Shown piece after piece: positions 1 through 64,000 of a stretch of 64,000 nt of DNA (within the stretch, counting starts at the first letter, position 1; each line of letters opens with the position of its first letter). The notes beneath the pieces are model-generated. The model saw nothing but the letters and a program-made list of their open reading frames with translations, ran no database searches and was not told the origin of the DNA. The translations under genes and the position numbers were made by a program. The stretch is from Thermoanaerobaculia bacterium. Its GTDB lineage: Bacteria; Acidobacteriota; Thermoanaerobaculia; Gp7-AA8. Where the stretch lies: the NCBI GenBank assembly GCA_036380735.1, contig DASVEE010000025.1:3041-67040 (forward strand). The letters run 5' to 3'.

Positions 1-659
1 CCCAGTTGTACCAGTACATGCCTTCGGCCGAGCAGCACGACTTGTAGTCGCCCGGGAACACGGCGGAGGTGAATGCCGGTCCGGACGCGGCGCAATCCGT
101 CGACCACTGGCCGACGGTCCATTTGCCGAGGGAGATGCCGGACGGCTGGTACGCGGTGCAGGTGTTGGTGAAAGTCGACGGCTCCGGCTTGATCGTCACC
201 GAGGTGAGCGTGCGGCACTCGGTCCAGCCGAACTGCAGCGTCGTGCGCGCGGCGTGCTGGCCGCGGATGTCGTAACCGTCGAGGTAATACGTGAGACGGT
301 AGCCGCGCGTGCTCGTGGCTTCGACACTCCGGGCGAAGCGCCCGGTGCCGTTGTTCGGCGTCTTCGTTTCCGGCTCGGAGGAGCCTTGTTCGACGAGCCT
401 GGCGGTGAAAGTCTTGCCGTCGGCACCGATCGTCCACGCGTATGAGCTCGAGCCCGCGCGCTCCGACACCTTGCGCGCCGCGGCCACGGTCTTCGTACCG
501 TCGGACCACTCCAGCATCTGCATCGTCGCCCGCGCGTCGCTGCCCGCGGCCGGCGTCATGGCGGTCACGCGAACCAGCGTCCGCTCGGGGGAAGCAGCGA
601 ACAGCGAGCCCGCCACGAGCAGAGCGGCGGCACTACACAACAGAGATTTCCTGGACATG
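1..659 (-). CDS. secreted hypothetical protein (partial, continues past window start)
   Basis: Minus-strand frame open from 659 to the window edge; ATG at 657-659 with AAGGAGA SD about 8 nt upstream; N-terminus MSRKSLLCSAAALLVAGSLFAASPERT is a typical signal peptide; protein-like composition. Family not recognised. Confidence 0.6.
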
Positions 660-797
660 AAACGATTCTCCTTTTGAGCAAAGGTAGCCCTCAGCCGGAG
701 GATCGGGTTGCCATTTGTGATGGAACGGCTGATGGCCGTGACGAACGCCTGCTTTCCGTCCACCAAGAGATCAGAGGAAATGGTGGTTTAACAAGGA

Positions 798-912
798 GAC
801 GATAGGACGAATAGGACCTATAGGACGGATAGGACAGATAGGACTCGTCCGGGAGGGCGGGGTCCCATCCGTCCTATTCGTCCCATACGTCCTATTTGTC
901 CTATCGTTCCCC
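798..912. repeat. ATAGGAC-iterated palindromic element (copy 1)
   Basis: Left arm GACGATAGGACGAATAGGACCTATAGGACGGATAGGACAGATAGGAC, ~14-nt loop, right arm GTCCCATCCGTCCTATTCGTCCCATACGTCCTATTTGTCCTATCGTTCC is its imperfect reverse complement; intergenic, abuts stop of the GGDEF gene. Confidence 0.85.
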
Positions 913-3870
913 TCACGCCACCGCGCGCCACGCGTTGCGCCCGCTGCGCTTGGCCTCATACAGCGCGGCATCGGCCAGGTCGATCACCTGTTCCCACGAC
1001 TGGGAAGACGTCGGCCACACCGCCACGCCGATCGAGCACGTCTTGCGCAGTGCCGTTCCATCGGGCAGCGCGAACGTGTGCGCGTCGACGGCGGCGCGCA
1101 GCTTCTCCGCGAGCTCCGGTGCGCGCTCGCGCGCCACGAAGCGCACCACGATGAGGAACTCCTCGCCGCCCCAGCGCACGACCCAGTCGGAGGCGCGGAA
1201 CGTCGTCCGCAGCAGCTCCGCGAGCTGCACGAGCACCGCGTCGCCCGCGGCATGCCCGTACGTGTCGTTGACGCTCTTGAAGTGATCGAGGTCGACGAGC
1301 AGCGCGATCAACTCGCCGTGCCCGCGTCCCGCCAGCTCGAGGTCAGACGGAATGGCCTGCTCGAGGAAGCGCCGGTTGCGCAGCTTCGTCAGCGGATCGG
1401 TGAGGCTCGCTTCCTCGATGCGCGCGTAAGCCGTTTCGAGCTCGCGCGTGCGCTCCGCCACGATCCGCTCCAGCGCTCGCTCGCGCGCGCGCAACTGCCG
1501 CACGCGCAGGCGGTACGCGCCATACAGCAGCGCGGCGATCGCGAGCAGCAGCAGCGCGCGGAACCACGTCGTCTGATGCAGCGCGGGCAACACGGTCACC
1601 GGCAGCCGCAACTCGCGCGAGCCGCGATTCGCCAGCGCCGCGCGCAGGACGTACGATCCCGGCGGCAGACGGCTGTACGTGATCGTGCGCTGCGACGCGC
1701 CCATCGTCGTCCACTCCTCGTCGAGTCCTTCCAGCCGGTAGCGATAGAGCTGTCCCCGCGGCGCGACAAAGTCGACGGCCGCGACGTCGAGCGCGAAGCC
1801 GCGTTCCGCCGCCGACAGCTCCAGCCCCTGCAGCACCGTCGCCCCGGCGCGCGGCTTGCCTTCAACGCGCAAGGAGGTGGCGACGATCGCCGGTGCCTCC
1901 TGACTCCCCGGCAGCGCCCGCGGATCGACGATCAGCAATCCCTCGGGTGATCCGAACAGCAGCAGCCCTTCACGCGTGCGAGCCCGGCTGGCGATGAAGA
2001 AGTTGCGGAACGCCACGCCGTCCGCGGGGCCGAGCTCGCGCGAGGCCCGGTTGCGCGGATCGATGCGCAACCGCGGCCCCACCCACACCTGGCCGCTCGC
2101 ATCTTCCACCAGCGCCTCGGCCGCCGACGACGAGACCACGTCGAACCGCGCGATCTTCCCATCCCACGCTGTCATCACCGCGGCGCCGCCGGCAGTGCCA
2201 ACCCAGAGCCGCCCATCGCGCGCGAGCAGCAGATCGGGCACCCAGTTGTTCGGCAGGGCCTCCGGCGTGTTGGCGGCAGCGATGCGCGTCGCCGTCTCCG
2301 TCGCGGGATCGAATGCGTACAACCCGTTGTCGCTCCCGACCCACAGCTTCCCGTCGCCGCCCACGACGATCGACTCGATCGCCGGCGACGACTTCGCCGC
2401 GCCGGGCCACTGCCGGTACACCTTCGTCGCCATCGTCCGCGGCTCGACGCGCACCATCCCCTCGGCCGCCCCGGCCCACAACGTGCCGTCCGCGCTGAAG
2501 GCCATCGTGCGGATCGGTCCACCCGGCAATCGCGCGACCGGAATGCGCTCGAAACTCGTCGCGCCGGCGCGCAGCCGGTGGAGCATCGAGTTGAGCGTCG
2601 CCACCCAGACCGCGCCGTCCGCGCCTTGCGCGAGACAGGTGATGCCGCCGTCGGCGAGCGCGCCCGGATCGTTTGCGTTCGGGCGGTGCGCGGCGACACG
2701 GCGCAGTCCGCGGTCGAGGATGTCGATCCCGTTGCCGTTCGTCCCGACCCAGATGCGGCCGTCCTGCAGCTCCATCGCCCGCACCGCCGCGGCGTGCGAC
2801 AGCCCGTCGGGGCGATTGGGGGAGAAGCGCAGCGCCCGGAAGGCGCGCGTTCGCGGATCGTGCCGCGCGATCCCTTCGCCCCACGTCCCGACCCACATCA
2901 CCCCGTTGCGATCGCGAAAGACGGCGCCGATGCGATCGGCCGCGATCGTGTCCGAGAGCGTGGCGTCGTGCCGCAGCCGGTCGATGACGCGCAACGTGTT
3001 CGCGTCGACGACGTCGACGCCCCCACCGAACGTCGCCACCCACATCTCGTCACCCGGGCCCTCGGCGAACCCGTAAACCCAGTAGTGACTCAGCCCCTCG
3101 GGATCGACGGGCCGCGGTGCGATGCGCGTCAAGTTTTCGCCGTCCAGCACTGCCGCGCCATGCTCCTCTGTCCCGATCCAGAGGCGGCCGCGGCGATCCT
3201 CCACGAGCTCGGTGATGAACTGCCCGGCGAGCGACGGTGCGACGCGCTCGAAGCCACGGCCCTCGCCGAGCCACCGCTGCAACCCGTCGCGCGTGCCGAC
3301 CCACAGCACGCCCTGCCGGTCGACGAGCAGCCCCCGCACGCGATCGTCGGCGATGCTGCGCGCGTCTTTCGCGTCGTGGCGGAAAGAGTCGACGCGCCCG
3401 CTGCGCACGTCGAGGCGGCCCAGCCCCGCGTTGCTCGCGATCCAGAGGTGTCCCTGCCGATCCTCCGCCAGCCCCTCGACGCGGCCGTACGCGAGCGGCA
3501 CGCGCGTGAACGTCTCCGTCCGCGGATCGAACACCGACAACCCGCCGCTGAACGAGCCGATCCAGAGCCGCCCGTCCGACGCGACGAGCAACGCACGCAC
3601 GTAGTTCCCGGCGAGCGTCGACGGATCGTTCGGCTTCGACCGGAAGACGCGGAACTCATGACCGTCGTACCGCACGAGCCCACCCTGCGTGCCGAACCAC
3701 AGCAACCCCTGCCGGTCCTGCGCGATGGCGCTGGTCAGGTGCGCCGGCACGTCGTCGGGGATGGCCACCCGCTGAAAGGAGACCAGCGCCACTCGGCTGT
3801 CGAGCGCGTGCAGGCCCAGGGACAGCAGCACGATGACGATCAGCGCAGCAATGCGGGGCATGGCGCGCAT
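913..3870 (-). CDS. sensor diguanylate cyclase: periplasmic two-component-regulator-propeller repeats + Y_Y_Y + TM + GGDEF
   Basis: 985-aa ORF; N-terminal signal/TM; more than 10 Reg_prop-type repeats (LWFGTQGGLVRYDG, LWIGSFSGGLSVFD, LWVGTRDGLQRW ...); single TM (LLLLAIAALLYGAY); C-terminal GGDEF domain with RWGGEEF active-site motif. Confidence 0.9.
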   Translation of the reverse strand: MRAMPRIAALIVIVLLSLGLHALDSRVALVSFQRVAIPDDVPAHLTSAIAQDRQGLLWFGTQGGLVRYDGHEFRVFRSKPNDPSTLAGNYVRALLVASDGRLWIGSFSGGLSVFDPRTETFTRVPLAYGRVEGLAEDRQGHLWIASNAGLGRLDVRSGRVDSFRHDAKDARSIADDRVRGLLVDRQGVLWVGTRDGLQRWLGEGRGFERVAPSLAGQFITELVEDRRGRLWIGTEEHGAAVLDGENLTRIAPRPVDPEGLSHYWVYGFAEGPGDEMWVATFGGGVDVVDANTLRVIDRLRHDATLSDTIAADRIGAVFRDRNGVMWVGTWGEGIARHDPRTRAFRALRFSPNRPDGLSHAAAVRAMELQDGRIWVGTNGNGIDILDRGLRRVAAHRPNANDPGALADGGITCLAQGADGAVWVATLNSMLHRLRAGATSFERIPVARLPGGPIRTMAFSADGTLWAGAAEGMVRVEPRTMATKVYRQWPGAAKSSPAIESIVVGGDGKLWVGSDNGLYAFDPATETATRIAAANTPEALPNNWVPDLLLARDGRLWVGTAGGAAVMTAWDGKIARFDVVSSSAAEALVEDASGQVWVGPRLRIDPRNRASRELGPADGVAFRNFFIASRARTREGLLLFGSPEGLLIVDPRALPGSQEAPAIVATSLRVEGKPRAGATVLQGLELSAAERGFALDVAAVDFVAPRGQLYRYRLEGLDEEWTTMGASQRTITYSRLPPGSYVLRAALANRGSRELRLPVTVLPALHQTTWFRALLLLAIAALLYGAYRLRVRQLRARERALERIVAERTRELETAYARIEEASLTDPLTKLRNRRFLEQAIPSDLELAGRGHGELIALLVDLDHFKSVNDTYGHAAGDAVLVQLAELLRTTFRASDWVVRWGGEEFLIVVRFVARERAPELAEKLRAAVDAHTFALPDGTALRKTCSIGVAVWPTSSQSWEQVIDLADAALYEAKRSGRNAWRAVA

Positions 3871-3885
3871 TATCGCCAGTCCCCG

Positions 3886-5418
3886 CTATCGCAGCGTATC
3901 CACCGGCGCGTAGTCATCCGTCAGCAGCGGCACGTCCGCTTTGGCGGCGTACGGCTGCAGCCCGCGCAGGTGCTCCGCGAAGGTGGGCAGCTTTCCCGCC
4001 GGGGTGCTGCTGGCGCGCGCCAGCGCCTCTTCGGGGGACGTCAGCAGCGCCACGTCGCTCGCCAGAATCTCACCGGCGGTCACGTATGTGGAGCCGAAGA
4101 CGCTGGCGATGGTCTTCTGCAGCGCCAGCAGCAGCTTCGAGCCGCCGAACGCGCAGTGGTAGTGCAGCACGCCGCCGTCGTTGAGGTGCCGCGACACCTC
4201 CTCGAAGAACTCGCGCGTGGCGAGATGCGCCGGGATCGTGTCGCCGTAGCGGTTCGTGGTGTAGGCGTCGATGATGATCAGGTCCCACTTCTGTTTCGAG
4301 TGCTTGAGGAACATCCGTCCGTCGCCGGTGTAAATGCGCAGGCGCTCGCTCGTCTGGACGCCGAAGTACTTCTGCGCCACGTCGACTACGACGGGATCGA
4401 CTTCCACGACATCGACGTGCACGTCGGGGTAGTAGTGCACGAACTGCTTGGCCGTCGTGCCGCCGCCGAGGCCGATGATGAGGACGCGGCGGAGCTGCGG
4501 GCGCATGAAGCGGGTGATGTGCATGGAGTCCGTGTACGGATTGCCCGGTCCGAGCGGATCATCGAGCCGCATCGACGACTGCGTGGCCAGCGCGAAGTTC
4601 AGCACGCGCACGCTGCCTTGCCGCTCGCGCACCGTCACGCGGTGGTACGGGCTGTCGCCGACGAACAGCACGCGCCAGGAGGAGTCCTGCGCGATCAGCG
4701 TGCGCTCGATGTTCGTCGAGCGGATGAACGCCACCGCCGGCACGCCGACGGCGAGGGCCACCGCGAGCGCGATCGCGTACGGCCGCAAGCCGGCGCGCAT
4801 GCCGCCTTCCGTGCGCAGACGCGGCAGCGTCGCCAGCGCCAGCATCAGCGCCGTGATGCACGTCGCCAGCGCCACCGTGATCACGGTCCGGGAGATGCTC
4901 CCCAGCCAGTCGATCAGCAGGAATGCGGTCACGACGCTCCCGGCGATGCTGCCGATCGTCGACACCGCGGAGATCGACCCGGCGGTCGAGCCGCTCCGGC
5001 CGGTGCTCGTCGCGAAGAGGCGCACGGCGATGGGGGAAACGGAGGCGAACAGGATCGTCGGCAGCGCGAACAGCAGCGCCGTCGCCGCGAACGCATGCGT
5101 CGCGAGATCGAGGTTCGACTCGGCAATCACCGGCGAGACCAGCGCGTCCAGCCACGGCACCACCATCAACAGCGCCGCCGCATTCAATAGGACGGCGATG
5201 AGCGTCGTCGAGCGCGGCCAGCGGTCGCCGGCCCGTCCACCGAGCCAGTAGCCGATACTCATCGCCGCCAGGAAGATGGCGATGACGGCCGTCGTCTCCC
5301 GGAGCGCCGAGCCGAACGTCTTGCCGATGATCCGGAAGGCGGCCACCTCCAGACCCATGAGCAACGCACCGCTGAGGAAGACCGTGACGTAGACCGCAAG
5401 ACGTTCAATCCGAGGCAT
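3886..5418 (-). CDS. fused MFS-like membrane domain / spermidine synthase family protein
   Basis: 510 aa; N-terminal ~220 aa multi-TM domain; C-terminal aminopropyltransferase fold (VLIIGLGGGTTAKQ ... VDVVEVDPVVVDVAQKYFG ... DLIIIDAY). Architecture matches the widespread fused MFS/spermidine synthase family. Confidence 0.8.
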   Translation of the reverse strand: MPRIERLAVYVTVFLSGALLMGLEVAAFRIIGKTFGSALRETTAVIAIFLAAMSIGYWLGGRAGDRWPRSTTLIAVLLNAAALLMVVPWLDALVSPVIAESNLDLATHAFAATALLFALPTILFASVSPIAVRLFATSTGRSGSTAGSISAVSTIGSIAGSVVTAFLLIDWLGSISRTVITVALATCITALMLALATLPRLRTEGGMRAGLRPYAIALAVALAVGVPAVAFIRSTNIERTLIAQDSSWRVLFVGDSPYHRVTVRERQGSVRVLNFALATQSSMRLDDPLGPGNPYTDSMHITRFMRPQLRRVLIIGLGGGTTAKQFVHYYPDVHVDVVEVDPVVVDVAQKYFGVQTSERLRIYTGDGRMFLKHSKQKWDLIIIDAYTTNRYGDTIPAHLATREFFEEVSRHLNDGGVLHYHCAFGGSKLLLALQKTIASVFGSTYVTAGEILASDVALLTSPEEALARASSTPAGKLPTFAEHLRGLQPYAAKADVPLLTDDYAPVDTLR

Positions 5419-5535
5419 GAGGCCGCCATCATGAAAAACTTTTCGCCCGATGTCGATCCGGCGTCTTCCCGTTCGACGTGTTCATGAAACGTGGCTCTAC
5501 CGAGGGCCACCAGACGAATGAAGGAGAAGCAACCG

Positions 5536-6012
5536 ATGGACAAGATCACCCCCTTCCTCTGGTTCGACACGCAGGCCGAAGAGGCCGCGAACTTCTACAC
5601 CTCGATCTTCCCCAACTCGAAGGTCGGCAAGAAGACCTACTACGGAGACGCCGGTCCCGGCCCGAAAGGCACGGTTGTCACGGTGGAGTTCGAGCTCAAT
5701 GGCCAGCAGTTCGTCGGCCTCAACGGGGGGCCGCAGTTCCCGTTCACCGAGGCCGTGTCGTTCTCGATCGACTGCGGCGATCAGCAGGAAGTCGACTACT
5801 ACTGGGACAAGCTCACCGCCCGCGGCGGCCAGCCGGTGCAGTGCGGCTGGCTCAAAGACAAATTCGGCCTCTCCTGGCAGGTCAACCCCCGCATCCTGGG
5901 GCAGCTCATCAGCGACCCCGATCCGGCAAAAGCGAACCGCGTCATGCAAGCCATGCTGAAGATGGTGAAGATCGACATCGCGGAGCTGCAGCGCGCGTAC
6001 GACGGCCGCTGA
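5536..6012 (+). CDS. VOC/glyoxalase-superfamily protein (PhnB-like, 3-demethylubiquinone-9 3-methyltransferase-domain family)
   Basis: Start MDKITPFLWFDTQAEEAANFYTSIFPNSK with GAAGGAGAAG SD; the listed ORF begins further upstream at 5491, but the SD favours 5536. Strong resemblance to the PF06983 family. Divergent from the spermidine-synthase gene. Confidence 0.8.
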   Translation: MDKITPFLWFDTQAEEAANFYTSIFPNSKVGKKTYYGDAGPGPKGTVVTVEFELNGQQFVGLNGGPQFPFTEAVSFSIDCGDQQEVDYYWDKLTARGGQPVQCGWLKDKFGLSWQVNPRILGQLISDPDPAKANRVMQAMLKMVKIDIAELQRAYDGR

Positions 6013-6145
6013 ATTCACGATGGACCTATGGGCCAACGGGGCGCACACGCGCCCAGGTCCATAGGTCCCGTTGGTCGCCTTCAACCCGTCGGTCCATCGC
6101 TTCCGCTCACACGGACGGCTCGCTTTCGTCACGAATTCGTGATGC
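6013..6145. repeat. nested palindrome related to the ATAGGAC family (divergent copy)
   Basis: GAATTCACGATGGACCTATGGGCC...CCAGGTCCATAGGTCC...CACGAATTCGTGATG: outer inverted repeat TGAATTCACGA/TCGTGAATTCG enclosing GGACCTATGG/CCATAGGTCC. Shares the (C)CTATGG/ATAGG core. Confidence 0.35.
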
Positions 6146-6209
6146 GCATTCTGCGTACCTCGGGTGCTAGTCTCGCTTTCCGAAATCGCTGAGACCGAGG
6201 TGCTGTCTG

Positions 6210-8024
6210 GTGTTACTCCTCCGGGTTTCTCTCGTCCTTTCCGCCACCCTGCTCGTAGTTGCCGCTGCGGCGCGGACGCCGGTTGCCGAATGTCATGGCG
6301 GCGCGACGCTGACCGAGGCGCAGATTCGCGCTGACGTCAGCCGCAGCACGGAGCTCGTCGCGCGCGCGGAGGCAGCGACCGATGGGCGGCGCCGCGCCTC
6401 ACGCCAGCCGGTGAACCTCATCGACGAAGAAATCTTCGGCGCGATGAAGGCGGCGGGCGTCGTGCCGGCGCCGCTCTCCACCGATGTGGAGTTCCTCCGT
6501 CGCGTGACGCTCGATCTCACCGGGCAACTGCCGACGCCGGAGGAGGTCGATGCGTTTCTCGCCGACCAGCGGTCGAACCGGCGCACGCTGGCCGTCGACC
6601 GGCTGCTGGCGTCCGAGGCGTTCAGCGACCGCTGGGCGCTCTTCTTCGGGGATCTCTTCCGCAACACGATCCAGTTCGGTGTCGCGAGCGGGCCGTCGGC
6701 GCGCAAGAATTTCCACGACTATCTGCGCACCTCCGTGCGCGACGGCAAACCATACGACGAGATGGTGCGCGAGCTCATCACCGCCACCGGCGACGCGCGC
6801 CACAATGGGCCCGTCAACTTCGTCATCCGCGACTTCATCTTCGGTACCGATCCTCCTCAGGACACCTTCGACGGTCTCGCCGTCTCGACGAGCAACGCCT
6901 TCCTCGGCGTGAACACCTTCTGCATCTCCTGTCACGACGGCGCCGGACACACGACCGAGCTAAACTCGTTCCTCACCTCGAAGAAACGGGCGCAATTCTG
7001 GGAGTCGGCGGCATTCTTCGCGAAGCTCCGATTCGGCCCGAGCCCCGGCTCGCCCTTCGACGTGGCGTTCGCAGCCGAGGAAGATCCGGCCGGCGAGTAC
7101 GAGACCGGCACGACGAGCGGCAACAAGGCGCCGCGAAACCCGGCGGTCGCCGATGGCCGCCGGACGATCGAGCCGGCGTTCCTGCTGACGGGCGAACGCC
7201 CGGCGCCGGGTGAACCGCGCCGCGCCGCGTACGCGCGCATGCTCACGGCGCACCCGCAGTTCGCGCGCGCCACGGTGAACTATCTCTGGAAGGAGATGTT
7301 CGTCCTCGGCATCGTCGAGCCGGTGAACAACTTCGACCTCGTGCGTCCGAACCAGGCCACGCATCCGCGCCTGCTCGACCGTCTGGGGCGCGCGTTCGCG
7401 GCGAGCGGCTACAACCTCCGCGCGCTGCTGCGCATGATGGCGCTGTCCGAGGCGTATCAACTCTCGGCGAGCTACCCCGGCGAGTGGAAGGCGGAGTACA
7501 CGCGCCTGTTCGCGCGGCGCTTCGTGCGACGGTTGACGGCCGAGGAGATGCACGACGCCGTCTCCGCGGCGACGAACGTGTGGATCCCGATTCCGATCCC
7601 CAGTGGCGATCCGGTGCTGCGCGCGGGGCAACTGCCGGACGTCGTGGTCCCGTCGGACACCCAGGCGCCCGAGACGCGCCTGCTGCTCGACTCCTTCCTG
7701 CGCGGCAACCGCAAGGACACGGCGCGCTCCTCGGAGCTCACGCTGCATCAGATGCTGAGTCTTCTGAACAACTCCAGCGTCGTGGCCGGACGCGTCGAGT
7801 CGCCGCAGTCGCGTGGACGTGTGATGCTGGCGCGTGGCGATGCTCCGCGCGACATCGTGCGCGCGCTCTGGAGCGCGACGCTCGGACGCCGTCCGACGGC
7901 GGCGGAGGAAGCGGCGGCGCTCGAAGCGTTCACCGCGGCCACCACACAGCAGCAGCGTGAGGAAGCCGTCGAGGATCTGCAGTTCGCGCTCATCAACAAA
8001 CTCGAGTTCCTGTTCAATCACTGA
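6210..8024 (+). CDS. DUF1549/DUF1553 domain protein (PSCyt2/PSD1-type, secreted)
   Basis: 604 aa; GTG start with GAGGTG SD; hydrophobic N-terminus; DUF1549 signature VEFLRRVTLDLTGQLPTPEEVDAFLAD...RLLASEAFSDRWA; C-terminal DUF1553-like region; followed by its usual DUF1501 partner. Confidence 0.85.
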   Translation: MLLLRVSLVLSATLLVVAAAARTPVAECHGGATLTEAQIRADVSRSTELVARAEAATDGRRRASRQPVNLIDEEIFGAMKAAGVVPAPLSTDVEFLRRVTLDLTGQLPTPEEVDAFLADQRSNRRTLAVDRLLASEAFSDRWALFFGDLFRNTIQFGVASGPSARKNFHDYLRTSVRDGKPYDEMVRELITATGDARHNGPVNFVIRDFIFGTDPPQDTFDGLAVSTSNAFLGVNTFCISCHDGAGHTTELNSFLTSKKRAQFWESAAFFAKLRFGPSPGSPFDVAFAAEEDPAGEYETGTTSGNKAPRNPAVADGRRTIEPAFLLTGERPAPGEPRRAAYARMLTAHPQFARATVNYLWKEMFVLGIVEPVNNFDLVRPNQATHPRLLDRLGRAFAASGYNLRALLRMMALSEAYQLSASYPGEWKAEYTRLFARRFVRRLTAEEMHDAVSAATNVWIPIPIPSGDPVLRAGQLPDVVVPSDTQAPETRLLLDSFLRGNRKDTARSSELTLHQMLSLLNNSSVVAGRVESPQSRGRVMLARGDAPRDIVRALWSATLGRRPTAAEEAAALEAFTAATTQQQREEAVEDLQFALINKLEFLFNH

Positions 8025-8035
8025 GGAGAGCGCGC

Positions 8036-9469
8036 GTGAAGCACAACAAGGATTGCCAGCACACCGGAAATCGCCTCTTTCGCGGACCGGAGCTTTCGCG
8101 GCGCGCGTTCGCGCGTCTGACCGGCACCGGCCTCGTGGCCTCATGGTTTCTCCCATCGCTCGCCGCGGCCACGACGCACAAGCAAGCGCTCGACGTGCCG
8201 ACGCTGTCGACCGCGAAGAACGTCATCTTCATCACGCTCACCGGCGCGCCGAGCCACGTCGACACCTTCGACCTGAAGGAAGGGGCGTGGACGCCGTCGA
8301 AGCTGCAGCCGACCTCGTACGGCGAGATCCGCTGGCCGCGCGGCCTGATGCCGAAGCTCGGCGACCATCTCAACAAGATCGCGATCGTCCGCTCGTGCCT
8401 CGCGTGGGCCGCGGTGCACGACATCGCGCAGCTGTGGGCGCAGATCGCGCGCAACCCGGCCAGCGCGCTCGGAGCGATCGCGCCGCACATGGGCTCCGTC
8501 GTTTCGCTCGAGCTGGAGTCGCGGCGCGATCCGGCGCGCGACGTCCTGCCGACGTTTCTCTCCTTCCGCGCAACGAGCGGCGCCGTGCTGCGCTCCGGCG
8601 GCTACTTCCCGAGCAGCTACGCCCCGTTCACCATGCCGCAGCCGAAGCCCGAGGGAACGCCGCTGTTCGCGCACCAGGCGGGCAACGAGCGCTTCGCCCG
8701 CCGCTGGGCGTTGCTCGACAAGCTCGACGGCGCGGCGCGGCGTGACGCCGCGTATGGCAAGGATGCGTCCGACGCCGATCTGCTGTATCGGCAGGCGCGC
8801 GCGCTCACCGAGTCGAGCGACGTCGGTGCGCTGATGAAGTACGACCAGACCGCCGCCTCGCGCTACGTCTATGAGCGCGATCCGTACGGCTATGGCGCGA
8901 TGTTCCTCATTGCGTACCGTGTGCTTGCGGCACGCCGCGGCACGCGCTTCATCCACCTGACGGGGCTCGACTGGGATCATCACGCGGAGATCTATTCCGA
9001 GGATTCGGCGCAGTTCAATCTGCGCAGCGAATCGTCGAAGCTCGACCTTGCGCTCTCCTCGTTGATCACCGACCTGGCGAACACACCGGGCGAGACCGCC
9101 GGCAAGACGCTGCTCGATGAGACGCTGATCGTCGTCGGCGGTGAATTCGGCCGCACCGTCGGCGCGCTCAACCCGAGCAAGGGACGCGACCACCATCTGC
9201 GCCACAGCATCCTCTTCGCCGGCGGCGGCGTGCGCGGCGGCCGCACGATCGGGAAGACCGACGCGATGGGGGAGGGATTGGTCGAAGCCGGATGGGGCAG
9301 CGATCCGACGCGCGACACGCGCGCCGAGGACGTCGCCGCCACGATCTACTCCGCCCTCGGCATCGACTACACGACGTGGCGCACCGACGACCCGCTGCGC
9401 CGCGGCTTCGAGTACGTGCCGCTGGCGCGGAGCGGTTACTACAAACCGATCGACGCGCTGTTCAGTTGA
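8036..9469 (+). CDS. DUF1501 domain protein (sulfatase-like fold), Tat-signal
   Basis: 477 aa; GTG start with GAGGAGAG SD; twin-arginine motif SRRAFARLTGTG; DUF1501 hallmark FITLTGAPSHVDTFDLK; 12-nt gap after the DUF1549/1553 gene. Confidence 0.85.
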   Translation: MKHNKDCQHTGNRLFRGPELSRRAFARLTGTGLVASWFLPSLAAATTHKQALDVPTLSTAKNVIFITLTGAPSHVDTFDLKEGAWTPSKLQPTSYGEIRWPRGLMPKLGDHLNKIAIVRSCLAWAAVHDIAQLWAQIARNPASALGAIAPHMGSVVSLELESRRDPARDVLPTFLSFRATSGAVLRSGGYFPSSYAPFTMPQPKPEGTPLFAHQAGNERFARRWALLDKLDGAARRDAAYGKDASDADLLYRQARALTESSDVGALMKYDQTAASRYVYERDPYGYGAMFLIAYRVLAARRGTRFIHLTGLDWDHHAEIYSEDSAQFNLRSESSKLDLALSSLITDLANTPGETAGKTLLDETLIVVGGEFGRTVGALNPSKGRDHHLRHSILFAGGGVRGGRTIGKTDAMGEGLVEAGWGSDPTRDTRAEDVAATIYSALGIDYTTWRTDDPLRRGFEYVPLARSGYYKPIDALFS

Positions 9470-9507
9470 GCGATCGGGCCGATGACACGAAGAGAAGGTC
9501 GGCGGGG

Positions 9508-9606
9508 AAACGATAGGACCTATAGGACGGATGGGACAAATAGGACGAATGGGACTGAACGACGTCTGTCTGTCCTATAGGTCCTATTCGACCCATCGTC
9601 CCCCCC
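9508..9606. repeat. ATAGGAC-iterated palindromic element (copy 2)
   Basis: AACGATAGGACCTATAGGACGGATGGGACAAATAGGACGAATGGGAC - loop - GTCTGTCCTATAGGTCCTATTCGACCCATCGTCCCCCC; between convergent genes. Confidence 0.85.
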
Positions 9607-9611
9607 GCCCT

Positions 9612-10841
9612 TCACATGAAGTTCGGCGTGTGCAGGTCGGACAGCATCTGCGCCTGTTCAGCCGTGAAGCCGGCGCTGCGGAGGCGGCGGGTGCGGCCTT
9701 CGTGCATCGTGGCCAGCAGCTCGCGGAAGGCGTCGTGGCCGTGGCGGATGCGTTTGGGGTCGCTGCTGCCGGCGGCGTAGATCGTCAGCGCGTCCTGGAC
9801 CGGGGCCGGGACTCCGCCGGTGCCGGAGAGGGTTGCGGCGCGGTGGCGCACGGCCAGCTCGAGGCGGGGGTAGAGCGTGGCGTCGTGCGCGAGCGCGTGG
9901 CGCACGTGGGCCATGCCGAAGTGCACGTGACGGGCTTCGTCGATGCGGGCGCGGCGCGCGAGCTCCGCGGTGGCTTCGTCGGGGGCGAAGCGCTCGACGT
10001 ACGCCAGCAGGTCGAGGAACGTTCCCTCGCCTAGCACGGACAGCAGGAACGCCGACTCGGTGAAGTCGTGGACCTGCAGCAGCGAGTGCAGGGAGTGCGA
10101 CGTCGTCGACGATGAGATCGCCGAGGGCGATGCCGTCGCTCGCGCGCGGCGGAGGAAGACGTCGATGTGGCGCGACTCGTCCTGCATCTGCGTGGCCAGG
10201 AACATCGCCACGCCGACGTACGCCGGATGCAGCCGCGCGATGAAGCGGGACGGCACGTAGAGCGCGGACAGCTCGTTTTCGGCGAGGAACGTCATCACCT
10301 GCCGCACCGCCAGCTCCAGCGCCGGCTCGTGCCGCGGGATCGTGTCCCACGGGATGTCGCGCGCCGCGCTCCATTGCGCCGCGACGGCCTGTTCGTACAG
10401 CTCCGTCACTTCCGGAGCCGTGACGTGATCGCGCTCGACGAGATCGAACGGGTAGAGCGGCCCGCCGGCTTCGACGACCGTGCCGTGCGGTGCGAAGCCG
10501 GTTGCCGCATCGGCGCGCGGCGGCAGCTCCTGCGCAACGTCGTTCGCCGGCTCCGCGCTGCGATGCACGCCGAAGCGGCCGCGCCGCACGAGGTAGTGCG
10601 TCGTGCCGTCGCCGAGAACTTCCGCGCCGAGGTAGTCGTTCCGCTCGGCGCGGCACCACGATTCGAGATCGTCCGCGACGCCGCGGCCGCGCGAGAGGAT
10701 CGCCAGCAGTCCTCCCGGCTCGAGCAGCGTCAGCGCCGGCCGCACGAGCGCCAGCAGACCGCCGCCGAGCGGCAGGTCGCCGCCGTCGATGGCGATCGCG
10801 CCGGCCGGGGAGGGGCGCTCCTCCCAGCGATCCGCGGTCAT
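9612..10841 (-). CDS. ferritin-like diiron-carboxylate protein (AurF/diiron-oxygenase-like) with unknown ~120-aa N-terminal domain
   Basis: 409 aa; two E-x-x-H motifs about 90 aa apart (QMQDESRH, IDEARH) plus further conserved Glu in helical context, typical of diiron carboxylate proteins; 4-nt spacing from upstream gene. Confidence 0.55.
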   Translation of the reverse strand: MTADRWEERPSPAGAIAIDGGDLPLGGGLLALVRPALTLLEPGGLLAILSRGRGVADDLESWCRAERNDYLGAEVLGDGTTHYLVRRGRFGVHRSAEPANDVAQELPPRADAATGFAPHGTVVEAGGPLYPFDLVERDHVTAPEVTELYEQAVAAQWSAARDIPWDTIPRHEPALELAVRQVMTFLAENELSALYVPSRFIARLHPAYVGVAMFLATQMQDESRHIDVFLRRARATASPSAISSSTTSHSLHSLLQVHDFTESAFLLSVLGEGTFLDLLAYVERFAPDEATAELARRARIDEARHVHFGMAHVRHALAHDATLYPRLELAVRHRAATLSGTGGVPAPVQDALTIYAAGSSDPKRIRHGHDAFRELLATMHEGRTRRLRSAGFTAEQAQMLSDLHTPNFM

Positions 10842-10844
10842 CGG

Positions 10845-11663
10845 CTAACCCGCCGCGGCGAGCGTGCGCTCCTCCGCCAGCGCGTCGATGAGGCTCTGGT
10901 ACCCCTCCTCGCGCGGCGGCATCCATTCGCGCAGCCCCTCCAGCTCCAGCAGGCGCCGGTGCACGGGATCGTCCCAGCGCATCGCGAACAGCGAACGCAC
11001 GAAACCTTCGCGCTTCACCGGCGACAGCGTCGGCAGCGCGTCGAACATGCAGTGGTCGAAGCCGGGCGTGGTGTAGAGCACTTCGAGCCGCGCCGGATCG
11101 ACGTGTCCGGCGGCCTGCTCCAGCACCCACACGAGGTCGCCCACCGCTCCGGCATCCGCGCGTCCTTCGACCAGCGCGCGCAGCACGTCGAGCTCACTGG
11201 TTCCCGTGTCGCCGTGCTTCCCGAGGTCGGTGTCGAAGGGGACGAGGTGAACGCGACCGAGGTCGACGCCCTCCTCCTTCAGAAAGTGCAGCGGGAGAAT
11301 GCGCGCCTGCGTCGAGTCGCGGCTGCCGACGGCGAGCCGCCGCCCGTGCAGGTCCTGCAGCGACGTGATGCCGGCATCGGTGCGCACGATGATCTTCGCG
11401 TGGAAGTCGCGATCGGAGTCGCGCATGCCGAGGGAGAGGCTCGCACCGGCGGTGCGCTGGCGGACGCGCACGTGCGCCAGCGGCGTGTTCCACGCGATGT
11501 CGATATGACCGGCGAGCAGCGACTCGACCTGCCGCTCGTAGTTCGAGAAGAGCGCGAAGTCGAGCGGCGTGCCCGACTCGTTGAAGTACTGGCGAATGCC
11601 TTCCCAGATCGAGACGACCTTCGGATCGTAGGCGACGGCGCCGAGGAGAATCGTGTTGTCCAT
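10845..11663 (-). CDS. PhnD/SsuA/transferrin-family substrate-binding-like protein (no signal peptide)
   Basis: Start MDNTILLGAVAYDPKV 14 nt after the upstream stop. The longer listed ORF (to 12119) overlaps the acyl-CoA dehydrogenase gene and is rejected. PhnD-like motifs (DIAWNTPLAHV, SLQDLHGRRLAVGSRDSTQARILP). Confidence 0.7.
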   Translation of the reverse strand: MDNTILLGAVAYDPKVVSIWEGIRQYFNESGTPLDFALFSNYERQVESLLAGHIDIAWNTPLAHVRVRQRTAGASLSLGMRDSDRDFHAKIIVRTDAGITSLQDLHGRRLAVGSRDSTQARILPLHFLKEEGVDLGRVHLVPFDTDLGKHGDTGTSELDVLRALVEGRADAGAVGDLVWVLEQAAGHVDPARLEVLYTTPGFDHCMFDALPTLSPVKREGFVRSLFAMRWDDPVHRRLLELEGLREWMPPREEGYQSLIDALAEERTLAAAG

Positions 11664-11677
11664 TGCTGCGTCTCCGT

Positions 11678-12844
11678 TCAGAACAGCGGGAGGCCGGTGA
11701 GCGCGCGGCCGACGAAGTCGCGCAGGTGATCGGCGGTCGGCGCCATCACCCAGCCGGCGCGCGCATCGCGGAAGAAGCGCTCCACGCCAACCTGCTTTGA
11801 GAACGCCGCACCGCCGCACGCTTTCATCGCCAGGTCGGTCACGTCGGTCGCCGCTTCGATCGCGGCGAGCCGCGACTGCAGCACGAACAAAGGCGCGGCG
11901 TCGGAGCCGCTTTCGATCACATCCAGCGTGTAGCCGAGGAGGGCGCGCGACTGCGAGACGCGCACGCTCATGTCGGCGAGGCGCGCGCGAAGCGTCGGCA
12001 GGTCGCGGAGCGCGGTGCCGGTGTGGGCGAAGCCGGTCGCCTGCATGTGCTGCGCGGTGCGCGCCGTGGCGGCGCGGCTGATGCCGTTCGCCATCGCCGC
12101 GGTGCCGATCGAGAACCACGGCAGCACGACCTGCAGCATCGTGTTCGCCCCTTCACCCTGGGCGCTGATGAGCTCACCCGCATCGACATGCAGCTCTTCG
12201 AGTGCGACGGGCGACGAGTCGTTGCCGCGCAGCCCGAGGCCGCGGAAGTCGCCGGAGGTACGCACGCCGGTGGTGCCGCGGCGGATGAGATAGATCGTCG
12301 ATTCGAGCGGGGAGGCGGCGCCGGGACGCTGCGCGCTGGAGACGTAGGAGTCGGCGTGATCCGCCGAGGTGACCCACGACTTGGACGCGGAGGTGATGAA
12401 GCCGCCGTTGCCGTCGGACTCGAGGCGCGACACCGGCGCCCAGAACTGCGAGCGCGAGCCGGTCTCGGAGAACGCGAGCGTCGTGAGGTGACGGCCGGCC
12501 GCGATCTCGCGCAGGATCTCGTCGCGCTGCTTCAGCGTGGGCGAAGAGGCGATCGCCTGCGCCGCCGTCACGTGCATGACGTAGATCATCGCCGTCGAGG
12601 GGCACGCGGTCGCGAGCTCCTCGACCACGCCGGCGAACGCGCGCATCGACTGACCGCCGCCGCCGAGCTGCGCCGGCACGCACAGGCCGAGCAGCCCCGC
12701 CGACGCGAGCGCGTCGAGATTCTGGCGCGGGAACGTCCCGGCTTCATCGACCGCCGCGGCATTCGCCGCGACGATTCCGGCAGCGAGCTGCGTGGCGGTT
12801 TCCAAGTGGGGGTTCTGCTCTGCTTTCAGGTAAGGATGAATCAA
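11678..12844 (-). CDS. acyl-CoA dehydrogenase family protein
   Basis: 388 aa; TTG start 7 nt downstream of an AGGAG SD; acyl-CoA dehydrogenase-fold similarity throughout (N-terminal alpha domain, middle beta domain SQFWAPVSRLESDGNGGFITSASKSWVTSA, C-terminal helical domain). Confidence 0.85.
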   Translation of the reverse strand: MIHPYLKAEQNPHLETATQLAAGIVAANAAAVDEAGTFPRQNLDALASAGLLGLCVPAQLGGGGQSMRAFAGVVEELATACPSTAMIYVMHVTAAQAIASSPTLKQRDEILREIAAGRHLTTLAFSETGSRSQFWAPVSRLESDGNGGFITSASKSWVTSADHADSYVSSAQRPGAASPLESTIYLIRRGTTGVRTSGDFRGLGLRGNDSSPVALEELHVDAGELISAQGEGANTMLQVVLPWFSIGTAAMANGISRAATARTAQHMQATGFAHTGTALRDLPTLRARLADMSVRVSQSRALLGYTLDVIESGSDAAPLFVLQSRLAAIEAATDVTDLAMKACGGAAFSKQVGVERFFRDARAGWVMAPTADHLRDFVGRALTGLPLF

Positions 12845-12981
12845 TGCGTACTCCTTCGATGGGGGCGTAAGTATAGCGAGGTGCGTTGGCGGCGGATGGA
12901 CGACTCCGCTGACATAAGGACGGCACGTGATTGGCAGAACGCGACTCTTCGTCTGGAAGCACGTTGCAATGGAGGCATCTC

Positions 12982-13590
12982 GTGATCAAACGTACAGTCA
13001 TCGCTCTCGCACTTCTCCTGCTCCCTCTCGCCGCTACTGCACAGCCGGCCAATGAGTTCGGCATCTTCATCTCCACCTCTCAGTTCGATGACGCCGTGCT
13101 CACCGACGGCATCGATGAAGCCGACGTCGAGTTCGACGAGGACATGGGGTATGGCGTGCTGTACAACCGCTTCTGGTTCGGCGGCTTCTCGACCGAGTTC
13201 GCCTACCAGCGCCTCGGTGCCGATCTCACCCTCTCCTTCCAGGACATCACGGAAGACGCGGGCGAGCTCGATCTCGACGTGCTCTCCGGGACGGCCCAGT
13301 TCCACTTCGCCCGCGGCGGCCTGATCAGCCCGTACATTGGCGCCGGCGTGGCCTATATCAGCGGCGAAGCGGGCGCGATCGACGAGGACGAGCTGGAAGC
13401 GGTCGATCTGGAAAGCGAAGTCGAGTTCCTCGCCAACGCCGGCCTCAACGTCAACTTCGGCCAGGGCTTCTCGATCTTCGCCGACGGCAAATACATCATG
13501 TACGAGGCCCGCGGCGAAGGCGATCCGGATGACGAAGCGCTGGAGCTGAACCCGCTGATCATCTCCGCTGGGATCAAGTTCCGCTTCTGA
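12982..13590 (+). CDS. outer-membrane beta-barrel protein (OmpW/OmpA-like small barrel)
   Basis: GTG start after GGAGG SD; signal peptide MIKRTVIALALLLLPLAATAQ; alternating amphipathic beta-strands; C-terminal GIKFRF aromatic terminus typical of OMPs. Confidence 0.7.
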   Translation: MIKRTVIALALLLLPLAATAQPANEFGIFISTSQFDDAVLTDGIDEADVEFDEDMGYGVLYNRFWFGGFSTEFAYQRLGADLTLSFQDITEDAGELDLDVLSGTAQFHFARGGLISPYIGAGVAYISGEAGAIDEDELEAVDLESEVEFLANAGLNVNFGQGFSIFADGKYIMYEARGEGDPDDEALELNPLIISAGIKFRF

Positions 13591-13601
13591 AGTTTGCCGT
13601 A

Positions 13602-13645
13602 CGAGTGGATGCCGCAGCCAGCCGGCATCCACTCGTGTTTCGCTT
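13602..13645 (+). terminator. rho-independent terminator-like hairpin
   Basis: CGAGTGGATGCCG-CAGCCAG-CCGGCATCCACTCG perfect 13-bp stem directly after the stop of the OMP gene, followed by GTGTTTCGCTT. Confidence 0.6.
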
Positions 13646-14171
13646 GCCACACACGTAGCGCCCTCGCTCCGACGGTATGACCTGGGCGCATCACCGGATT
13701 GCACCACTCGTCCGCGGCTGAACGCGCTGACAGTTCCAGGTGCGCCGTGTCGCCGTGAGTCGTAAGGCGACTGAGATCGCGGGATGAACAGCAATTCTCG
13801 TGTCCCCTGAGAATCGACTGCAACCGAGCCTTCTAGAACCGACCACAAAAACAAATAGAAGCTCGTCGATCGCATCGAGTGCGCGGCGTCTAGGCATTGT
13901 GGATTGGCGGCCGGCGCCTGTCCCGCCACAAAAAGGTCGAATCGGGAGCCCGGACGATGGACATCGAGCCATTCATTGCCATGAGACAGCTTGCCGTGGC
14001 AAAAGCAGATTTTCGAGTCTGCATTTAGCCCATGCGTCCTCGGTGCTATGCTACGCGCACACTTAATTCAACAATCACTGACCGGGCGGTTCTCAAGAGC
14101 TGATGTCCGGCTGCGGCTTTCAATTTCGACGGCACAGCCGCGCGTTTCCTCCGCCAGAGGAAGGAGAAGCA

Positions 14172-17100
14172 ATGAAGAAGTGGACGCCATTTTTCTGCGG
14201 GCTCGCGATCATTCTGTTGTCATCTACAGGTGCGGCGGCGGGCGAGATGGACCGTTCACAAAACCCACCGAGCTCTCGTGAATTGAGCGTCGCACTCGAA
14301 ACTAAGCCATCCAAGCTCACTTCGGAATTCCAAGAGCTGGCTCGCCTCGATCGATGGCGCGGTCGAGCGGCGGCGCAGTCGTTTGCTGCCGAGCGCGGAC
14401 TTTCGTTCTCTGGCGCCACGGTCAAAGTGGTCATCCAGTTCGTCCCGGGAAGTGTGGTAGCTGTGAAAAGTCATCTCCACACGCTCGGTGCCACGGTAGA
14501 AACGGTCGCAACCGACCTGATTCTCGCGCGCGTTCCTGTCAGCGCGCTGCAGGCACTCGCATCGGCCGACGAGGTGAAGATCGTCCGACGGCCGCACGCC
14601 CCCACACCGTTTGGAGCCACGAGCGAAGGCGTCAATGCCATGGGTGCGATCGCATGGCATGCGGCGGGCCGAAAGGGAGCCGGCGTCAAAGTCGCCATTC
14701 TTGACCTCGGCTTCTCCGGCTATCAGTCGCTGATGGGCAGTGAGATCCCGAATATTCCACCGACACGGATCAAGTCATTCAGCGGCGACATCGGGGGCGG
14801 CACAGAACATGGCTTGGCGGTCGCCGAAATCGTCCACGATGTTGCGCCAGAGGCGGAGCTTTATCTCGCGAACTTCTCGAACGACGTGGAACTCGAGCTC
14901 GCTGTTCAATGGCTGATCGATCAGCGCGTCCATGTCATCAATGCCTCGTGGGGATATCCGTGCGGCGGACCATTGGACGGTACCGGACCGACGAACGCGC
15001 TCGTACGTCGCGCTGCAGAAGCGGGGATACTGTGGATCTCTGCCGCGGGAAACTTCGCACAGCGCCATTGGTCCGCGGCGTTCAACGACAGCAATGCCGA
15101 TGGATGGCACAACTTCGCCTCCAATGAGGAGGGGAACACCGTATTCCTGAACTCGGGAGACGAGCTCCGTGTCTGCGTGGCGTGGGACGATTGGACAAAG
15201 CGAGATCAGGACTTCGACCTTTATGTTTGGAACAGTAATGGAGCCATCGTCGGCTCCTCGACTAATAGCCAGGGCGGTCCCGACACACACGATCCGTCGG
15301 AACTCGTCACTTTCACCGCGAGCGCGACAGGCAACTATCACATTGGAGTGAAAAGAGATCGGGGAACGCGGAATCCCGTACTGCACCTCTACGCGTATCC
15401 TCCCGGCACGGAATGCGCGATCGAGGCGGTCGCCGCCGCTCACGATCCCATGCCGAGCGATTTTCTGGGCGAACTGCGCCAATTTCGGGATCACGTTCTT
15501 GCTCCTTCGCGATTCGGAAGGGTGCTGATCGAATCGTACTACCGCCACTCGGCTGAGCTTAGACGTACCCTGTTGTCCCATCCACTCCTGGCGATCGAAG
15601 CCGTGGCGCTGATGCGAGCGTCCCGGCCGGCGGTTCAATCTGTGCTGTTGAGCCGGCGCGGTGTTTCGAGCGACGGGGGCTTCGTCATCTCCGAGGCCTA
15701 CGCGTCGCGTGTCGACCGCTTTCTCGATCGAGTGAGCGAGGTCGCCTCACCAACGCTCGGTGCGGATCTTGCGGAGTTTCGCGCGAAAGCAGCGTTGTCC
15801 GCGGCCGCCGGTCAGAGTGTGCAGCAGTACTGGGAATCACTGCTCCGACAACCCCCGATCCTCAACGGCGCCGCAGACGCGACATATCCTGACCCGGGGT
15901 ACCTGCGCTACGCAACGCTGAGCACCAGCGTCGTGCCGCCGGCGGATTCGGCCTACTCCTTGACAGTTGGTGCGATCAACTGGGCGACCGGTGTCCTGGA
16001 GGAGTTCAGTTCCCGCGGTCCGACTGCGGATGGCCGGGTCAAGCCGGAAATCGCCGCAACCGACGGCGTTTGCACGGCAACCTATGGCAACTGCGGTATG
16101 GGCGGCTTCGCTGGCACCTCCGCTGCGGCTCCTCATGTTGCCGGTGCTGCGGCATTGGTCCAGCAGGTATATCCGCTGCGAACTCCCGCAGAAATCCGCA
16201 ATTTCCTGACCGGCCGCGCGGTGGATGTGTCACCCGCGGGAGCGGACAATCAGACGGGTGCGGGACGTCTTGCGCTGGGCGCGATGACTGATGTCGACGT
16301 TCTGCCAGCGCCATCCTTGTTGGGTCCGCTCGGAACGAATGCGCCGATCTGGCCCACGTTCCACTGGTCGGAGATCGATGGAGCGGCGTCTTATCGGCTC
16401 ATGGTGGCCACCAGCGCCACGGCATTGCCGACAGATCCGCTCACTCAGGCTTGCAGCGGTTGTCTAGTCAACACGACGGTCTCGACTTCCTACTTCACCC
16501 CGGCGGTGCCGTTGCTGGCGGCGTCTACGTATTACTTCCAGGTGCAGGGACGGACGGCAGTGAAGAATGGCCTATGGGCTCGCGCGACGTTTGTGACGTC
16601 CGTTTCCCCGGAGCTGACGCGGCCGGAACGCACTAATTTGATCGAGGAATCAGGACCGTGGCCGGCAGCCGCCGGCAAGGCCGTGTTGATCACGCATGGC
16701 TGGCGGGCAAGCGCTGCTCCGAAGGTCAGTGGAGAGCAAACCTGGGTTAAGGAAATGGCGGAAAAGATGTGTGGCCGGCTCTCCGCGGATCGGGTCGTCA
16801 CGTCCGTAGGAGCCGGGGCCCTGACGAAAATGTGTCAGGCGCAAGGGTGGGATGTTTGGGTGATGGACTGGAGCGCCAGAGCGGACACGGGGCTGCCCTG
16901 GAGCGCCGTTGCCAATGCCACGGCGATGGGCGAAGCAGTCGCTACAAACCTGATAACCAAAAACTATACGCATCTTCATTTGATTGCCCACAGTGCGGGA
17001 TCGAACCTGATTGACTCGGCGACGCGGCGACTGAAACTCTGGACGGCGCAGGAGAACCGTCCCGGGATCAACATTCACGAGACCTTTTTGGACGCGTACG

Positions 17101-18023
17101 AGCCGGCTCGGGATGCAGGACGCTATGGTGTAGCCGCGGACTGGGCGGACAATTATGTCGATACTCGTGACCTCGTTAAATATCACCTCGGCCTCGACGG
17201 CACGCAGCTGTTTCTGACGAACGCCTACAACATCGATGTCACGCCGCCCGGCCCAGACAGTCCGAATGTCAACGCTTTAGCTCGTCACGGAAGGCCCTAC
17301 CGTTTTTATGGTCTATCGGTCGCCTCCTCGTTTGTTGGTGACGGCGCTCACGCGGCAGCCGATCCTATTGGCGGCGGCGGTGGCGTTGGATATCCTCTTT
17401 CTGTTGAAATGAGTCGGTCGCTGAGCTCTCTCGGTGCCACATACAAAAGAGGTGAAGGATGTTTAGTGACCGGCTCCTCCTGTATTCCGCAGGTAAATCC
17501 GGCCCGGCGGGAGCGGTTGGGTCCCGTGAAGGCTTTGCAAACCGTCGTCTCCGCGGCCAGAGCTGTGACCTGGATTGCGAAACCTGGAAGTTCATTTCTG
17601 TTTGATCTCATCAAAATCGGTTTCGTATCCATGCTGTCTGAAGCTCCGAACGTAAGCACCGCAGTTGCTTCAGCAGTGCCGACGGAAGCACCTGCCCACA
17701 TCGTCATCGACGTGGTGACCACCCAGCCAGTCGATAAGTTGCGCTTCAACCGGCGCTTCGGTGCCACAGGCGAAGGCTTTTTGCGCGTCTTTGTCGGAGG
17801 GATGTTGGTGCGCGAAACGGACCAACGTCATGTCGCAGTCGGTTTGGCGGAGGTGGAGGAGATCTATATCGGCGGCGCAGCCGGTACGTTGCCGCCCGGG
17901 ACTCACCGCATCGTCTTTCGACTGGATGGTTTCGGCACGCGCGCCAGCGGGGTGGAAATTACCGGAGTCGAGTTGGGTCTGACCTCTGAATCGACGGCTC
18001 GTCGTCGAGCCGTGGGCCACTGA
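14172..18023 (+). CDS. secreted subtilisin-like (S8) serine peptidase fused to a C-terminal alpha/beta-hydrolase (lipase/esterase-like) domain
   Basis: ATG after GAGGAAGGAGAAG SD; signal peptide MKKWTPFFCGLAIILLSSTGAAAG; S8 triad in order D (VAILDLGFSG), H (HGLAVAEIVHD), S (GTSAAAPHVAG); central Ig/FN3-like region; C-terminal ~450 aa with VLITHGW oxyanion-type motif and nucleophile elbow IAHSAGS. The listed ORF starts upstream at 14103. Confidence 0.85.
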   Translation: MKKWTPFFCGLAIILLSSTGAAAGEMDRSQNPPSSRELSVALETKPSKLTSEFQELARLDRWRGRAAAQSFAAERGLSFSGATVKVVIQFVPGSVVAVKSHLHTLGATVETVATDLILARVPVSALQALASADEVKIVRRPHAPTPFGATSEGVNAMGAIAWHAAGRKGAGVKVAILDLGFSGYQSLMGSEIPNIPPTRIKSFSGDIGGGTEHGLAVAEIVHDVAPEAELYLANFSNDVELELAVQWLIDQRVHVINASWGYPCGGPLDGTGPTNALVRRAAEAGILWISAAGNFAQRHWSAAFNDSNADGWHNFASNEEGNTVFLNSGDELRVCVAWDDWTKRDQDFDLYVWNSNGAIVGSSTNSQGGPDTHDPSELVTFTASATGNYHIGVKRDRGTRNPVLHLYAYPPGTECAIEAVAAAHDPMPSDFLGELRQFRDHVLAPSRFGRVLIESYYRHSAELRRTLLSHPLLAIEAVALMRASRPAVQSVLLSRRGVSSDGGFVISEAYASRVDRFLDRVSEVASPTLGADLAEFRAKAALSAAAGQSVQQYWESLLRQPPILNGAADATYPDPGYLRYATLSTSVVPPADSAYSLTVGAINWATGVLEEFSSRGPTADGRVKPEIAATDGVCTATYGNCGMGGFAGTSAAAPHVAGAAALVQQVYPLRTPAEIRNFLTGRAVDVSPAGADNQTGAGRLALGAMTDVDVLPAPSLLGPLGTNAPIWPTFHWSEIDGAASYRLMVATSATALPTDPLTQACSGCLVNTTVSTSYFTPAVPLLAASTYYFQVQGRTAVKNGLWARATFVTSVSPELTRPERTNLIEESGPWPAAAGKAVLITHGWRASAAPKVSGEQTWVKEMAEKMCGRLSADRVVTSVGAGALTKMCQAQGWDVWVMDWSARADTGLPWSAVANATAMGEAVATNLITKNYTHLHLIAHSAGSNLIDSATRRLKLWTAQENRPGINIHETFLDAYEPARDAGRYGVAADWADNYVDTRDLVKYHLGLDGTQLFLTNAYNIDVTPPGPDSPNVNALARHGRPYRFYGLSVASSFVGDGAHAAADPIGGGGGVGYPLSVEMSRSLSSLGATYKRGEGCLVTGSSCIPQVNPARRERLGPVKALQTVVSAARAVTWIAKPGSSFLFDLIKIGFVSMLSEAPNVSTAVASAVPTEAPAHIVIDVVTTQPVDKLRFNRRFGATGEGFLRVFVGGMLVRETDQRHVAVGLAEVEEIYIGGAAGTLPPGTHRIVFRLDGFGTRASGVEITGVELGLTSESTARRRAVGH

Positions 18024-18354
18024 CGGATGTATGTAGTCCCCTTACTCGCTGCGCGAGGTAAGTAAAGCGCAGTCGGCATTCCGACCACGCGGATGTTCCC
18101 GAGGGAACGGATTAGGCTGCCGATCAGCGGCGAGAGGTACAACTCCCAGTTTGGTCAATATGCTGAAAAACCTGGCGAGGCCCGCGAGCCACGCGCCGAA
18201 GCCGATGCGAAGCCCACAGAATGACGATTCGAGATGGGCATCCACGGGTGGCCGAGCAGCGTCGGTGACGTGTCACTGTCGCCGGTGTCACCTTCGAAGA
18301 GATCCGGCGATAGGAAGCGTGAACGTGCCCCCGGGGTGTGCGGGGAATCTGTAA

Positions 18355-18412
18355 CGGGACCATAGGTCTCATTCGTCTATGGGTCCAATTCGTCCCGTCC
18401 CATCGTTACCCC
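18355..18412. repeat. short degenerate ATAGGAC-family hairpin
   Basis: GGGACCATAGGTCTCATTCGTCTATGGGTCCAATTCGTCCCGTCCCATCGTTACCCCC between convergent genes; shares ATAGGTC / ATTCGTCCC / CCATCGTT termini with the family. Confidence 0.5.
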
Positions 18413-19191
18413 CGCTCTTTCCTGGTGACGAACATCCCGTAGCTGATGGCCGTCAACAGCACAAAAGACCCCGCCGCCAGCCACGGCAGCTGCGCGTACG
18501 CCGCAAAGTGCGCTCCCTTCGGGGTGCCGCGCAGGTAGTGCACGATCGTGTAGCCGTACGGCCACCACACCGCGAACTTCGACGAAACGGCCGCCAGCGC
18601 GCCGACCCAGGCCATGAAGCCGATGCCGATCGGCACCAGCGCGTTGCTCGCGCGGAGCGCCAGCAGGTACTGCGCGCCGACGATCGGCAGACAGGCGATG
18701 AAGTAGGCCGCGTTCTCCCGGAGCAGCGGCAACGCGAAGAAGCTGCCGCTCGGCGCGGGCACGCCGGGGACCAGCAGCGACGGCAGCATCGCCGCCGCGT
18801 AGATCCCCAGATTGAACAGCACGAGGAACTGCACCAGCATCACCAGGATCACCGCCAGCTTCGAGAGGAAGATGGACGCCGTGCTGACGGGGAGCGCGTG
18901 CACCTGCTTCCACGCATTGCTCTTGAACTCGAGCTGCGTGATGAGGCTCGTCGCCAGGATCGCGCCGAGCGGCAGGAAGAACACCGCCATCGACTCCCAG
19001 CACGCCCTCCACATGCTCGGCCAGAACGAAGCCGCCGCGTAAAGCGTGGGGAGCGTCTCCCAGTGGATCAGCCGCACGGTGGCGACGATCGCCGGCGTGA
19101 AGAGACTCCCCACCAGCACCATCGAGGAGGCGAAGCTCCGCTTCCGCTTGAGCCATTCGCTGTGAAAGACGTCGACAAAGGTGGCCGTCAC
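18406..19191 (-). CDS. ABC-2 family transporter permease
   Basis: 261 aa, 6 predicted TM helices; GTG start 2 nt after the stop of the upstream ATPase gene (GGAG SD inside it). Confidence 0.8.
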   Translation of the reverse strand: MTATFVDVFHSEWLKRKRSFASSMVLVGSLFTPAIVATVRLIHWETLPTLYAAASFWPSMWRACWESMAVFFLPLGAILATSLITQLEFKSNAWKQVHALPVSTASIFLSKLAVILVMLVQFLVLFNLGIYAAAMLPSLLVPGVPAPSGSFFALPLLRENAAYFIACLPIVGAQYLLALRASNALVPIGIGFMAWVGALAAVSSKFAVWWPYGYTIVHYLRGTPKGAHFAAYAQLPWLAAGSFVLLTAISYGMFVTRKERG

Positions 19192-19193
19192 CG

Positions 19194-20096
19194 TTACTCC
19201 CGCACCAGGTTCAGGAAGATCGTTTCGAGGTCGTTGCGCACGCTGCGGATCTCGTAGACGTCGAGGTTGCGCAGGGTCAGTTGCCGGTTGATCGCGGCGA
19301 TACGCTCGCCGGGCAGCGCGGGGAGCACGATCTCTCCTTCGTCCATGCGCGCCGCGATCCCCTCGTCGCTGATGGCCTGCACGGCCGCGGCGTTGTCGCT
19401 CGTGGAGACGCGGACGGAGAGCACCTCCTGCCGGTGCCGCCGCAGCTCGTCGATCGTTCCCTGGAACAGCAGCTTCCCGCGCCCGAGAATCCCCACGTGC
19501 GTCGCCACACGCTCCACCTCGGACAACAGATGGCTGGAGACCAGGATCGTGCAGCCATCCCGCCGGTTCAACTCGATCAGCAGGTTGCGGATCTCGATGA
19601 TGCCGCTCGGATCGAGGCCGTTCGTCGGTTCGTCGAGGATGATGAGCGACGGCCGGTGCAGCAGCGCCGCGGCGATCGCCAGCCGTTGCCGCATCCCGAG
19701 CGAGAACTGCTTCGCGCGCTTCTTCCCCGTAGCGGCCAGCCCGACCAGCTCCAGCACCTCGCGGATGCGGCTCCCGGGACAGCGATGCACGACCTGCATC
19801 AGCCGCAGGTTCTCGGCGGCGGTCAGGTGGTCGTAGAGGGAAGGGCTCTCGATCATGGAGCCGACGTGCTGGAGGATGGCGATGCGCTCCCGTTCGAAGC
19901 GCTTGCCGAAGATCCGGATCTCCCCCCGCTGCGTCTTCAGCAGCCCGAGGATCAGACGGAGGGTCGTAGTCTTCCCGGCGCCGTTCGGCCCGAGAAAACC
20001 GTAAATGCTGCCCTCCGGGACGTGCATGTCGATGCCGCGGAGCACGTCCTGCCGGGCAAAGCGGTGGTGGAGATCGGACGTTTCGAGGCAGTACAT
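19194..20096 (-). CDS. ABC transporter ATP-binding protein
   Basis: Walker A GPNGAGKTT, ABC signature LSLGMRQRL, Walker B LIILDEPTNGLD; 300 aa. Confidence 0.9.
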   Translation of the reverse strand: MYCLETSDLHHRFARQDVLRGIDMHVPEGSIYGFLGPNGAGKTTTLRLILGLLKTQRGEIRIFGKRFERERIAILQHVGSMIESPSLYDHLTAAENLRLMQVVHRCPGSRIREVLELVGLAATGKKRAKQFSLGMRQRLAIAAALLHRPSLIILDEPTNGLDPSGIIEIRNLLIELNRRDGCTILVSSHLLSEVERVATHVGILGRGKLLFQGTIDELRRHRQEVLSVRVSTSDNAAAVQAISDEGIAARMDEGEIVLPALPGERIAAINRQLTLRNLDVYEIRSVRNDLETIFLNLVRE

Positions 20097-20162
20097 GACT
20101 TTAAGTAAGAGTTAAATTAGCATCAGCACCAGCGACGGTCAATTCGGGCGTCGCCAAGGGGA

Positions 20163-20675
20163 GTGATGGGGATGAAAACCAGCGCCACTGCCGCCCTCCA
20201 ACTGCACAGCGCGCGGATGCGCCGCTTCGTGACGCTCCTCTGGAGCGTCTCCCTCACGCTGGTCGTGCTGGAGCGCTTCAGCGCCGCCACGATCCGGCTG
20301 TTCGCCAGCGGCTTCGCGGGGGAGGCGGTCCGCGCGCTGGCGTGTCAGGCCGCGGCGGCGGTGCCGGAGGGGTTGTTCCTGCTGGGGCTGTGGTGGGTAC
20401 GCGACGCGCTCGCGGCGTTCGCGCGCGGCGAGTTGTTCGCGCTGCCGATGACGCGGATGCTCGAGCGCGTCGGGGTCGTGCTCGCCTGCGCCTCCGCCGT
20501 GCGCATCCTGCTCGTTCCCGGCGCCTGCCGCCTCCTCGGCTTCGACGCCGGCCACTGGATCGCCTTCGATGCCGCGGGGCTGGTGCTCGGCGCGATCGGC
20601 CTGGCCCTCAAGGCGATCGCCGGGGTGCTGCGCCACGCCGCCACGATCCAGTCCGAGCTCGACGAGATCTTCTGA
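20163..20675 (+). CDS. DUF2975-like membrane protein
   Basis: 170 aa, 4 hydrophobic helices, immediately (1 nt) upstream of a small XRE regulator, the canonical DUF2975/YozG pairing. The opposite-strand ORF 20139..20825 is rejected. Confidence 0.7.
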   Translation: MMGMKTSATAALQLHSARMRRFVTLLWSVSLTLVVLERFSAATIRLFASGFAGEAVRALACQAAAAVPEGLFLLGLWWVRDALAAFARGELFALPMTRMLERVGVVLACASAVRILLVPGACRLLGFDAGHWIAFDAAGLVLGAIGLALKAIAGVLRHAATIQSELDEIF

Positions 20676-20676
20676 C

Positions 20677-20910
20677 ATGCCGATCGTCATCACCATCGAC
20701 GCCGTCCTCGCCGCGCGGAAGTTGAAGGCAAAGGAAGTCGCCGCGATGATCGGCGTCAGCGAGACCCACCTGTCGCTGTTCCGCTCCGGGAAGGTGAAGG
20801 GTGTGCGGTTCTCGACGCTGGCCAAGCTGTGCGCCGCGCTGGAGTGCCAGCCGGGGGATCTGCTGGCGTATCAGCCCGCGCCGGAGGATCTGACCGCGCC
20901 GGAAGACTAG
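20677..20910 (+). CDS. XRE-family helix-turn-helix transcriptional regulator (YozG-like)
   Basis: 77 aa; HTH KLKAKEVAAMIGVSETHLSLFRSGKVKGVRFSTLAKLCAALECQPGDLL; TAG stop lies at the first bases of the adjacent ATAGGAC element. Confidence 0.8.
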   Translation: MPIVITIDAVLAARKLKAKEVAAMIGVSETHLSLFRSGKVKGVRFSTLAKLCAALECQPGDLLAYQPAPEDLTAPED

Positions 20911-20911
20911 A

Positions 20912-21247
20912 GGGGACGATGGGACCTATAGGACGAATAGGACCCATGGGACGGATAGGACGTCGGGGCGCGGACAGGGTGTGTCGGGGCGCGGACAGGG
21001 TGTGTCGGGCCTCCGACAGGGTGTGTCGGGCGTCCGACAGGGTGTGTCGGGCCTCCGACAAGGTGTGTCGGGCCTCGGACAGGGTATGTCGGGCGTCCGA
21101 CAGGGTGTGTCGGGCCTCCGACAGGGTATGTCGGGGCGCGGACGCGGTGCGTCGCAGGCCCGGCACGAACGGAACTTACAGGACGTGCACTCCGCTCCGC
21201 GGAGCCATTCGTCCCATAGGTCCCATTCGTCCCATTCGTCCTATCTA
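20912..21247. repeat. composite ATAGGAC-family element carrying an internal 21-bp tandem array
   Basis: Left arm GGGACGATGGGACCTATAGGACGAATAGGACCCATGGGACGGATAGGAC (20912-20962), right arm CCATTCGTCCCATAGGTCCCATTCGTCCCATTCGTCCTATC (21205-21247); about 190 bp between them is a tandem array. Confidence 0.85.
20965..21152. repeat. tandem array, about 9 copies of 21-bp unit GACAGGGTGTGTCGGGCCTCC
   Basis: Direct reading: CGGACAGGGTGTGTCGGGGCG / CGGACAGGGTGTGTCGGGCCTC / CGACAGGGTGTGTCGGGCGTC ...; each unit contains the mini-palindrome GTCGGGCCTCCGAC. No unique spacers, so not CRISPR. Confidence 0.85.
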
Positions 21248-23818
21248 ATGATGTGAATACGGCGTCTGCAGCGGCGCCACCTGGACCACGGTCATCATGC
21301 CGCGGTCTTCGTGCGCCAGGATGTGGCAGTGGATGACGTAGTAGCCGGAGTAGTCGACGAAGCGGCTGCGCAGCTTGAAGTGCCCCGGGATCTGCACCAC
21401 CGTCGCCCCCTGGCTGTCGACGAACGTGCGGCCGGACGGCATCGGGAAGACGTCCCACCAGATGCGGTTGTTCGGCGGCACGGTGGCGCCGCACGGCTGC
21501 CAGGTCTTCGAATCGTTCGGATCCAGCAGGCACTGGCCGGGACGCACGTTCGTGGGATCGACCGTGTACAGCGGCATCGCGGCGACGTACGTCGAGGGCG
21601 TCGTGACCGGCTTCTTGTTGCCCGCCACCGCGTCCATGGTCAGCTCCGTATCGCTGACGATCGACATCACCATCCCCGGCGCCATGGCTCCGCCGCTGGT
21701 GCTGACGCCATTGATCCAGATCCAGTCGCCGACCTGGAAGTCTTTGGTGAACGCGGTGCCGACACCGGTCACCGTCGATGTATTCGCTGTCGGCGTTGCC
21801 ATCACGACCGTCACCGTGCCGGCGCCGTCGGCCGTCGAGGCCACGGCGTTCGGGTCGAACACCTCCGTCACCTGGAACGGGTTGATGTGGATGTGGAACG
21901 GATGGGAGATCTGGTTGCCCGTCGCCGGCGGATACGTCTTGTTGACGATCTTCCACTCCTCGGCCTTGTTCAGGCCGACCACGACGCCGAGCTCCCCGTC
22001 GAACTGCTTGCCGTCGATGGTCTGCTTCGACGCCGGCGGCGGACCGGGAGGAATCGCCGACGAAGCGAAGACGATGGTCTTCGTCCCCGTCACGTCCTCG
22101 TCCTTGATGTCGGCGAGGAACGCGGGGAAGGTGGGGGCGTTGGGCATGAACTGCATCGCCGGCCCGTCGGGCGTCACGTTCACGGTGAGGAGCGTCGCCG
22201 GCGCAACCGCGGGCTTGGCCGGCGGCCGGTCGCTCGCATCGACCGTGTTGTAGACGAGCACCGCGTACGAGTTGTTGCCGTTCGGCACGTATTTCGGCGC
22301 CTTCACCAGCAGGTCGGCGCGGTTGCCCGAGGCGAGGAGGAACGCGCGGTTGAAATTGCTCGAGCTGCCGTAGTTCGCGTCGTTGAACTGCACGCCGTCC
22401 TGTGCGAGCTGCTTCCACTGCAGCCCCGTCGCCGGCGCGGCGAAGTACACGCCGCCGCGGCCGGACGTGTTGGCGATGCGCCACATCTGCACCGAGCCGC
22501 CCGCCATTTCCAGCGTCGGCTGCAGCGCGCCGTTCACCGAGTACTGCGGACCCGGCCCGCCGCCTCCGCCGAACAGCAGTCCGGGCGTCGTGCCGAGCTG
22601 CTGGATCACCATCGTCTTCGCGTTCGACGAGCGCGTCCACTTCACACCGTTGACGTTGCCGTAGTAGGCATTGATGGCGTCGTCGTAGTCGCCCTCGATG
22701 ATCAGCGCGCCGGTCATGCCGTTCAGGACGTTGATCGTCGTGGAGCCGTGCTTGTGCGCGTGGTACCAGTGCGTGCCGGGCGCCTGTCCCATTACCAGCG
22801 GACGTTTCGGCGCCGCCGCCTCATCCACCTCGGCCGATCCCGCTCCGTCCGTGTTCGGCGTGTGCACGTGTGCGGACGCGGCCCCGGGGATGATTGTCGT
22901 CGCCGTCGACGCCGTGTACAGCGGAAGCTGGAAGCAGTACGGATACGCCGCGACGTAGTACTGCGGCCAGTTCCCCTGCTCAATCAGCTCGTTGTTCGCC
23001 TTGAACCATGCCGGCGCGTGCGTCTCCACCGGATCCATCAGCGTCTTCTGCAGCCCCGCCGACAGATCGCTCCAGCGGCGCGGCCACATGGCCGTCGGGC
23101 CGGCCGCCTTCAGCTTCTGCGTGCACTGCGCGAAGAACTTCGCGAACTCGTCCTTCACCATCGCCTCGGTGATCAGCGGCTCGTTGCTGCCGCCCGTCTT
23201 GCGCGGCGCGGGGCGGATGTTGAGGAACACGTTGTCCGCCGTGGTGTTCGGGCTCGTGTGCGTCCCGTGGTAGTGCATGTTCGTGTAGACCGAGCCGGCG
23301 AAGCAGTCGGGATACTGGTCGGCGCCCGCGCCGGTGCCGGGATAGGAGGAGGTCTCGTCGCACTTGCCGTCGTCGACCCCGGGGAACTTGTTGGCGTCGA
23401 TGACGTTGAGGAACGTCAGCGTCACGATGTCGCCGGCGCGCGCGCGCAGCGTCGGCCCCGGCCGCGGATCGGTGATCGTCGACGACGGCGGATTCCAGCT
23501 CGACGGAGCGGTGGCGCGGTACGCGCGCACCCACTGCGGGTAGCACGGCCCGCCGACGGTGGTCGTCATGCGCACCTGCTCCGAGACCGTGTACAGCGTG
23601 CCGTTGAGCACACCGTCCTTCGTCACGATCTCGTCGAGCACCGGCAGCGCCTGCGTCGGCGTGCACTTGATCGTGTTCGTCGGAGTGGTGGCCTTCGCGC
23701 CCGTTCCGCTTCCGCGTTGTGCCATGGCCGGCGGCACCAGCAGCGCCGTCGCGAGCAGCAGGAGCGACAGCCTGCGTGTAATTGCGTGAATGGAAGAAGG
23801 CGATTTGCGCACGTTCAT
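21245..23818 (-). CDS. multicopper oxidase (three-domain laccase-like, 857 aa, secreted)
   Basis: Start MNVRKSPSSIHAITRRLSLLLLATALLVPPAMAQ (signal peptide); four copper-ligand motifs: HYHGTH, HWYHAHKHG, HPFHIHINPF, HCHILAHEDRGMM. The longer listed ORF (to 24076) has an Arg-rich non-native N-extension and is rejected. Confidence 0.85.
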   Translation of the reverse strand: MNVRKSPSSIHAITRRLSLLLLATALLVPPAMAQRGSGTGAKATTPTNTIKCTPTQALPVLDEIVTKDGVLNGTLYTVSEQVRMTTTVGGPCYPQWVRAYRATAPSSWNPPSSTITDPRPGPTLRARAGDIVTLTFLNVIDANKFPGVDDGKCDETSSYPGTGAGADQYPDCFAGSVYTNMHYHGTHTSPNTTADNVFLNIRPAPRKTGGSNEPLITEAMVKDEFAKFFAQCTQKLKAAGPTAMWPRRWSDLSAGLQKTLMDPVETHAPAWFKANNELIEQGNWPQYYVAAYPYCFQLPLYTASTATTIIPGAASAHVHTPNTDGAGSAEVDEAAAPKRPLVMGQAPGTHWYHAHKHGSTTINVLNGMTGALIIEGDYDDAINAYYGNVNGVKWTRSSNAKTMVIQQLGTTPGLLFGGGGGPGPQYSVNGALQPTLEMAGGSVQMWRIANTSGRGGVYFAAPATGLQWKQLAQDGVQFNDANYGSSSNFNRAFLLASGNRADLLVKAPKYVPNGNNSYAVLVYNTVDASDRPPAKPAVAPATLLTVNVTPDGPAMQFMPNAPTFPAFLADIKDEDVTGTKTIVFASSAIPPGPPPASKQTIDGKQFDGELGVVVGLNKAEEWKIVNKTYPPATGNQISHPFHIHINPFQVTEVFDPNAVASTADGAGTVTVVMATPTANTSTVTGVGTAFTKDFQVGDWIWINGVSTSGGAMAPGMVMSIVSDTELTMDAVAGNKKPVTTPSTYVAAMPLYTVDPTNVRPGQCLLDPNDSKTWQPCGATVPPNNRIWWDVFPMPSGRTFVDSQGATVVQIPGHFKLRSRFVDYSGYYVIHCHILAHEDRGMMTVVQVAPLQTPYSHH

Positions 23819-23838
23819 CTCTGCTCTCCGTTGCTGCG

Positions 23839-24204
23839 TCACGCGATCAGCTCGATCGTCCCGTGCTCGCCGGGATGCACCGTGCAGGCGTAGTAGATGG
23901 TCACCGGAAACTCGACGGTCGCCGGCGGTGTGGGGGAGGCGTCCGCCGTCGCGGTGACGTACGCATTCAGCGACGGCTTCCACGGCTCGATCGCCTTCGT
24001 GATGCTGGCGCCGGGATTCTCGAAGTTCGCGTCGGTGATCGAGAGATCGTGCGGCTCCTCGGTCTGGTTGCTCCACGACACGACATCGCCGGTGGAGGCC
24101 ACCAGTGACTCCGATGGCTCCGTATCCGGGTCGTGGTAAACGTCAGGAACGAAGGTGTTGGGACTCCCTGGATTGATGTTGATACACCACTGCTGTCCGG
24201 CCAT
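23839..24204 (-). CDS. small cupredoxin-like (blue-copper) protein
   Basis: 121 aa; GGAGG SD; C-terminal YYACTVHPGEHGTIEL resembles the type-1 copper Cys-His loop with an upstream His (EEPHDLS). 20 nt upstream of the MCO gene. Confidence 0.5.
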   Translation of the reverse strand: MAGQQWCININPGSPNTFVPDVYHDPDTEPSESLVASTGDVVSWSNQTEEPHDLSITDANFENPGASITKAIEPWKPSLNAYVTATADASPTPPATVEFPVTIYYACTVHPGEHGTIELIA

Positions 24205-24291
24205 GCCGCGCCTCCAATACTTCCCGTTTTAGTGGATGGATCCCACCGAGGAGAGTCGCCGGAGGGGAGTTTCCCTACCCTGAATGATGGG

Positions 24292-24375
24292 TCGATAGGA
24301 CGCAGCCTCAAACCCGCGGAGCGCCTGGTCCCATCCGTCCTATTCGTCCCATTCGTCCTATCCGTCCTATCGTCA
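24292..24375. repeat. ATAGGAC-family element (short left arm)
   Basis: GTCGATAGGACG - ~25-nt loop - GTCCCATCCGTCCTATTCGTCCCATTCGTCCTATCCGTCCTATCGTCA; the terminal TCA is the TGA stop of the gene at 24373..25662. Confidence 0.75.
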
Positions 24376-25662
24376 TCCCCCGCCCATGCGGATGCCGCAC
24401 TGTTTCAGCAGGTCGAACGGCGGCACGCCTCCGGCGAAGATGAAGACGTAGTCGTTGGGCAGGTCGCGCTCCGCGTCGCCGAGGCGCAGCGTCACGCGGT
24501 CGGGGTGGATCACAACCGGCTGCGAGCCAAACAGCGTCTGAATTTTCCCGCCGGCGACCAGCTTCGCGAACGCATCCTCATTCTTCTTCTTGATCCGCAC
24601 CAGCTTGTCGCGCCGGTAGGACAGCGTCACCACGTTGCCCGGCTGCAGCGCCAGGCCGATGGCGGCTTCGACGGCGCTGTCGCCGCCGCCGACGACGAGG
24701 ACGCGCTGCTGGCGGTAGCTCTCCGCGTCCATGAGGCGGTACATGACCTTCGGCAGCTCTTCCCCCGCGACGTCGAGCCGCCGCGGCGTACCGCGCCGCC
24801 CGAGCGCCAGCACCACCGCGCGCGCGCGATGCTCGCCGCGTGCGCTGCGCACGACGAACGCGTCGCCGTCGCGCGCGATCGACTCGACCGGCTCGCCAAA
24901 GCGCACGTCCAGCCCCTTCTGCGCGACGAGCGTCTCGAACAGCTCGAGCAGGCTTTCCTTCGCGTACTCCTCGCGGTCGAGCCGTACGCCGGCCGCGATC
25001 TCCACCGGCTGCAGCAGCACCATCTTGCGCCGCGGGTAGTGGAGGAGGCTGCCGCCGAGGGAGGCTTCCTTCTCCAGCACGACGCAGCGCAGTCCGCGCG
25101 CCGCTGCTTCCGCCGCCGCGCTGAGACCCGAGGGCCCGGCGCCGACCACGAGCACGTCGAGCGCATCGCCGTCGCCCCTGGCGATGTTGCGCATCACCTC
25201 GCGTCCCTGCTTCACCGCGTTCCTTACCAGAGAGAGGCCGCCGAGCTCACCGACGATGTACATCCCCGGGACGGTCGTCTCGTAGTCGTCGGTCAGCAGC
25301 GGGACGTCGGCGCGCGACTTGAGATCGCCGAGACCGACTTCGATCGCGCCGACGGGGCACGCTTCTTCGCAGCGCGCGTGACCGACGCAGCGCAGTCCGT
25401 TCACCACCACCGCCGTCCCGCCGACGATGCCGAGGACGTCGCCTTCAGGGCAGGCGCGCACGCAGGCGCCGCAGCCGATGCAGTGCGCAGGATCGATGAA
25501 CGGGAACTGCGCGTTCGGCTTGTCGATCCCGAGCTGCGCCGCCTCCGTCTTCCGCGCGCGGTCGTGCTTCAGCCGTCGCCGGAACTGCAGCACATACGGC
25601 ACCACGACGCCCGCCGAAATCGCCGCGGCGGCGCCCCACACCAGGAGTGCCTCGGAGATCAT
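24373..25662 (-). CDS. membrane-anchored 2x[4Fe-4S] ferredoxin domain fused to FAD/NAD(P)-dependent pyridine-nucleotide-disulfide oxidoreductase
   Basis: 429 aa; N-terminal TM; CIGCGACVRACP and CVGHARCEEACP cluster motifs; Rossmann GXGXXG VLVVGAGPSGLSAA and a second VLVVGGGDSAVEAA (thioredoxin-reductase-like). Confidence 0.8.
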   Translation of the reverse strand: MISEALLVWGAAAAISAGVVVPYVLQFRRRLKHDRARKTEAAQLGIDKPNAQFPFIDPAHCIGCGACVRACPEGDVLGIVGGTAVVVNGLRCVGHARCEEACPVGAIEVGLGDLKSRADVPLLTDDYETTVPGMYIVGELGGLSLVRNAVKQGREVMRNIARGDGDALDVLVVGAGPSGLSAAAEAAARGLRCVVLEKEASLGGSLLHYPRRKMVLLQPVEIAAGVRLDREEYAKESLLELFETLVAQKGLDVRFGEPVESIARDGDAFVVRSARGEHRARAVVLALGRRGTPRRLDVAGEELPKVMYRLMDAESYRQQRVLVVGGGDSAVEAAIGLALQPGNVVTLSYRRDKLVRIKKKNEDAFAKLVAGGKIQTLFGSQPVVIHPDRVTLRLGDAERDLPNDYVFIFAGGVPPFDLLKQCGIRMGGG

Positions 25663-25668
25663 CCCGCC

Positions 25669-27159
25669 TCAGAAACGGTAGCCGACGCCGACGTTAATCC
25701 GGTGCCCCGCCACAGCGTCGCCGCCGGTCAGCTCCACCTCGGCCCGCGTGAACACGTCGTACGGCAGCTCGATCCACAGGCCGGCGCGAATCCACGAGGT
25801 GATGGTGACGTCGTCGAGCGCCGCTTCGTCGACGGCGATGACGCCGGCCGTCAGCTCCGCCATGTGACCGCCGCCGAAGGAGCGGGCGAAGCGGGTGTTC
25901 GCGAAGACACCGTCGTTGAGCGGCGAGGAGAAGCCGGTGGCGCTGATGCTGGCGCCGACGCCGAAGAAGAGGCTCGGGTGCGACAGGCCGGCGGTGGCGG
26001 AGAACGTGACGTCGTCCTCACCGTTCGCCAGCACGCTGTCCTCTTCGCCCGTGCGGACGCCGCCGCCGACGAAGTAGTTCGGATGCCGCAGCATGACGCG
26101 GAAGCCCTGGCGCAGCTCGTCTTCGATGAGCTGATCGGTCGTGCGCAGGTCATCGTCGATGCCGGGCTGGATCCGCTCGTAGGAGACGCTCAGCGAGGTG
26201 TTCGCGCCGATGCGGCCGATGGCGGTGAGGATCGTGTCGACGCCGCGCTCCTGGTCCGCTTCGCCGGAGATTCCCGCGCGGCCGTGGGCGAAGAAGGAGA
26301 AGCGCTCGCTCGGCGAGTAGCGGCCGTCGACGGCGACGAACGAGCTTTCGTCCGTGTCGTTCTGCGTCTGTACGCCGGCGACGGTGAGCTCCGCCATCGG
26401 CACCGGATTGACGCGCACGAACGCGCCGTACTTCGTCGTCGACGTGTCGGGGGCGAGCTCGGTGATGTTGGGGCGGAAGCCGTAGAACGCGCCCGCCTCG
26501 AAGCCGTCGATGATGCGAACGCGCGCGAGCGCACCGTCGAGATAGCCGAGGCCGATGGCGGGCGTGTTGCCGATGCGTCCGGCTTCGACGGCTACGCGCC
26601 CGTCGAACGGTTCGTAGAGGAGGGACAGCTCATAGAGCCGGTGGCGATCCTGCCCGGCTTCCTGACCGACGCGGAGTCTCGTGCGCACCATGAGCGGTAG
26701 CCCGGCGACGTTGCGTGCGCGGGCGCTGACGCGCGCCAGCGTCCGGCCGTCGCCGCGATCCGTGGTGCCGTGGTCGAGCGAGACGTTGCCGCTGAGCGAG
26801 GTACTCGCGTAACGGCGTCCGCCGCCGAGGCCGGGCATCGCGGGAGGCGGCGGTGGCGGCTGGGCCGCGACCGGAGTGCCGACGCGCCGCACCGCATCGC
26901 CGGCCTGCACCGCCGTCGTCTCGGAGACGATGCGCGCGGACGCCGACTGCTCGGCCGCGAACTGCACCTCGATGACGGCGATGACGTTCCCTCCGCGCAG
27001 CACCTCGAAGCGGTCGCCGACGTTGATCCCCGCGGCGCGGCCGGCGGTGATGTAGATCGTGTTCTCCGTCCGATACCGCACGGCCAACTGCCCCTCGGCC
27101 GCCGCAACTCCGAGGAGCACGATCACCGCGGCGAGCACCGCGCGCGCGGCGGTTTTCAT
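25669..27159 (-). CDS. outer-membrane beta-barrel protein (porin-like), candidate conduit partner of adjacent multihaem cytochromes
   Basis: Start MKTAARAVLAAVIVLLGVAAAEG (signal peptide); 497 aa rich in alternating beta-strand pattern; C-terminal VGVGYRF OMP signature. Start overlaps the upstream cytochrome gene by 4 nt. The listed ORF start 27327 is rejected. Confidence 0.75.
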   Translation of the reverse strand: MKTAARAVLAAVIVLLGVAAAEGQLAVRYRTENTIYITAGRAAGINVGDRFEVLRGGNVIAVIEVQFAAEQSASARIVSETTAVQAGDAVRRVGTPVAAQPPPPPPAMPGLGGGRRYASTSLSGNVSLDHGTTDRGDGRTLARVSARARNVAGLPLMVRTRLRVGQEAGQDRHRLYELSLLYEPFDGRVAVEAGRIGNTPAIGLGYLDGALARVRIIDGFEAGAFYGFRPNITELAPDTSTTKYGAFVRVNPVPMAELTVAGVQTQNDTDESSFVAVDGRYSPSERFSFFAHGRAGISGEADQERGVDTILTAIGRIGANTSLSVSYERIQPGIDDDLRTTDQLIEDELRQGFRVMLRHPNYFVGGGVRTGEEDSVLANGEDDVTFSATAGLSHPSLFFGVGASISATGFSSPLNDGVFANTRFARSFGGGHMAELTAGVIAVDEAALDDVTITSWIRAGLWIELPYDVFTRAEVELTGGDAVAGHRINVGVGYRF

Positions 27160-27965
27160 TCGCGTCCATCCGGATGGCACGAGCGGCAGGCGGTGCTCTC
27201 GTACCGGTAGTTGCGCACGTCGTCGTGCTCGTCGTCCATCTCGTCGCGGCGATGCTCGTGGCAGTTGATGCAGGAGAAGACGCGGAAGTTGTTCTCGTTC
27301 GTATGGCAGTCGTTGCACGAATCCCACGCGCCGCGATGCGGGCCGGAGAAGATCGGGAAGATCTGGTCGTGGTTCGGGAAGAACGCCCCCTCGAACGTGG
27401 CCGTCGAGTGGCAGGTCTCACATTGCCGCGGGAAGCCGGCGTGCGAGGGACGAGCGCGCGAGAGATCGTCGGCGTGACAGGCGATGCAATCGCGGCGGGC
27501 GCCGAAGAAGCGATCGGGCGACTGGGTGTGGCACTCCGCGCACTCGACGCTGACGTGTGCGCCGGTGAGGGGGAACAGCGCGCCGCTATGCACCTCGAGG
27601 ATGCGCGAGCGGTTATGCCAGCCGGTCGTGTCGTGGCAGCGCTCGCAGGCGAACCCGAGCTCCGCGCGATGCGGGTCCTTGTGACAGTCGGCGCAGGCGC
27701 TGCCGACGTGCGCGAAGCGGAGATCCTCGTGGCACCCGGTGCAGTTCACCCCCTTGTGCCCGAAGCGCAGGGGGAAGCCGGTGTGCTTCGCATGATCGAA
27801 GAGGAGGGGACGGCGCAACGAGGTCCAGCTCTCCGCGGTGTGGCAGTTCGAGCACTCCACCGCGATCGGCCCATGCGGATTCTCGACGCGCGGCTGGCTG
27901 ACCAGCCGCAGAGAGCCCGCCACCATGCAGGCGATCGTCAGCACCGCGAAAACGTAGGATTTCAC
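27156..27965 (-). CDS. decahaem c-type cytochrome (paired-CXXCH / c7-like repeats)
   Basis: 269 aa with signal peptide and 10 CXXCH motifs (CSNCH, CTGCH, CADCH, CERCH, CAECH, CIACH, CETCH, CNDCH, CINCH, CRSCH) spaced with conserved His. Confidence 0.85.
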   Translation of the reverse strand: MKSYVFAVLTIACMVAGSLRLVSQPRVENPHGPIAVECSNCHTAESWTSLRRPLLFDHAKHTGFPLRFGHKGVNCTGCHEDLRFAHVGSACADCHKDPHRAELGFACERCHDTTGWHNRSRILEVHSGALFPLTGAHVSVECAECHTQSPDRFFGARRDCIACHADDLSRARPSHAGFPRQCETCHSTATFEGAFFPNHDQIFPIFSGPHRGAWDSCNDCHTNENNFRVFSCINCHEHRRDEMDDEHDDVRNYRYESTACRSCHPDGRE

Positions 27966-28012
27966 GCTTGCGAAGGGGCTTGTGCAAACGGCGTGTCATG
28001 CCGGTAGGCAGC

Positions 28013-28145
28013 CATAGGACGAATAGGACCGATAGGACCGATGGGACGAATAGGACCTATAGGACGGATAGGACCTATCGGTCTCGGGTGGGCGGGGCCC
28101 CATTCGTCCTATAGGTCCTATAGGTCCTATTCGTCCTATCGTTCC
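28013..28145. repeat. ATAGGAC-iterated palindromic element (copy inside the cytochrome operon)
   Basis: Seven forward units CCATAGGACGAATAGGACCGATAGGACCGATGGGACGAATAGGACCTATAGGACGGATAGGACCTATCGG - loop - CCCATTCGTCCTATAGGTCCTATAGGTCCTATTCGTCCTATCGTTCC. Right arm overlaps the 3-prime end of the 23-haem cytochrome gene. Confidence 0.9.
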
Positions 28146-29773
28146 TTTGTCACGTGACACGCCGCGCACGCACGCGGCACGCCCTTGAACCCGGTCTTGT
28201 GGCACTCCGCGCAGCGGACCCGTGCGTGCGCCCCTTCCAGCGGAAAGCCGGTCTTCGTGTGATCGAACGCCACGCGCCCCCACGCCTCCAGGCGATGGCA
28301 GGTCGTGCAGGTGCCGAAGCGCGCGGTCTCGCCGCGGTGCGGGTCGCGGTGGCAGTCGGTGCAGGCGGCCGAGGAGAGGCGGAACTGCACGACGTTCTGC
28401 TTCTTCACGTGGCAGGCGTTGCACGGCACCGCCAGGTGCGCCCCGGCGAGCGGGAACTTCGTGCGCTGATGCTGCTCCACGCCGAAGGTCGAGGGGAGGA
28501 AGCGCGTCACGCTGTGACAGTCGGCGCAGTCGCCCGTCATCTGCCCGGCATGCACGTCGCGATGGCAACTGCCGCAGCGGTCGAAGCGCGAGAACTTCAG
28601 CGCCCGCCCTGTGGTGTGACACGACTCGCACTTGGCCGTGCGATGCGCGCCGCGCAGCGGGAAGCGGGTGGCGTCGTGGTCGAAGCCCGACACCTTGGCG
28701 AAGCCGGCGGTCGAGTGGCAGCTTTCGCACGCTTTGCCGAGGCGGCCCTTGTGTGGATCGGTGTGACAGCCGTTGCAGGTCATCGGCACGCCGCGCAGCT
28801 TCCCGCCGGTGTGGCACTGCGCACAACGCACGGCCGTGTGGCGGCCGGTCAGAGGGAAGCGCGTGCGGGTGTGATCGAAGTTCGCTACGGCGCGGAACGT
28901 GGTCGTGGAGTGACAGCGCTCGCACGATTTGCCGAGACGCCCTTCGTGCGGATCGCGGTGACAGGAGGTGCACGTCTTCGGCGTCCCCTGGAACTTACCG
29001 GCGCGGTGACACTCGGAGCATTGCGCCGTCTTGTGCGCGCCCGTCAGCGGGAAGCCGGTCTTCGCGTGATCGAAGTTCGCTGTCGCCTGCACGCCTTTCC
29101 ACGCGGCGGTGGAGTGGCATTGCGTGCACGTCGGGCCGAAGCGCCCCGCGTGCGGGTCCTTGTGGCAATCGGTGCAGCGCTGGAAGGCGACGCCGCGGAA
29201 GGCGGGCGTCGGGTGGCATTTGGCGCAGGCGACGTTCACATGCTTCCCGGTGAGCGGGAAGCGCGCTTTCGCATGATCGAACTTCGGCGCCGGCTTCCAC
29301 GCCGTCATGGCGTGGCACGACGTGCAGGAGGGGAGCTGCCCCTTGTGCGGATCGGTGTGGCACGACGTGCACGATTGCGAGAGCCCGAGGAACGAGCGTG
29401 TCTTGTGGCAGCTCGCGCACTTGGCTTTCGCGTGCGCTCCTTCGAGCGGGAAGCCGGTCTGGCGGTGATCGAACTTCGCCGGGTCCCAATGGATCAGACG
29501 GAAGGCGCGCCCGTGATGCTCGTTGTGGCAGCGCTCGCACGTGCGGTACTCCGGCCGCGCGTGCAGCCCCTTGCCGGCCTGGATGCGCGCGCGCAGCGCG
29601 GTGTGGCAGGTGAGGCACTTGGCCGGACTCACGCCTTGCTTCGCCTCATGGCACTTGAGGCAGTTCGCCGCCCCTTCCAGCTTCGCGTGCGCTTCGCTGA
29701 GCGGACCGGGGGAGATCTGCGCGTGCGCCGCCAGCGCTCCCCACATCGCTAGCAGCAGGAGCCAGCGTCTCAT
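28136..29773 (-). CDS. large multihaem c-type cytochrome (about 23 CXXCH motifs in 546 aa)
   Basis: Start MRRWLLLLAMWGALAAHAQ (signal peptide), overlapping the upstream membrane-protein stop by 4 nt (ATGA). 23 CXXCH motifs counted, embedded in repeated FDH..TGFPL.GAH.. paired-CXXCH modules. The listed 781-aa ORF includes a non-native upstream extension. Confidence 0.85.
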   Translation of the reverse strand: MRRWLLLLAMWGALAAHAQISPGPLSEAHAKLEGAANCLKCHEAKQGVSPAKCLTCHTALRARIQAGKGLHARPEYRTCERCHNEHHGRAFRLIHWDPAKFDHRQTGFPLEGAHAKAKCASCHKTRSFLGLSQSCTSCHTDPHKGQLPSCTSCHAMTAWKPAPKFDHAKARFPLTGKHVNVACAKCHPTPAFRGVAFQRCTDCHKDPHAGRFGPTCTQCHSTAAWKGVQATANFDHAKTGFPLTGAHKTAQCSECHRAGKFQGTPKTCTSCHRDPHEGRLGKSCERCHSTTTFRAVANFDHTRTRFPLTGRHTAVRCAQCHTGGKLRGVPMTCNGCHTDPHKGRLGKACESCHSTAGFAKVSGFDHDATRFPLRGAHRTAKCESCHTTGRALKFSRFDRCGSCHRDVHAGQMTGDCADCHSVTRFLPSTFGVEQHQRTKFPLAGAHLAVPCNACHVKKQNVVQFRLSSAACTDCHRDPHRGETARFGTCTTCHRLEAWGRVAFDHTKTGFPLEGAHARVRCAECHKTGFKGVPRACAACHVTKER

Positions 29774-30557
29774 CCGAAGCCGTATCCGGTGACCGTGGCC
29801 ACGGCGATGTGCACGATCAGGAAGAGGTACATGATGATGGCGAACGGCTTGTGGAAGATGTGCCAGTGGTGGAAGATCGCCTGCATGCGGTGCCAGCGGA
29901 CGATGCGGCGGTGCAGCCGCGCCTTCCGCTCGATGACGGCGACGAGCTCGCGCCCGCCGTGCTGCCGCTCGAAGGCGCGCAGTTGCGAGCGCCGCTGCCA
30001 GGTGCCGGGCGTCGCGGCGATCGTCTCCAGCTCCGCGAGCCGCTCCTCCGGCATGCCGAGGCGGCGGAGCTCCGCGGAGAGCTCGCCGCTCTCGCGCTCC
30101 ACGTCGGCCAGCGTCCGCTCGTCGCCGGCGCGCGTGCGGGGGATCTGTAAATAGAGGTAGCGCCCCAGCACCCCGGAGAGCGCCACGGCGATCATCGACC
30201 AGAAACTGAGCGCCACCAGTCCCTGCACCTTGAACGAGCTGTGCAGGATGATCAGCAGCGGCCCGATGACCCCGCAGAAGATGTGGAAGTCGAGCCAGAT
30301 GCTCAGCGGCCCCGCCTTCCGCAACGGCCGTACGCGCTTGCGCACGGAGTAGAGCAGCATCACCGTCATCAGCCCCGCGCCGATGATCCCGAAGGCGCGT
30401 CCGAGCGTCCCCGCCGGCTTCAGCGACCAGAACTGCGGATGATGCGGCCGCTCGATCAAAGGCGTCCGGTAGTAATCCCACCCCTCGGTCAGGTAATGCG
30501 CCAGCGCCGCAAACGCGACGGCATACAGCAGCGCAAGAACCACGCGATGGGGCCGCA
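29770..30557 (-). CDS. integral membrane protein (about 5 TM) co-operonic with multihaem cytochromes; start uncertain
   Basis: Hydrophobic helices (VVLALLYAVAFAALAHYL, IIGAGLMTVMLLY, IFCGVIGPLLIILH, LSFWSMIAVALSGVLG, FAIIMYLFLIVHIAVA), His-rich C-terminus (HRMQAIFHHWHIFHKPF). The listed start 30633 lies inside a repeat element; probable GTG start near 30557. Family not recognised. Confidence 0.6.
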
Positions 30558-30592
30558 CTGGTGGCGGACTATGCCACTGGCGGGCCAGGGGG

Positions 30593-30766
30593 AACCGATA
30601 GGACAGATGGGACCGATGGGACCTATGGGACATGGGACCAATGGGACCTATAGGACCTATAGGCCTGCGGACCCTGGCACTTCGTGGGTGGAAGGGGGCC
30701 TACCTATGGGTCCCATCGGTCCCATCGGTCCCATAGGTCCCATTTCCCATCGGTCCCATTCATCCA
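30593..30766. repeat. ATGGGAC/ATAGGAC-iterated palindromic element
   Basis: AACCGATAGGACAGATGGGACCGATGGGACCTATGGGACATGGGACCAATGGGACCTATAGGACCTATAGG - ~38-nt loop - CCTATGGGTCCCATCGGTCCCATCGGTCCCATAGGTCCCATTTCCCATCGGTCCCATTCATCC; in a divergent intergenic region. Confidence 0.9.
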
Positions 30767-30915
30767 ATCCCCACGCAGCTTCGCCGCCCCCGGTCCACAT
30801 TTACTCACGTGATCCTGCTGTGTGGAAGTTAATATGTCCGCCTCTCAACAACACGCACCGTGTCCCGGACGCCGCAGCGGCGCCGTGGGTACGGACGGAA
30901 CTCATAGGAGGCTGG

Positions 30916-32622
30916 ATGTCGAAAGTGCTGTCGTCCTTTGTCCTTGCCGCAATGGTCGCTGTTTCCCCGTCTCTCGTCGCCGCGAACGGCAAAACCACCA
31001 TCGATCTGAGCTCCAAAGGCGCGCGCGTCCACCGGGCGGACGGCAACGCGCCGCTCACCCCGCCGTCGCGCGGCGCACGTGCCGATGCCGTGCGCGGCTT
31101 CCTCTCCCAGAAGGGACGCGGGCCGGCCGCACAGTCTCTGCACGCCGTCTCCGAGAACGCCCGCGGGCCCGTGACGCACCTCCGCTTCGAGCAGCGCGTC
31201 GCCGGTCTTCCGGTCTACGGGACCTACGTCAAGGCAGCGGTCGACGGGCAGGGGCGGCTGCGCAGCATCATCGAGAACATCGTCGACCCGGCGCCGATCG
31301 CTCCGGCCTCCATCAACGGTGATGAAGCCGTCGCGCGCGCGGTCGGCTTCCATCACCCGGCTCGTGCGGTGAACCCGGGCAGCGACTTCTGGTTCCGCAC
31401 GCCCGCCGCCTCGCGCGTCGCGGTGCCGCTGGCTGACGGCTCCCTCATCGAGGGCTACCTCGTCGAGACGTGGGAGAACGCGTCGAACAACCTGTGGCAC
31501 ACGGTCGTCGGCGGCGACGGCAGCATCGTCTACGCTGAGCTCCGCACCGCCTCCGACACGTACAAGATCTTCCCCAACCATCCGGGCGTGACGGCGCAGA
31601 CCGTCGTCACCGGGCCGGGCGCGGGTAACGCGCAGTCGCCGGTGGGCTGGGTCACGAACAACACGACGGTGGGCAACAACGTCGACGCCTACCTCGACCG
31701 CGACAACAACAACGCCGCGGACACGAACGGCCGTCCGGTCTCCTCGACCAAGACGTTCGAGTTCACCGCCGACATGACGCAGGCGCCGACGCTCGCCGTC
31801 AACCAGATGGCCGCGGTGTCGAACCTCTTCTACCTGAACAACGTCATCCACGACAAACTGTACCGGCACGGCTTCAACGAGGCGGCCGGCAACTTCCAGA
31901 CGAACAACTTCGGCAAAGGCGGCCTCGGGAACGACGCCGTGCTGGCCGAGGCGCAGGACGGCGGCGGGACGAACAACGCGAACTTCGCGACGCCCGCGGA
32001 CGGCAGCAAGCCGCGCATGCAGATGTACCTCTGGAACCGCTCCACGCCGAACCGCGACGGCGACTTCGACTCCGACATCGTCTGGCACGAGTACGGTCAC
32101 GGCCTCACGTGGCGCATGATCGGCACGATGAGCGGCCCGCTCGCCGGAGCGATTGGGGAAGGCATGAGCGACGTGCTCTCGCTCTACATCAACCGCAATG
32201 ACGTCGTGGGCGAGTATTCGTACAACGCGCCGGGCGGCATCCGCCGCTTCCCGTACACCAACTACCCCAACACGTTCAGCGACGTCGCCGGCTCGAGCGT
32301 GCACGCCGACGGCGAGATCTACGCCGCGACGATGTGGCGGCTGCTCGCTCTCTGGGAAGCGGCCGGCTACACGCAGGACCAGCTCTTCGACTACGTCATC
32401 GACGGCATGAACTACACGCCGGCGCGCCCGTCGTACGAAGACATGCGCGACGGCATCCTCGCGGCCGTGCCGACGGCGGCGCAGGACTGCATCGTGTGGA
32501 ACGCCTTCTCGCAGTTCGGCATCGGCCAGGGCGCCGACGGCCGCGTCACCTGCTACTTCGGCATCTTCTGCAGCGCGCCCGTGATCGTGGAATCGTTCAC
32601 CAAGCCGGCGACCTGCCTGTAG
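30916..32622 (+). CDS. secreted M36 (fungalysin-type) zinc metallopeptidase with FTP propeptide
   Basis: ATG after AGGAGG SD; signal peptide MSKVLSSFVLAAMVAVSPSLVAANG; HEXXH as VWHEYGHGLTWRM and downstream EGMSD; length and propeptide organisation of fungalysin family; TAG stop. The listed ORF start 30241 is rejected. Confidence 0.85.
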   Translation: MSKVLSSFVLAAMVAVSPSLVAANGKTTIDLSSKGARVHRADGNAPLTPPSRGARADAVRGFLSQKGRGPAAQSLHAVSENARGPVTHLRFEQRVAGLPVYGTYVKAAVDGQGRLRSIIENIVDPAPIAPASINGDEAVARAVGFHHPARAVNPGSDFWFRTPAASRVAVPLADGSLIEGYLVETWENASNNLWHTVVGGDGSIVYAELRTASDTYKIFPNHPGVTAQTVVTGPGAGNAQSPVGWVTNNTTVGNNVDAYLDRDNNNAADTNGRPVSSTKTFEFTADMTQAPTLAVNQMAAVSNLFYLNNVIHDKLYRHGFNEAAGNFQTNNFGKGGLGNDAVLAEAQDGGGTNNANFATPADGSKPRMQMYLWNRSTPNRDGDFDSDIVWHEYGHGLTWRMIGTMSGPLAGAIGEGMSDVLSLYINRNDVVGEYSYNAPGGIRRFPYTNYPNTFSDVAGSSVHADGEIYAATMWRLLALWEAAGYTQDQLFDYVIDGMNYTPARPSYEDMRDGILAAVPTAAQDCIVWNAFSQFGIGQGADGRVTCYFGIFCSAPVIVESFTKPATCL

Positions 32623-32636
32623 TGCTTTCGTGGGAA

Positions 32637-32663
32637 GGGCGGCCAGGGCCGCCCTTTCTTTCC
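32637..32663 (+). terminator. rho-independent terminator
   Basis: GGGCGGCC-AGG-GCCGCCC perfect 8-bp GC stem followed by TTTCTTTCC, 15 nt after the M36 stop. Confidence 0.7.
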
Positions 32664-32676
32664 CCGGCCGGCCCGG

Positions 32677-32770
32677 AACGCAGAACGCAGAATGCAGAAC
32701 GCAGAACGCAGAATGTAGAAAGAACCGCAGAGGTCTCAACTTCTAAGTTCTACATTCTGCGTTCTGCGTT
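32677..32770. repeat. hairpin whose arms are tandem GCAGAAC heptamers
   Basis: GAACGCAGAACGCAGAATGCAGAACGCAGAACGCAGAATGTAGAA - loop - TTCTACATTCTGCGTTCTGCGTT; a second, distinct iterated-arm palindrome type. Confidence 0.8.
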
Positions 32771-32859
32771 CAATCTTTGTCCCGCGTCCGCCTTCAACTT
32801 TTTTCACGATCCATCTGAAATTTCTCTTCGTCTTCCGCATAGCCGTGTGGAGGAACCAC

Positions 32860-34536
32860 ATGAAGAGAACCGTCGTCACCATCCTTTCGTTGCTGTTCGC
32901 CGCCGTCTCGTTCGCGCAGACCGGCATCCATCCACCTTCCTGTCCCGACGTCGTGCCGGCGATTCCGGCGGCGTGTAATACGCCCGGCACCTGGGCCGCC
33001 GCGGCCGCGTGTCTCGACGCAATCGCGGCCACGCATCCCACGCTTTTCCCCGGCGCCGTCATCGGCTATCAGCAGGACGGCGGGCCGATGAACCTTTACG
33101 CCAAGGGGCCCGGCTTCGCTACCAACTCCGTCGTCTCCCTCGCCTCGGTGTCCAAGCCGTTCGTCAGTCTCGGCCTCGTCAAGCTGGTGCAGGACCATTA
33201 CGCCTCGCCGGCCTGCACGCCGATGACGGCGAACTGCGTCTTCCCGCAGAAGTTCGAGACGCCGCTCGTCACCGCGCTGACGAAGATAGACCAGTTGCGC
33301 GGCACCGACACCGTCACGCGCTGGTTCAACCGCACGGCGTTCGACGATGCCACGCTGCAGCGCTCGTGGAAGAACCAGATCCGCATCAAGCACATCCTGC
33401 AGATGACGAGCGGCTTCCCGCCGATCTCGTTCACCGGCTACGTCTTCTGCCCCGGCGGCGTGTGCCCCGAGGTGATGGAGCACGACGTCACGTGCAATCC
33501 CGACCAGCCGGGCGCGTGCCGGCAGGCGTACCTGTACAACCAGTACCTCGCGCGGCGCGGTCCGGCGATCCCGAACGGCTGCCGCCCGCGTCCTGCCAGC
33601 GGCCCGCGCCTCTTCAACTTCAGCACGTACTACGACGGCCGCGTGGACGCGCCGTACAAACTGATGCGCGAGTTCGAGCGCCGCTATTCGTACGAGCCGG
33701 GGCTCTTCAATGAATGCGTGCTGCAGGAGAATTCACTGGGCTCGGCCTGGGTCGACAGCCGCACCGTTCATGAGAGCGAAGTCGCCAAGTTCTTCCTCGG
33801 CATGCCGCTCCTCAGCGCACCCGGCACCGAATACCACTACTCGCAGCCGAACCTCTACGTCTCCGCGTACCTCATCGCAGGTGTGACGGGGCAGCGCTTC
33901 GACGACTATCTCGAGGCGCAGCTCTTCGCGCCGCTCGGCATGACCGACACCAGCTTCGTCGTGGCTCCAGGCTCGCCGCAGCACCAGCGTCTCGCCGACA
34001 TCAAACGCATCCCGACCACGCCGCTGCGCACGCTGCCGGACCTTGCCTCGCCGGTGAACCTCGACTCCATCTACGGCACCGACAAGAACTGGGACGAGCT
34101 GCGCGGCGGCTGGCGGAACCGCTGGCCCGAAGGTGGCGCGACGTCGTCTGCGGCGGACCTCCTGCGCTTCCTCCGCTTCATTCGCACGGGCCAGGCGCCG
34201 GACGGCCGCGTCCTGCTCAACGCCGAATCGCTGCAGCTCGTGACGACGCAAGTCGGGCCGGTGGGCACGCGCACCTACGCCTTCAACAGCACGGGGCCGG
34301 GACTGATCGGCGGGAACGGCTACTTCGGCACGATGATGCGCCGCGACCTGAACCGCTGCACCAACCTCACGGTGCTGCCGCAGATCGTCACCGAGTCACC
34401 CGAGGGCGCGCCCGAGCATCGCGTGCAGCTCTGCAACTACCAGTACGGCGACGTGTTGCACCTGCGCGCCGCGCTGATTCGCATGATCGACGGCATTCCC
34501 GCCTCGTGCGGACCGGCGTCACCGCTGGAACCGTAA
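32860..34536 (+). CDS. secreted serine hydrolase of the beta-lactamase/PBP-like family
   Basis: ATG after GGAGGAACCAC; signal peptide MKRTVVTILSLLFAAVSFAQ; S-x-x-K active site SLASVSKPF; 558 aa. Confidence 0.8.
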   Translation: MKRTVVTILSLLFAAVSFAQTGIHPPSCPDVVPAIPAACNTPGTWAAAAACLDAIAATHPTLFPGAVIGYQQDGGPMNLYAKGPGFATNSVVSLASVSKPFVSLGLVKLVQDHYASPACTPMTANCVFPQKFETPLVTALTKIDQLRGTDTVTRWFNRTAFDDATLQRSWKNQIRIKHILQMTSGFPPISFTGYVFCPGGVCPEVMEHDVTCNPDQPGACRQAYLYNQYLARRGPAIPNGCRPRPASGPRLFNFSTYYDGRVDAPYKLMREFERRYSYEPGLFNECVLQENSLGSAWVDSRTVHESEVAKFFLGMPLLSAPGTEYHYSQPNLYVSAYLIAGVTGQRFDDYLEAQLFAPLGMTDTSFVVAPGSPQHQRLADIKRIPTTPLRTLPDLASPVNLDSIYGTDKNWDELRGGWRNRWPEGGATSSAADLLRFLRFIRTGQAPDGRVLLNAESLQLVTTQVGPVGTRTYAFNSTGPGLIGGNGYFGTMMRRDLNRCTNLTVLPQIVTESPEGAPEHRVQLCNYQYGDVLHLRAALIRMIDGIPASCGPASPLEP

Positions 34537-34592
34537 TGAAAAAAGAAGGGGGCGGGCCGCGGCCCGCCCCCTTTGTGGATCGCTGTGTGCGA

Positions 34593-36086
34593 TTACTGCT
34601 CGAGGCAGTACGGCCTGCCGCAGCAAGTGGAGTAGCAGCACGGATCACCGGCGCACGGATCGATATACGTGCCGGCGTACACGCTCTGCACGGACTGGCT
34701 GGTCTTTCCGGTGTTGTCCGTCACGGTCAGCGTCACGGTGAAGTACCCTTCGTACGGATAGACGTGGTTGACGACGGCTCCGGAGCCGGTCGTGCCGTCG
34801 CCGAAGTCCCACGCGTAGCTGACGATGCTGCCGTCCGGGTCGTAGCTGCCGGACGCGTTGAAGTCGACCCAGGTGCTCGAGGCCGAGTAGGTGAACGTCG
34901 CCACCGGACGCGCGCCGCAGCCGGAGCCCGGGTTGTACGTCAGAATCGCCGCGCCGACCCAGTGGAAGTAGTCGATGGCCATGTAGATCGCATCGCCGTC
35001 GCTGATGCTGCCGCTGCTGATGCCGTAGGCGAGGTTGTCGACGAACCACGGGCCGCCGCTGTCGCCGGGCCGCACCAGGATGGCGCCGTAGCCGTTCACG
35101 CGGATGTACGAGTCTTCGCCGTTGCCCGGGATGTAGCTCGGGTTGTAGCTCTTGCTCTGGATGTAGCCGCACGTGCGCGCCGTGGCGTTGCCCCACTTGC
35201 ACACGTACGTGCCGATGGCCTGCTGGGCGCGGGTGCGCGTGCCGAGGCAGGCGCGGTAGCCGAGGCCGCTGTTGAACTCGTTGCTGACGTCGGTGTAGCC
35301 GCAGGCCGAGTGCCACTGCACGTCGCCCGCGTCATAGAAGACCTCCGCGACGAAGGGCAGAGCCATTCCCTGGAAGGTCTGGTAGTTGTCGCAGTGTCCG
35401 GCGGTGGAGATGCCGAACGACGTGGAGTCGGTCGAGCGGACGGTGAAGCCGCCGGAGCAGAAGCCCTGGTCGCCGTCGCCGCCGCGCAGCACGGCCGGTT
35501 TGGCCAGTTCGGGCACGGACATGATCTCGACGCGCTCCGGCAGCGGGGCGCGCTCGGCCGCGATCGCCGCGCGGACCGACTGGGCGCGCTCCGAGTAGAT
35601 CTCCACACGGTTCTCTTTCACATTGATGTCGATGTCGACGGCGAAGCCGAGATGCCGCACGCGCTGGAGGGCAGCCGTGCGCCGCTTCTCGAGCTGCCTG
35701 AGCGACGCCGCGGCGCGGCGCGTCTCGCGCACGATGCCTTCGAGCGGCGTGCCGGCGACACGCTTGCGCAGCCGCACTTCGGCCGCCGCGTCCGTGAAGC
35801 GCACGACGACGCGATACTGCGGCGTGTGCTCGATCCAGAGGCCGGCAAAGCTCGGCTCCTGCTGCTCGAGCGTCTCTTCGAGCTTGCCGACTTCCGACTG
35901 CAGCTCGAGGCGCCGCACCGCCTCATCGAGCGAGACCCCCGTCTGCGCGGCATAGGAAGCCGCGTCCTGACGGAGACCCTGACTCGCCGAGCCGGGTGAA
36001 GGGGTTTGAGCGAAGGTGGGGGAGAGGGAGAGGGAGAGGAGGGAGGAGAGGCCAACCGCAACCACCAGACGACGGGAAATGGACAT
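34593..36086 (-). CDS. secreted S1E (alpha-lytic/streptogrisin-like) serine peptidase with pro-region and C-terminal PKD domain
   Basis: Signal peptide MSISRRLVVAVGLSSLLSLSLSPTFAQ; catalytic His TAGHC and Ser GDSGGPW; C-terminal PKD-like YAWDFGDGTTG...TLTVTDNTG; Cys-rich tail. Confidence 0.85.
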   Translation of the reverse strand: MSISRRLVVAVGLSSLLSLSLSPTFAQTPSPGSASQGLRQDAASYAAQTGVSLDEAVRRLELQSEVGKLEETLEQQEPSFAGLWIEHTPQYRVVVRFTDAAAEVRLRKRVAGTPLEGIVRETRRAAASLRQLEKRRTAALQRVRHLGFAVDIDINVKENRVEIYSERAQSVRAAIAAERAPLPERVEIMSVPELAKPAVLRGGDGDQGFCSGGFTVRSTDSTSFGISTAGHCDNYQTFQGMALPFVAEVFYDAGDVQWHSACGYTDVSNEFNSGLGYRACLGTRTRAQQAIGTYVCKWGNATARTCGYIQSKSYNPSYIPGNGEDSYIRVNGYGAILVRPGDSGGPWFVDNLAYGISSGSISDGDAIYMAIDYFHWVGAAILTYNPGSGCGARPVATFTYSASSTWVDFNASGSYDPDGSIVSYAWDFGDGTTGSGAVVNHVYPYEGYFTVTLTVTDNTGKTSQSVQSVYAGTYIDPCAGDPCCYSTCCGRPYCLEQ

Positions 36087-36228
36087 GGAGCACCTTTCGA
36101 GAGATTCTCAGACCACGCCCAGAGCAGCCGCGAGGCCGCCGGGGATCGTGCTCGGAGTGTGGCGGCTTTATATACTGCCGTAACGCCGCACGCAAGCAGT
36201 CGCAGGCATTCCCTTGCGGTGGTCGGAA

Positions 36229-36262
36229 GGGACGGATAGGACGGATAGGACGGATGGGACTG
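36229..36262. repeat. half ATAGGAC-family element (left arm only)
   Basis: GGGACGGATAGGACGGATAGGACGGATGGGAC followed by CTTGCGGCGTTGCTGCG, which also occurs in the loop of the copy at 36941..37061; no recognisable right arm. Confidence 0.6.
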
Positions 36263-36319
36263 GGCACCTTGCGGCGTTGCTGCGTGGTGACGGCGCCCCT
36301 CCCCCTATAATCGCCCCTC

Positions 36320-36607
36320 ATGAGCGCTTTGATCATCGTCGACATCGAAGTCACCGATCCCGTGCGGTATGAGGACTACAAGCGCCTCGCCTCGGAGTCC
36401 ATCGCGGCGCATGGCGGGCGTTATCTGGTCCGGGGCGGCGCCAGCGAGGTGCTCGACGGTGACTGGACGCCGCGGCGTCTCGTCGTGCTGCAGTTCGACT
36501 CCGTCGAGCAGGCGAAGGCGTGGCGCGCTTCGCCCGAGTACGCCGAGGCGAAGAAGGTGCGCGAAGGATGCGCGCGCTCGAACATGGTGGTCGTCGAAGG
36601 CATGTGA
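36320..36607 (+). CDS. DUF1330 domain protein
   Basis: 95 aa; strong match to DUF1330 family pattern (IVDIEVTDP..YEDYKRLA...HGGRYLVRGG..EVLDGDWTPRRLVVLQF.S.EQAKAW..SPEY.EAKK.R...A..NMVVVEG). Confidence 0.85.
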   Translation: MSALIIVDIEVTDPVRYEDYKRLASESIAAHGGRYLVRGGASEVLDGDWTPRRLVVLQFDSVEQAKAWRASPEYAEAKKVREGCARSNMVVVEGM

Positions 36608-36895
36608 GCGGTTTGGATCGCCACGCGAGCGGTTTTTCGGCTTACGCAGGCGGTTTGGAGCGCCGCGCGAGCGGTTTTGCGGCTCACGCGAGCGGTTTTG
36701 CGGCCCATGCGAGCGGTTTTTCAGCTCGTGCGAGCGGTTTTTTCGGCTCACGCGAGCGGTTTTTCAGCTCACGCGAGCGGTTTTGCGGCTCACGCGAGCG
36801 GTTTTGCGGCTCACGCGAGCGGTTTTTCGGCTCACGTGAACGGTTTTTCGGCTCACGCGAGCGGTTTTGTCGACTACGCGAGCGGGTTTGTCGCA
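36606..36895. repeat. tandem array, about 13 copies of 22-bp unit CACGCGAGCGGTTTTTCGGCT
   Basis: GAGCGGTTTTTCGGCTTACGCAG/GCGGTTTGGAGCGCCGCGC/GAGCGGTTTTGCGGCTCACGC/... repeated head-to-tail; each unit carries a T4-6 tract, so T-tracts recur every about 22 bp. Begins at the stop codon of the DUF1330 gene. Confidence 0.9.
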
Positions 36896-36940
36896 ACGCT
36901 GGCCAGAGGCGCTGGTGCACGTACTCAGTACCACGACGCT

Positions 36941-37061
36941 GGAATCGGACGAATCGGACAAATAGGACGTATAGGCGTGCGGACCCTGCGGCGTTGCTGC
37001 GGGTGGGTGCGGTCCTATCTGTCCCATTCGTGCTATTCGTCCCATAGGTCCTATCGTTCCC
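36941..37061. repeat. ATAGGAC-family element adjoining the 22-bp array
   Basis: GGAATCGGACGAATCGGACAAATAGGACGTATAGG - loop containing CCTGCGGCGTTGCTGCG - GGTCCTATCTGTCCCATTCGTGCTATTCGTCCCATAGGTCCTATCGTTCC. Confidence 0.85.
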
Positions 37062-37137
37062 TGTTCCGCATCGAACGCCTGTCCACATTTCCCGGCCGGG
37101 TGCGTAACAACCGGCAACTCACCATGGGAACTGCCTT

Positions 37138-40100
37138 TTGCCACTGAAGCTGCTGGAGATCTTCCGCTTCGAGCTCGACTTCCGCATGCGCCGCCCGGCG
37201 ACGTGGCTGCTGCTCCTCATCTTCGTCGGCCTGTCGTTCTTCGCCGCGAAGGGACTGCTGATCGATGAGGCGCAACGCGCCGGCGATCTGTACGCGAACG
37301 GCCCCGCGGGGATTGCGGTGACGCACGTCTTCGTGAGCATGATCGGCATGATCGTATCGGCGGCGCTGTTCAGCGGGGCCGCGCTGCGCGACCTCGAGAC
37401 GCGCATGCATCCGCTGTTCGCCACGTCCCCGATCACGAAGACGGACTACCTCGGCGGCCGCTTCGCCGGCGCCCTGCTGGTGAACCTGCTGCTCGCGACG
37501 GTGGTGCCGTTCGCGTTGATGGTCGCACTCCGGCCGGAGCTCGTGAGTCCGGAGCTCCTCGGCCCCTTCCGTGCCGCGTCGTTCGTGCAGCCCTATCTCT
37601 TCCTGCTGCTGCCGAACATCTTCTTCACCGGGACGGTGCTGTTCGCCGTGGCGGTGCTGACGCGGCGGTCGCTGCCGGTCTTCGCGACCGCGGTGGTTCT
37701 CTTCATCGGGGGCCTGCTGGTCGAAGAGATCGTGGCGGAGCAGTTGGGGCGCGGCGGGCTCGCGTCGCTGCTCGATCCTTTCGGCTTCACCGCGCTCAGC
37801 GAGCTGTGGGAGTTCTGGACGACGCACGAGAGGAACACGCAGCCGGTGCGGTTCGAGGGGTCGCTGGTGTGGAACCGGCTGCTCTGGTTCGGCGCCGGCG
37901 TGCTGGTGCTCGCGTTCACCCGCTACCGCTTCCGGATGGACCTGTACGAAGCGCGGGGACGGCGCCGCGGCGCCAAGGTGGTGGTGGAGGAGGAGGCGAG
38001 TGTGCCGGTGCGCCTGGACGCAATTCCGGTGGCGCCGTCGTTCGGCCCGGGCACGCGGCTGCGGCAGATGCTGTCGGTCGCCCGCGAGTCGTTCCGCGCG
38101 CTTGTGCTCACGCGCGATTTCCTCCTGATCTCCGTGGCGTTGTTCATCCTCGTCCTCCTCGTCGGGCAGACGATGTCCGACAACTTCGGCGTCCCTTTCT
38201 GGCCGCTCACGCAATTCATCGCACCGCTCCTCGGCGGCTTCTTCCCGGCCATGGCGATCTCGCTGCTCACCGCCTTCTATGCGGGGGAGCTGGTCTGGCG
38301 CGAGCGCGACAACGGGCTGGCCGACATTGCCGACGCGAATCCGGTTCCGGGGTGGGCGCTGTTCGCCGGGAAGTTCGCGGCGCTCGCGCTGATGCTGACG
38401 GCGCTGCAGGGCGTGATGATGCTGTCGGGCATGCTCCTGCAGGCATTCGCCGGCTACTTCCGCTTCGAGCCCGCGCTCTACCTGAAGATCGTGTTTGGCT
38501 TGCAGCTCACCGAGTACCTGCTGCTCGCCGCGCTGGCGATGCTGGTGCACGTGCTGGTGAACAACAAGTACTTCGGTCACCTGCTCGTCGTGCTCTGCTA
38601 CCTGTTCATGGTCTTCGGGCGGCGGTTCGGTATTGCGCACAACCTGCTGCTGTACGGTGGCGACGGCGGCTGGGTGTACTCGGATGTCAGCGGCTTCGGC
38701 CCGTTCATGGAAGCGGTGGTCTGGTTCCGGCTGTACTGGACGGGATGGGCGGTGTTGTTCGCGGTGCTCGCGAGCCTGCTCTGGATCCGCGGGCGCGATC
38801 GTGGACTGCGCAAGCGGCTGCGGCTCGTGCGTCTGCGCTTCAATCGCGGCGCCGCGCTGGCGACGGCGGCTGCCGTTCTGCTCATCGTGAGCGTCGGCGG
38901 CTACATCTACTACAACACGAACGTGCTCGCGGGGTACCTCACGCCGTACGCGGCGGGGGAGCTGCGCGCGGAGTACGAGCGCCGCTACGGCAAGTTCGAG
39001 AGAGCCGCGCAACCGACCGTGCGGGGGACGAAGCTGCACGTCGAGCTCTACCCGGAGCGGCGCGTGGTCGATGTGCGCGGCACGTACACGCTGCTGAACG
39101 CGACGGCGCAGCCGATTCGCGCGGTGCATCTGTTCCTCAACCCGGAAGTGGAGAACCGCGCCGTCTCTTTCGACCGGCCGAGCCGTGTGGCCATCGCCGA
39201 CGACAAGCTGGGACATCGCACGTACGAGCTGGCGAGCGCGCTCGCGCCGGGCGAGTCGCTGGAGATGCAGTTCGCCCTGCGCTTCGCACCGCGCGGCTTC
39301 CCCAACAACGATCCGAACACCTCGGTCGTCCGGAACGGGACGTACTTCGATCACAACGGCGGCCGGCGTACGAATCACCGGCGCTGGTTTCCGCTCGTCG
39401 GCTACCAGCCGACGCGGGAGCTGAGCGCGGCACGTGCACGCCGCGAGCATGGGTTACCGCCACGGCCGCTCGCGCGCTCGCTCGACGAGGCGAGCAGCGT
39501 TCACGACTCCGCGGGCCGCGAGTCGATCACGTTCGAGGCGGTCATCGGCACCGACGCGAAGCAGCTCGCCGTCGCACCGGGGACGCTGCGCCGCACGTGG
39601 ATGCAGAACGGCCGGCGCTACTTTCACTACGCGCACGACCGCACCGTGAAGAACTCGTTCGCGATCTTTTCCGCCGACTACGCGGTGCACCGCGAGCTGT
39701 GGAACGACGTGCAGATCGAGCTCTTCCACCATCCGACGCATACGTTCAACGTGCCGCGCTTCGCGCGCAGTGCTCGGGCTTCGCTCGATTACTACACGAA
39801 GAACTTCGGTCCGTATCCGCACAAGCACGTGCGCATCGCGCAGTTCCCGCGCTACGCGAATCTGGCGCACGCGTATCCCGGCACGATCTCCTACGCCGAG
39901 ACGACCGGATGGCTGACACGCATCGACGAGAGCCGGCATTTCGACCTCGCCTCGATGACCGTGGCGCACGAGATCGCGCATCAGTGGTGGGGCTTCCAGG
40001 TGATGCCCGCGGCGGTCGAAGGAGGACCGACGATCGCCGAGGTGCTGTCGCAATACAGCGCGCTGATGGTGGTGGAGAAGATCTATGGGCCGGAGATGGT

Positions 40101-40755
40101 GCGGCGCTTCCTGTACAACACGCGCATCGAGTACCTGAACCGCCGCGGACGGCCGGAGCACCCCGAGGTGCCGCTGCTGCGCGTCACCGACCACGCGAAC
40201 CTGGTCTACCGCAAAGGGCCGCTGGCGATGTACGCCCTGCGCTACTACATCGGCGAGGAGCAGCTCAATGCCGCGCTACGCCGGCTCGTGGAAAAGCATG
40301 GCTCCGGCGAGCCTCCGTACGCGACGACGCGCGATCTCTACCGCGAACTGAAACTCGCGACGCCTCCGGAGTACCACTACCTGCTCGAAGATTTCCTGGA
40401 GACGATCACGCTCTGGAGACTGCGCACGACCGCGGTCACCGCGACGCCTGCCGCCAACGGCACGTGGCGCGTCACGATGGACGTGGACGCGCACAAGCTG
40501 CGCGCCGACGGGAGCGGCAAGGAGACGGAGGTGCCGATGCACGACTTCGTCGACATCGGTGTCTTCGGCCCCACCACGAATGTGAATGAGCTCGGCGAGG
40601 AGCTGTACCTCCAGAAGCACCGCATCCGTTCCGGAGCGCAGCGCATCACGCTGACGGTGAAAGGCAAACCGGGGAAGGTGGGGATTGATCCGCACCTGCA
40701 CCTGATCGACCGCAACTGGATGGACAACGTGCGGCGCATCAGCGGGGTGAAATAG
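37138..40755 (+). CDS. ABC-2-type permease domain fused to M1-family (aminopeptidase N-like) zinc metallopeptidase
   Basis: 1205 aa; TTG start; N-terminal ~550 aa with 10-12 TM helices (ABC-2 permease-like); C-terminal gluzincin domain with HEIAHQWWG ... E about 20 residues later; TAG stop at start of adjacent repeat. No cognate ATPase gene adjacent. Confidence 0.8.
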   Translation: MPLKLLEIFRFELDFRMRRPATWLLLLIFVGLSFFAAKGLLIDEAQRAGDLYANGPAGIAVTHVFVSMIGMIVSAALFSGAALRDLETRMHPLFATSPITKTDYLGGRFAGALLVNLLLATVVPFALMVALRPELVSPELLGPFRAASFVQPYLFLLLPNIFFTGTVLFAVAVLTRRSLPVFATAVVLFIGGLLVEEIVAEQLGRGGLASLLDPFGFTALSELWEFWTTHERNTQPVRFEGSLVWNRLLWFGAGVLVLAFTRYRFRMDLYEARGRRRGAKVVVEEEASVPVRLDAIPVAPSFGPGTRLRQMLSVARESFRALVLTRDFLLISVALFILVLLVGQTMSDNFGVPFWPLTQFIAPLLGGFFPAMAISLLTAFYAGELVWRERDNGLADIADANPVPGWALFAGKFAALALMLTALQGVMMLSGMLLQAFAGYFRFEPALYLKIVFGLQLTEYLLLAALAMLVHVLVNNKYFGHLLVVLCYLFMVFGRRFGIAHNLLLYGGDGGWVYSDVSGFGPFMEAVVWFRLYWTGWAVLFAVLASLLWIRGRDRGLRKRLRLVRLRFNRGAALATAAAVLLIVSVGGYIYYNTNVLAGYLTPYAAGELRAEYERRYGKFERAAQPTVRGTKLHVELYPERRVVDVRGTYTLLNATAQPIRAVHLFLNPEVENRAVSFDRPSRVAIADDKLGHRTYELASALAPGESLEMQFALRFAPRGFPNNDPNTSVVRNGTYFDHNGGRRTNHRRWFPLVGYQPTRELSAARARREHGLPPRPLARSLDEASSVHDSAGRESITFEAVIGTDAKQLAVAPGTLRRTWMQNGRRYFHYAHDRTVKNSFAIFSADYAVHRELWNDVQIELFHHPTHTFNVPRFARSARASLDYYTKNFGPYPHKHVRIAQFPRYANLAHAYPGTISYAETTGWLTRIDESRHFDLASMTVAHEIAHQWWGFQVMPAAVEGGPTIAEVLSQYSALMVVEKIYGPEMVRRFLYNTRIEYLNRRGRPEHPEVPLLRVTDHANLVYRKGPLAMYALRYYIGEEQLNAALRRLVEKHGSGEPPYATTRDLYRELKLATPPEYHYLLEDFLETITLWRLRTTAVTATPAANGTWRVTMDVDAHKLRADGSGKETEVPMHDFVDIGVFGPTTNVNELGEELYLQKHRIRSGAQRITLTVKGKPGKVGIDPHLHLIDRNWMDNVRRISGVK

Positions 40756-40909
40756 GGCCAATGAACGGATAGGACCGATAGGACGAATAGGACCTATAGG
40801 ACGAATAGGACCTCTGACACTTCCGCGCGTGCCGGGCTGCGACCGTCGCGCAGCGGGGTGGGTGGGGTCCCATTCGTCCTATCGGTCCTATCTGTCCTAT
40901 CGTTCCCCC
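40752..40909. repeat. ATAGGAC-iterated palindromic element
   Basis: AATAGGGCCAATGAACGGATAGGACCGATAGGACGAATAGGACCTATAGGACGAATAGGACC - ~50-nt loop with internal CTGCGACCGTCGCGCAG palindrome - GTCCCATTCGTCCTATCGGTCCTATCTGTCCTATCGTTCC. Confidence 0.9.
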
Positions 40910-40935
40910 TTCCCCCGGTGCAGTAGAATCACCCC

Positions 40936-41472
40936 ATGGCCCGTGCACTAGCCCTGATCCTTCCGCTGTTGATCGCGTTCGGCGCCGCGGCGCAGTCGGC
41001 GGAGTTCGGCCGGGCCACAGGCGGGGAACTGGTGCTGACGCCGAAGGGCACCGCGCCGTTTTCCGGCTCGCTGGAGCTTGCGCTGTCGAATGGGGCGCCC
41101 GCGTACGGCCTGACCGCCGGCGGCACGCTCGTGCAGGACCGCCTCTGGTTCTTCGCTTCCGCCTCGCGGCAGGAGGGGGCGCCCGCGCGTTACCAGCAGC
41201 TCGAGCTGCCGCAGAACGCCACCAGCAGCGCGATCGGCGGCCGGGTCAGCGGCCAGCTCGGCGCCAGCCACGATTTCGGCGGCTTCTTCGAAGCCGCCCG
41301 CAGGCCGGAGCTCTCGACGACGGCGCCTGCCTCGTTCACCGGCAACACGCTGCCATCGTCGTTCCTCTCGCTGCGCTACACCGGCATCGTCTCCAGCAAC
41401 ATGTTCTTCACCGCGAACATCTCGCGCAGTGAAGGCACGGCGCAGCGCTTCGGCATCGTGCCGGCGCCCTAG
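40936..41472 (+). CDS. hypothetical secreted protein (possible gene remnant)
   Basis: 178 aa with clean signal peptide MARALALILPLLIAFGAAAQS and protein-like composition, but no SD and no recognisable domain; reads like an isolated fragment of a larger secreted/OM protein. Confidence 0.35.
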   Translation: MARALALILPLLIAFGAAAQSAEFGRATGGELVLTPKGTAPFSGSLELALSNGAPAYGLTAGGTLVQDRLWFFASASRQEGAPARYQQLELPQNATSSAIGGRVSGQLGASHDFGGFFEAARRPELSTTAPASFTGNTLPSSFLSLRYTGIVSSNMFFTANISRSEGTAQRFGIVPAP

Positions 41473-42293
41473 AACGGCGACTCGATCTCGAAGAACTCGC
41501 CGCGCATCATCACTGACGGCGCGATGCCGAACATCTGATGGAACGTGCGCGTGAGGTGCGCCGCGTCGGCAAAGCCGGCCGCGTGCGCGGCGGCGGCGAG
41601 CGTGCGCTCCCGGCCGATGGCCACCACCGCGCGCGTCAGCTTGCGCCAGAGCATGTAGCGGCGGAACGGGAGCCCCACTTGCTGCTTGAACAAATGCGCG
41701 AACCGCCCCTCGGAGAGGAACACCGACGCGGCGGCGCTCTCGAGTGAGATCCGGAGGTCGTCCGACGCGCGAATCTCCCGCAGCACCTTCGTGACCCGCT
41801 CGTCCATCTTCCGCGAGGGCGGCGCGCCGGCGCACACGGCCTGGACGCACTGCAGGATCAGCGGCCGGATCTCCATGCTCTCGTGCGGCCGCTCGAGAAA
41901 CTTCCGCAGCTCGTTTGCGGCCGGCACGACCCGCTCCTCCGGCACGAACGCGATCTCGCGCTTGAACGTGCTGCGCAGCCAGACGCCTTCGCTCGACTCG
42001 GGATCGACGAAGAGCATGGCCGCGATAGCCCCCAAGCCGTCGTAGGAGTGCTCGACGTCGGGCGGCACCACGAGGCCGCGGCCGGACTGCCACTCTCCGC
42101 GCGCCGCTTTGATGCCGATGACGCCGTCGATGGCGATCACGAGCTGAAACGCGTGATGCGCGTGCGGCTGCACGACCCCTTCGCTGGACCCGACGGCGAA
42201 GAAGCCGCCGTCCCAGAGATACCAGCGCGGACCGTCGCCTTCCCAGCGCGAATCACGAATAGCCGGTTTGTACAAGAAATCCGTCGAGCTCAT
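41469..42293 (-). CDS. AraC-family transcriptional regulator (cupin sensor + HTH)
   Basis: 274 aa; C-terminal AraC HTH (SLESAAASVFLSEGRFAHLFKQQVGLPFRRYMLWRKLTRAV ... LTRTFHQMFGIAPS); N-terminal cupin-like domain. Confidence 0.85.
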   Translation of the reverse strand: MSSTDFLYKPAIRDSRWEGDGPRWYLWDGGFFAVGSSEGVVQPHAHHAFQLVIAIDGVIGIKAARGEWQSGRGLVVPPDVEHSYDGLGAIAAMLFVDPESSEGVWLRSTFKREIAFVPEERVVPAANELRKFLERPHESMEIRPLILQCVQAVCAGAPPSRKMDERVTKVLREIRASDDLRISLESAAASVFLSEGRFAHLFKQQVGLPFRRYMLWRKLTRAVVAIGRERTLAAAAHAAGFADAAHLTRTFHQMFGIAPSVMMRGEFFEIESPF

Positions 42294-42333
42294 TCAATCG
42301 TCCCGCGAGTGCGATCCCTATCTTGCGATCATC

Positions 42334-42759
42334 ATGAAGAACAAACAAATCTTCGCTGTCATCGTTACCGTTCTTACCCTGACCACGTTCACCGCCTGCG
42401 CCTCGAAACCGCCCGCGGACCAGTTCGGATTCGGCCCGCGCACGTCAGTCCAGAGCCGCTACGTCGCCACGCTCGAGCCGCCTGCCCAGCCGCTGAAGCC
42501 GCGCCGCCTGCTGAAGATGCAGGTGTCGATTCGCGACGCCGCCGGACGGCCGGTGGACGGCGCGACGATCGAAGTCGACGGCGGCATGCCGCAGCACGGC
42601 CACGGTCTTCCCACCAAACCCCGCGTCACGAAAAGCCTCGGCGACGGACGATACGAGATCGAAGGCCTCCGCTTCAACATGGGCGGCTGGTGGGAGCTCG
42701 ATCTCGCCATCGTCTCGCCGGCCGGCGCCGACCACGTGACGTTCAACCTGCAGGTCTGA
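42334..42759 (+). CDS. lipoprotein with YtkA/FixH-like Ig-fold domain
   Basis: Start MKNKQIFAVIVTVLTLTTFTAC (lipobox TAC); about 140 aa; divergent from araC-like gene; immediately upstream of the dihaem peroxidase gene. Confidence 0.5.
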   Translation: MKNKQIFAVIVTVLTLTTFTACASKPPADQFGFGPRTSVQSRYVATLEPPAQPLKPRRLLKMQVSIRDAAGRPVDGATIEVDGGMPQHGHGLPTKPRVTKSLGDGRYEIEGLRFNMGGWWELDLAIVSPAGADHVTFNLQV

Positions 42760-42766
42760 GGCGATC

Positions 42767-44038
42767 ATGAACGGAAAGCGCATCGCCATCGTCGCCGCTC
42801 TGCTCCTCGCCGCTGCGCTGACCGCCGTCGCCGCCACCCGCGGCGACCGGTGGTCGGACGAGGAAGTCGAAATCCTGCGCGGCCTGTCGCTCGCCGAGCT
42901 GGAGCCGCTGCCGGCCGACCCGACGAATCGCGTCGCCGACGATCCGCGCGCGGTGCGGCTCGGGCAGCGGCTCTTCTTCGACACGCGTCTCAGCTCGAAC
43001 GGCAAGGTGGCGTGCGCGACCTGCCACGTGCCCGACCGCGAGCTGCAGGACGGGACGCCGCTGGCGAAAGGCGTCGGCACGACCGACCGGCGCACGATGC
43101 CGATCGCCGCGACCGCCTACAGCCCGTTCCTCTTCTGGGATGGCCGCAAGGACAGCCAGTGGGCGCAGGCGCTGGGACCGCTGGAGAGCGCGGTGGAGCA
43201 CGGCGGCTCGCGCGCGCAGTACGCGCACGTCATCGCCGGGCACTATCGCGAGGAGTACGAGCGGACGTTCGGACCGCTGCCGGAACTGAGCGCCATCCCT
43301 CGGGCCGCGGGTCCGGTCGCCGATCCGGCAGCGCGCGCCGCGTGGGAGGCGATGAGCGACGAACAACGCGTGACCGTGACGCAGGTATACGTCAACATCG
43401 GCAAGGCGATCGCGGCGTACGAACGGCGGCTCCAGTACGGCGCCTCGCGCTTCGACCGCTACGTCGACGCGCTCGTCGCAAGCGGACGCGCCCCCGCGGA
43501 CGTGCTCACGCGCGACGAGCTCGCCGGACTGCGCCTCTTCATCGGGAAGGCGAACTGCACGCAGTGCCACAACGGACCGCTGCTCACGAACAACGAGTTC
43601 CACAACACCGGCGTGCCCGCCGCGGCCATCGCGAAAGTGGACCGCGGCCGGACGGCCGGCGCGAAGGACGTGCTGGCGGACGAGTTCAACTGCCGCAGCC
43701 GCTGGAGCGATGCGAAGGACGGCCAGTGCTCCGAGCTGGAGTTCCTGGTGTCCGAGGGGCACACGCTGGAGCGCGCGTTCAAGGTGCCGTCGCTGCGGAA
43801 CGTCGCCGACCGCGCGCCGTACATGCACGCGGGGCAGTTCGCCAGCCTGGATGACGTGGTGGCGCACTACAACGGCGCGCCGGCCGCACCGGCCGGCCAC
43901 AGCGAGCTGAAACCGCTGCGCCTGAGCGCGCAGGAGGTGCAGCAACTTGTGTCCTTCCTGCGCACCCTCAGCGGCGGCACCGCGGCCCCCGCGGAACTGC
44001 TGCGCGATCCGCATCAGGGACGACGACAGGACGAATAG
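42767..44038 (+). CDS. dihaem cytochrome c peroxidase (CCP/MauG family)
   Basis: 423 aa; signal peptide; two haem sites CATCHV and CTQCHN with family-typical spacing and conserved W/PxxG regions; TAG stop contributed by the adjacent repeat (GACGAATAGGAC). Confidence 0.85.
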   Translation: MNGKRIAIVAALLLAAALTAVAATRGDRWSDEEVEILRGLSLAELEPLPADPTNRVADDPRAVRLGQRLFFDTRLSSNGKVACATCHVPDRELQDGTPLAKGVGTTDRRTMPIAATAYSPFLFWDGRKDSQWAQALGPLESAVEHGGSRAQYAHVIAGHYREEYERTFGPLPELSAIPRAAGPVADPAARAAWEAMSDEQRVTVTQVYVNIGKAIAAYERRLQYGASRFDRYVDALVASGRAPADVLTRDELAGLRLFIGKANCTQCHNGPLLTNNEFHNTGVPAAAIAKVDRGRTAGAKDVLADEFNCRSRWSDAKDGQCSELEFLVSEGHTLERAFKVPSLRNVADRAPYMHAGQFASLDDVVAHYNGAPAAPAGHSELKPLRLSAQEVQQLVSFLRTLSGGTAAPAELLRDPHQGRRQDE

Positions 44039-44142
44039 GACCGACGACGAATAGGACGATGGGACAAACCGCAGCCGTTAGCCGGCGTGCTGCTGTCCTA
44101 TAGGTCCTATTCGTCCTATTCGTCCCATTTGTCCTATCGTCA
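44027..44142. repeat. ATAGGAC-iterated palindromic element between convergent genes
   Basis: CAGGACGAATAGGACCGACGACGAATAGGACGATGGGAC - loop - GTCCTATAGGTCCTATTCGTCCTATTCGTCCCATTTGTCCTATCGTCA; left end supplies the TAG stop of the peroxidase gene, right end the TGA stop of the minus-strand M1-fusion gene. Confidence 0.9.
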
Positions 44143-47100
44143 CTTGCCGGTCGTCACCTCCACCGTGTTGTCGCGCCAGACGGTGTCGATCAGGATGTTG
44201 CGGGGGTCGATGCCCGCGCGGGCTGGTTTGCCGGGCACCGTGACGGTGACCGTCTGCTGGCCGGGCTTGATGCGGTGCTGCCGGAGGTACAGCGGCTTGC
44301 CCTCCGCGGCGAAGACGCCGATCTCGATGAGGTCGTTCATCGGACGCACCGTTTCGGCGCCCTCGGTGTTCACCGCCACCTTCTTCGCGGCCACGTTCAG
44401 CGTGACGCGCCAGGCGCCGCCGCTCGCCGGCTCGGCGGTGGCGGCCTTCGTGGAGAGCTCCCAGAAGGTATTTACTTCGAAGAGGTCGACCAGGAGATAG
44501 CGGAGCGGCTCGGGCGTGACGGCTTTCAGCTCCGCGTAGAGGTCGAGCGTCGTCGGCAGCGGCGCCGTGCCGTTGCGATGCTTGTCCATCAGGCGGCGGA
44601 GGGCCAGCGTCACCTGTTTCTCGCCGACGTACTCGCGGAGGGCGTACATGGCGAACGGACCCTTCCGGTAGCCGACGAACCAATCGTCGGCGCGGAGCAG
44701 CGGGACGTCGGCACGCCCGCGAGGGTGGAGGTACGCCTCGCGCAGGATGTCGAGGAAGCGGCCGAGATGCTCGGGCCCGTAGGTCTGGTCGACGGCGTTC
44801 ATGGCGCTGTACCACGACAGACTCTCGCTGAGGAGCGCCGCGCCCTCGACGTTCGCGGGCGTGAGCTGGTTGCCCCACCATTGGTGCGCGACCTCGTGTG
44901 CCACGACGGCGAAGGGGAAGTCGACGTTCCGGTCGTCGGTGCTGGAATTGAGCAGCGCGAAGCCCTCGAAGAAGCGGATGTTGATGGGATGCGAGCGAAG
45001 ACCGATCGACGAACCGGGTGCCTCGACGAGGCGGATCTGCTGGTGCGGGTACGGGCCGAGATCTTTCGTGAACGACTCCAGCGAAGCCTGCACGCCTTTG
45101 ACGATGCGCTCCACGTTCCACGGATGGCCGCGGTGGTGGAGTACCTCGATGTCCACGTCGCGCCAACGCGCGCGATGCACGGCGTAGTCGGCGGAGAAGA
45201 TGGCGAAGCCGGGGCGGATCGGCGTGTCGGTCGCGTAATGGAAGTAGTGCCGCCCCTGTGCGCGCCACGTGCGGCGTAGGGTGCCGGGAGCGACGGCGGT
45301 CTCGTTCGCGGCCGTGCCGATGACCGCCTCGAACGCGATGCGCTCGCCGCGAGTTTCGTCGTTGCGACCGCGTGCGTCCTCCAGCCGCGGCAGCGGTGGC
45401 CGCGCAGGGAGGCCATGCAGCTTCCGCTCGCCGGCGTTCGACAGCTCCCGGTCGGGCTGGTAGCCGATGGCGGGGAGCCAGTCGCCTTCGAAGTGGGTGC
45501 CGTTGCTCGCGACGCGATCGTTGACACCGCCGTTGGTGAAGCCGCGCGGACGGAAGCGCACGCGGAACTGCATCCGCAGCGAGTCGCCTGGCTGCAGCGG
45601 CTCTTTCAGCGTGTAGATGCGATGGCCCAGTTGCTTGTCGACCAGGCGCGGCGCGAACGGCCGGTTGAACTGGATGCCGTCCGTCTCCACCTCGCGTGCC
45701 GTGGCCAGATGGATGGCGTCGATCGGCGCGGCGGTCTTGTTCACGAGATCGTAGGTGCCGCGGATGTCGGCCTCACCGCGTGCCGGCTCCAGCTCGATGT
45801 GCAGCGACGTGGCGGTCCGGCGCGGTTGCGGCACACCGTCATAGCGGCCGTGGCGCTGCTCGTACCGCGCGCGCCGCGCCGTCAAATCGTCGGAGGGCGC
45901 ATAGGCGTGCAGCACGTTCGTGTTGTAGAAGACGAAGCTTCCGACGAGCACGATGACGCCCGCCGCCGCGGCGAGACTCCACCGGGCCGGCGTGCTCACA
46001 CGGCCACGCCCGAGCCGCAGCCGCTCCTTCATGCCGCGTGACGTGCCGCGCGGCCACAGCAGCTTCGCCACGACCGCGAACAGCAACGCCCAGCCGCCCC
46101 AATACAGCTTGAACCAGAGGACCGGCGCGAGATGCGGACCGAAGCCACTCATATCGGAGTAGTCCCATCCCGGATCGGAGCCGTAGATGAGGAGGTTGTG
46201 CTCGATCCCGAGGTCGCTCGCGTACGCGGTCAGGGCGTAGGCGAGGATCACGACGAGATGGCCGACGTACTTCTGGTTGACGATGACGTGCACCGCGACC
46301 GCGAGCGCCGTGAAGAGGAGGTAGCCGCTGAGGTAGATGCCGAACAGCACGATCAGATAGAGCCCGACCTCGAAGTCGTGATGGCCGAGGCGGATCTGGG
46401 TGAGCAGGCCGCCGCCCATCATCAGTGCCTGCAGCAGCACGAGCACGAGCGTGAGTCCCAGCAGCTTGCCCGTGAACGGCACCCAGTCGGGGACCGGCGT
46501 CGCATCGGCGATGACGCTCATGCCCGCGTCGCGCTCGCGCCAGATCACTTCGCCGGCGTAGAAGACCATGAGAAAGATGGCCATGAAGCCGGGGAGATCG
46601 CCCGGGCCGGCGAGGTGCGCGAGGATGCGCTCCGTCACGGGGTGGAGCGGGATGCCGATGTGCTCCATCAGCTCCGGCCCCGCCGCGACGAGGAACAGCA
46701 CCACGACCGCCAGCGCGATCGCGCCCCAGCTCAGCACGATCTCGCGGAACGAGCGCCGCGTGATGACGAGCATCTGCCGCACGCGCGTGCCGAAGCCGAA
46801 GCGGCGTTCGACCGCGGGAACGGCGATCGGCGTGGTGCTCTGCTCTTCGTTCGGGGAGAGTGCCGCCGCAGGGCGTGAACGCCGGAGCCACCGCGGCATG
46901 AACGTCCGCGGGGTGTGATGGGCGAAGCGGAAACCGGCATACGTCAGCGCGAGCACGCCGACGGCGATGCCGAGCCAGAGCAGGCGATTGGTGAGGAGGA
47001 TGCCTTCGAGCGCGAGGAGTTGCGACCCTTTCTGCGCCGGCGTCCATGCGCGCGACAACGCGCTCATGACGGTAAAGCCGAATGGATCGAGTTGTTGCGC

Positions 47101-47715
47101 CAGCTCCCATTTGCCGAGGTGCTTGGCGATGAATTCGTTGCCGAAGGTCGGCAGCAGGAAGAGGATGGCGGCACCGATGTAGCTGGCAATCGAGCGGCGC
47201 GTCAACGCGGCCAGGGCGAAGAGGATGGCCGTCGTGACGAACGCGTTCGGGAGCGTGCAGACCGTGTACGCGTTGAGGTACACGGCGGGACGGAACGGAG
47301 CGATCAGCTCCGCCTCGATGCCCGGTAACCGCGCGGCGACGATCAGCCCGATCGGCACCGCGGCGAGCAGCAGGGCGCTCATGGCGAAGGCGCCGAGGAA
47401 ACGTCCGCCGAGGTGCGCGGCTTTGCTGATGGGCGTGGTGTAGAGGAGCGGCTCCATCCGCGTCTGCATGTCGCGCGTCGCCGCATCTCCGGCGATCGCG
47501 GCCGCGACCAGCAGCGCGAACATGCTGCCGATGACGGAGACGGCGGCGGTGGTGAACGGCCCGTTGAAGAAGTAGCCTCCGGTGCGCGCGTTGCCGAGGA
47601 ATGCTTCGGTGCCGACCTGCAGCGTGAGACCGAGGACGGCGGCGAAATAGAGCCACGTCGAGCGGCGCCGTGTCTGGTAGGCGAGCTCGAAGCAGAAGGT
47701 CTTCCAGACCTTCAT
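44140..47715 (-). CDS. ABC-2-type permease domain fused to M1-family zinc metallopeptidase (paralogue of 37138..40755)
   Basis: 1191 aa; N-terminus MKVWKTFCFELAYQTRRRSTWLYF aligns with the paralogue (MPLKLLEIFRFELDFRMRRPATWLLL); HEVAHQWWGNQ gluzincin motif; start overlaps upstream ATPase stop by 4 nt. Confidence 0.85.
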   Translation of the reverse strand: MKVWKTFCFELAYQTRRRSTWLYFAAVLGLTLQVGTEAFLGNARTGGYFFNGPFTTAAVSVIGSMFALLVAAAIAGDAATRDMQTRMEPLLYTTPISKAAHLGGRFLGAFAMSALLLAAVPIGLIVAARLPGIEAELIAPFRPAVYLNAYTVCTLPNAFVTTAILFALAALTRRSIASYIGAAILFLLPTFGNEFIAKHLGKWELAQQLDPFGFTVMSALSRAWTPAQKGSQLLALEGILLTNRLLWLGIAVGVLALTYAGFRFAHHTPRTFMPRWLRRSRPAAALSPNEEQSTTPIAVPAVERRFGFGTRVRQMLVITRRSFREIVLSWGAIALAVVVLFLVAAGPELMEHIGIPLHPVTERILAHLAGPGDLPGFMAIFLMVFYAGEVIWRERDAGMSVIADATPVPDWVPFTGKLLGLTLVLVLLQALMMGGGLLTQIRLGHHDFEVGLYLIVLFGIYLSGYLLFTALAVAVHVIVNQKYVGHLVVILAYALTAYASDLGIEHNLLIYGSDPGWDYSDMSGFGPHLAPVLWFKLYWGGWALLFAVVAKLLWPRGTSRGMKERLRLGRGRVSTPARWSLAAAAGVIVLVGSFVFYNTNVLHAYAPSDDLTARRARYEQRHGRYDGVPQPRRTATSLHIELEPARGEADIRGTYDLVNKTAAPIDAIHLATAREVETDGIQFNRPFAPRLVDKQLGHRIYTLKEPLQPGDSLRMQFRVRFRPRGFTNGGVNDRVASNGTHFEGDWLPAIGYQPDRELSNAGERKLHGLPARPPLPRLEDARGRNDETRGERIAFEAVIGTAANETAVAPGTLRRTWRAQGRHYFHYATDTPIRPGFAIFSADYAVHRARWRDVDIEVLHHRGHPWNVERIVKGVQASLESFTKDLGPYPHQQIRLVEAPGSSIGLRSHPINIRFFEGFALLNSSTDDRNVDFPFAVVAHEVAHQWWGNQLTPANVEGAALLSESLSWYSAMNAVDQTYGPEHLGRFLDILREAYLHPRGRADVPLLRADDWFVGYRKGPFAMYALREYVGEKQVTLALRRLMDKHRNGTAPLPTTLDLYAELKAVTPEPLRYLLVDLFEVNTFWELSTKAATAEPASGGAWRVTLNVAAKKVAVNTEGAETVRPMNDLIEIGVFAAEGKPLYLRQHRIKPGQQTVTVTVPGKPARAGIDPRNILIDTVWRDNTVEVTTGK

Positions 47716-48662
47716 GACGCCACGCCGTTCAGCCGCCGCAGCTCCGTCCGTGTGAGGGTTTGAACAGCCGCGCCGTTGGCCACGTGCCCGTTCATGGTGC
47801 AGAAGTAGACGTCCTCGAGGTCCGGCTCCACCGGCTCGAAGCCGGTCGGCGCGGTCTCGCTGTAGACGTGCACGAGCGTCCGTCCGGCGAGGAGGCGCGT
47901 GGAGATGACGGCGTGCTGCCGCTCCAGCGCCGCGAGGTCGCTCTTCTCGACGACGCGCTTCCAGATGCGGCCGCGCAGCTCGTCGACCGCGCGCAGCGGC
48001 TCGGCTTCGAGCAGGATGCGTCCCTTGTCGATGATGGCCATGCGGGTGCAGAGCTCGGAGACGTCTTCGACGATGTGTGTGGAGAGGATGACGACGCTGT
48101 TCTCACCGAGCTCGCTGAGGAGGTTGAGGAAGCGCACGCGCTCGGCGGGATCGAGTCCCGCGGTGGGCTCGTCGACGATCAGCAGCTTCGGGTTGCCGAG
48201 CAGCGCCACCGCGACGCCGAAGCGCTGGCGCATGCCGCCGGAGTAGCCGCCGAGCTTCTGCTTGCGCGCCTCCCAGAGGTTCGTCTGCCGCAGCAGTGCC
48301 TCGATGACCTGCTTCCGGTCGCCGCGCGCGGTGATCCCTTTGAGGACCGCGAAGTAGTCGAGCAGCGCCTCGGCGCTCGACTTCGGGTAGACGCCGAACT
48401 CCTGCGGCAGATAGCCGAGCGTCTTCCGCACCTCGTCCTTCTGCCGCAGCACGTCGAGGTCGCCGAGCTGAATCGCGCCGGAGTCGGGCTCCTGCAGCGT
48501 AGCGATCGTGCGCATGAGCGTCGACTTCCCGGCCCCGTTCGGCCCGAGCAGCCCATACATCCCGCGAGGGATCGTCAGACTGACGTTCTGCAGGGCCTTG
48601 AGCCCGTTCGTGTACGTCTTGGAAAGGTTTTCGATGCGCAGTTCAAGCGGAGCGGTGGCCAT
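47712..48662 (-). CDS. ABC transporter ATP-binding protein
   Basis: Walker A GPNGAGKST, signature YSGGMRQRF, Walker B LLIVDEPTAGLD; 316 aa; translationally coupled to the permease-M1 fusion. Confidence 0.9.
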   Translation of the reverse strand: MATAPLELRIENLSKTYTNGLKALQNVSLTIPRGMYGLLGPNGAGKSTLMRTIATLQEPDSGAIQLGDLDVLRQKDEVRKTLGYLPQEFGVYPKSSAEALLDYFAVLKGITARGDRKQVIEALLRQTNLWEARKQKLGGYSGGMRQRFGVAVALLGNPKLLIVDEPTAGLDPAERVRFLNLLSELGENSVVILSTHIVEDVSELCTRMAIIDKGRILLEAEPLRAVDELRGRIWKRVVEKSDLAALERQHAVISTRLLAGRTLVHVYSETAPTGFEPVEPDLEDVYFCTMNGHVANGAAVQTLTRTELRRLNGVAS

Positions 48663-48753
48663 GTCCCTCTGTATACGGGCGACGGGGCGCGCGGTGTACA
48701 GGGTGAGGGGCGGTTGGTACGAACGGTCGGATTCCGGGGGTAAAGGTGGCGGG

Positions 48754-48838
48754 GACAGGACGGATGGGACGAATAGGACGGATGGGACGGATGGGCCTCC
48801 GGTGAGTCCTATCTGTCCTATTCGCCCTATCCGTCATC
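48754..48838. repeat. ATAGGAC-family element
   Basis: GACAGGACGGATGGGACGAATAGGACGGATGGGACGGATGGG - short loop - GAGTCCTATCTGTCCTATTCGCCCTATCCGTCATCG. Confidence 0.85.
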
Positions 48839-48846
48839 GCGCTGGC

Positions 48847-49059
48847 TTACAGGTCACCCGGCGTCAGACCGGTCCGCTTGGCAATGCGCGCCAGCATCCG
48901 CGGTCCGATCTCATCGTGATCGTGGAACGCGAATACATAGTCCGGCCAGCCTGCACGTTCGAGCACGCGGTGCGACGTGCCGGATTGCCGCTTGAGCGAC
49001 CAGCCGATTCGCGTCAGTGCGGCAAAAACACGGCTTGCCTTGGATGACGGCCAGTTCAT
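48847..49059 (-). CDS. hicA: HicA-family mRNA-interferase toxin
   Basis: 70 aa; conserved HicA core GWSLKRQSGTSHRVL ... DEIGPRMLARIAKRTGL; overlaps hicB stop by 4 nt. Confidence 0.75.
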   Translation of the reverse strand: MNWPSSKASRVFAALTRIGWSLKRQSGTSHRVLERAGWPDYVFAFHDHDEIGPRMLARIAKRTGLTPGDL

Positions 49060-49265
49060 CCGCTGATCGCGAAGACTCCGTCGAGCTCCGGGATCTGCTC
49101 GCCGTGCTCGAGGCGGTCGGCCAGTACGCGGAAGGCAAGTGCTTTTGCTTTGGCAACAGCTTCTTCGCGGCTGGCGCCGTACGTAAGCACGCCGGGTAAA
49201 TCGACGACTTCGCCAATCCAGCGTCCGTCTTCTTCGCGCTCGACCTCTACGGTGAAGTCACTCAT
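49056..49265 (-). CDS. hicB: HicB-like antitoxin (UPF0150 fold, short form without DNA-binding tail)
   Basis: Start MSDFTVEVEREEDGRWIGEVVDLPGVLTYGASREEAVAKAKALAF typical of the HicB N-domain; an alternative upstream start at 49307 would overlap the MBL gene stop. Confidence 0.65.
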   Translation of the reverse strand: MSDFTVEVEREEDGRWIGEVVDLPGVLTYGASREEAVAKAKALAFRVLADRLEHGEQIPELDGVFAISG

Positions 49266-49303
49266 CGCCGTTATCGTACTCCGCTCGGTCCTTTCGCTCC
49301 ACG

Positions 49304-50521
49304 TCACAACTCGTAGTCACACCACATTTCCCCCACTTTGAACGGCCGGTCCACCTGATCCAACGCGTCGCTTTGGGCGTAACGGTTCCCAACCCGTTCC
49401 TTCACCGCATCCACCAGCTTGGGATACGGCACCGGGAAGTGGCCGCGGTTGAACGACTTGACGGTGTCCGTGGACGCCATCGCCACGACGCCTTTGGCGT
49501 TCATCAGGTCGAGCGCTCCGTGCGGCGTGGCGTTGTGGCTGCCGTGGTGGCCGACCTTGTAGAAGCTGATGTCGCCGAGGATCGACTCCCAGTCGGCTTC
49601 CCACGACTTCCAGTTGCCCCATTGCGCGTCGCCGGGGAACAACAGCGTCTTGCCGCGGTACTGCAGCAGCAGCGAGAGACTCGTGTTGTTGAGGTAGTTG
49701 TCGACCGAGAGCGCGAGCGCCTGCAGCGGGATCGCGCACTGCTGCACGAGCAGCTCGCGATACGCCTCGTCGAGCACCGGCGTGCTGTCGTTCCAGCGGT
49801 CGCCGAAGGGGAGGAGGTTGTCGGTGGTGACCTGGCCGTTTTCGTCGAGCCCGAACAACTGCGAGTCGGGCGGATGCATCTTGCTGAGGAACGACGTGTC
49901 GGTCGACGGCGCGAGCACGCGCACGGTGAGTCCCTTGATGCCGCCCGCATCGGTGAGGACGTCGCCGCCTTTGAGGTACTTCGTTCGGCTCTTGTCGCCG
50001 AAGCCGTCGCGGAGCAGCGCCAGCGCCTTCGCGTTGTTGCCGGTGGAGGAGCGCCCCTTCGCGCCGAGCGCGTTGAGCGTGACCCACTCGATGAGCGGGT
50101 CCGGCGGCGCGCCGTCCGCCGCAACCCGAGTCATGTGCGCATCGAGCAGCGACGCCAGCGCGGCCGCTTTGGCGTGCAGCTTCTTCGCGGCCGGATTGCT
50201 GAGATCCTCGAGCCACGGCATCCACACCTCACCGACTTCGAAGCGGCTGAACCGCTCCGCCTCGGTACCAAACCCGCTGATGTGATCCGCATGCGCGTGC
50301 GTCGCGACGATCACGTCGAGCTTTCCGCCGGTCTCTTCCTCGATCGCCTCGACAGCTTCCGCGAGTCCTTTGAACTGGCTCTGCGAGTGGACGCCGCAGT
50401 CGATCAGGATGTGCTGCGCTTTCGATCCGGAGCCGATAGTGACGAGGAAGCAGTCGCCCATACCGACGCGATACATCCGGACGCGCAGCTTCGCACCGCT
50501 GGTGTTCTTCTTCACGGCCAT
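49304..50521 (-). CDS. MBL-fold metallo-hydrolase
   Basis: 405 aa; HxHxDH motif VIVATHAHADHISG, further conserved His/Asp (KVGHHGSHNA); no signal peptide; 1-nt gap from upstream peptidase gene. Confidence 0.8.
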   Translation of the reverse strand: MAVKKNTSGAKLRVRMYRVGMGDCFLVTIGSGSKAQHILIDCGVHSQSQFKGLAEAVEAIEEETGGKLDVIVATHAHADHISGFGTEAERFSRFEVGEVWMPWLEDLSNPAAKKLHAKAAALASLLDAHMTRVAADGAPPDPLIEWVTLNALGAKGRSSTGNNAKALALLRDGFGDKSRTKYLKGGDVLTDAGGIKGLTVRVLAPSTDTSFLSKMHPPDSQLFGLDENGQVTTDNLLPFGDRWNDSTPVLDEAYRELLVQQCAIPLQALALSVDNYLNNTSLSLLLQYRGKTLLFPGDAQWGNWKSWEADWESILGDISFYKVGHHGSHNATPHGALDLMNAKGVVAMASTDTVKSFNRGHFPVPYPKLVDAVKERVGNRYAQSDALDQVDRPFKVGEMWCDYEL

Positions 50522-50522
50522 G

Positions 50523-52370
50523 TCAGCACCCCCGATGAATCGCCGACAGGTGCAGCGCCGGCGGAGTGACGTCGGTCAGATAGTTGGTGAACGGTGACGC
50601 GGCGAGCGCGGTCTCGACGAACGACTTCTGCCGCTTGCGCCGCGACTTGGAGGTGAGGTTCTTGTACACGATCATCGTCGCCGTGCCGGCCGTGTCGAAC
50701 ACGACGGTCGCACCTCCCTTGAAGCGCTTCTCCGTGTCGCCCGGCTCGAGCTCCGCGTGCCCCACGATGTGCGCGATGAACTCGACCTGCGGACGCTGGC
50801 TCCCGCCGCGGACGACCATGTTCACCGACCGCACCGCGCGCGGAATCCGCGGAATGTCGCAGTTGCAGGTCGCCTTCGTGTGCGTGTCGTCTTCGCAGAG
50901 ACCGAAGGCGAAGGGATGCGCGCGCACGACCTCCTCCAGCTTGTTGCAGTTGTCGTCGAAGAACTTGTTCGGCTCGAGGAGGTCGAAGCAAAGCCCGGGA
51001 CAGGCGGGCGTGTCCGGCGGGGCCTTCTGCCACAGCAGCGACTCCTCGGCCAGCGAAGTGACGTCGTCCGGCACGATGCCGCGCGCGCGGAACGCCTGGA
51101 TGAAGGCGTCGCGATAGTCGTGATCGTCGCTGCGGTACAGCTCCGTGTCGGCGGTGATGAGCGCGCGGAGGAAGTCGCCGAAGGTGATGTCGACCGGCGG
51201 ACAGTAATCGATGGCGCGGATGCACATCGTGCAGAAGTGACTCGCGACTTTCGACGCTTCCTTGGCCAGCCTCGCGGCGATGTCGGGATGGATCTCGTCC
51301 GAGCCGCTCGACACCGCGCGCGCGAGGCGGATCAGGTCGGCCGTGCGGTGCATGAAGGAGCTGAAGAACGCGTCGAACACGGCGGCGACGAGCACTGCTC
51401 CGCGCTCGTGCGCTTCCGTCGCCTCGGCCAGCGCTCGCGGATTGGGAGCGACGCCGAGGGCCGAGCGGAGCGCGGCGCGCCGGCCCATCGATTCGCCGAA
51501 CTGGCGCGCCAGGTCGAGGAGCGGGTTCCCTTCCGGCATCTCGCCGACGATGAAGATCGGGCTGTCGGGGTCGCGGTCGGCGACGGCGCCGCGCGGCGCG
51601 AGGTCGAAGCGGTGCAGCACCCCGCCGGAGCGCTGCAGCGTGTCGCGCACGACGTCCTCGAAGCGGAAGTGCTGGAACAGCGCGACGATGTCCGCGAAGG
51701 CCTCATGGAACCCGAGCACGTCGGGGTTCGTCGCCTCCATGAACGTGTCGCGGAGCGTGTCGACGATGGCGTGCGTCGTCTCGTGCGCGATGATGTCGTG
51801 CGAGAGGCAGGTGAAGACGGTGCCGGCGGGCAGTCCGCTGCCGGCTTCCTCGCTCGACGCACGGAAATAGCCGAAGAGCAGCGCGCCGAGCTCACGCGAG
51901 TAGTACGCGTTCGGCTCGTACATCGCGTGCGGGAAGATGCGCAGCACGTTGCGCGAGCCGGCCGCGTCCTGGAACCGGAAGAGGATGTCGCGTCCGAGGG
52001 CACGCTCGAAGATGTTGATCGTCTCCATGGCCACGGCGTAGACCATCTGCTGGTGAAAGCGTGGATCGGATTCGCTCGGCGCGAGTCCCCCCTCCACGAG
52101 CGCGGCGGGGGAGTTGAGGTCGACCGGCTTGTAATAGAGGTTGTTCGTGGCGTCGAAGTCGATGACGTGGATCTGCTGCCCTTCGAGCCGCTGCTCGAGG
52201 TCCTCGTACTTGACCCGGACGGTCATGTGATTGCCGAGGCGGCGGCCACGCCCGGGATCGAAGGCGTACACGCGCAGCGCACGATACGGCGGCTTATCGA
52301 CCTCGGGTGCGAGGTCCGGTAGCGGGTTCGCGGACATAGGAATCTCCTCTGAGGACGACGACTCGTACAA
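50523..52370 (-). CDS. leaderless thermolysin-like (M4-type zincin) metallopeptidase with Cys-rich C-terminal region
   Basis: 615 aa; no signal peptide; HEXXH IIAHETTHAIVD followed about 25 aa later by GFHEAFADIVALF (matches M4 NEAxSDIFG third-ligand motif); C-terminal Cys clusters (CTMCIRAIDYCPP, CPGLCFD, CEDDTHTKATCNCD). Confidence 0.65.
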   Translation of the reverse strand: MYESSSSEEIPMSANPLPDLAPEVDKPPYRALRVYAFDPGRGRRLGNHMTVRVKYEDLEQRLEGQQIHVIDFDATNNLYYKPVDLNSPAALVEGGLAPSESDPRFHQQMVYAVAMETINIFERALGRDILFRFQDAAGSRNVLRIFPHAMYEPNAYYSRELGALLFGYFRASSEEAGSGLPAGTVFTCLSHDIIAHETTHAIVDTLRDTFMEATNPDVLGFHEAFADIVALFQHFRFEDVVRDTLQRSGGVLHRFDLAPRGAVADRDPDSPIFIVGEMPEGNPLLDLARQFGESMGRRAALRSALGVAPNPRALAEATEAHERGAVLVAAVFDAFFSSFMHRTADLIRLARAVSSGSDEIHPDIAARLAKEASKVASHFCTMCIRAIDYCPPVDITFGDFLRALITADTELYRSDDHDYRDAFIQAFRARGIVPDDVTSLAEESLLWQKAPPDTPACPGLCFDLLEPNKFFDDNCNKLEEVVRAHPFAFGLCEDDTHTKATCNCDIPRIPRAVRSVNMVVRGGSQRPQVEFIAHIVGHAELEPGDTEKRFKGGATVVFDTAGTATMIVYKNLTSKSRRKRQKSFVETALAASPFTNYLTDVTPPALHLSAIHRGC

Positions 52371-52453
52371 GGTGAGTCATTGGACAGGGGAAACCCTACC
52401 CGAAAAACAGATCGGGACCTACAGGACAGCGGCGCGCCTCTAGTCCGCAGGCA

Positions 52454-53833
52454 CTACCGCGCCTGGAAGCGCACCGTGGCGTTGTTCTCACCCGCCATCA
52501 CCGCGATGGAGATCGGCGCGGCAAAGTCCGTGGCGGTGTCGTAGATCGTCTGTCCCTCGACGAGAGTGCGGTAGGGCCAGAACTCGTAGGTGCCGGCGGG
52601 GATGCGCTCGAGGGAGAGGCTCCCTTGTGCGTCCGTCATCAGCGGGAAGCCGCGGCTGCCGAGCAGGCGTGCGATCGCCGGCGGCACGGCGATGCCGTCG
52701 ATGCGCATCAGCACGATCATGTCGGAGAACGGCTCGCCGGCGACGGTCTTCAGCGTCAGCCGCAGCGAGGATGTCCCTTCCTTGACGCGGATCACGAGCG
52801 GCTCCGTTCCTTCTACCGCCTGGATGGCGAAGGACCCTTCGTTCGGCAGGACATAGATCGCGCAGGAGGAGCCGCCCGGCAACGCGACGTTCGCGATGCC
52901 TTCAGCGTTCGTGACCGTCGTCGACTTGAGGTGGCCACCGCACGCCGTGAACAACGTGGCGCCGGCGAGCGGCGCGTCGCGCATGTCGACGACGCGCACC
53001 GCGCGCGGCTCGCCGCGCGTCAGCTCCACATCGAGGACCTTCTGCCCCGGTGCACCGCGGAGGTCGAACGTGACGGCATCGCTGTCGAGATAGGAAGGAG
53101 CGCGCGCCGTGAGCGTCAGGGCACCTTCGCGAACGCCGAAGAACTCGAAGCGGCCATCGGGCGCGGACTGCGTGCGGAGCGTCAGCACTCCTTCGTTATC
53201 CTCGGAGCGCAGGAGGATGACCGCGCCGGCGACCGGCTTACCGCCGGCGGCGATGCGGCCGGTGACGTGCCGGTCCGGAACGTCGATCGTCAACGGCTCG
53301 GGTTTGAGCGCGACGTCGACGGTATGCGGCGCCGAAGTGGGCTCGCGGCGCACGCCGACGCCGTAGCCGCCCGGCTCCCACAACTCGCCCTCGAAGCGCC
53401 CGTCGTCACCCGTCCGGACCCCCGTAGTCCAGCGAAGTTTGTCGTGAGTCAGTGTGACTTGGGCGCCGGCGAGCGGCTCGCCGGCCAGCGTCGCGTGCAG
53501 CACGGTTTTCGAGCGGGGGAGGACGAGGCGGATCGTGCTGCCGCCGGTTCCGAGGTTCGCCTTCGCGCTGAGCCGCTGCAGCGGCTGCGGTCCGCTTGCC
53601 AGGACGACGTAGAGCCCCTCGGTCAGATCGGGAAAGCTCACCGCGGATTTGCCGGCGGGGAGCGTCTTCGTCACGGACCAATGGGGAGGCTCTCCATCGA
53701 CGCGAGGCGCGACGGCCACCTGGATCGGACCGGCGAAGCCCTGGCGGCTCACTTCGACGTTGAGCGTGGCGGCGGATGCGGTGGTTGCGAGCAGCAGGAC
53801 GAACGCTACGGCGAGGAATGTGCGCATGGTCAT
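52454..53833 (-). CDS. secreted protein with tandem carboxypeptidase-regulatory-like (CarboxypepD_reg) beta-sandwich domains
   Basis: GGAGG SD; signal peptide MTMRTFLAVAFVLLLATTASA; at least 4 repeats of the ..G.PLAGA.V.L........T..DGRFE/F.. pattern. Confidence 0.7.
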   Translation of the reverse strand: MTMRTFLAVAFVLLLATTASAATLNVEVSRQGFAGPIQVAVAPRVDGEPPHWSVTKTLPAGKSAVSFPDLTEGLYVVLASGPQPLQRLSAKANLGTGGSTIRLVLPRSKTVLHATLAGEPLAGAQVTLTHDKLRWTTGVRTGDDGRFEGELWEPGGYGVGVRREPTSAPHTVDVALKPEPLTIDVPDRHVTGRIAAGGKPVAGAVILLRSEDNEGVLTLRTQSAPDGRFEFFGVREGALTLTARAPSYLDSDAVTFDLRGAPGQKVLDVELTRGEPRAVRVVDMRDAPLAGATLFTACGGHLKSTTVTNAEGIANVALPGGSSCAIYVLPNEGSFAIQAVEGTEPLVIRVKEGTSSLRLTLKTVAGEPFSDMIVLMRIDGIAVPPAIARLLGSRGFPLMTDAQGSLSLERIPAGTYEFWPYRTLVEGQTIYDTATDFAAPISIAVMAGENNATVRFQAR

Positions 53834-53882
53834 GACCTCCGGAAAGCGGCGATCTCTCCCGCGGTCGTGATGGCGAATTGGG

Positions 53883-54215
53883 CTAGTGCGCCGCGGTGGC
53901 GTGGGCCGCCGGCGCGGCAGCCTCGGTCAGCTCGGCCGCAGCCGGAACCGTGACCGCTTCCGGCGCGGGGCGGCTGATCTCGATCGAGGCGACTCTCCAG
54001 TCGGTGAGGACCGGCGACGGGGTGAAGGGAATGCTGCAGCGCTCGAAAGTCGTATAGCAACGGCTCGTGGCGGAGTCGTACCGGCACCGTTCGAAATCGC
54101 CGGGTAGGGACTGACACTGATTCGACTCATTGCAGTGGCCGCAGAGCGGCAAGGCAAACGTTGGGACAGCAGCCAGCAGCAACAGCGTACAGACCAGCAG
54201 GATTCTGACTTTCAT
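53883..54215 (-). CDS. small secreted Cys-rich protein
   Basis: 110 aa; signal peptide MKVRILLVCTLLLLAAVPTFA; six Cys in 35 residues (CGHCNESNQCQS...CRYDSATSRCYTTFERC); Ala/Pro-rich tail. 50 nt upstream of the CarboxypepD_reg gene. Confidence 0.55.
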   Translation of the reverse strand: MKVRILLVCTLLLLAAVPTFALPLCGHCNESNQCQSLPGDFERCRYDSATSRCYTTFERCSIPFTPSPVLTDWRVASIEISRPAPEAVTVPAAAELTEAAAPAAHATAAH

Positions 54216-54258
54216 GGTGTTCTCCTTGGCAGGAAAGATCGCCGAAAGTCATTCTGCC

Positions 54259-54296
54259 TTTGCGCAAGTGCGCAACAACAGTGTTGTTTCTTGCGT
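54259..54296. promoter_or_regulatory. palindromic operator-like site in divergent promoter region
   Basis: TTGCGCAAGTGCGCAACAACAGTGTTGTTTCTTGCG: TTGCGCAA self-complementary octamer plus AACAACAG/CTGTTGTT inverted repeat, in the 254-bp region between the Cys-rich gene (minus) and the 1148-aa gene (plus). Confidence 0.4.
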
Positions 54297-54469
54297 GGCG
54301 ACTGCGACGTCCAGCCTCGGTCTTATGTCCTATCCGGCCCGCCGTCTGCGTCCACGCACGGTGGCCGTCCACATGGCGGTGGTGAAATGAGGCCGCGAAA
54401 AAATCCGGGACGCGGATGTAGAATTCCGCACCTCTGAAAACGAACGGGACCTGGCGGTGGGAGGTTCGG

Positions 54470-57400
54470 ATGTCTGTTGTGCGTGGTCGTGTGCTCGTGG
54501 CGCCTTCTGGCAGAGGCATCGCGAACCTGATCGTCGAGGCTTTCGACGTGGAAACGAAAGACCCGTCCGTGCCGAGGCGGCGGCTGGGATCGGGCGAGAC
54601 GAACGAGAAGGGCGAGTTCCGCATCGACTACACCGTCGATGCTGCAGACACGTCGGGTGTCGGTCTGATGATCGCGGTCTCGCCGCCCGAACGTCCGGAC
54701 CGGACCACCGTGCCGCTGTATATGTCGCGTGAGGTTCGCCAGCGCGCGGCGGCGGTGGAGGTCTTCCTCATTACGCTCACCGAGGGCGATCTCGAAAAAG
54801 GAGGCGGCGTGCCCGTCGTGCCGCCGCCGGGAGATCCGGAGCCGGCGTCGATGGCGGCCGCGCGTCTGCTGGCCGATTCGCGTCGCAGCCTGGACCTGGC
54901 GCGCGCCCGCACGGACGCGGAGCGGATGAAAGTCGATGAGGCGCGTGCGGTGACGGCCGCGTTCCGCGGGGAGTTCGCGCCCGCGCTGCAGCGCAGTCTG
55001 AGCAGCGTCAGCGAGGAACAGGCGCGCGCGGATACGTTCGTCGTCCCCGGAGCATCCGTCGCGGCGGTCTCTCGCGGCGCGATGACGAACGATCTCTTCA
55101 ATGTCATCAACAATCCGCAAAGACGCGCGCCGATGAAGGCGCGCATCGCGCTGACCGGCCAGCAGCTCACGGACCTCCGCGCGCGGCTGGGAGCAGGCAA
55201 TACGATCTCCGCGCACGCTCTGCATGAAGTCCTGGGAGGCCCTCCGCCTTCATCGCAGTCGAGCTATCTGCGCGAGGATCCGCTGGCGATCGTCTGCCGC
55301 GAGATCACCACGGACGAGCGCACCGCTGCCGCGGCTCTCGACGTGCCGCTTCCGGCCTCGACGCCTCCACCGGCGCCGCCGGATGGTGACGTCCCCGGCA
55401 CTGGCGTCGACGTGCTGGAAGCGGGTGACGTGAAGCGTTACCTGGCGCGGCTGGTGGACACGATGACGTCGCCCGAGGAGGGCGTGCTCGCGGGGCTGGA
55501 GCCACGCGCCACGCGCGGCATCGTCGACGCGCAGGTGCAGGGTCTCGCCTTCCAGCCCAGTCCTGCCGACACGACGGCGTACTACGACTTCCACAATCTT
55601 CAGGTCGCATTCCGGCACGTCTGGCAGGAGGCGGTGGATGAAGGCGTGCTCACTCTGGCCGAGGCAGCGTACGACGAGATCGTGATGGGCGGCGGCCGGC
55701 CGGCTCCGCAACCGGGCACGCCTCCGCTGCAGTCGCTGGTCAGCGAGGCGCAAGCCGTCAAGCGCGCGCGCGCCGGCACGCAGAGCGTCGGCTCCGCGCT
55801 GCGCAGCGGGTTGCTGCCGGGCTTCATCGACAATCTGCTCCATCCCGACAAGGTTCTCGACCCGCCGGCGGCGGAGGCTCTGCCGTCCCTCGTGAACGAG
55901 CTCACGCAACGTTTGCAGGAGCCGTACGCCTTCACCACCTTTGCCGCCAATCGCCAGGAGCGGAGCGTGAACTTCGGCATTCGCGTCACCTACCAGCAGG
56001 AGTGGAAGCCGCTGGAGTACCAGGCCGGCCGTCTGGCCAAGACCATCACGCTCGCTCCGAAGGAAGTGCGCAAGTACAGCAAGACGGTGAAGCGCCATCG
56101 CAAGCGCGCGGAGAAAGAGGTCGAGAAGCACGTCAGCATCCGCAAGGACGAGTTGAGCCAGACCTCGCGCGTGGAGCAGGAGATCATCCGCAAGGCCACC
56201 GCCAAGACGCATTTCGAGATCGGCTCCGAGACGTCGTCCGGCAACCCGGAGCTCACGCCGACGTCGACGGTGAAGACGTCGTTCGAGCGCGAGGTCGGCC
56301 AGGTCTCGGACAACGTCAAGAAGTCCTTCAACGAATCGGTGCGGAAAGCGGTGCAGGAGCTCACGAACGAGCTCACCGTGGAGATCAACCGCGAAGAGAC
56401 GGAGGATGTCGAAGAGACCGAGTCGGGTGAGATCGCCAATCCGAACGACGAACTGGCGGTGACGTTCCTCTTTTACGAGCTGCAGCGCCGCTACCGCATC
56501 GCCGAGCGCATTCATCGCATCATGCCGGTCGTGCTGGTGGCGCAGGAGATGCCCAAGCCGCACGAGATCAACGAGGCCTGGCTGATCAGTCACGACTGGA
56601 TCCTGCGCCGTGTGCTGCTCGACGATTCGTTCGCGCCGGCGTTGAGCTACCTCTCCAGCCAGGTGGTCGGAGACCAGGTCGCGCTGTCGGAGATGAAGAC
56701 CAATATCTCCCAGCAACGCGCGGCCATTCAGGAGCTGAAGCAGCAGTTGAAGGTCGTTCGGCAGCGTGCATCCACGTACCGCAATCTGCTCGAGCGATCG
56801 CTGCTGCACGCCGCCGAGAAGAGCAAAGACAGCGACGATGGTTGGTTCAGCGGCATCCCGATCGTCGGCGGCGCCGTCGAGCTGGTCGAAGACGCCATCG
56901 ACGCCGTCGGCGATTTCATCAACCCCGACATGCCCGAGGTCGGCCCCAGCCGGCAGGACACGCTCAAGGAAACGATCGAGCGGACCATCGATGAGGAGCG
57001 CGATCTGCTGATGCGTCTCGAGCGCGAGGTCACCGCGCTGAACGCGCTGACCGAGGCCTACGCGAAGCTCCTGGCCGAGAACTACAACCAGCGCACCCAG
57101 ATCCTGCGCCTGCGCACCCACGTGAAGCAGAACATCCTCTATTACATGCAGGCGATCTGGAATCACGAGCCTCCCGACCAGCGCTATCTGCGCCTGCATG
57201 AGACGCCGGTGCCGGTGTTCGTGGGCGACCAGACCTATCGCTTCGCCAGCGTCGACCCGGTGCCGGGCTCGATGAGCAATCCGCCGCATCGCAAGCTGGG
57301 CGTGGACACGCTCGATCCGACACAGGTTTTCGAGGCCGAGGTCTTCTGCAACCTCTCCACGCACGAGACGCGACCGCTCTCACGCGTCGCCGATCTCGAC

Positions 57401-57916
57401 AACCTCCTCGGCTATTTCGGCAACTACATGATCTTCGGCCTGAAGGAATCGAACGCGTTGACGGACTTCATGATGGAGCCGTACCTGCTGCGCGGCTTCG
57501 ACGAGCTGGTCGATCCCGACGACCTCGGCAACTGGAGTCTCGACGAGTTCGTCGACTACGTCGTTTGTCTCCGCGAGCGCATGACCGCCGAACAGTTCGA
57601 GCTCGTCAAGCCCGAGCTGCGCGCGCAGTACGAGCGTCTGATTACCGCTCCGCATCGAAACGGGGACGTGATCACCATTCCCACCGGCTCGCTGTTCATC
57701 GAGGCGCTGCCGGCCACGTCGTCGCTCATCGAGAAGTTCAAGGCCATCCACCGCGCGGTGGACGTGAAGAAGGCCCAGGCCGAGGCGCGCCACGCGGAGA
57801 TCCGGAACCTCTGGATGGTCGACCGGCTGCTGCACGACGAGCGCGAGGATCCCGACATCGACAAGAAGATCATCATCGAAGGCGCCGTCGGACCGGTCCT
57901 CCCGGTGGACGAGTAG
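54470..57916 (+). CDS. large uncharacterised protein (1148 aa; N-terminal CarboxypepD_reg/transthyretin-like fold, central Lys/Glu-rich coiled-coil region)
   Basis: GGGAGG SD 7 nt before ATG; no signal peptide or TM; N-terminus MSVVRGRVLVAPSGRGIANLIVEAFDVETKDP...GEFRIDY; central KEVRKYSKTVKRHRKRAEKEVEKH... charged block; no Walker motifs; clean protein-like composition over 3.4 kb while the opposite strand gives only an Arg-rich ORF. Confidence 0.75.
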   Translation: MSVVRGRVLVAPSGRGIANLIVEAFDVETKDPSVPRRRLGSGETNEKGEFRIDYTVDAADTSGVGLMIAVSPPERPDRTTVPLYMSREVRQRAAAVEVFLITLTEGDLEKGGGVPVVPPPGDPEPASMAAARLLADSRRSLDLARARTDAERMKVDEARAVTAAFRGEFAPALQRSLSSVSEEQARADTFVVPGASVAAVSRGAMTNDLFNVINNPQRRAPMKARIALTGQQLTDLRARLGAGNTISAHALHEVLGGPPPSSQSSYLREDPLAIVCREITTDERTAAAALDVPLPASTPPPAPPDGDVPGTGVDVLEAGDVKRYLARLVDTMTSPEEGVLAGLEPRATRGIVDAQVQGLAFQPSPADTTAYYDFHNLQVAFRHVWQEAVDEGVLTLAEAAYDEIVMGGGRPAPQPGTPPLQSLVSEAQAVKRARAGTQSVGSALRSGLLPGFIDNLLHPDKVLDPPAAEALPSLVNELTQRLQEPYAFTTFAANRQERSVNFGIRVTYQQEWKPLEYQAGRLAKTITLAPKEVRKYSKTVKRHRKRAEKEVEKHVSIRKDELSQTSRVEQEIIRKATAKTHFEIGSETSSGNPELTPTSTVKTSFEREVGQVSDNVKKSFNESVRKAVQELTNELTVEINREETEDVEETESGEIANPNDELAVTFLFYELQRRYRIAERIHRIMPVVLVAQEMPKPHEINEAWLISHDWILRRVLLDDSFAPALSYLSSQVVGDQVALSEMKTNISQQRAAIQELKQQLKVVRQRASTYRNLLERSLLHAAEKSKDSDDGWFSGIPIVGGAVELVEDAIDAVGDFINPDMPEVGPSRQDTLKETIERTIDEERDLLMRLEREVTALNALTEAYAKLLAENYNQRTQILRLRTHVKQNILYYMQAIWNHEPPDQRYLRLHETPVPVFVGDQTYRFASVDPVPGSMSNPPHRKLGVDTLDPTQVFEAEVFCNLSTHETRPLSRVADLDNLLGYFGNYMIFGLKESNALTDFMMEPYLLRGFDELVDPDDLGNWSLDEFVDYVVCLRERMTAEQFELVKPELRAQYERLITAPHRNGDVITIPTGSLFIEALPATSSLIEKFKAIHRAVDVKKAQAEARHAEIRNLWMVDRLLHDEREDPDIDKKIIIEGAVGPVLPVDE

Positions 57917-57920
57917 GGAA

Positions 57921-59727
57921 GATGGGCGACGGAATCACCGACGTCGAGCGCGGAGTGTCTGTCGCGCCGAAAGGGCTCGCCAGCGGTGAGGCGTGGCTGG
58001 CCATGGTCGAGCGCATGATGCAAATCGTCACAGGCGGGCAGCGCTGGGACTACTCCGTGCGTCACGACGTGGAGAAGGATATCGAGGAGTCGAGACGCAC
58101 CGGGATCACGCCCAGGCAGATGTTGGAAGGCCGCCGCCAGTTCTCTACCGATACGGAACGTCTCTACTATCTCCGCTTCCTGCTCGAATACGAGATCGAA
58201 GGAGGCGGGTGGATTCAACTCGGGATCTACTACCGCGGACCCAAGGACCCGGCCCGAATCGCCGCGGCCATGGCCGACTACGAGATCAAGCGCCTCCAGT
58301 CGGTGGCCGAGCAGGCGGTGCCGGTGCCGCCTCCTCTGCAGCGACAGCGAAGCGTGCGCGGCCTCGACACCGATTGGGAGCGAGGTGCGGCGCAGCGGGA
58401 ACGAGAAGAATATGAAGCGTTTCTGATCGAGGTGGCCCGCCAGGAAAGTGCGGACGAAGCACGTTCACGAGATCTTCAAGCGCGGTACGGTGGCAGGACG
58501 GGCACGAAGAGCATGCTCGATTACTACGTCGGCGACCCGGTCGTGTATGCCGCCGACCGAGCGATCAAGGCGGTCCCCGGAATGGTCAGCCTGGCGTTGG
58601 ATTTCGTTCCCGTCGTCGGTCAGTTGAAAGCCGCCCTGGAAGCGATCAGCGGCCGCGACCTGATCACCGGCCGGCATCTCGCCGACTGGGAGCGCGGCCT
58701 CAATATCCTTCTCTCGGTTCTGCCGTCGGCGAAAGCGGCGTTCCGCGGAGGCAAAGCGGGGCTCGCGGCGCTGGCCAAAGCGACGGCGCAGAGTGGCAAA
58801 CCGGCCGCCGAGGTCTATCGCGCCGCGAAGGGCGCGAGCCGGCTCACCGACGCGGAGGTGAAGGCGGCGAAGGTCCTTCGCAACGGCAAGCCCGTCAACG
58901 CGGCCGCATTCGACAAGGTCGCTGGCAGCATCGACGAGATGATGGGGACGCCGAAGGTCGGCCGCACCGAGATGTACCGCGTCGCGGCCGGCGAGATCCA
59001 CGATGGGCGCATGGTCACCAGCTCCATCGCCAGCTCACCGGTGAGCGTGCCGCCGAAGCCCGTCGGCCGCCCGGTGACGCCGACGCGAACGACGCCCCGC
59101 GTCGCCACGACGCTGGCGAACGCCGGTGTCCTCCCCGAGGCCATCGCGGCGCTGAACCGGGCCGGCGTGGCGGTGAACAAGGTATCCAGATTCCTGACCA
59201 CGCCGCGGGTGAGGGACTTCGTCAACACCTTCCATCAGAGTCCCGGCTTTCATCTGATCGTCGAGGATCTCGCCAAGGGCGCCACGAAGAAGAAAGGCGC
59301 GCTGTTCATCATCGACTTCGTCAATGACGCGAAGAACAAGATCGATCCGAAGCTGGCCATGTTCGAGATGGACGTGGGAATTACCAAGAGCCCGCTGCGG
59401 GACCGTTCCGCGCGGGTGACCGATCTCGTGGTGACCCAGGGGGGGCGCGCGTTGAACTACGAGTTCAAGGCGTACTCGATGGCCTCACTCAACAAAGCGC
59501 TCGCCGACCCGCAGAAGATCCTCCAACTGGTCAAGGACGTCGCCATCCACGGGCGCCGGAACATCAAGTGGGTGTTCGATTCCGCGGAGATCTCGGAGTC
59601 GTACCTCCACAAGAAGTTCACCGCCATCATCAATGCCGATCCGTTTCTCAAGAGCCGGTTCAGCGGCAAGGCGGACGAACTGGAAGCCATGCTGGACGAA
59701 CTGCTGATTCTTTACCCGAAGAAATAG
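57921..59727 (+). CDS. uncharacterised protein (602 aa) with pre-toxin-TG-like segment and candidate PD-(D/E)xK-like C-terminal domain
   Basis: ATG 5 nt after upstream stop (GGAAG SD); segment PGMVSLALDFVPVVGQLKAALEAISGRDLITGRHLADWERGLNIL resembles the pre-toxin TG module of polymorphic toxins; C-terminal FHLIVEDL ... VTDLVVTQGGRALNYEFKAY fits E ... D ... E-x-K spacing; no signal peptide. The listed ORF extends upstream into the previous gene. Confidence 0.7.
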
Positions 59728-59744
59728 TCTTCAGCCTCGTAGCG

Positions 59745-59788
59745 GTACGAACGGGACGATTCGCCTCGTCCCATTCGTCCCATCATCC
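59745..59788. repeat. short ATAGGAC-family-derived hairpin / bidirectional terminator
   Basis: GTACGAACGGGACGATTCG-CCTC-GTCCCATTCGTCCCATCATCC between convergent stops (59727 and 59792). Confidence 0.5.
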
Positions 59789-59791
59789 GCT

Positions 59792-62700
59792 TCACCGCCC
59801 CGCCGCCCTCCGCCGCCCGCCCGATTCGTCGATGGCCACCGCCGGCGCCAGGGTCCATTCGTACGAATTACCGGAGGCATCTTCGAAGCGCACCGTCAGG
59901 TCGATTGCCGCCGCTGTTGATTGGGACGCCGCCATCAGGTCCGCGCGGAACGTGGAGCCCAGCCCCGGGTGCCCGAGGGCGGCTTGCTCCGCGGCGGTGT
60001 TGGCGATCTCGGTGGCGATGTGCGTGGTGCGCAGTGGGAGCCACGCGGACGTGCCGTGGGGGCGCCACTGCACCGTGAGTGATTCCGTGCGGACCGGCGC
60101 GAACGTCAGCTCCTGCCGGTCTCCAGAGGGGATGAGATCCATGGCGGAGAACTGCAGCGTGCCGCCCTGGCCGCGGACGAGAGACGTGCGGTTGCGGCCG
60201 CCCGCGTCGAGCAGCTGGAACGTCGTCAGGAGCGGCGGCGCGACGTCCTCCAGCGTCGTATCGAAGCGCGCGTGCAGCAGCGCGCTGCCCGCGATGCCGC
60301 GCAGCGTGAACGGCTTCGTCACCTCGTAGTCGTAGCGTCCTGGCGGTACGTCAATGTTGCGCCAATCCGCGGCGCGCGGTGCGTCCACGACGGTGCCCGT
60401 GCTGTCGCGGAGGACGGCCCGCGAGCCGGTCATTTCGCCGAGACGATCCTCGCCGAGCGCACCGCGGTACTCCGGACGCATGACCAGCAGCCACAAGGCT
60501 CGCGTGACGATCGGCTGCACGTACCAGAGCCCCTCGCCGAAGACGAGCGTCTCGTTCTCCCTGGCCACATACGTCGCCGGCGTGGCGGTCTTGTAAGCCC
60601 AAGGCATGATGCCGGCCTCCGTCCTGCGGAGGCGCGGAGACTCGAGCAGCACCCACGGACGGACGGCCGCCGAACCTTTGATCTGCGCCTTGCCGGTGGC
60701 ACTCATCGCCGGATGACGGCTCGCGGTCAGATACAGCGTTCCTTCCCATTCGGAACCCGTCACGGCCTCCGCGAGTCCCCACGACGAAGCCGACGATTCG
60801 CGTGTGCCGTGCCACAGCCAGCCCGTGAGGATGACGGCCGTCGGTTGCACCGCGCCCTCCGGCACCTTCATCCGGATCGGCGTCCGCGACCAGTCGCTTT
60901 TCTCGATCGTGAGTTTCTGCGATGCGGCGAGTCCCGTGAGCGGCGCGTATTGCCCGCCGTACGCGCGCTTGCGATCGAGCTCGTCGTTGCACTGCTCGAA
61001 CGTCAGCAATGTGAAGCGATCGGAGATCGCGGATCCGAGGAATTTGCCTCCGGTCGCGGACACGATGGTGACGCCGTTCACGGTCTGCGAGGGGCCGATC
61101 AGCGCGAGGTACTGCTGGCAACGCCGCCCTTCCCGGATGTCGGCGCCCTTCTCATCCTCGGCGCTCAGCTCGAGCTCGTGCACCGCGGAGGCGCGGCGTA
61201 CCGGGATGGTCGTCGAGCCCTGGACGACCTGCTGTTCGACGACGATCACCGGCTGCTCGCCCGCCATGCCGGGCAGCGGAAACAGCTGCACGTCATACGT
61301 GCCGTGCGGCAGCAGCACCGAGCTGCGTCCTCGCGATTCCGTCGGGACGTGTCCCACGGTCGTGGTGCCGATCCCGAAGAGCAGCGCCTCGTACATCTCC
61401 GGACCGTCGTAGTCGATCGTGACCGCGGCGCCCTTGACGAACGCCCACGGCACGCGCAACGGCACCGCGCCGCCGGCGATCTCGATCGCACCGGAGTAGG
61501 AGAGCGAGTCGCTCTCCGGCACCGGTACGGCGGCGCTATCGACGTCGACGGTGAGGTGGACGTCGCGCGACGCTCCTGGCTCCAGCACCACCGTAGTGAC
61601 ATCGAGCGTGACGCCGATGCCCGCGTGCGGCGACTCCGCGGTGAGCGTGAGCGTCCGCGCCACCGTCCCGTGGTTCACCAGCGTCACCGTGCTTCGCGAC
61701 AGCCAGTGCGCCTCGGCGCTGCTCGCGCCGCCGAGACTGAGCACGCTCTGCTGCACGATCACATCCGCCGTCGCGGCGCGCAGCGCATCGACGCGACCGG
61801 CTCCTTCAGCCATCGCGTTTTTGGTGAGACCGACCGCCGTGCCGACGATCGCGGCCTTGATGTGCGCGGCGGGCCAGTCAGGGTGGATCGCGCGCAGGAG
61901 CGCCGCGATCCCGCTCACGTGAGGCGTGGCCATCGACGTGCCGCTCATCGGCTCCGTGCCGCCGCCGATCGAGGCGGACATGATGTTCTCACCCGGGGCG
62001 ACGACTTCCGGCTTGATCTCCAGCGACTGCACGATCGGCCCTTTCGACGTGAAGGACGCCAGCTGATCGTCGATGGACGAAGCGCCGACCGTGATCGCCG
62101 ACGGCGCGTTACCCGGCGATCCGATCCGCTGATAGCCGCCGTCGTTGCCGGCGGCGATGCAGAAGATCACGCCGGCCGCGCTCGCGCGCTCGACGGCCTG
62201 CGTCAACGGCGAGTCGGGATCTCCCGGTGCGCCGAGGCTCATGTTCGCCACGTGGACGTGATCGGCGGGGTTGCCGTCCTGGTTCGGATCGGCGGCACGC
62301 TCGACGCCGGCGACGATCGTCGACTCGCGACCGTGGCCCTCTTCGTCCAGCACCTTGTACGCGAGGAACGTGACTTCTGGCGCCACACCCGTGATGCCGC
62401 CGCCGTTGCCGCCGACGATCGCGGCGACGTGCGTGCCGTGGCCGTCGTCGTCCATCGGATCGGCGTCTTTGTTGATGAAGTCATAACCGCCGGCGACGCG
62501 CTGCCCCGGCCCGAATGCGCCGCCGAGCGCCGGGTGGCGGTAGTCGACGCCGGTGTCGAGGATCGCCACGACGATGTTCCTGCCGCGCGTCCCGAGCTGC
62601 GACCAGACCTCCGGCGCGCGAATCTTCGGCACGCTCCGCTCGAGCGACGCGCGCAGCGTGCGGTCGGGATGCACGGCGCGGACGTAGTCGAGCTGCGCGA

Positions 62701-63109
62701 TGCGCTCGATCGCGTCCGCCGAGACGGTGAGCGCCGCACCGGAGTAGACGCGCGAGAAGCGCTGCGTGATGCGTCCCTCCGTCGTTGCTGCCTGCGTGCT
62801 CACGCCCGGACGCCGCGCGAGCTCACGCTCGATGTTCGTGAGGTCGCGCTCGAACGTGGCGAAACGATCGGCGAACGCGCGCTGCGCTTCGCGCTTCGCG
62901 GACGCGCTGCCGTTCGCCGCGCGCTCGAAGAGCGGCGTGTCCCGAAACTGCACGATCACCGGCACGCGCCCGTTCTTCGGAACCGATATGGCCGAGGTGA
63001 TCGTCTGCCCATCGTCCCTGTGCACCTGCACGAGGGGAGTGCTGCCTCCCGCGATGGCAACCGTAGCGACGAGGCAGAGAAGAAAAGCCGTGGAGATCCA
63101 CCGATTCAT
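59792..63109 (-). CDS. secreted subtilisin-like (S8) serine peptidase with I9 propeptide and long C-terminal extension
   Basis: Signal peptide MNRWISTAFLLCLVATVAIAGG (alternative TTG start at 63148); catalytic D (VAILDTGVD), H (HGTHVAAIVGG), S (GTSMATPHVSG); about 650 aa beta-rich C-terminal region. Confidence 0.85.
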   Translation of the reverse strand: MNRWISTAFLLCLVATVAIAGGSTPLVQVHRDDGQTITSAISVPKNGRVPVIVQFRDTPLFERAANGSASAKREAQRAFADRFATFERDLTNIERELARRPGVSTQAATTEGRITQRFSRVYSGAALTVSADAIERIAQLDYVRAVHPDRTLRASLERSVPKIRAPEVWSQLGTRGRNIVVAILDTGVDYRHPALGGAFGPGQRVAGGYDFINKDADPMDDDGHGTHVAAIVGGNGGGITGVAPEVTFLAYKVLDEEGHGRESTIVAGVERAADPNQDGNPADHVHVANMSLGAPGDPDSPLTQAVERASAAGVIFCIAAGNDGGYQRIGSPGNAPSAITVGASSIDDQLASFTSKGPIVQSLEIKPEVVAPGENIMSASIGGGTEPMSGTSMATPHVSGIAALLRAIHPDWPAAHIKAAIVGTAVGLTKNAMAEGAGRVDALRAATADVIVQQSVLSLGGASSAEAHWLSRSTVTLVNHGTVARTLTLTAESPHAGIGVTLDVTTVVLEPGASRDVHLTVDVDSAAVPVPESDSLSYSGAIEIAGGAVPLRVPWAFVKGAAVTIDYDGPEMYEALLFGIGTTTVGHVPTESRGRSSVLLPHGTYDVQLFPLPGMAGEQPVIVVEQQVVQGSTTIPVRRASAVHELELSAEDEKGADIREGRRCQQYLALIGPSQTVNGVTIVSATGGKFLGSAISDRFTLLTFEQCNDELDRKRAYGGQYAPLTGLAASQKLTIEKSDWSRTPIRMKVPEGAVQPTAVILTGWLWHGTRESSASSWGLAEAVTGSEWEGTLYLTASRHPAMSATGKAQIKGSAAVRPWVLLESPRLRRTEAGIMPWAYKTATPATYVARENETLVFGEGLWYVQPIVTRALWLLVMRPEYRGALGEDRLGEMTGSRAVLRDSTGTVVDAPRAADWRNIDVPPGRYDYEVTKPFTLRGIAGSALLHARFDTTLEDVAPPLLTTFQLLDAGGRNRTSLVRGQGGTLQFSAMDLIPSGDRQELTFAPVRTESLTVQWRPHGTSAWLPLRTTHIATEIANTAAEQAALGHPGLGSTFRADLMAASQSTAAAIDLTVRFEDASGNSYEWTLAPAVAIDESGGRRRAAGR

Positions 63110-63177
63110 GCGCCGATCGTCCACCTGCACGGCCTGTTGCAAATGCAACCGAACAGGAAACTGCGGCCGGGCAGGGG

Positions 63178-63478
63178 AACGATAGGACGAATGGGACGGA
63201 TAGGACGAATGGGACGAATAGGACCGATGGGCAAACCTGGTGTCATCCCGAAGCCCCCGTATGGGGGCCGGGCGGGGGAGGGGGCTGAGGGATCTGTGTG
63301 GGGGAACGTGACACCACTTCTACGCCGCGATTCCCCCACACAGGTCCCTCACCGCCCTCCGCCGCCCACGCCCCCATACGGGCAGTTCGGGATGACACGC
63401 TTTATGCCTGTTGGACCTACTGTCTTTGTCCCATCCGTCCTATCCGTCCTATAGGTCCTATAGGTCCTATCGTCCCCC
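63178..63478. repeat. complex ATAGGAC-family element with nested internal palindromes
   Basis: Outer arms AACGATAGGACGAATGGGACGGATAGGACGAATGGGACGAATAGGACCGATGGG (63178-63231) and TTTGTCCCATCCGTCCTATCCGTCCTATAGGTCCTATAGGTCCTATCGTCCCCCC (63425-63478); inside, GTCATCCCGAAGCCCCCGTATGGGGGC pairs with GCCCCCATACGGGCAGTTCGGGATGAC, and CTGTGTGGGGG pairs with CCCCCACACAG. Confidence 0.85.
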
Positions 63479-63492
63479 CGTCGCTCTCCGCG

Positions 63493-63612
63493 ATCCGGCT
63501 GATTCGGGATGACACGAAGGGGATTGGACCTACTGTCTTTGTCCCATCCGTCCTATCCGTCCTATAGGTCCTATTCGTCCTATCGTCCCCCGACTCACTC
63601 CCCGCGATCCGG
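63493..63612. repeat. tandem duplicate of the right half of the preceding element
   Basis: TTCGGGATGACACG...GGACCTACTGTCTTTGTCCCATCCGTCCTATCCGTCCTATAGGTCCTAT.CGTCCTATCGTCCCC followed by CGCGATCCGGCT repeats the block at 63383-63500 almost exactly. Confidence 0.8.
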
Positions 63613-64000
63613 CTTGTTCAAATCCCGCCCCGTAAACGTAGTCACCACACGATCGAAGTTTGTCCAGGTCATGAAAGGCGCAAGGCGCGTGTGCAGGTCG
63701 TTCGCAGCGGCAATCAAATCCGGGCGGAACTCTTTTTCCAGCGACGTGTACAGGCGCAGCCGCTCCCACGTTGCGGCGAGGCCGTCGCTGAAGCAGGGGA
63801 GGCCGCGGTCCGTCAGCTGCACGAAAGCTTCGAGCGCCTCCTGGTGGCGCCCCAGGCGCGCGAGGTGCTCGCCGCGGATGGCGGCGCCGTCGGGCAGCCA
63901 AGGAAAGCCAGTCATCAGGTTGCCGCTCCAGTCGTGCAGGCGATCGAGGTGTCCGTAGCGCAGCAGCGAATACGCGCCGATGGCCGCCGCGATCGGGCCG
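63595..64000 (-). CDS. hypothetical protein (C-terminal part; gene continues past window end)
   Basis: Minus-strand frame open from 63595 to the window end with no stop upstream of the listed Met; protein-like sequence (..LLRYGHLDRLHDWSGNLMTGFPWLPDG..). Family not recognised. Confidence 0.5.
   Translation of the reverse strand, partial: GPIAAAIGAYSLLRYGHLDRLHDWSGNLMTGFPWLPDGAAIRGEHLARLGRHQEALEAFVQLTDRGLPCFSDGLAATWERLRLYTSLEKEFRPDLIAAANDLHTRLAPFMTWTNFDRVVTTFTGRDLNKPDRGE

Follow-up and report, generated by a model that had tools for sequence, protein, structure and literature searches.

Polymorphic toxins are central players in microbial conflict. To our knowledge, every well-understood class of these proteins relies on a known export route and on a cognate immunity protein. 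The antibacterial effectors of T6SS are accompanied by immunity genes, and some VgrG and PAAR proteins bind their effectors through transthyretin-like adaptor domains. [quoted passage not shown]

The gene pair described here encodes one PT-TG protein and lies in a contig of a Thermoanaerobaculia bacterium, of which a stretch of 64,000 nucleotides, hereafter the window, was analysed. ORF1 (54470..57916, plus strand) starts with an ATG located 5 nt after a Shine-Dalgarno-like GGGAGG (54459..54464, plus strand, read from the sequence), encodes 1148 aa and ends with a TAG stop at 57914-57916. ORF2 (57922..59727, plus strand) also starts with an ATG and follows after a spacer of 5 nt, GGAAG (57917..57921, plus strand); such a short distance suggests that the two genes are translationally coupled, and comparable gaps, from -32 to +60 nt, are found in most related loci. 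This layout agrees with the initial annotation in strand, coordinates, spacing and Shine-Dalgarno signal, except that the second protein, given there as 602 aa, counts 601 aa plus the stop codon. The 1148-aa start of ORF1 is backed by N-terminal conservation in the homologue alignment, the NCBI model HEX7151614.1 (1122 aa) beginning 26 codons further in. Both proteins had been described as devoid of signal peptide, transmembrane segment and nucleotide-binding motif, and this is borne out: neither N-terminus has the look of a signal peptide, the highest Kyte-Doolittle 19-residue means (1.19 for ORF1 and 1.65 for ORF2) reveal no TM-like segment, and a motif scan found neither Walker A nor HExxH in either protein.

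The palindromic site and the hairpin noticed on both sides of the pair are real. In the divergent intergenic region, two short palindromes (54260..54288) can be read directly from the sequence, the 8-bp TTGCGCAA at 54260-54267 and the perfect 7-1-7 palindrome AACAACA-G-TGTTGTT at 54274-54288; they were not reported by the inverted-repeat tool at the settings used, and no sigma-70-like promoter was found in this region. They constitute a possible operator, which may or may not belong to the module. On the other side, between ORF2 and a convergent S8 subtilase gene that ends 65 nt after it, a hairpin occupies positions 59744..59781 (16-nt arms, 88% complementary, 6-nt loop) and resembles a 9-nt-period repeat element spread all over the window. 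It probably represents one copy of a REP-like element dispersed through the genome, which may double as a terminator. Since the element occurs throughout the window, the hairpin is not specific to the ORF1-ORF2 module.

ORF1 returned zero matches in Pfam, NCBIfam, PADLOC, PHROGs and PDB sequences. An exhaustive profile search nevertheless gathered 2697 cluster representatives at E<=1e-3, of which 878 reach E<=1e-30. They come from Archaea and from more than 12 phyla of Bacteria, diderms and monoderms alike. ORF1 stands here as the founder of a large family without annotation and forms the constant part of a cassette. Alignments indicate that the N-terminal half of the family is variable and the C-terminal half conserved, one member carrying a chitobiase/Fn3-associated insert.

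The AF2 model of ORF1 (pLDDT 78.2, pTM 0.63) fits known folds only at an N-terminal transthyretin-like domain and at coiled coils, according to Foldseek. The predicted transthyretin-like beta-sandwich covers aa 1-104 (54470..54781, plus strand; AF2 strands 2-104) and matches transthyretin and 5-hydroxyisourate hydrolase (HIUase) over about 110 residues with E-values of about 4e-4 to 1e-3, a probability of 1.00 and a TM score, normalised by target, of 0.35-0.48. The fold that had been anticipated for this N-terminus is confirmed, no CarboxypepD_reg sequence match being found in Pfam. A core of very long beta-strands extends over aa 487-691 (55928..56542, plus strand; AF2 secondary structure), the long strands themselves spanning aa 500-551 and 638-691; few other parts of the family are conserved as strongly, and neither PDB nor BFVD yielded a structure that matches it. 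Between these strands, a charged helical hairpin (556-579 and 609-633) corresponds to the Lys/Arg/Glu-rich block that had already attracted attention and that proves to be one of the best-conserved parts of the family. The loop at aa 581-606 (56210..56287, plus strand) is conserved in the family alignment with a strict two-residue hydrophobic periodicity (consensus NFxLxAxGxFxIG..IxxxxxTxF) and belongs to the top windows by column-averaged hydropathy and beta-moment, its AF2 pLDDT being about 30. This periodicity makes it a candidate amphipathic beta-hairpin, which could conceivably insert into a membrane. Further on, a long antiparallel coiled-coil hairpin is predicted at aa 732-898 (56663..57163, plus strand); its tip (785-824) is disordered, Gly-rich and hydrophobic, and is not kept in distant members of the alignment. 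The protein ends with a conserved alpha/beta domain and terminal helix at aa 913-1121 (57206..57832, plus strand; alignments A1 and A4, AF2), displaying the motifs GNYMIF, DPD, PTGSLFIEALP and HRAxDVKKxQAE, with pLDDT values mostly of 85-97 over aa 913-1060 and of about 70-83 beyond. A PA, aerolysin, MACPF or TcA/TcB/TcC fold was considered for ORF1 and rejected, no structural or sequence similarity being found.

The initial annotation could assign neither protein to a family. This still holds for ORF1; ORF2, on the other hand, carries a PT-TG domain (PF14449) at aa 221-280 (58582..58761, plus strand), recognised by Pfam with E=4.7e-14 and a score of 52.6 bits, the cutoff being 23.5. The domain is present in all 10 close homologues, and RefSeq/GenBank labels ORF2 a pre-toxin TG domain-containing protein. 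At aa 428-601 (59203..59724, plus strand; alignments A2 and A8), the C-terminal domain conserves E482, D501, E514-x-K516, Q535, D539 and W550; it has no Pfam or PDB profile match and is a candidate, by motif only, for the PD-(D/E)xK restriction-endonuclease (Tox-REase) fold. The same domain occurs in otherwise different proteins, at the very end of the downstream proteins of loci L027 and L064 and at aa 797-928 of the 993-aa protein of L030. Since a PT-TG domain is combined with a C-terminal E...D...ExK motif, ORF2 is a polymorphic-toxin-type protein; it represents the exchangeable part of the cassette. None of the trafficking domains LXG, WXG, PAAR, VgrG, TPS, DUF4157, MuF and PrsW was detected in it by Pfam. 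The block at aa 157-342, which recurs in 7 of 75 downstream proteins, shares 49% identity with a protein that bears both DUF4157/eCIS_core and PT-TG and that does not adjoin an ORF1 homologue. An eCIS_core/DUF4157 N-terminus attached to this shared block suggests that the N-terminal part of such proteins may specify the delivery partner.

Pairing of the two genes is almost invariant. When same-strand ORFs of at least 150 aa are counted from the stop of the ORF1 homologue, one starts within 180 nt in 70 of 80 genomic loci and at 260-660 nt in 9 others. The idea of a conserved, apparently undescribed two-gene module is upheld, the pair being found again in every related locus examined and co-occurring in about 79 of the 80 loci. 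The second gene is hypervariable: single-linkage clustering sorts the downstream proteins into groups of 23, 10, 3, 3, 3 and so on, with 19 singletons, and these proteins are reshuffled at the level of domains. Toxin domains recognised among them comprise PT-TG (4 proteins), WHH (2), CdiA_C (2, placed at the extreme C-terminus), Colicin-DNase (2) and Ntox5 (1); in some loci a nuclease-like domain lies at the N-terminus, and a comparison of the downstream proteins revealed no ORF1-binding module common to them. Variable toxin domains borne by different N-termini, in the company of known toxin domains, count among the features of polymorphic toxin systems (Zhang, Aravind et al. 2012, PMC3482391), and this is the situation at the ORF2 position. 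Identities to the window for ORF1 and ORF2, respectively, are 75 and 51% at L009, 46 and 29% at L008, and 40 and 47% at L091; the two proteins do not co-diverge, which fits cassette exchange. The hypervariability of the second gene beside a conserved first one had escaped the earlier reading of the window.

One could argue that ORF1 is a structural or housekeeping protein functionally unrelated to its neighbour: it has no recognisable activity, and contact between the two proteins is something we infer. Against this, about 79 of 80 loci, which represent Archaea as well as more than 12 phyla, keep the same-strand, short-gap pairing while all other neighbours differ. Neither protein could be linked to a housekeeping family, a homology that could have overturned the initial proposal, and Foldseek, run on the ORF1 model, yielded partial folds only. 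Moreover, the family has 238 confirmed genomic matches in a collection of 185,579 species, a small fraction that is incompatible with a housekeeping role. In the light of these neighbourhood data, such an explanation is barely credible and close to refuted.

The surroundings of the pair are not conserved. A comparison of 85 loci revealed no flanking gene that accompanies it, and the upstream neighbour in the closest relative is a different gene of 118 aa, so that a tie to the divergent operon encoding Cys-rich and CarboxypepD_reg proteins is not supported. In the window only 65 nt lie between ORF2 and the convergent S8 peptidase gene. Among the third genes of 44 loci, no match to an immunity family was found, nor does a conserved ORF follow two related CdiA_C toxins. 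A linked T5SS, T6SS, T7SS, eCIS or Tc apparatus is not conserved either (85 loci, with neighbours analysed in 48). A conserved protein followed by a variable toxin-like gene, with no visible immunity or secretion genes, suggests that toxins are handled here in a manner not described so far.

The main rival explanation is an abortive-infection or anti-phage pair, in which ORF1 would be an intracellular sensor or scaffold holding ORF2 as a latent effector; its coiled-coil arms and variable N-terminal half would provide the sensing surface, and infection would free or activate ORF2, leading to degradation of nucleic acids and cell death. A few loci do adjoin genes of CRISPR-Cas, Abi/TA or TIR type. 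In 48 other loci, however, the genes next to the pair form a mixed set, mostly housekeeping, with at most two members per Pfam family and no evident defence enrichment. PADLOC-DB v2 contains no match for ORF1 or ORF2, and 70 downstream proteins gave two weak singletons only, nothing robust. The defence-island setting proposed at first is not supported by these results. In addition, ORF1 possesses no NTPase, nuclease or other signalling domain detectable by Pfam or motif scan, the downstream domains are those of secreted polymorphic toxins, PT-TG not being known from defence effectors, and neither 50,697 phage genomes nor 2.9 million viral contigs contain the family, whereas defence genes are often prophage-borne. 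Taken together, an anti-phage function is possible and, in our opinion, rather doubtful.

A selfish or addiction function deserves attention as well, the pair being regarded as an oversized toxin-antitoxin (TA) system in which ORF1 would act as a generic cage or antitoxin for any downstream toxin and loss of the cassette would free the toxin, thereby stabilising the mobile DNA that carries it. Tight coupling with the putative neutraliser gene in first position, the lack of a separate immunity gene and the association of some loci with transposases, integrases, Tn3 and megaplasmids would agree with such a role. However, a single protein would need to inactivate toxins of dozens of unrelated folds, by a sequestration that has no known precedent among TA systems; at 1150 aa and 300-1100 aa, the two proteins are far larger than TA components; a PT-TG domain and a modular toxin architecture are foreign to them; and a substantial match to the family exists on only 4 of 72,556 plasmids and in no phage. 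We regard addiction as distinctly improbable. A type II toxin-antitoxin system in particular was rejected, with 1148 and 601 aa compared to antitoxins of about 70-150 aa and no HTH, RHH or AbrB domain.

Tentatively, and with somewhat less than even confidence, we favour a view in which ORF1 carries or holds exchangeable toxins in a generic manner, within a self-contained and horizontally mobile two-gene cassette. ORF2 would be a pro-toxin composed of a subfamily-specific N-terminal region, the PT-TG pre-toxin domain and the C-terminal candidate PD-(D/E)xK nuclease. ORF1 would be a constant, non-enzymatic scaffold of about 1150 aa belonging to a new family and built from the transthyretin-like domain, the long-strand core and two protruding arms with flexible tips. 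Co-translated with any toxin gene sitting downstream, it would oligomerise, bind the toxin and keep it harmless in the producer; silencing of this kind would account for the missing immunity gene. The complex would then leave the producer, for example by lysis, and ORF1 would serve as carrier or translocator, presenting or releasing the toxin to a target cell, with its conserved amphipathic loop and the tip of its coiled coil as putative membrane-active elements and PT-TG as the site where the toxin might be cut free. The physical complex, toxin silencing, export and membrane activity are what we infer; what we observe is the gene pair, its conservation, a hypervariable second gene with its toxin domains, and missing immunity and secretion partners. 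The transthyretin-like domain, the chitobiase/Fn3-associated insert of one family member, the amphipathic loop and the variable N-terminal half of ORF1, as opposed to its conserved C-terminal half, fit an extracellular or membrane-active carrier.

Several observations speak against the carrier reading. Both ORF1 and ORF2 lack signal peptides and TM segments, and a route of export is not apparent; a single delivery mechanism operating across diderm, monoderm and archaeal envelopes is hard to picture. The N-terminal nuclease-like domains of some loci are atypical of secreted polymorphic toxins, and the downstream proteins share no ORF1-binding module. Generic coiled coils apart, ORF1 shows no structural match to known pore-formers or translocators; AF2 modelled the region of the proposed hairpin with low confidence, and the coiled-coil tip is not kept in distant members.

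A bolder version of the carrier reading, which we consider rather unlikely, sees ORF1 as a single-protein machine of new fold that would enclose polymorphic toxins lacking an immunity protein and later deliver them, or set them free upon a trigger, in many phyla and in archaea. If true, it would represent a new mode of polymorphic-toxin trafficking or deployment that uses none of the T5SS, T6SS, T7SS, eCIS, Tc and MuF routes and does not depend on the type of envelope. Whichever model holds, a function would be assigned to a large dark protein family, the tolerance of cells to nuclease toxins without immunity proteins would be explained and dozens of new downstream-encoded toxin domains would be catalogued. 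The cassette offers a concrete partner candidate for one PT-TG group without known trafficking route (PMC13483458), this partner being a 1150-aa family that is unannotated in every library searched and has structural relatives only for its N-terminal domain and coiled coils.

How does this cassette compare with known systems? With Lamassu LmuA/LmuB and Avs-type sensors it shares the association of a large conserved coiled-coil protein with a variable nuclease-type partner and a sporadic distribution shaped by horizontal transfer; unlike them, ORF1 lacks both an ATPase and an SMC head and is without a PADLOC match, and the effectors bear polymorphic-toxin rather than defence-type domains. Binary (AB-type) toxins, ABC/Tc toxins and coiled-coil pore-formers (anthrax PA, TcA/TcB-TcC, YaxAB/XaxAB, IpaB) were compared as well. 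Unlike the carriers of T6SS and eCIS, ORF1 bears no similarity, by sequence or fold, to VgrG, PAAR, Hcp, sheath, tube or baseplate proteins, no multi-gene apparatus is present and the family extends to monoderms and archaea. Polymorphic toxin systems differ from the pair in that ORF2 has no signal peptide or trafficking domain, no nearby T5, T6, T7 or eCIS genes and no following immunity gene, and by the conserved 1150-aa upstream gene, described in neither PMC3482391 nor PMC13483458. The resemblance to these systems is nonetheless clear in the PT-TG domain and exchangeable C-terminal toxin module of ORF2, and in downstream proteins that carry WHH, CdiA_C, Colicin-DNase and Ntox5 domains shuffled by recombination. 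A close PT-TG relative of ORF2 bears an eCIS_core/DUF4157 domain, as eCIS cargo does, and the order of the genes, a conserved carrier gene followed by a variable toxin gene, is that of T6SS VgrG/PAAR proteins with their effectors and of eCIS/PVC with DUF4157-type toxins.

The window carries an autonomous, horizontally spread two-gene cassette that joins a protein of about 1150 aa, belonging to a new family, to an exchangeable toxin-type protein. In the window this second protein carries a pre-toxin TG domain (PT-TG) and a candidate PD-(D/E)xK nuclease domain, the latter read from conserved residues. Both genes lie on the plus strand. ORF1, the conserved first gene, starts with an ATG and occupies 54470-57916 (1148 aa), with a GGGAGG motif read in the sequence 5 nt upstream of its start; ORF2, also with an ATG start, begins 5 nt past the ORF1 stop and occupies 57922-59727. 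The initial annotation gave the ORF1 length correctly but assigned 602 aa to ORF2, which has 601, because the stop codon had been counted. The GenBank model of ORF1 from a Thermoanaerobaculia MAG (HEX7151614.1) has 1122 aa and starts 26 codons after the ATG at 54470 (window 54470-54547). A Logan assembly holds an exact 1148-aa copy, and the alignment of homologues begins at the first Met of this longer reading; family-wide N-terminal conservation thus supports the 1148-aa form as the probable product. Inspection of both sequences revealed no transmembrane-like stretch, signal-peptide-like N-terminus, Walker A or HExxH motif, in keeping with the earlier description of leaderless proteins devoid of transmembrane segments and nucleotide-binding motifs.

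The assignment of ORF1 to a known family was rejected since searches of Pfam, NCBIfam, PADLOC, PHROGs and PDB sequences, queried with ORF1 by itself and with profiles built from 19 and from 102 sequences, returned chance-level matches alone. A word-indexed search recovered just 19 relatives, against 2697 cluster representatives at E <= 1e-3 for an exhaustive profile search, 878 of which pass E <= 1e-30; almost all are 1100-1300 aa proteins aligned along most of their length or the whole of it. Scanning one genome per species gave 238 confirmed matches, and 80 genomic loci were retained. They are encountered in Acidobacteriota, Bacteroidota, Myxococcota, Chloroflexota, Cyanobacteria, Gemmatimonadota, Deferribacteres, Dormibacterota, Alpha-, Beta-, Gamma- and Deltaproteobacteria, Planctomycetota (Brocadia, Scalindua), Nitrospira, Actinomycetota (Nocardia, Mycobacterium, Streptomyces, Amycolatopsis) and Archaea (Methanophagaceae, Methanococcoides). 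The family is also present on Sinorhizobium chromids and on one haloarchaeal plasmid, where the gene that follows the ORF1 homologue bears the RefSeq annotation of a pre-toxin TG protein. None of the examined sequences, among them those reaching furthest at the C-terminus, is an ORF1-toxin fusion, and all stop at or just past the same EDPDIEKK-type motif; no second ORF1 copy occurs within the fetched loci. On 13 Sinorhizobium medicae and Ensifer canadensis plasmids (H5-H17), similarity to ORF1 is limited to 31 aa, 87% identical, matching its most conserved motif (aa 879-909, RLRTHVKQNILYYMQAIWNHEPPDQR...); this stretch may be what remains of a gene, or belong to a divergent relative. No family member was found among the 50,697 phage genomes and 2.9 million viral contigs of INPHARED and IMG/VR, although a phage terminase large subunit or phage-type integrase adjoins some cassettes (L091 7971-9452; the JGI 3300056388 contig of P0028, 8616-9998; L008 13763-14128).

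The position of the second gene is constant while its content changes. In every locus fetched around homologues, a same-strand gene lies directly 3' of the ORF1 homologue. In 70 of the 80 loci an ORF on the same strand, 150 aa or longer, starts no more than 180 nt, and mostly no more than 60 nt, after it; in a further nine the distance is 260-660 nt, and the remaining contig breaks off before this can be seen. That ORF1 and ORF2 are merely adjacent is, in our estimation, highly improbable. The downstream proteins (280-1150 aa) share no homology as a set: single-linkage clustering gave groups of 23, 10, 3, 3, 3... members and 19 singletons, and the likeness among them is shuffled at the domain level. 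The C-terminal domain of ORF2 recurs in the C-terminal part of the proteins of three related loci (L027, L030 and L064) behind different N-termini, the PT-TG block is found in 7 of 75 downstream proteins, and a nuclease-like domain sits at the N-terminus of four of them and at the C-terminus of four others. The well-known polymorphic-toxin domains that Pfam recognized in this set are PT-TG (4), WHH (2), CdiA_C (2, at the extreme C-terminus), Colicin-DNase (2) and Ntox5 (1), together with one matrixin peptidase. A shared N-terminal adaptor was also considered and rejected, an HMM of ORF2 aa 1-150 having recovered its closest relative alone. At the metagenomic locus L004 (15610-16442), four consecutive 43-aa ORFs regularly spaced by about 234 nt follow the toxin-position gene directly and constitute a repeated mini-gene or repeat array.

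ORF2 had been regarded as unassignable, a view contradicted by the match of aa 221-280 to PT-TG (PF14449; E = 4.7e-14, 52.6 bits vs a Pfam cutoff of 23.5), with which the GenBank name agrees. ORF2 aa 157-342 share 49% identity with a protein from a metagenome, which has an eCIS_core/DUF4157 domain at its N-terminus instead and no adjoining ORF1 homologue. With its PT-TG block behind a swapped N-terminus, ORF2 is therefore modular like a polymorphic toxin: its N-terminal part depends on the context, a pre-toxin domain comes next, and the toxin domain at the end is exchangeable. Within its C-terminal 175 residues, the pattern E482...D501...E514-x-K516...Q535 is kept in ten close homologues, and E482, D501 and Q535 are also kept in three distant proteins. 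Such a motif is characteristic of PD-(D/E)xK nucleases and defines a candidate domain; as the C-terminal region has no profile match in Pfam or PDB, the fold call is drawn from the motif. The two proteins do not diverge in step: identities to the ORF1 and ORF2 of the window are 75%/51% for L009, 46%/29% for Streptosporangium and 40%/47% for L091, a pattern that indicates probable cassette exchange. The initial annotation had overlooked the central feature, namely that the carrier is conserved, the toxin can be swapped and an immunity gene is lacking.

The search for an immunity gene came back empty. In the window, just 65 nt part ORF2 from the end of the convergent subtilase gene. The third genes, which follow the toxin-position gene, match no Pfam immunity family in 44 loci and are unrelated to each other, and a direct comparison of two related CdiA_C toxins revealed nothing in common 3' of their stop codons. 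A conserved accessory or secretion gene was likewise discarded: all-against-all clustering of flank ORFs from 85 loci found no other gene kept with the pair, and the immediate neighbours in 48 loci (95 neighbours analyzed with Pfam) form a mixed set, for the most part of housekeeping genes. The pair accordingly comes with no secretion apparatus and shows no clear sign of a defence island. The defence-island context initially proposed is thus not borne out, and the divergent Cys-rich/CarboxypepD_reg operon, once thought related, falls outside the module. Individual loci adjoin CRISPR-Cas, Abi/TA genes, TIR genes, transposases or integrases.

These results bear on the main rival explanation, an abortive-infection pair in which ORF1 would act as the sensor and ORF2 as a latent effector. 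It would account for leaderless proteins, the missing immunity gene and a spread independent of the cell envelope, but the downstream proteins have no robust match to PADLOC defence models, the neighbourhoods are mostly housekeeping, an NTPase or signalling domain is absent and the domains are of toxin type; we consider it rather doubtful. A TA-like addiction role is less likely still, though more likely than mere adjacency.

Several other features of the window deserve mention. ORF2 ends 65 nt before the end of a convergent S8 subtilase gene (59792-63148, minus strand, 1118 aa). In the two Thermoanaerobaculia genomes (the window and L005 6078-9257) the cassette faces a large convergent S8 subtilase gene, which is not kept in the other loci; such a protease neighbour could matter for pre-toxin processing. 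The hairpin said to bracket the pair is present between ORF2 and the subtilase gene (59744-59781, 16-nt arms) but probably belongs to a window-wide repeat family of 9-nt period, with a unit of approximately GTCCTATNC or its complement GATAGGACG. These repeats form at least 13 stretches, mostly intergenic (801-905, 20913-20961, 21205-21241, 24328-24374, 28014-28139, 30594-30759, 36230-36260, 37011-37057, 40751-40813, 44095-44141, 48753-48795, 63181-63224 and 63428-63588); the blocks are often adjacent and inverted, could form long hairpins and look like a REP-like genome-wide element. Two tandem arrays of 21-nt period, one of 9.2 copies (20962-21154) and one of 13.6 copies of GAGCGGTTTTGTCGGCTCACGC (36606-36893) just 5' of a 1205-aa gene (37138-40755), have a period too short for CRISPR. 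On the minus strand at 49304-52370, the gene of a 615-aa protein with a HETTH (HExxH) motif and no Pfam match is followed, 1 nt 3', by that of a 405-aa MBL-fold protein. Over its first ~100 aa, the MBL protein matches PADLOC PDLC03854 (listed as LmuA) at 8e-23 and NCBIfam Avs1a at 7e-16, the latter far below cutoff, and these two genes may represent a conflict module of their own. The region 13600-18400 (GC 0.61 vs ~0.67-0.70) contains no ORF passing a high-GC3 filter; it may have a foreign origin, or be non-coding or otherwise atypical.

A structural model of ORF1 computed from 19 sequences was poor (pLDDT 60.6), and one from a 61-sequence alignment reached pLDDT 78.2 and pTM 0.63. The latter predicts a beta-sandwich (aa 1-104), a long helix (aa 126-177), a mixed alpha/beta region (aa 197-445) and a core of very long beta-strands (aa 500-551 and 638-691). 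Between the core strands lies a highly charged helical hairpin (aa 556-633), which is the Lys/Arg/Glu-rich block seen initially and whose loop is unmodelled. Further on, the model places an antiparallel coiled-coil hairpin (aa 732-898, about 165 residues), whose Gly-rich tip is disordered, and a well-predicted alpha/beta domain with a terminal helix (aa 913-1121). The Gly-rich tip (IPIVGGAVELVEDAIDAVGD) was considered as a PT-TG-like counterpart of ORF2 VPVVGQLKAALEAISGRD and dismissed, HMM searches both ways being non-significant. The unmodelled loop (aa 581-606) is kept family-wide with a strict two-residue hydrophobic periodicity (consensus NFxLxAxGxFxIG..IxxxxxTxF), and its beta-moment is among the highest of all windows of the protein. 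This fits a candidate amphipathic beta-hairpin, for which membrane insertion and oligomer packing are both conceivable. One family member contains a chitobiase/Fn3-associated insert.

We infer that ORF1 is a generic handler of the toxin. In the model that we tentatively prefer, ORF1 would oligomerise, bind the co-translated toxin and keep it harmless, then serve as carrier or translocator once the complex reaches its target, and PT-TG, hypothesised to be a cleavage substrate (PMC13483458), would be the site of toxin release. We propose that an immunity gene is lacking because ORF1 holds the toxin harmless. The carrier model draws on the polymorphic-toxin character of the downstream genes, the N-terminal module of ORF2 swapped relative to the eCIS-type toxin, the transthyretin-like domain of ORF1 and the extracellular-type insert of one homologue, the conserved amphipathic loop and the contrast between a variable N-terminal and a conserved C-terminal half of ORF1. 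Against it stand the absence of an export signal, a family that spans very different cell envelopes, the N-terminal toxin domain of some downstream proteins, the failure to find a shared adaptor domain and the lack of a fold match between ORF1 and any translocator.

The undescribed nature of the module is upheld by the open-access text searched, in which we found no description of the ORF1 family or of its link to toxins. PT-TG proteins without trafficking domains were left unexplained in diverse phyla by the Pandoomain study (PMC13483458). The cassette belongs to no known carrier, pore-former or defence family. It works like a polymorphic toxin system, and its carrier-plus-cargo arrangement resembles VgrG or PAAR with their effectors, eCIS with DUF4157 toxins, and Tc toxins. 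It departs from canonical polymorphic toxin systems in three of their defining features, having no trafficking domain, no immunity gene and no secretion apparatus linked to it. There is a realistic chance that this variant of polymorphic toxin systems constitutes a categorically new mode of toxin deployment.

Follow-up and report, generated by a model that had tools for sequence, protein, structure and literature searches.

A widespread two-gene cassette in which a conserved large protein precedes variable toxin-type effectors

INTRODUCTION

The cargo proteins of eCIS carry N-terminal loading signals, often have no immunity genes, and are released whatever the envelope type. Another group of toxins is recognized by the PT-TG domain, a pre-toxin domain defined as a helical region that immediately precedes nuclease toxin modules of diverse kinds (PMC3113570). 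A 2026 survey (Becerra Soto et al.) reported that "PT-TG singleton" proteins, which have no trafficking domains, occur commonly in both monoderms and diderms and are unexplained, and the export route of these numerous toxins is an acknowledged open problem (PMC13483458).

We analyzed a 64,000-nucleotide stretch of DNA from a Thermoanaerobaculia bacterium, referred to here in its entirety as the window, in which a PT-TG protein (the gene 2 product) is encoded directly downstream of a much larger gene (gene 1). A sequence-only reading of this DNA had taken the gene 2 product to be either an intracellular abortive-infection nuclease or a protein with a coincidental motif resemblance. This choice overlooked that gene 2 is the variable partner within a conserved and widespread cassette.

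RESULTS

Gene structure and layout of the gene 2 product

The junction between the two genes reads GAG TAG GGAAG ATG, which places the gene 1 stop codon at 57914-57916 and the gene 2 start codon at 57922, with a gap of 5 nt between the stop and the ATG. Translation of the window sequence from this ATG to the stop codon at 59725-59727 gives a product of 601 aa; in the list of ORFs, the frame that contains gene 2 runs from 57565 to 59727. The ORF had earlier been given as a 602-aa frame beginning at 57921, and it is real, but that frame is wrong. An NCBI entry identical to the gene 2 product is named [quoted passage not shown] The GC3 of gene 2 is 0.83, a host-like value that is near that of the neighboring genes. 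The positions of the features described below are collected in Table 1.

Table 1. Positions in the window of the two genes and of the parts of the gene 2 product, with the N termini of the gene 2 product and of selected partner proteins
Feature	Position	Strand	Residues or sequence	Basis
Gene 1, conserved partner, no known domains	54470..57916	+	1148 aa	ORF, homologs, AF2
Gene 2, PT-TG protein, variable effector of the cassette	57922..59727	+	601 aa	ORF, translation, Pfam, homologs
N-terminal conserved peptide, holds RG[T/I/V]	57940..57975	+	7-18, DVERGVSVAPKG	Family conservation, motif enrichment
PT-TG pre-toxin domain	58582..58761	+	221-280	PF14449; PHROG phrog_18811
Conserved post-TG helical segment and Pro-rich linker	58762..59103	+	281-345 (helical), 346-394 (linker)	Conservation profile, P0010 alignment
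C-terminal toxin-type domain, PD-(D/E)xK-like signature	59104..59724	+	~395-601	Profile clusters, conservation, AF2
Key codon	59365-59367	+	E482	
Key codon	59422-59424	+	D501	
Key codon	59461-59463	+	E514	
Key codon	59467-59469	+	K516	
N terminus, gene 2 product			DVERGVSVAP	
N terminus, archaeal partner (L051)			QRGTFSRGTMSRGTEPR	
N terminus, Mycobacterium partner (L046)			KQRGTDKRGTARVP	
N terminus, partner in L076			ERGTIDRGTGGESRGV	
N terminus, S. roseum homolog			ALERGTGDRGVTTDP	

The PT-TG model PF14449 matched residues 221 to 280 of the gene 2 product with a score of 52.9 bits (E 3.6e-14), above the curated gathering cut-off of 23.5 bits, and it was the sole Pfam family found in this protein at E<=1. 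The resemblance to PT-TG that had been noticed from the letters is therefore not coincidental, although the string quoted for it begins at residue 219 rather than lying at residues ~255 to 310 as was given. PT-TG was also present in all full-length gene 2 homologs, and the PHROG "toxin" family phrog_18811 matched residues 222 to 356 (E 4e-5). As had been stated, the gene 2 product has no LXG, RHS, PAAR, or WXG domain, and the wider set of recognized N-terminal trafficking domains (LXG/WXG, PAAR/VgrG, TPS, RHS, MuF, and eCIS_core) was likewise absent at Pfam E<=1. The boundary between modules falls within residues 281 to 394: a protein that contains both eCIS_core and PT-TG (P0010) aligns to approximately residue 345 and diverges beyond it. 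Neither the gene 1 nor the gene 2 product has a signal peptide or signal-like hydrophobic leader or a transmembrane segment. Taken together, these results strongly support an order of RG[V/T] peptide, family-specific N-domain, PT-TG, linker, and C-terminal toxin module for the gene 2 product, and the identification of gene 2 as a modular, polymorphic-toxin-type effector.

Gene 1 is conserved and is followed by a variable partner

The same gene, encoding a protein of ~1160 to 1217 aa, was found directly upstream of every full-length gene 2 homolog that could be placed on a contig, namely those from a Thermoanaerobaculia MAG, Streptosporangium roseum, and two metagenome contigs. When loci containing gene 1 relatives were fetched, a co-directional ORF started between -38 and +180 nt from the gene 1 stop in 71 of 80. 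The proteins encoded by these ORFs were 105 to 1148 aa long, mostly 300 to 1100 aa, and were hypervariable (mean column identity, 7%). Even gene 1 homologs that are equally close to the one in the window preceded proteins of 479 to 601 aa that could not be aligned to the gene 2 product. Pfam families detected among the partners were PT-TG (in four), Ntox5, WHH, CdiA_C, Colicin-DNase, and Peptidase_M10, and custom HMMs found PT-TG in six partner loci and the C-terminal domain of gene 2, on proteins that otherwise differ, in L008, L025, L028, and L059; in the last three of these loci, the partners have N-terminal parts unlike that of gene 2. Since the partners are hypervariable and include toxin domains, these results demonstrate that a constant gene 1 is followed by a polymorphic effector gene. 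There is thus strong support for treating the two genes in the window as one two-gene cassette. The cassette appears to be previously undescribed, and the literature library searched contained no description of it.

Gene 1 was far better conserved than gene 2. When one genome of each GTDB species was scanned, relatives of gene 1 were found at 223 loci or more, in most bacterial phyla and in some archaea; the archaeal relatives came from two MAGs, of Methanophagaceae and Methanococcoides. The gene 1 products of phyla as distant as Acidobacteriota (Thermoanaerobaculia), Deinococcus aerophilus, Pontibacter pamirensis (Bacteroidota), and others were 55 to 75% identical, and across 70 homologs 104 positions were >=90% identical, concentrated in residues 480 to 730 and 876 to 1125. 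Cultured organisms that carry the cassette are D. aerophilus, P. pamirensis, Chitinophaga skermanii, Nocardia brasiliensis, and S. roseum.

No family in Pfam, NCBIfam, PADLOC, or PHROG matched the gene 1 product, and NCBIfam and PADLOC returned nothing for the gene 2 product (for PADLOC-DB 2.0, no match at E<=1 with either protein). The AF2 model of gene 1 was of low confidence (pLDDT 60.6) and contained an N-terminal transthyretin-like beta-sandwich (residues ~1 to 104), helical regions, two long beta-hairpins, a C-terminal beta-rich region, and an antiparallel helical hairpin formed by residues 732 to 785 and 827 to 899 (~55 and 70 residues), the tip loop of which is variable. When the model was compared to the PDB with Foldseek, only the N-terminal sandwich found matches (prob 1.0). 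A "PVVG" loop in gene 1 was considered as a PT-TG-like element and dropped; it is the least conserved part of the gene 1 family. Given the poor model and no structural match beyond the N-terminal sandwich, a role for gene 1 as a carrier or translocator is a guess made from synteny only.

An N-terminal motif is enriched among the partners

The N termini of the partners have a short motif in common. RG[TIV] was present within the first 50 aa of 27 of the 71 partners, compared to a background frequency of 8.2% in other windows of 50 residues (p 4e-12, binomial); a clear copy was absent from the other 44. In 15 partners the motif was repeated (two copies or more, with a usual spacing of 5 residues), and the gene 2 product has a single copy, in a stretch in which R10, G11, and P16 are invariant in the gene 2 family. 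The motif was present in partners from both bacteria and archaea and across all major clades of gene 1, and no correlation between the motif and these clades was seen. The RG[T/I/V] peptide is a candidate signal for recognition by, or loading onto, the gene 1 product. Because gene 2 is the variable partner in a conserved, widespread cassette and has a conserved N-terminal motif that other partners share, the statement that gene 2 has no trafficking determinant is probably wrong.

The C-terminal domain is shared by many carriers

A profile of residues 385 to 601 of the gene 2 product was searched against 1.84 billion cluster representatives and found 134 proteins at E<=1e-3 (at least 134 clusters), 62 of them at E<=1e-10; a metagenome scan with the alignment of this domain found 2 loci only. 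The last ~200 residues have no Pfam model. The domain was always at the extreme C terminus of its carriers, the full-length examples of which were about 580 to 2076 aa long; many of the shorter matches are probably fragments. Among the N-terminal parts of 48 long carriers, eCIS_core/DUF4157 was found in 13, PT-TG in 3, and PT-HINT in 1, in addition to fn3 and Peptidase_S8. Placement at the extreme C terminus behind differing N-terminal architectures is the signature of a polymorphic-toxin C-terminal module, and the comparison strongly supports the conclusion that the same module has been shuffled onto many carriers, including eCIS-core and PT-HINT proteins.

Conservation was counted over 112 diverged members of the domain. 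E482 and W550 were each kept in 109 members, R498 in 107, K516 in 106, D501 in 105, E514 in 104, D539 in 103, and Q535 in 96. In ten full-length homologs (29 to 53% identity), all eight of these residues as well as D553 were invariant. The D and E-F-K residues picked out earlier as part of a possible PD-(D/E)xK core, D501 in VTDLVV and E514/K516 in YEFKAY, are thus among the conserved positions, but the acid proposed to precede them, E448 in IVEDL, is not; the conserved first acid is E482, in MFEMDV.

An AlphaFold2 model of the domain was built on a 10-sequence alignment (model residue + 384 = protein residue) and had a pLDDT of 85.6 and a pTM of 0.82. It consists of a helical subdomain, a strand (479 to 482), a low-confidence loop, two strands (501 to 506 and 509 to 517), helices (520 to 541), and a strand (548 to 553), after which come further helices and a strand at 595 to 598. 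With the topology read from the secondary-structure string, D501 opens strand 2 and E514-x-K516 lies on strand 3 of an alpha-beta-beta-beta-alpha-beta core, so that in the predicted structure the arrangement of these residues is that of PD-(D/E)xK proteins. Structural and sequence searches gave no significant match. The best Foldseek match in the PDB had an E value of 0.23, with BamHI and the Cap4 nuclease at prob <=0.28; the best match in BFVD had an E value of 0.10, and the non-significant matches there included a HamA-C protein and a "restriction enzyme." Searches of PDB sequences by phmmer and HMM with gene 2, the C-terminal domain (two alignments), and gene 1 gave chance-level matches only (EspG3, E 0.26; a designed repeat protein; and a tape-measure protein, E 0.44).

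With no significant match from Pfam, the PDB HMM searches, or Foldseek, the case for a nuclease fold is one of motif and topology. Motif, topology, and context together suggest that the C-terminal module is probably a metal-dependent, PD-(D/E)xK-type nuclease, with E482, D501, and E514 as the putative metal ligands and K516 as the putative catalytic lysine. That the domain is instead another kind of enzyme or a binding module with a convergent D...ExK pattern would agree with the finding that neither profile nor fold searches matched any PD-(D/E)xK protein significantly. We consider this unlikely in view of the near-invariance of the E, R, D, ExK, Q, and D residues across the 112 diverged members, their position exactly on strands 2 and 3 of a core modeled with high pTM, and the location of the domain at the extreme C terminus behind pre-toxin domains. 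The two parts of the earlier proposal, which was to be checked by profile and fold searches, therefore fared differently: PF14449 was significant, and the PD-(D/E)xK assignment has in its favor a conserved D...ExK that lies, in a confident model, on the strands where it would be expected, but no significant profile or fold match.

The cassette has no immunity or helper genes

We looked for genes that might accompany the cassette. An S8 peptidase gene on the opposite strand ends 65 nt downstream of gene 2, and the earlier statement that a convergent gene follows, and not a small immunity ORF, was correct. A convergent gene lies directly downstream in L001 as well, and a different convergent gene does so in L088. 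No downstream ORF was shared among the loci that carry the C-terminal domain of gene 2, none of 44 downstream ORFs belonged to a known immunity family, and no co-directional ORF of >=70 aa was found within 250 nt downstream in about 20 loci for which enough sequence was available. In Amycolatopsis, the WHH-nuclease partner was also without an immunity gene. No small upstream ORF was conserved between the window and L001, and no paralogs or orphan C-terminal cassettes were found within the window. The cassette is self-contained, without immunity or helper genes.

An ordinary secreted polymorphic toxin, exported by a general or distant route, protected by an immunity gene that is divergent or located elsewhere, and served by gene 1 as an accessory chaperone or adaptor or in some minor way, might leave such a locus behind, since immunity proteins are highly diverse and often have no Pfam models, and PT-TG singletons without a recognized trafficking domain are common in monoderms and diderms (PMC13483458). 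We regard this as quite improbable: gene 2-type effectors are strictly adjacent to gene 1 across phyla and domains, a convergent gene lies immediately downstream in three independent close-homolog contexts, and the window segments scanned contained no eCIS (sheath, tube, or baseplate), T6SS, T7SS, or CDI genes.

The same observations bear on a second alternative, a two-gene abortive-infection or intracellular conflict system in which gene 1 would act as the sensor of infection or stress and restrain the effector through its RG peptide until the triggered nuclease degraded both the cell's own and phage DNA. This is the main rival to the reading that we favor, and we judge it possible but rather doubtful. 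It accounts equally well for the missing immunity gene, an active nuclease without one being at least as natural in an intracellular, suicidal effector, and for the spread of the cassette over monoderms, diderms, mycolate actinobacteria, and archaea, which is simplest if the system acts within the cell. The products have no signal peptides or transmembrane segments and no lysis or secretion genes were found near the cassette, as would also be expected for intracellular action; gene 1, however, contains neither an NTPase nor any other known sensor domain, and neither protein matched a PADLOC model. Some cassette loci adjoin CRISPR-Cas and a resolvase, AbiEii/HigB, a Tn3 transposase, or integrases, and among the 148 proteins encoded by the flanking genes of 38 cassettes (two per side) there were scattered matches to MADS, Cas, AbiEii, and PD-T4-6 models and a methyltransferase, but this is a handful, and none recurred. 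Indeed, no neighbor family of any kind recurred in more than 3 of the 148, and an enrichment of defense islands around the cassettes was dropped as a candidate, given the few defense matches and no recurrent family. The domains found among the partners and carriers argue more directly against abortive infection: PT-TG, PT-HINT, eCIS_core, CdiA_C, Colicin-DNase, and Ntox5 are hallmarks of exported toxins that act between organisms (PMC3482391).

DISCUSSION

Our best overall reading of the locus, which we hold to be evenly balanced between right and wrong, is that gene 2 encodes a partner-dependent cargo toxin. Within it, we tentatively propose, with doubt slightly outweighing belief, that the gene 1 product acts as the constant component for carriage, docking, or translocation, which would recognize the N-terminal RG motif of whichever effector follows, keep that effector harmless inside the producing cell, and deliver or present it outside after an envelope-independent release such as lysis, as in eCIS or Tc toxins. 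Restraint of the effector by gene 1 would account for a cassette that can do without a dedicated immunity gene. More speculatively, and with less expectation of being right, the ~1150-aa family could be a new self-contained machine of bacteria and archaea that loads exchangeable toxins by means of an N-terminal RG[T/I/V] pentapeptide-repeat signal and either delivers them to other cells or unleashes them upon infection, making immunity proteins unnecessary. If so, its fold and mechanism would differ from those of T5SS, T6SS, T7SS, eCIS, and Tc, and it would represent a new mode of trafficking or control for polymorphic toxins.

The cassette ranges from Acidobacteriota to methanogen-related archaea. 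Confirmation of the cargo toxin reading would define a new family of toxin carrier or control proteins and a new family of C-terminal nuclease toxins for which Pfam has no model, and it would explain how a cell can carry genes for nuclease toxins and yet do without immunity genes.

Comparison with described systems shows both likenesses and differences. Binary and carrier toxins (Tc TcA + TcB/TcC; anthrax PA + LF/EF) are a "works like" analogy only: they have a large constant part and an exchangeable enzymatic cargo that is recognized N-terminally, and the analogy extends to cytoplasmic assembly and independence of envelope type. Neither sequence nor fold gives evidence of homology, and gene 1 has no match to TcA_TcB_BD or any other Tc domain. 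The cargo of eCIS (PVC/Afp-type) with eCIS_core/DUF4157 (PF13699) is closer, in that more than a quarter of the long carriers of the C-terminal module have eCIS_core and P0010 joins this domain to the N-domain and PT-TG of gene 2. Unlike such cargo, gene 2 is without PF13699, no sheath, tube, or baseplate genes are present in the window segments scanned, and the partner is a single 1148-aa protein that is unrelated to any known eCIS part. The eCIS-linked toxin "PT6" (Nachmias et al.) was considered as a possible identity for the effector and set apart by its description; identity is unlikely because PT6 acts in the periplasm.

The C-terminal domain resembles PD-(D/E)xK toxins and effectors (Tox-REase, the Cap4 nuclease domain, and HamA) in its predicted acid...D...ExK on strands 2/3 of an alpha-beta-beta-beta-alpha-beta core, in the Q in the following helix, and in its C-terminal effector position. 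It differs from them in showing no significant sequence-profile or Foldseek similarity to any of them, in its additional helical N-terminal subdomain of ~85 residues, and in two further conserved residues, a W and an R that precedes the D by three positions.

Of the properties by which polymorphic toxins are recognized (Zhang et al. 2012), gene 2 shows module shuffling and has neither a trafficking domain nor a downstream immunity gene. Compared to the PT-TG singleton or PT-TG toxin class of polymorphic toxins (PMC3113570, PMC3482391, PMC13483458), it is unusual in having no adjacent immunity gene, in being obligatorily preceded by a conserved gene for a ~1150-aa protein, in its N-terminal RG[T/I/V] motif, in belonging to a cassette that is also found in archaea, and in showing no linkage to T7SS genes or to a W10XG/LXG domain. 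It is like that class in the order of PT-TG and then a variable C-terminal toxin module, in the recombination of this module onto many carriers, and in the combination of no recognized trafficking domain with an occurrence in both monoderms and diderms. For one subset of the PT-TG proteins, the locus therefore offers a testable answer to the question of export, namely a conserved single-protein partner and a short N-terminal signal.

Gene 1 start and variable partners

The NCBI model of the protein encoded by gene 1, the conserved member of the cassette, is 1122 aa long, which is 26 residues shorter than the product read from window position 54470. Because homologs of this protein keep the N-terminus MNxVxGRVxV..., the sequence supports the longer form, starting at 54470, over the NCBI model.

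Several of the variable partners encoded after gene 1 at other cassette loci carried a D...E-x-K motif close to the N-terminus (for example, 'AVILDIAYEL...LLIESKFN'), and these proteins may constitute a second, distinct PD-(D/E)xK-like effector class within the cassette family. At one of these loci, L007, a 234-bp unit was repeated five times (94% matches) immediately 3' of the variable gene, and four 43-aa ORFs were called inside this array at a spacing of approximately one repeat unit.

Other genes and repeats in the window

The two genes directly upstream of the cassette, encoding the CarboxypepD_reg and Cys-rich proteins, were not kept beside it at other loci. The metallo-beta-lactamase-fold and HExxH genes, the latter encoding a protein without a Pfam family, are probably cotranscribed and may represent a further uncharacterised pair (window 49304-52370). 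The 1306-aa S8 subtilase gene lies within a lower-GC stretch at 13-18 kb of the window, with a GC3 of 0.66 versus 0.83-0.92 in the genes around it, and may have been horizontally acquired. A 9-nt tandem repeat formed three short arrays in the upstream region of a different S8 peptidase gene, the one convergent with gene 2.

Coordinates of features in the window and at other cassette loci
Feature	Location	Strand
S8 subtilase, 1306 aa	window 14103-18023	+
ABC-2 membrane domains fused to Peptidase_M1 domain, ~1200 aa	window 37138-40755	+
Second ABC-2/Peptidase_M1 fusion, ~1200 aa	window 44140-47715	-
ABC ATPase	window 47712-48662	-
Metallo-beta-lactamase-fold protein, 405 aa (adjoins HExxH gene)	window 49304-50521	-
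HExxH protein (IIAHETTHAIVD), 615 aa	window 50523-52370	-
Secreted protein, CarboxypepD_reg repeats, 459 aa (strand opposite to cassette)	window 52454-53833	-
Cys-rich protein, signal-peptide-like N-terminus, 110 aa (strand opposite to cassette)	window 53883-54215	-
9-nt repeat, ATAGGACGA x4.8	window 63181-63224	
9-nt repeat, GTCCTATMC x5.4 (reverse complement of ATAGGACGA)	window 63428-63475	
9-nt repeat, GTCCTATMC x5.4 (reverse complement of ATAGGACGA)	window 63541-63588	
Partner with N-terminal D...E-x-K	L067 10541-13258	
Partner with N-terminal D...E-x-K	L087 10667-13411	
Partner with N-terminal D...E-x-K	L054 7523-9484	
Partner with N-terminal D...E-x-K	L072 11898-13901	
Partner with N-terminal D...E-x-K	L007 11717-13471	
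234-bp repeat array	L007 13490-14655
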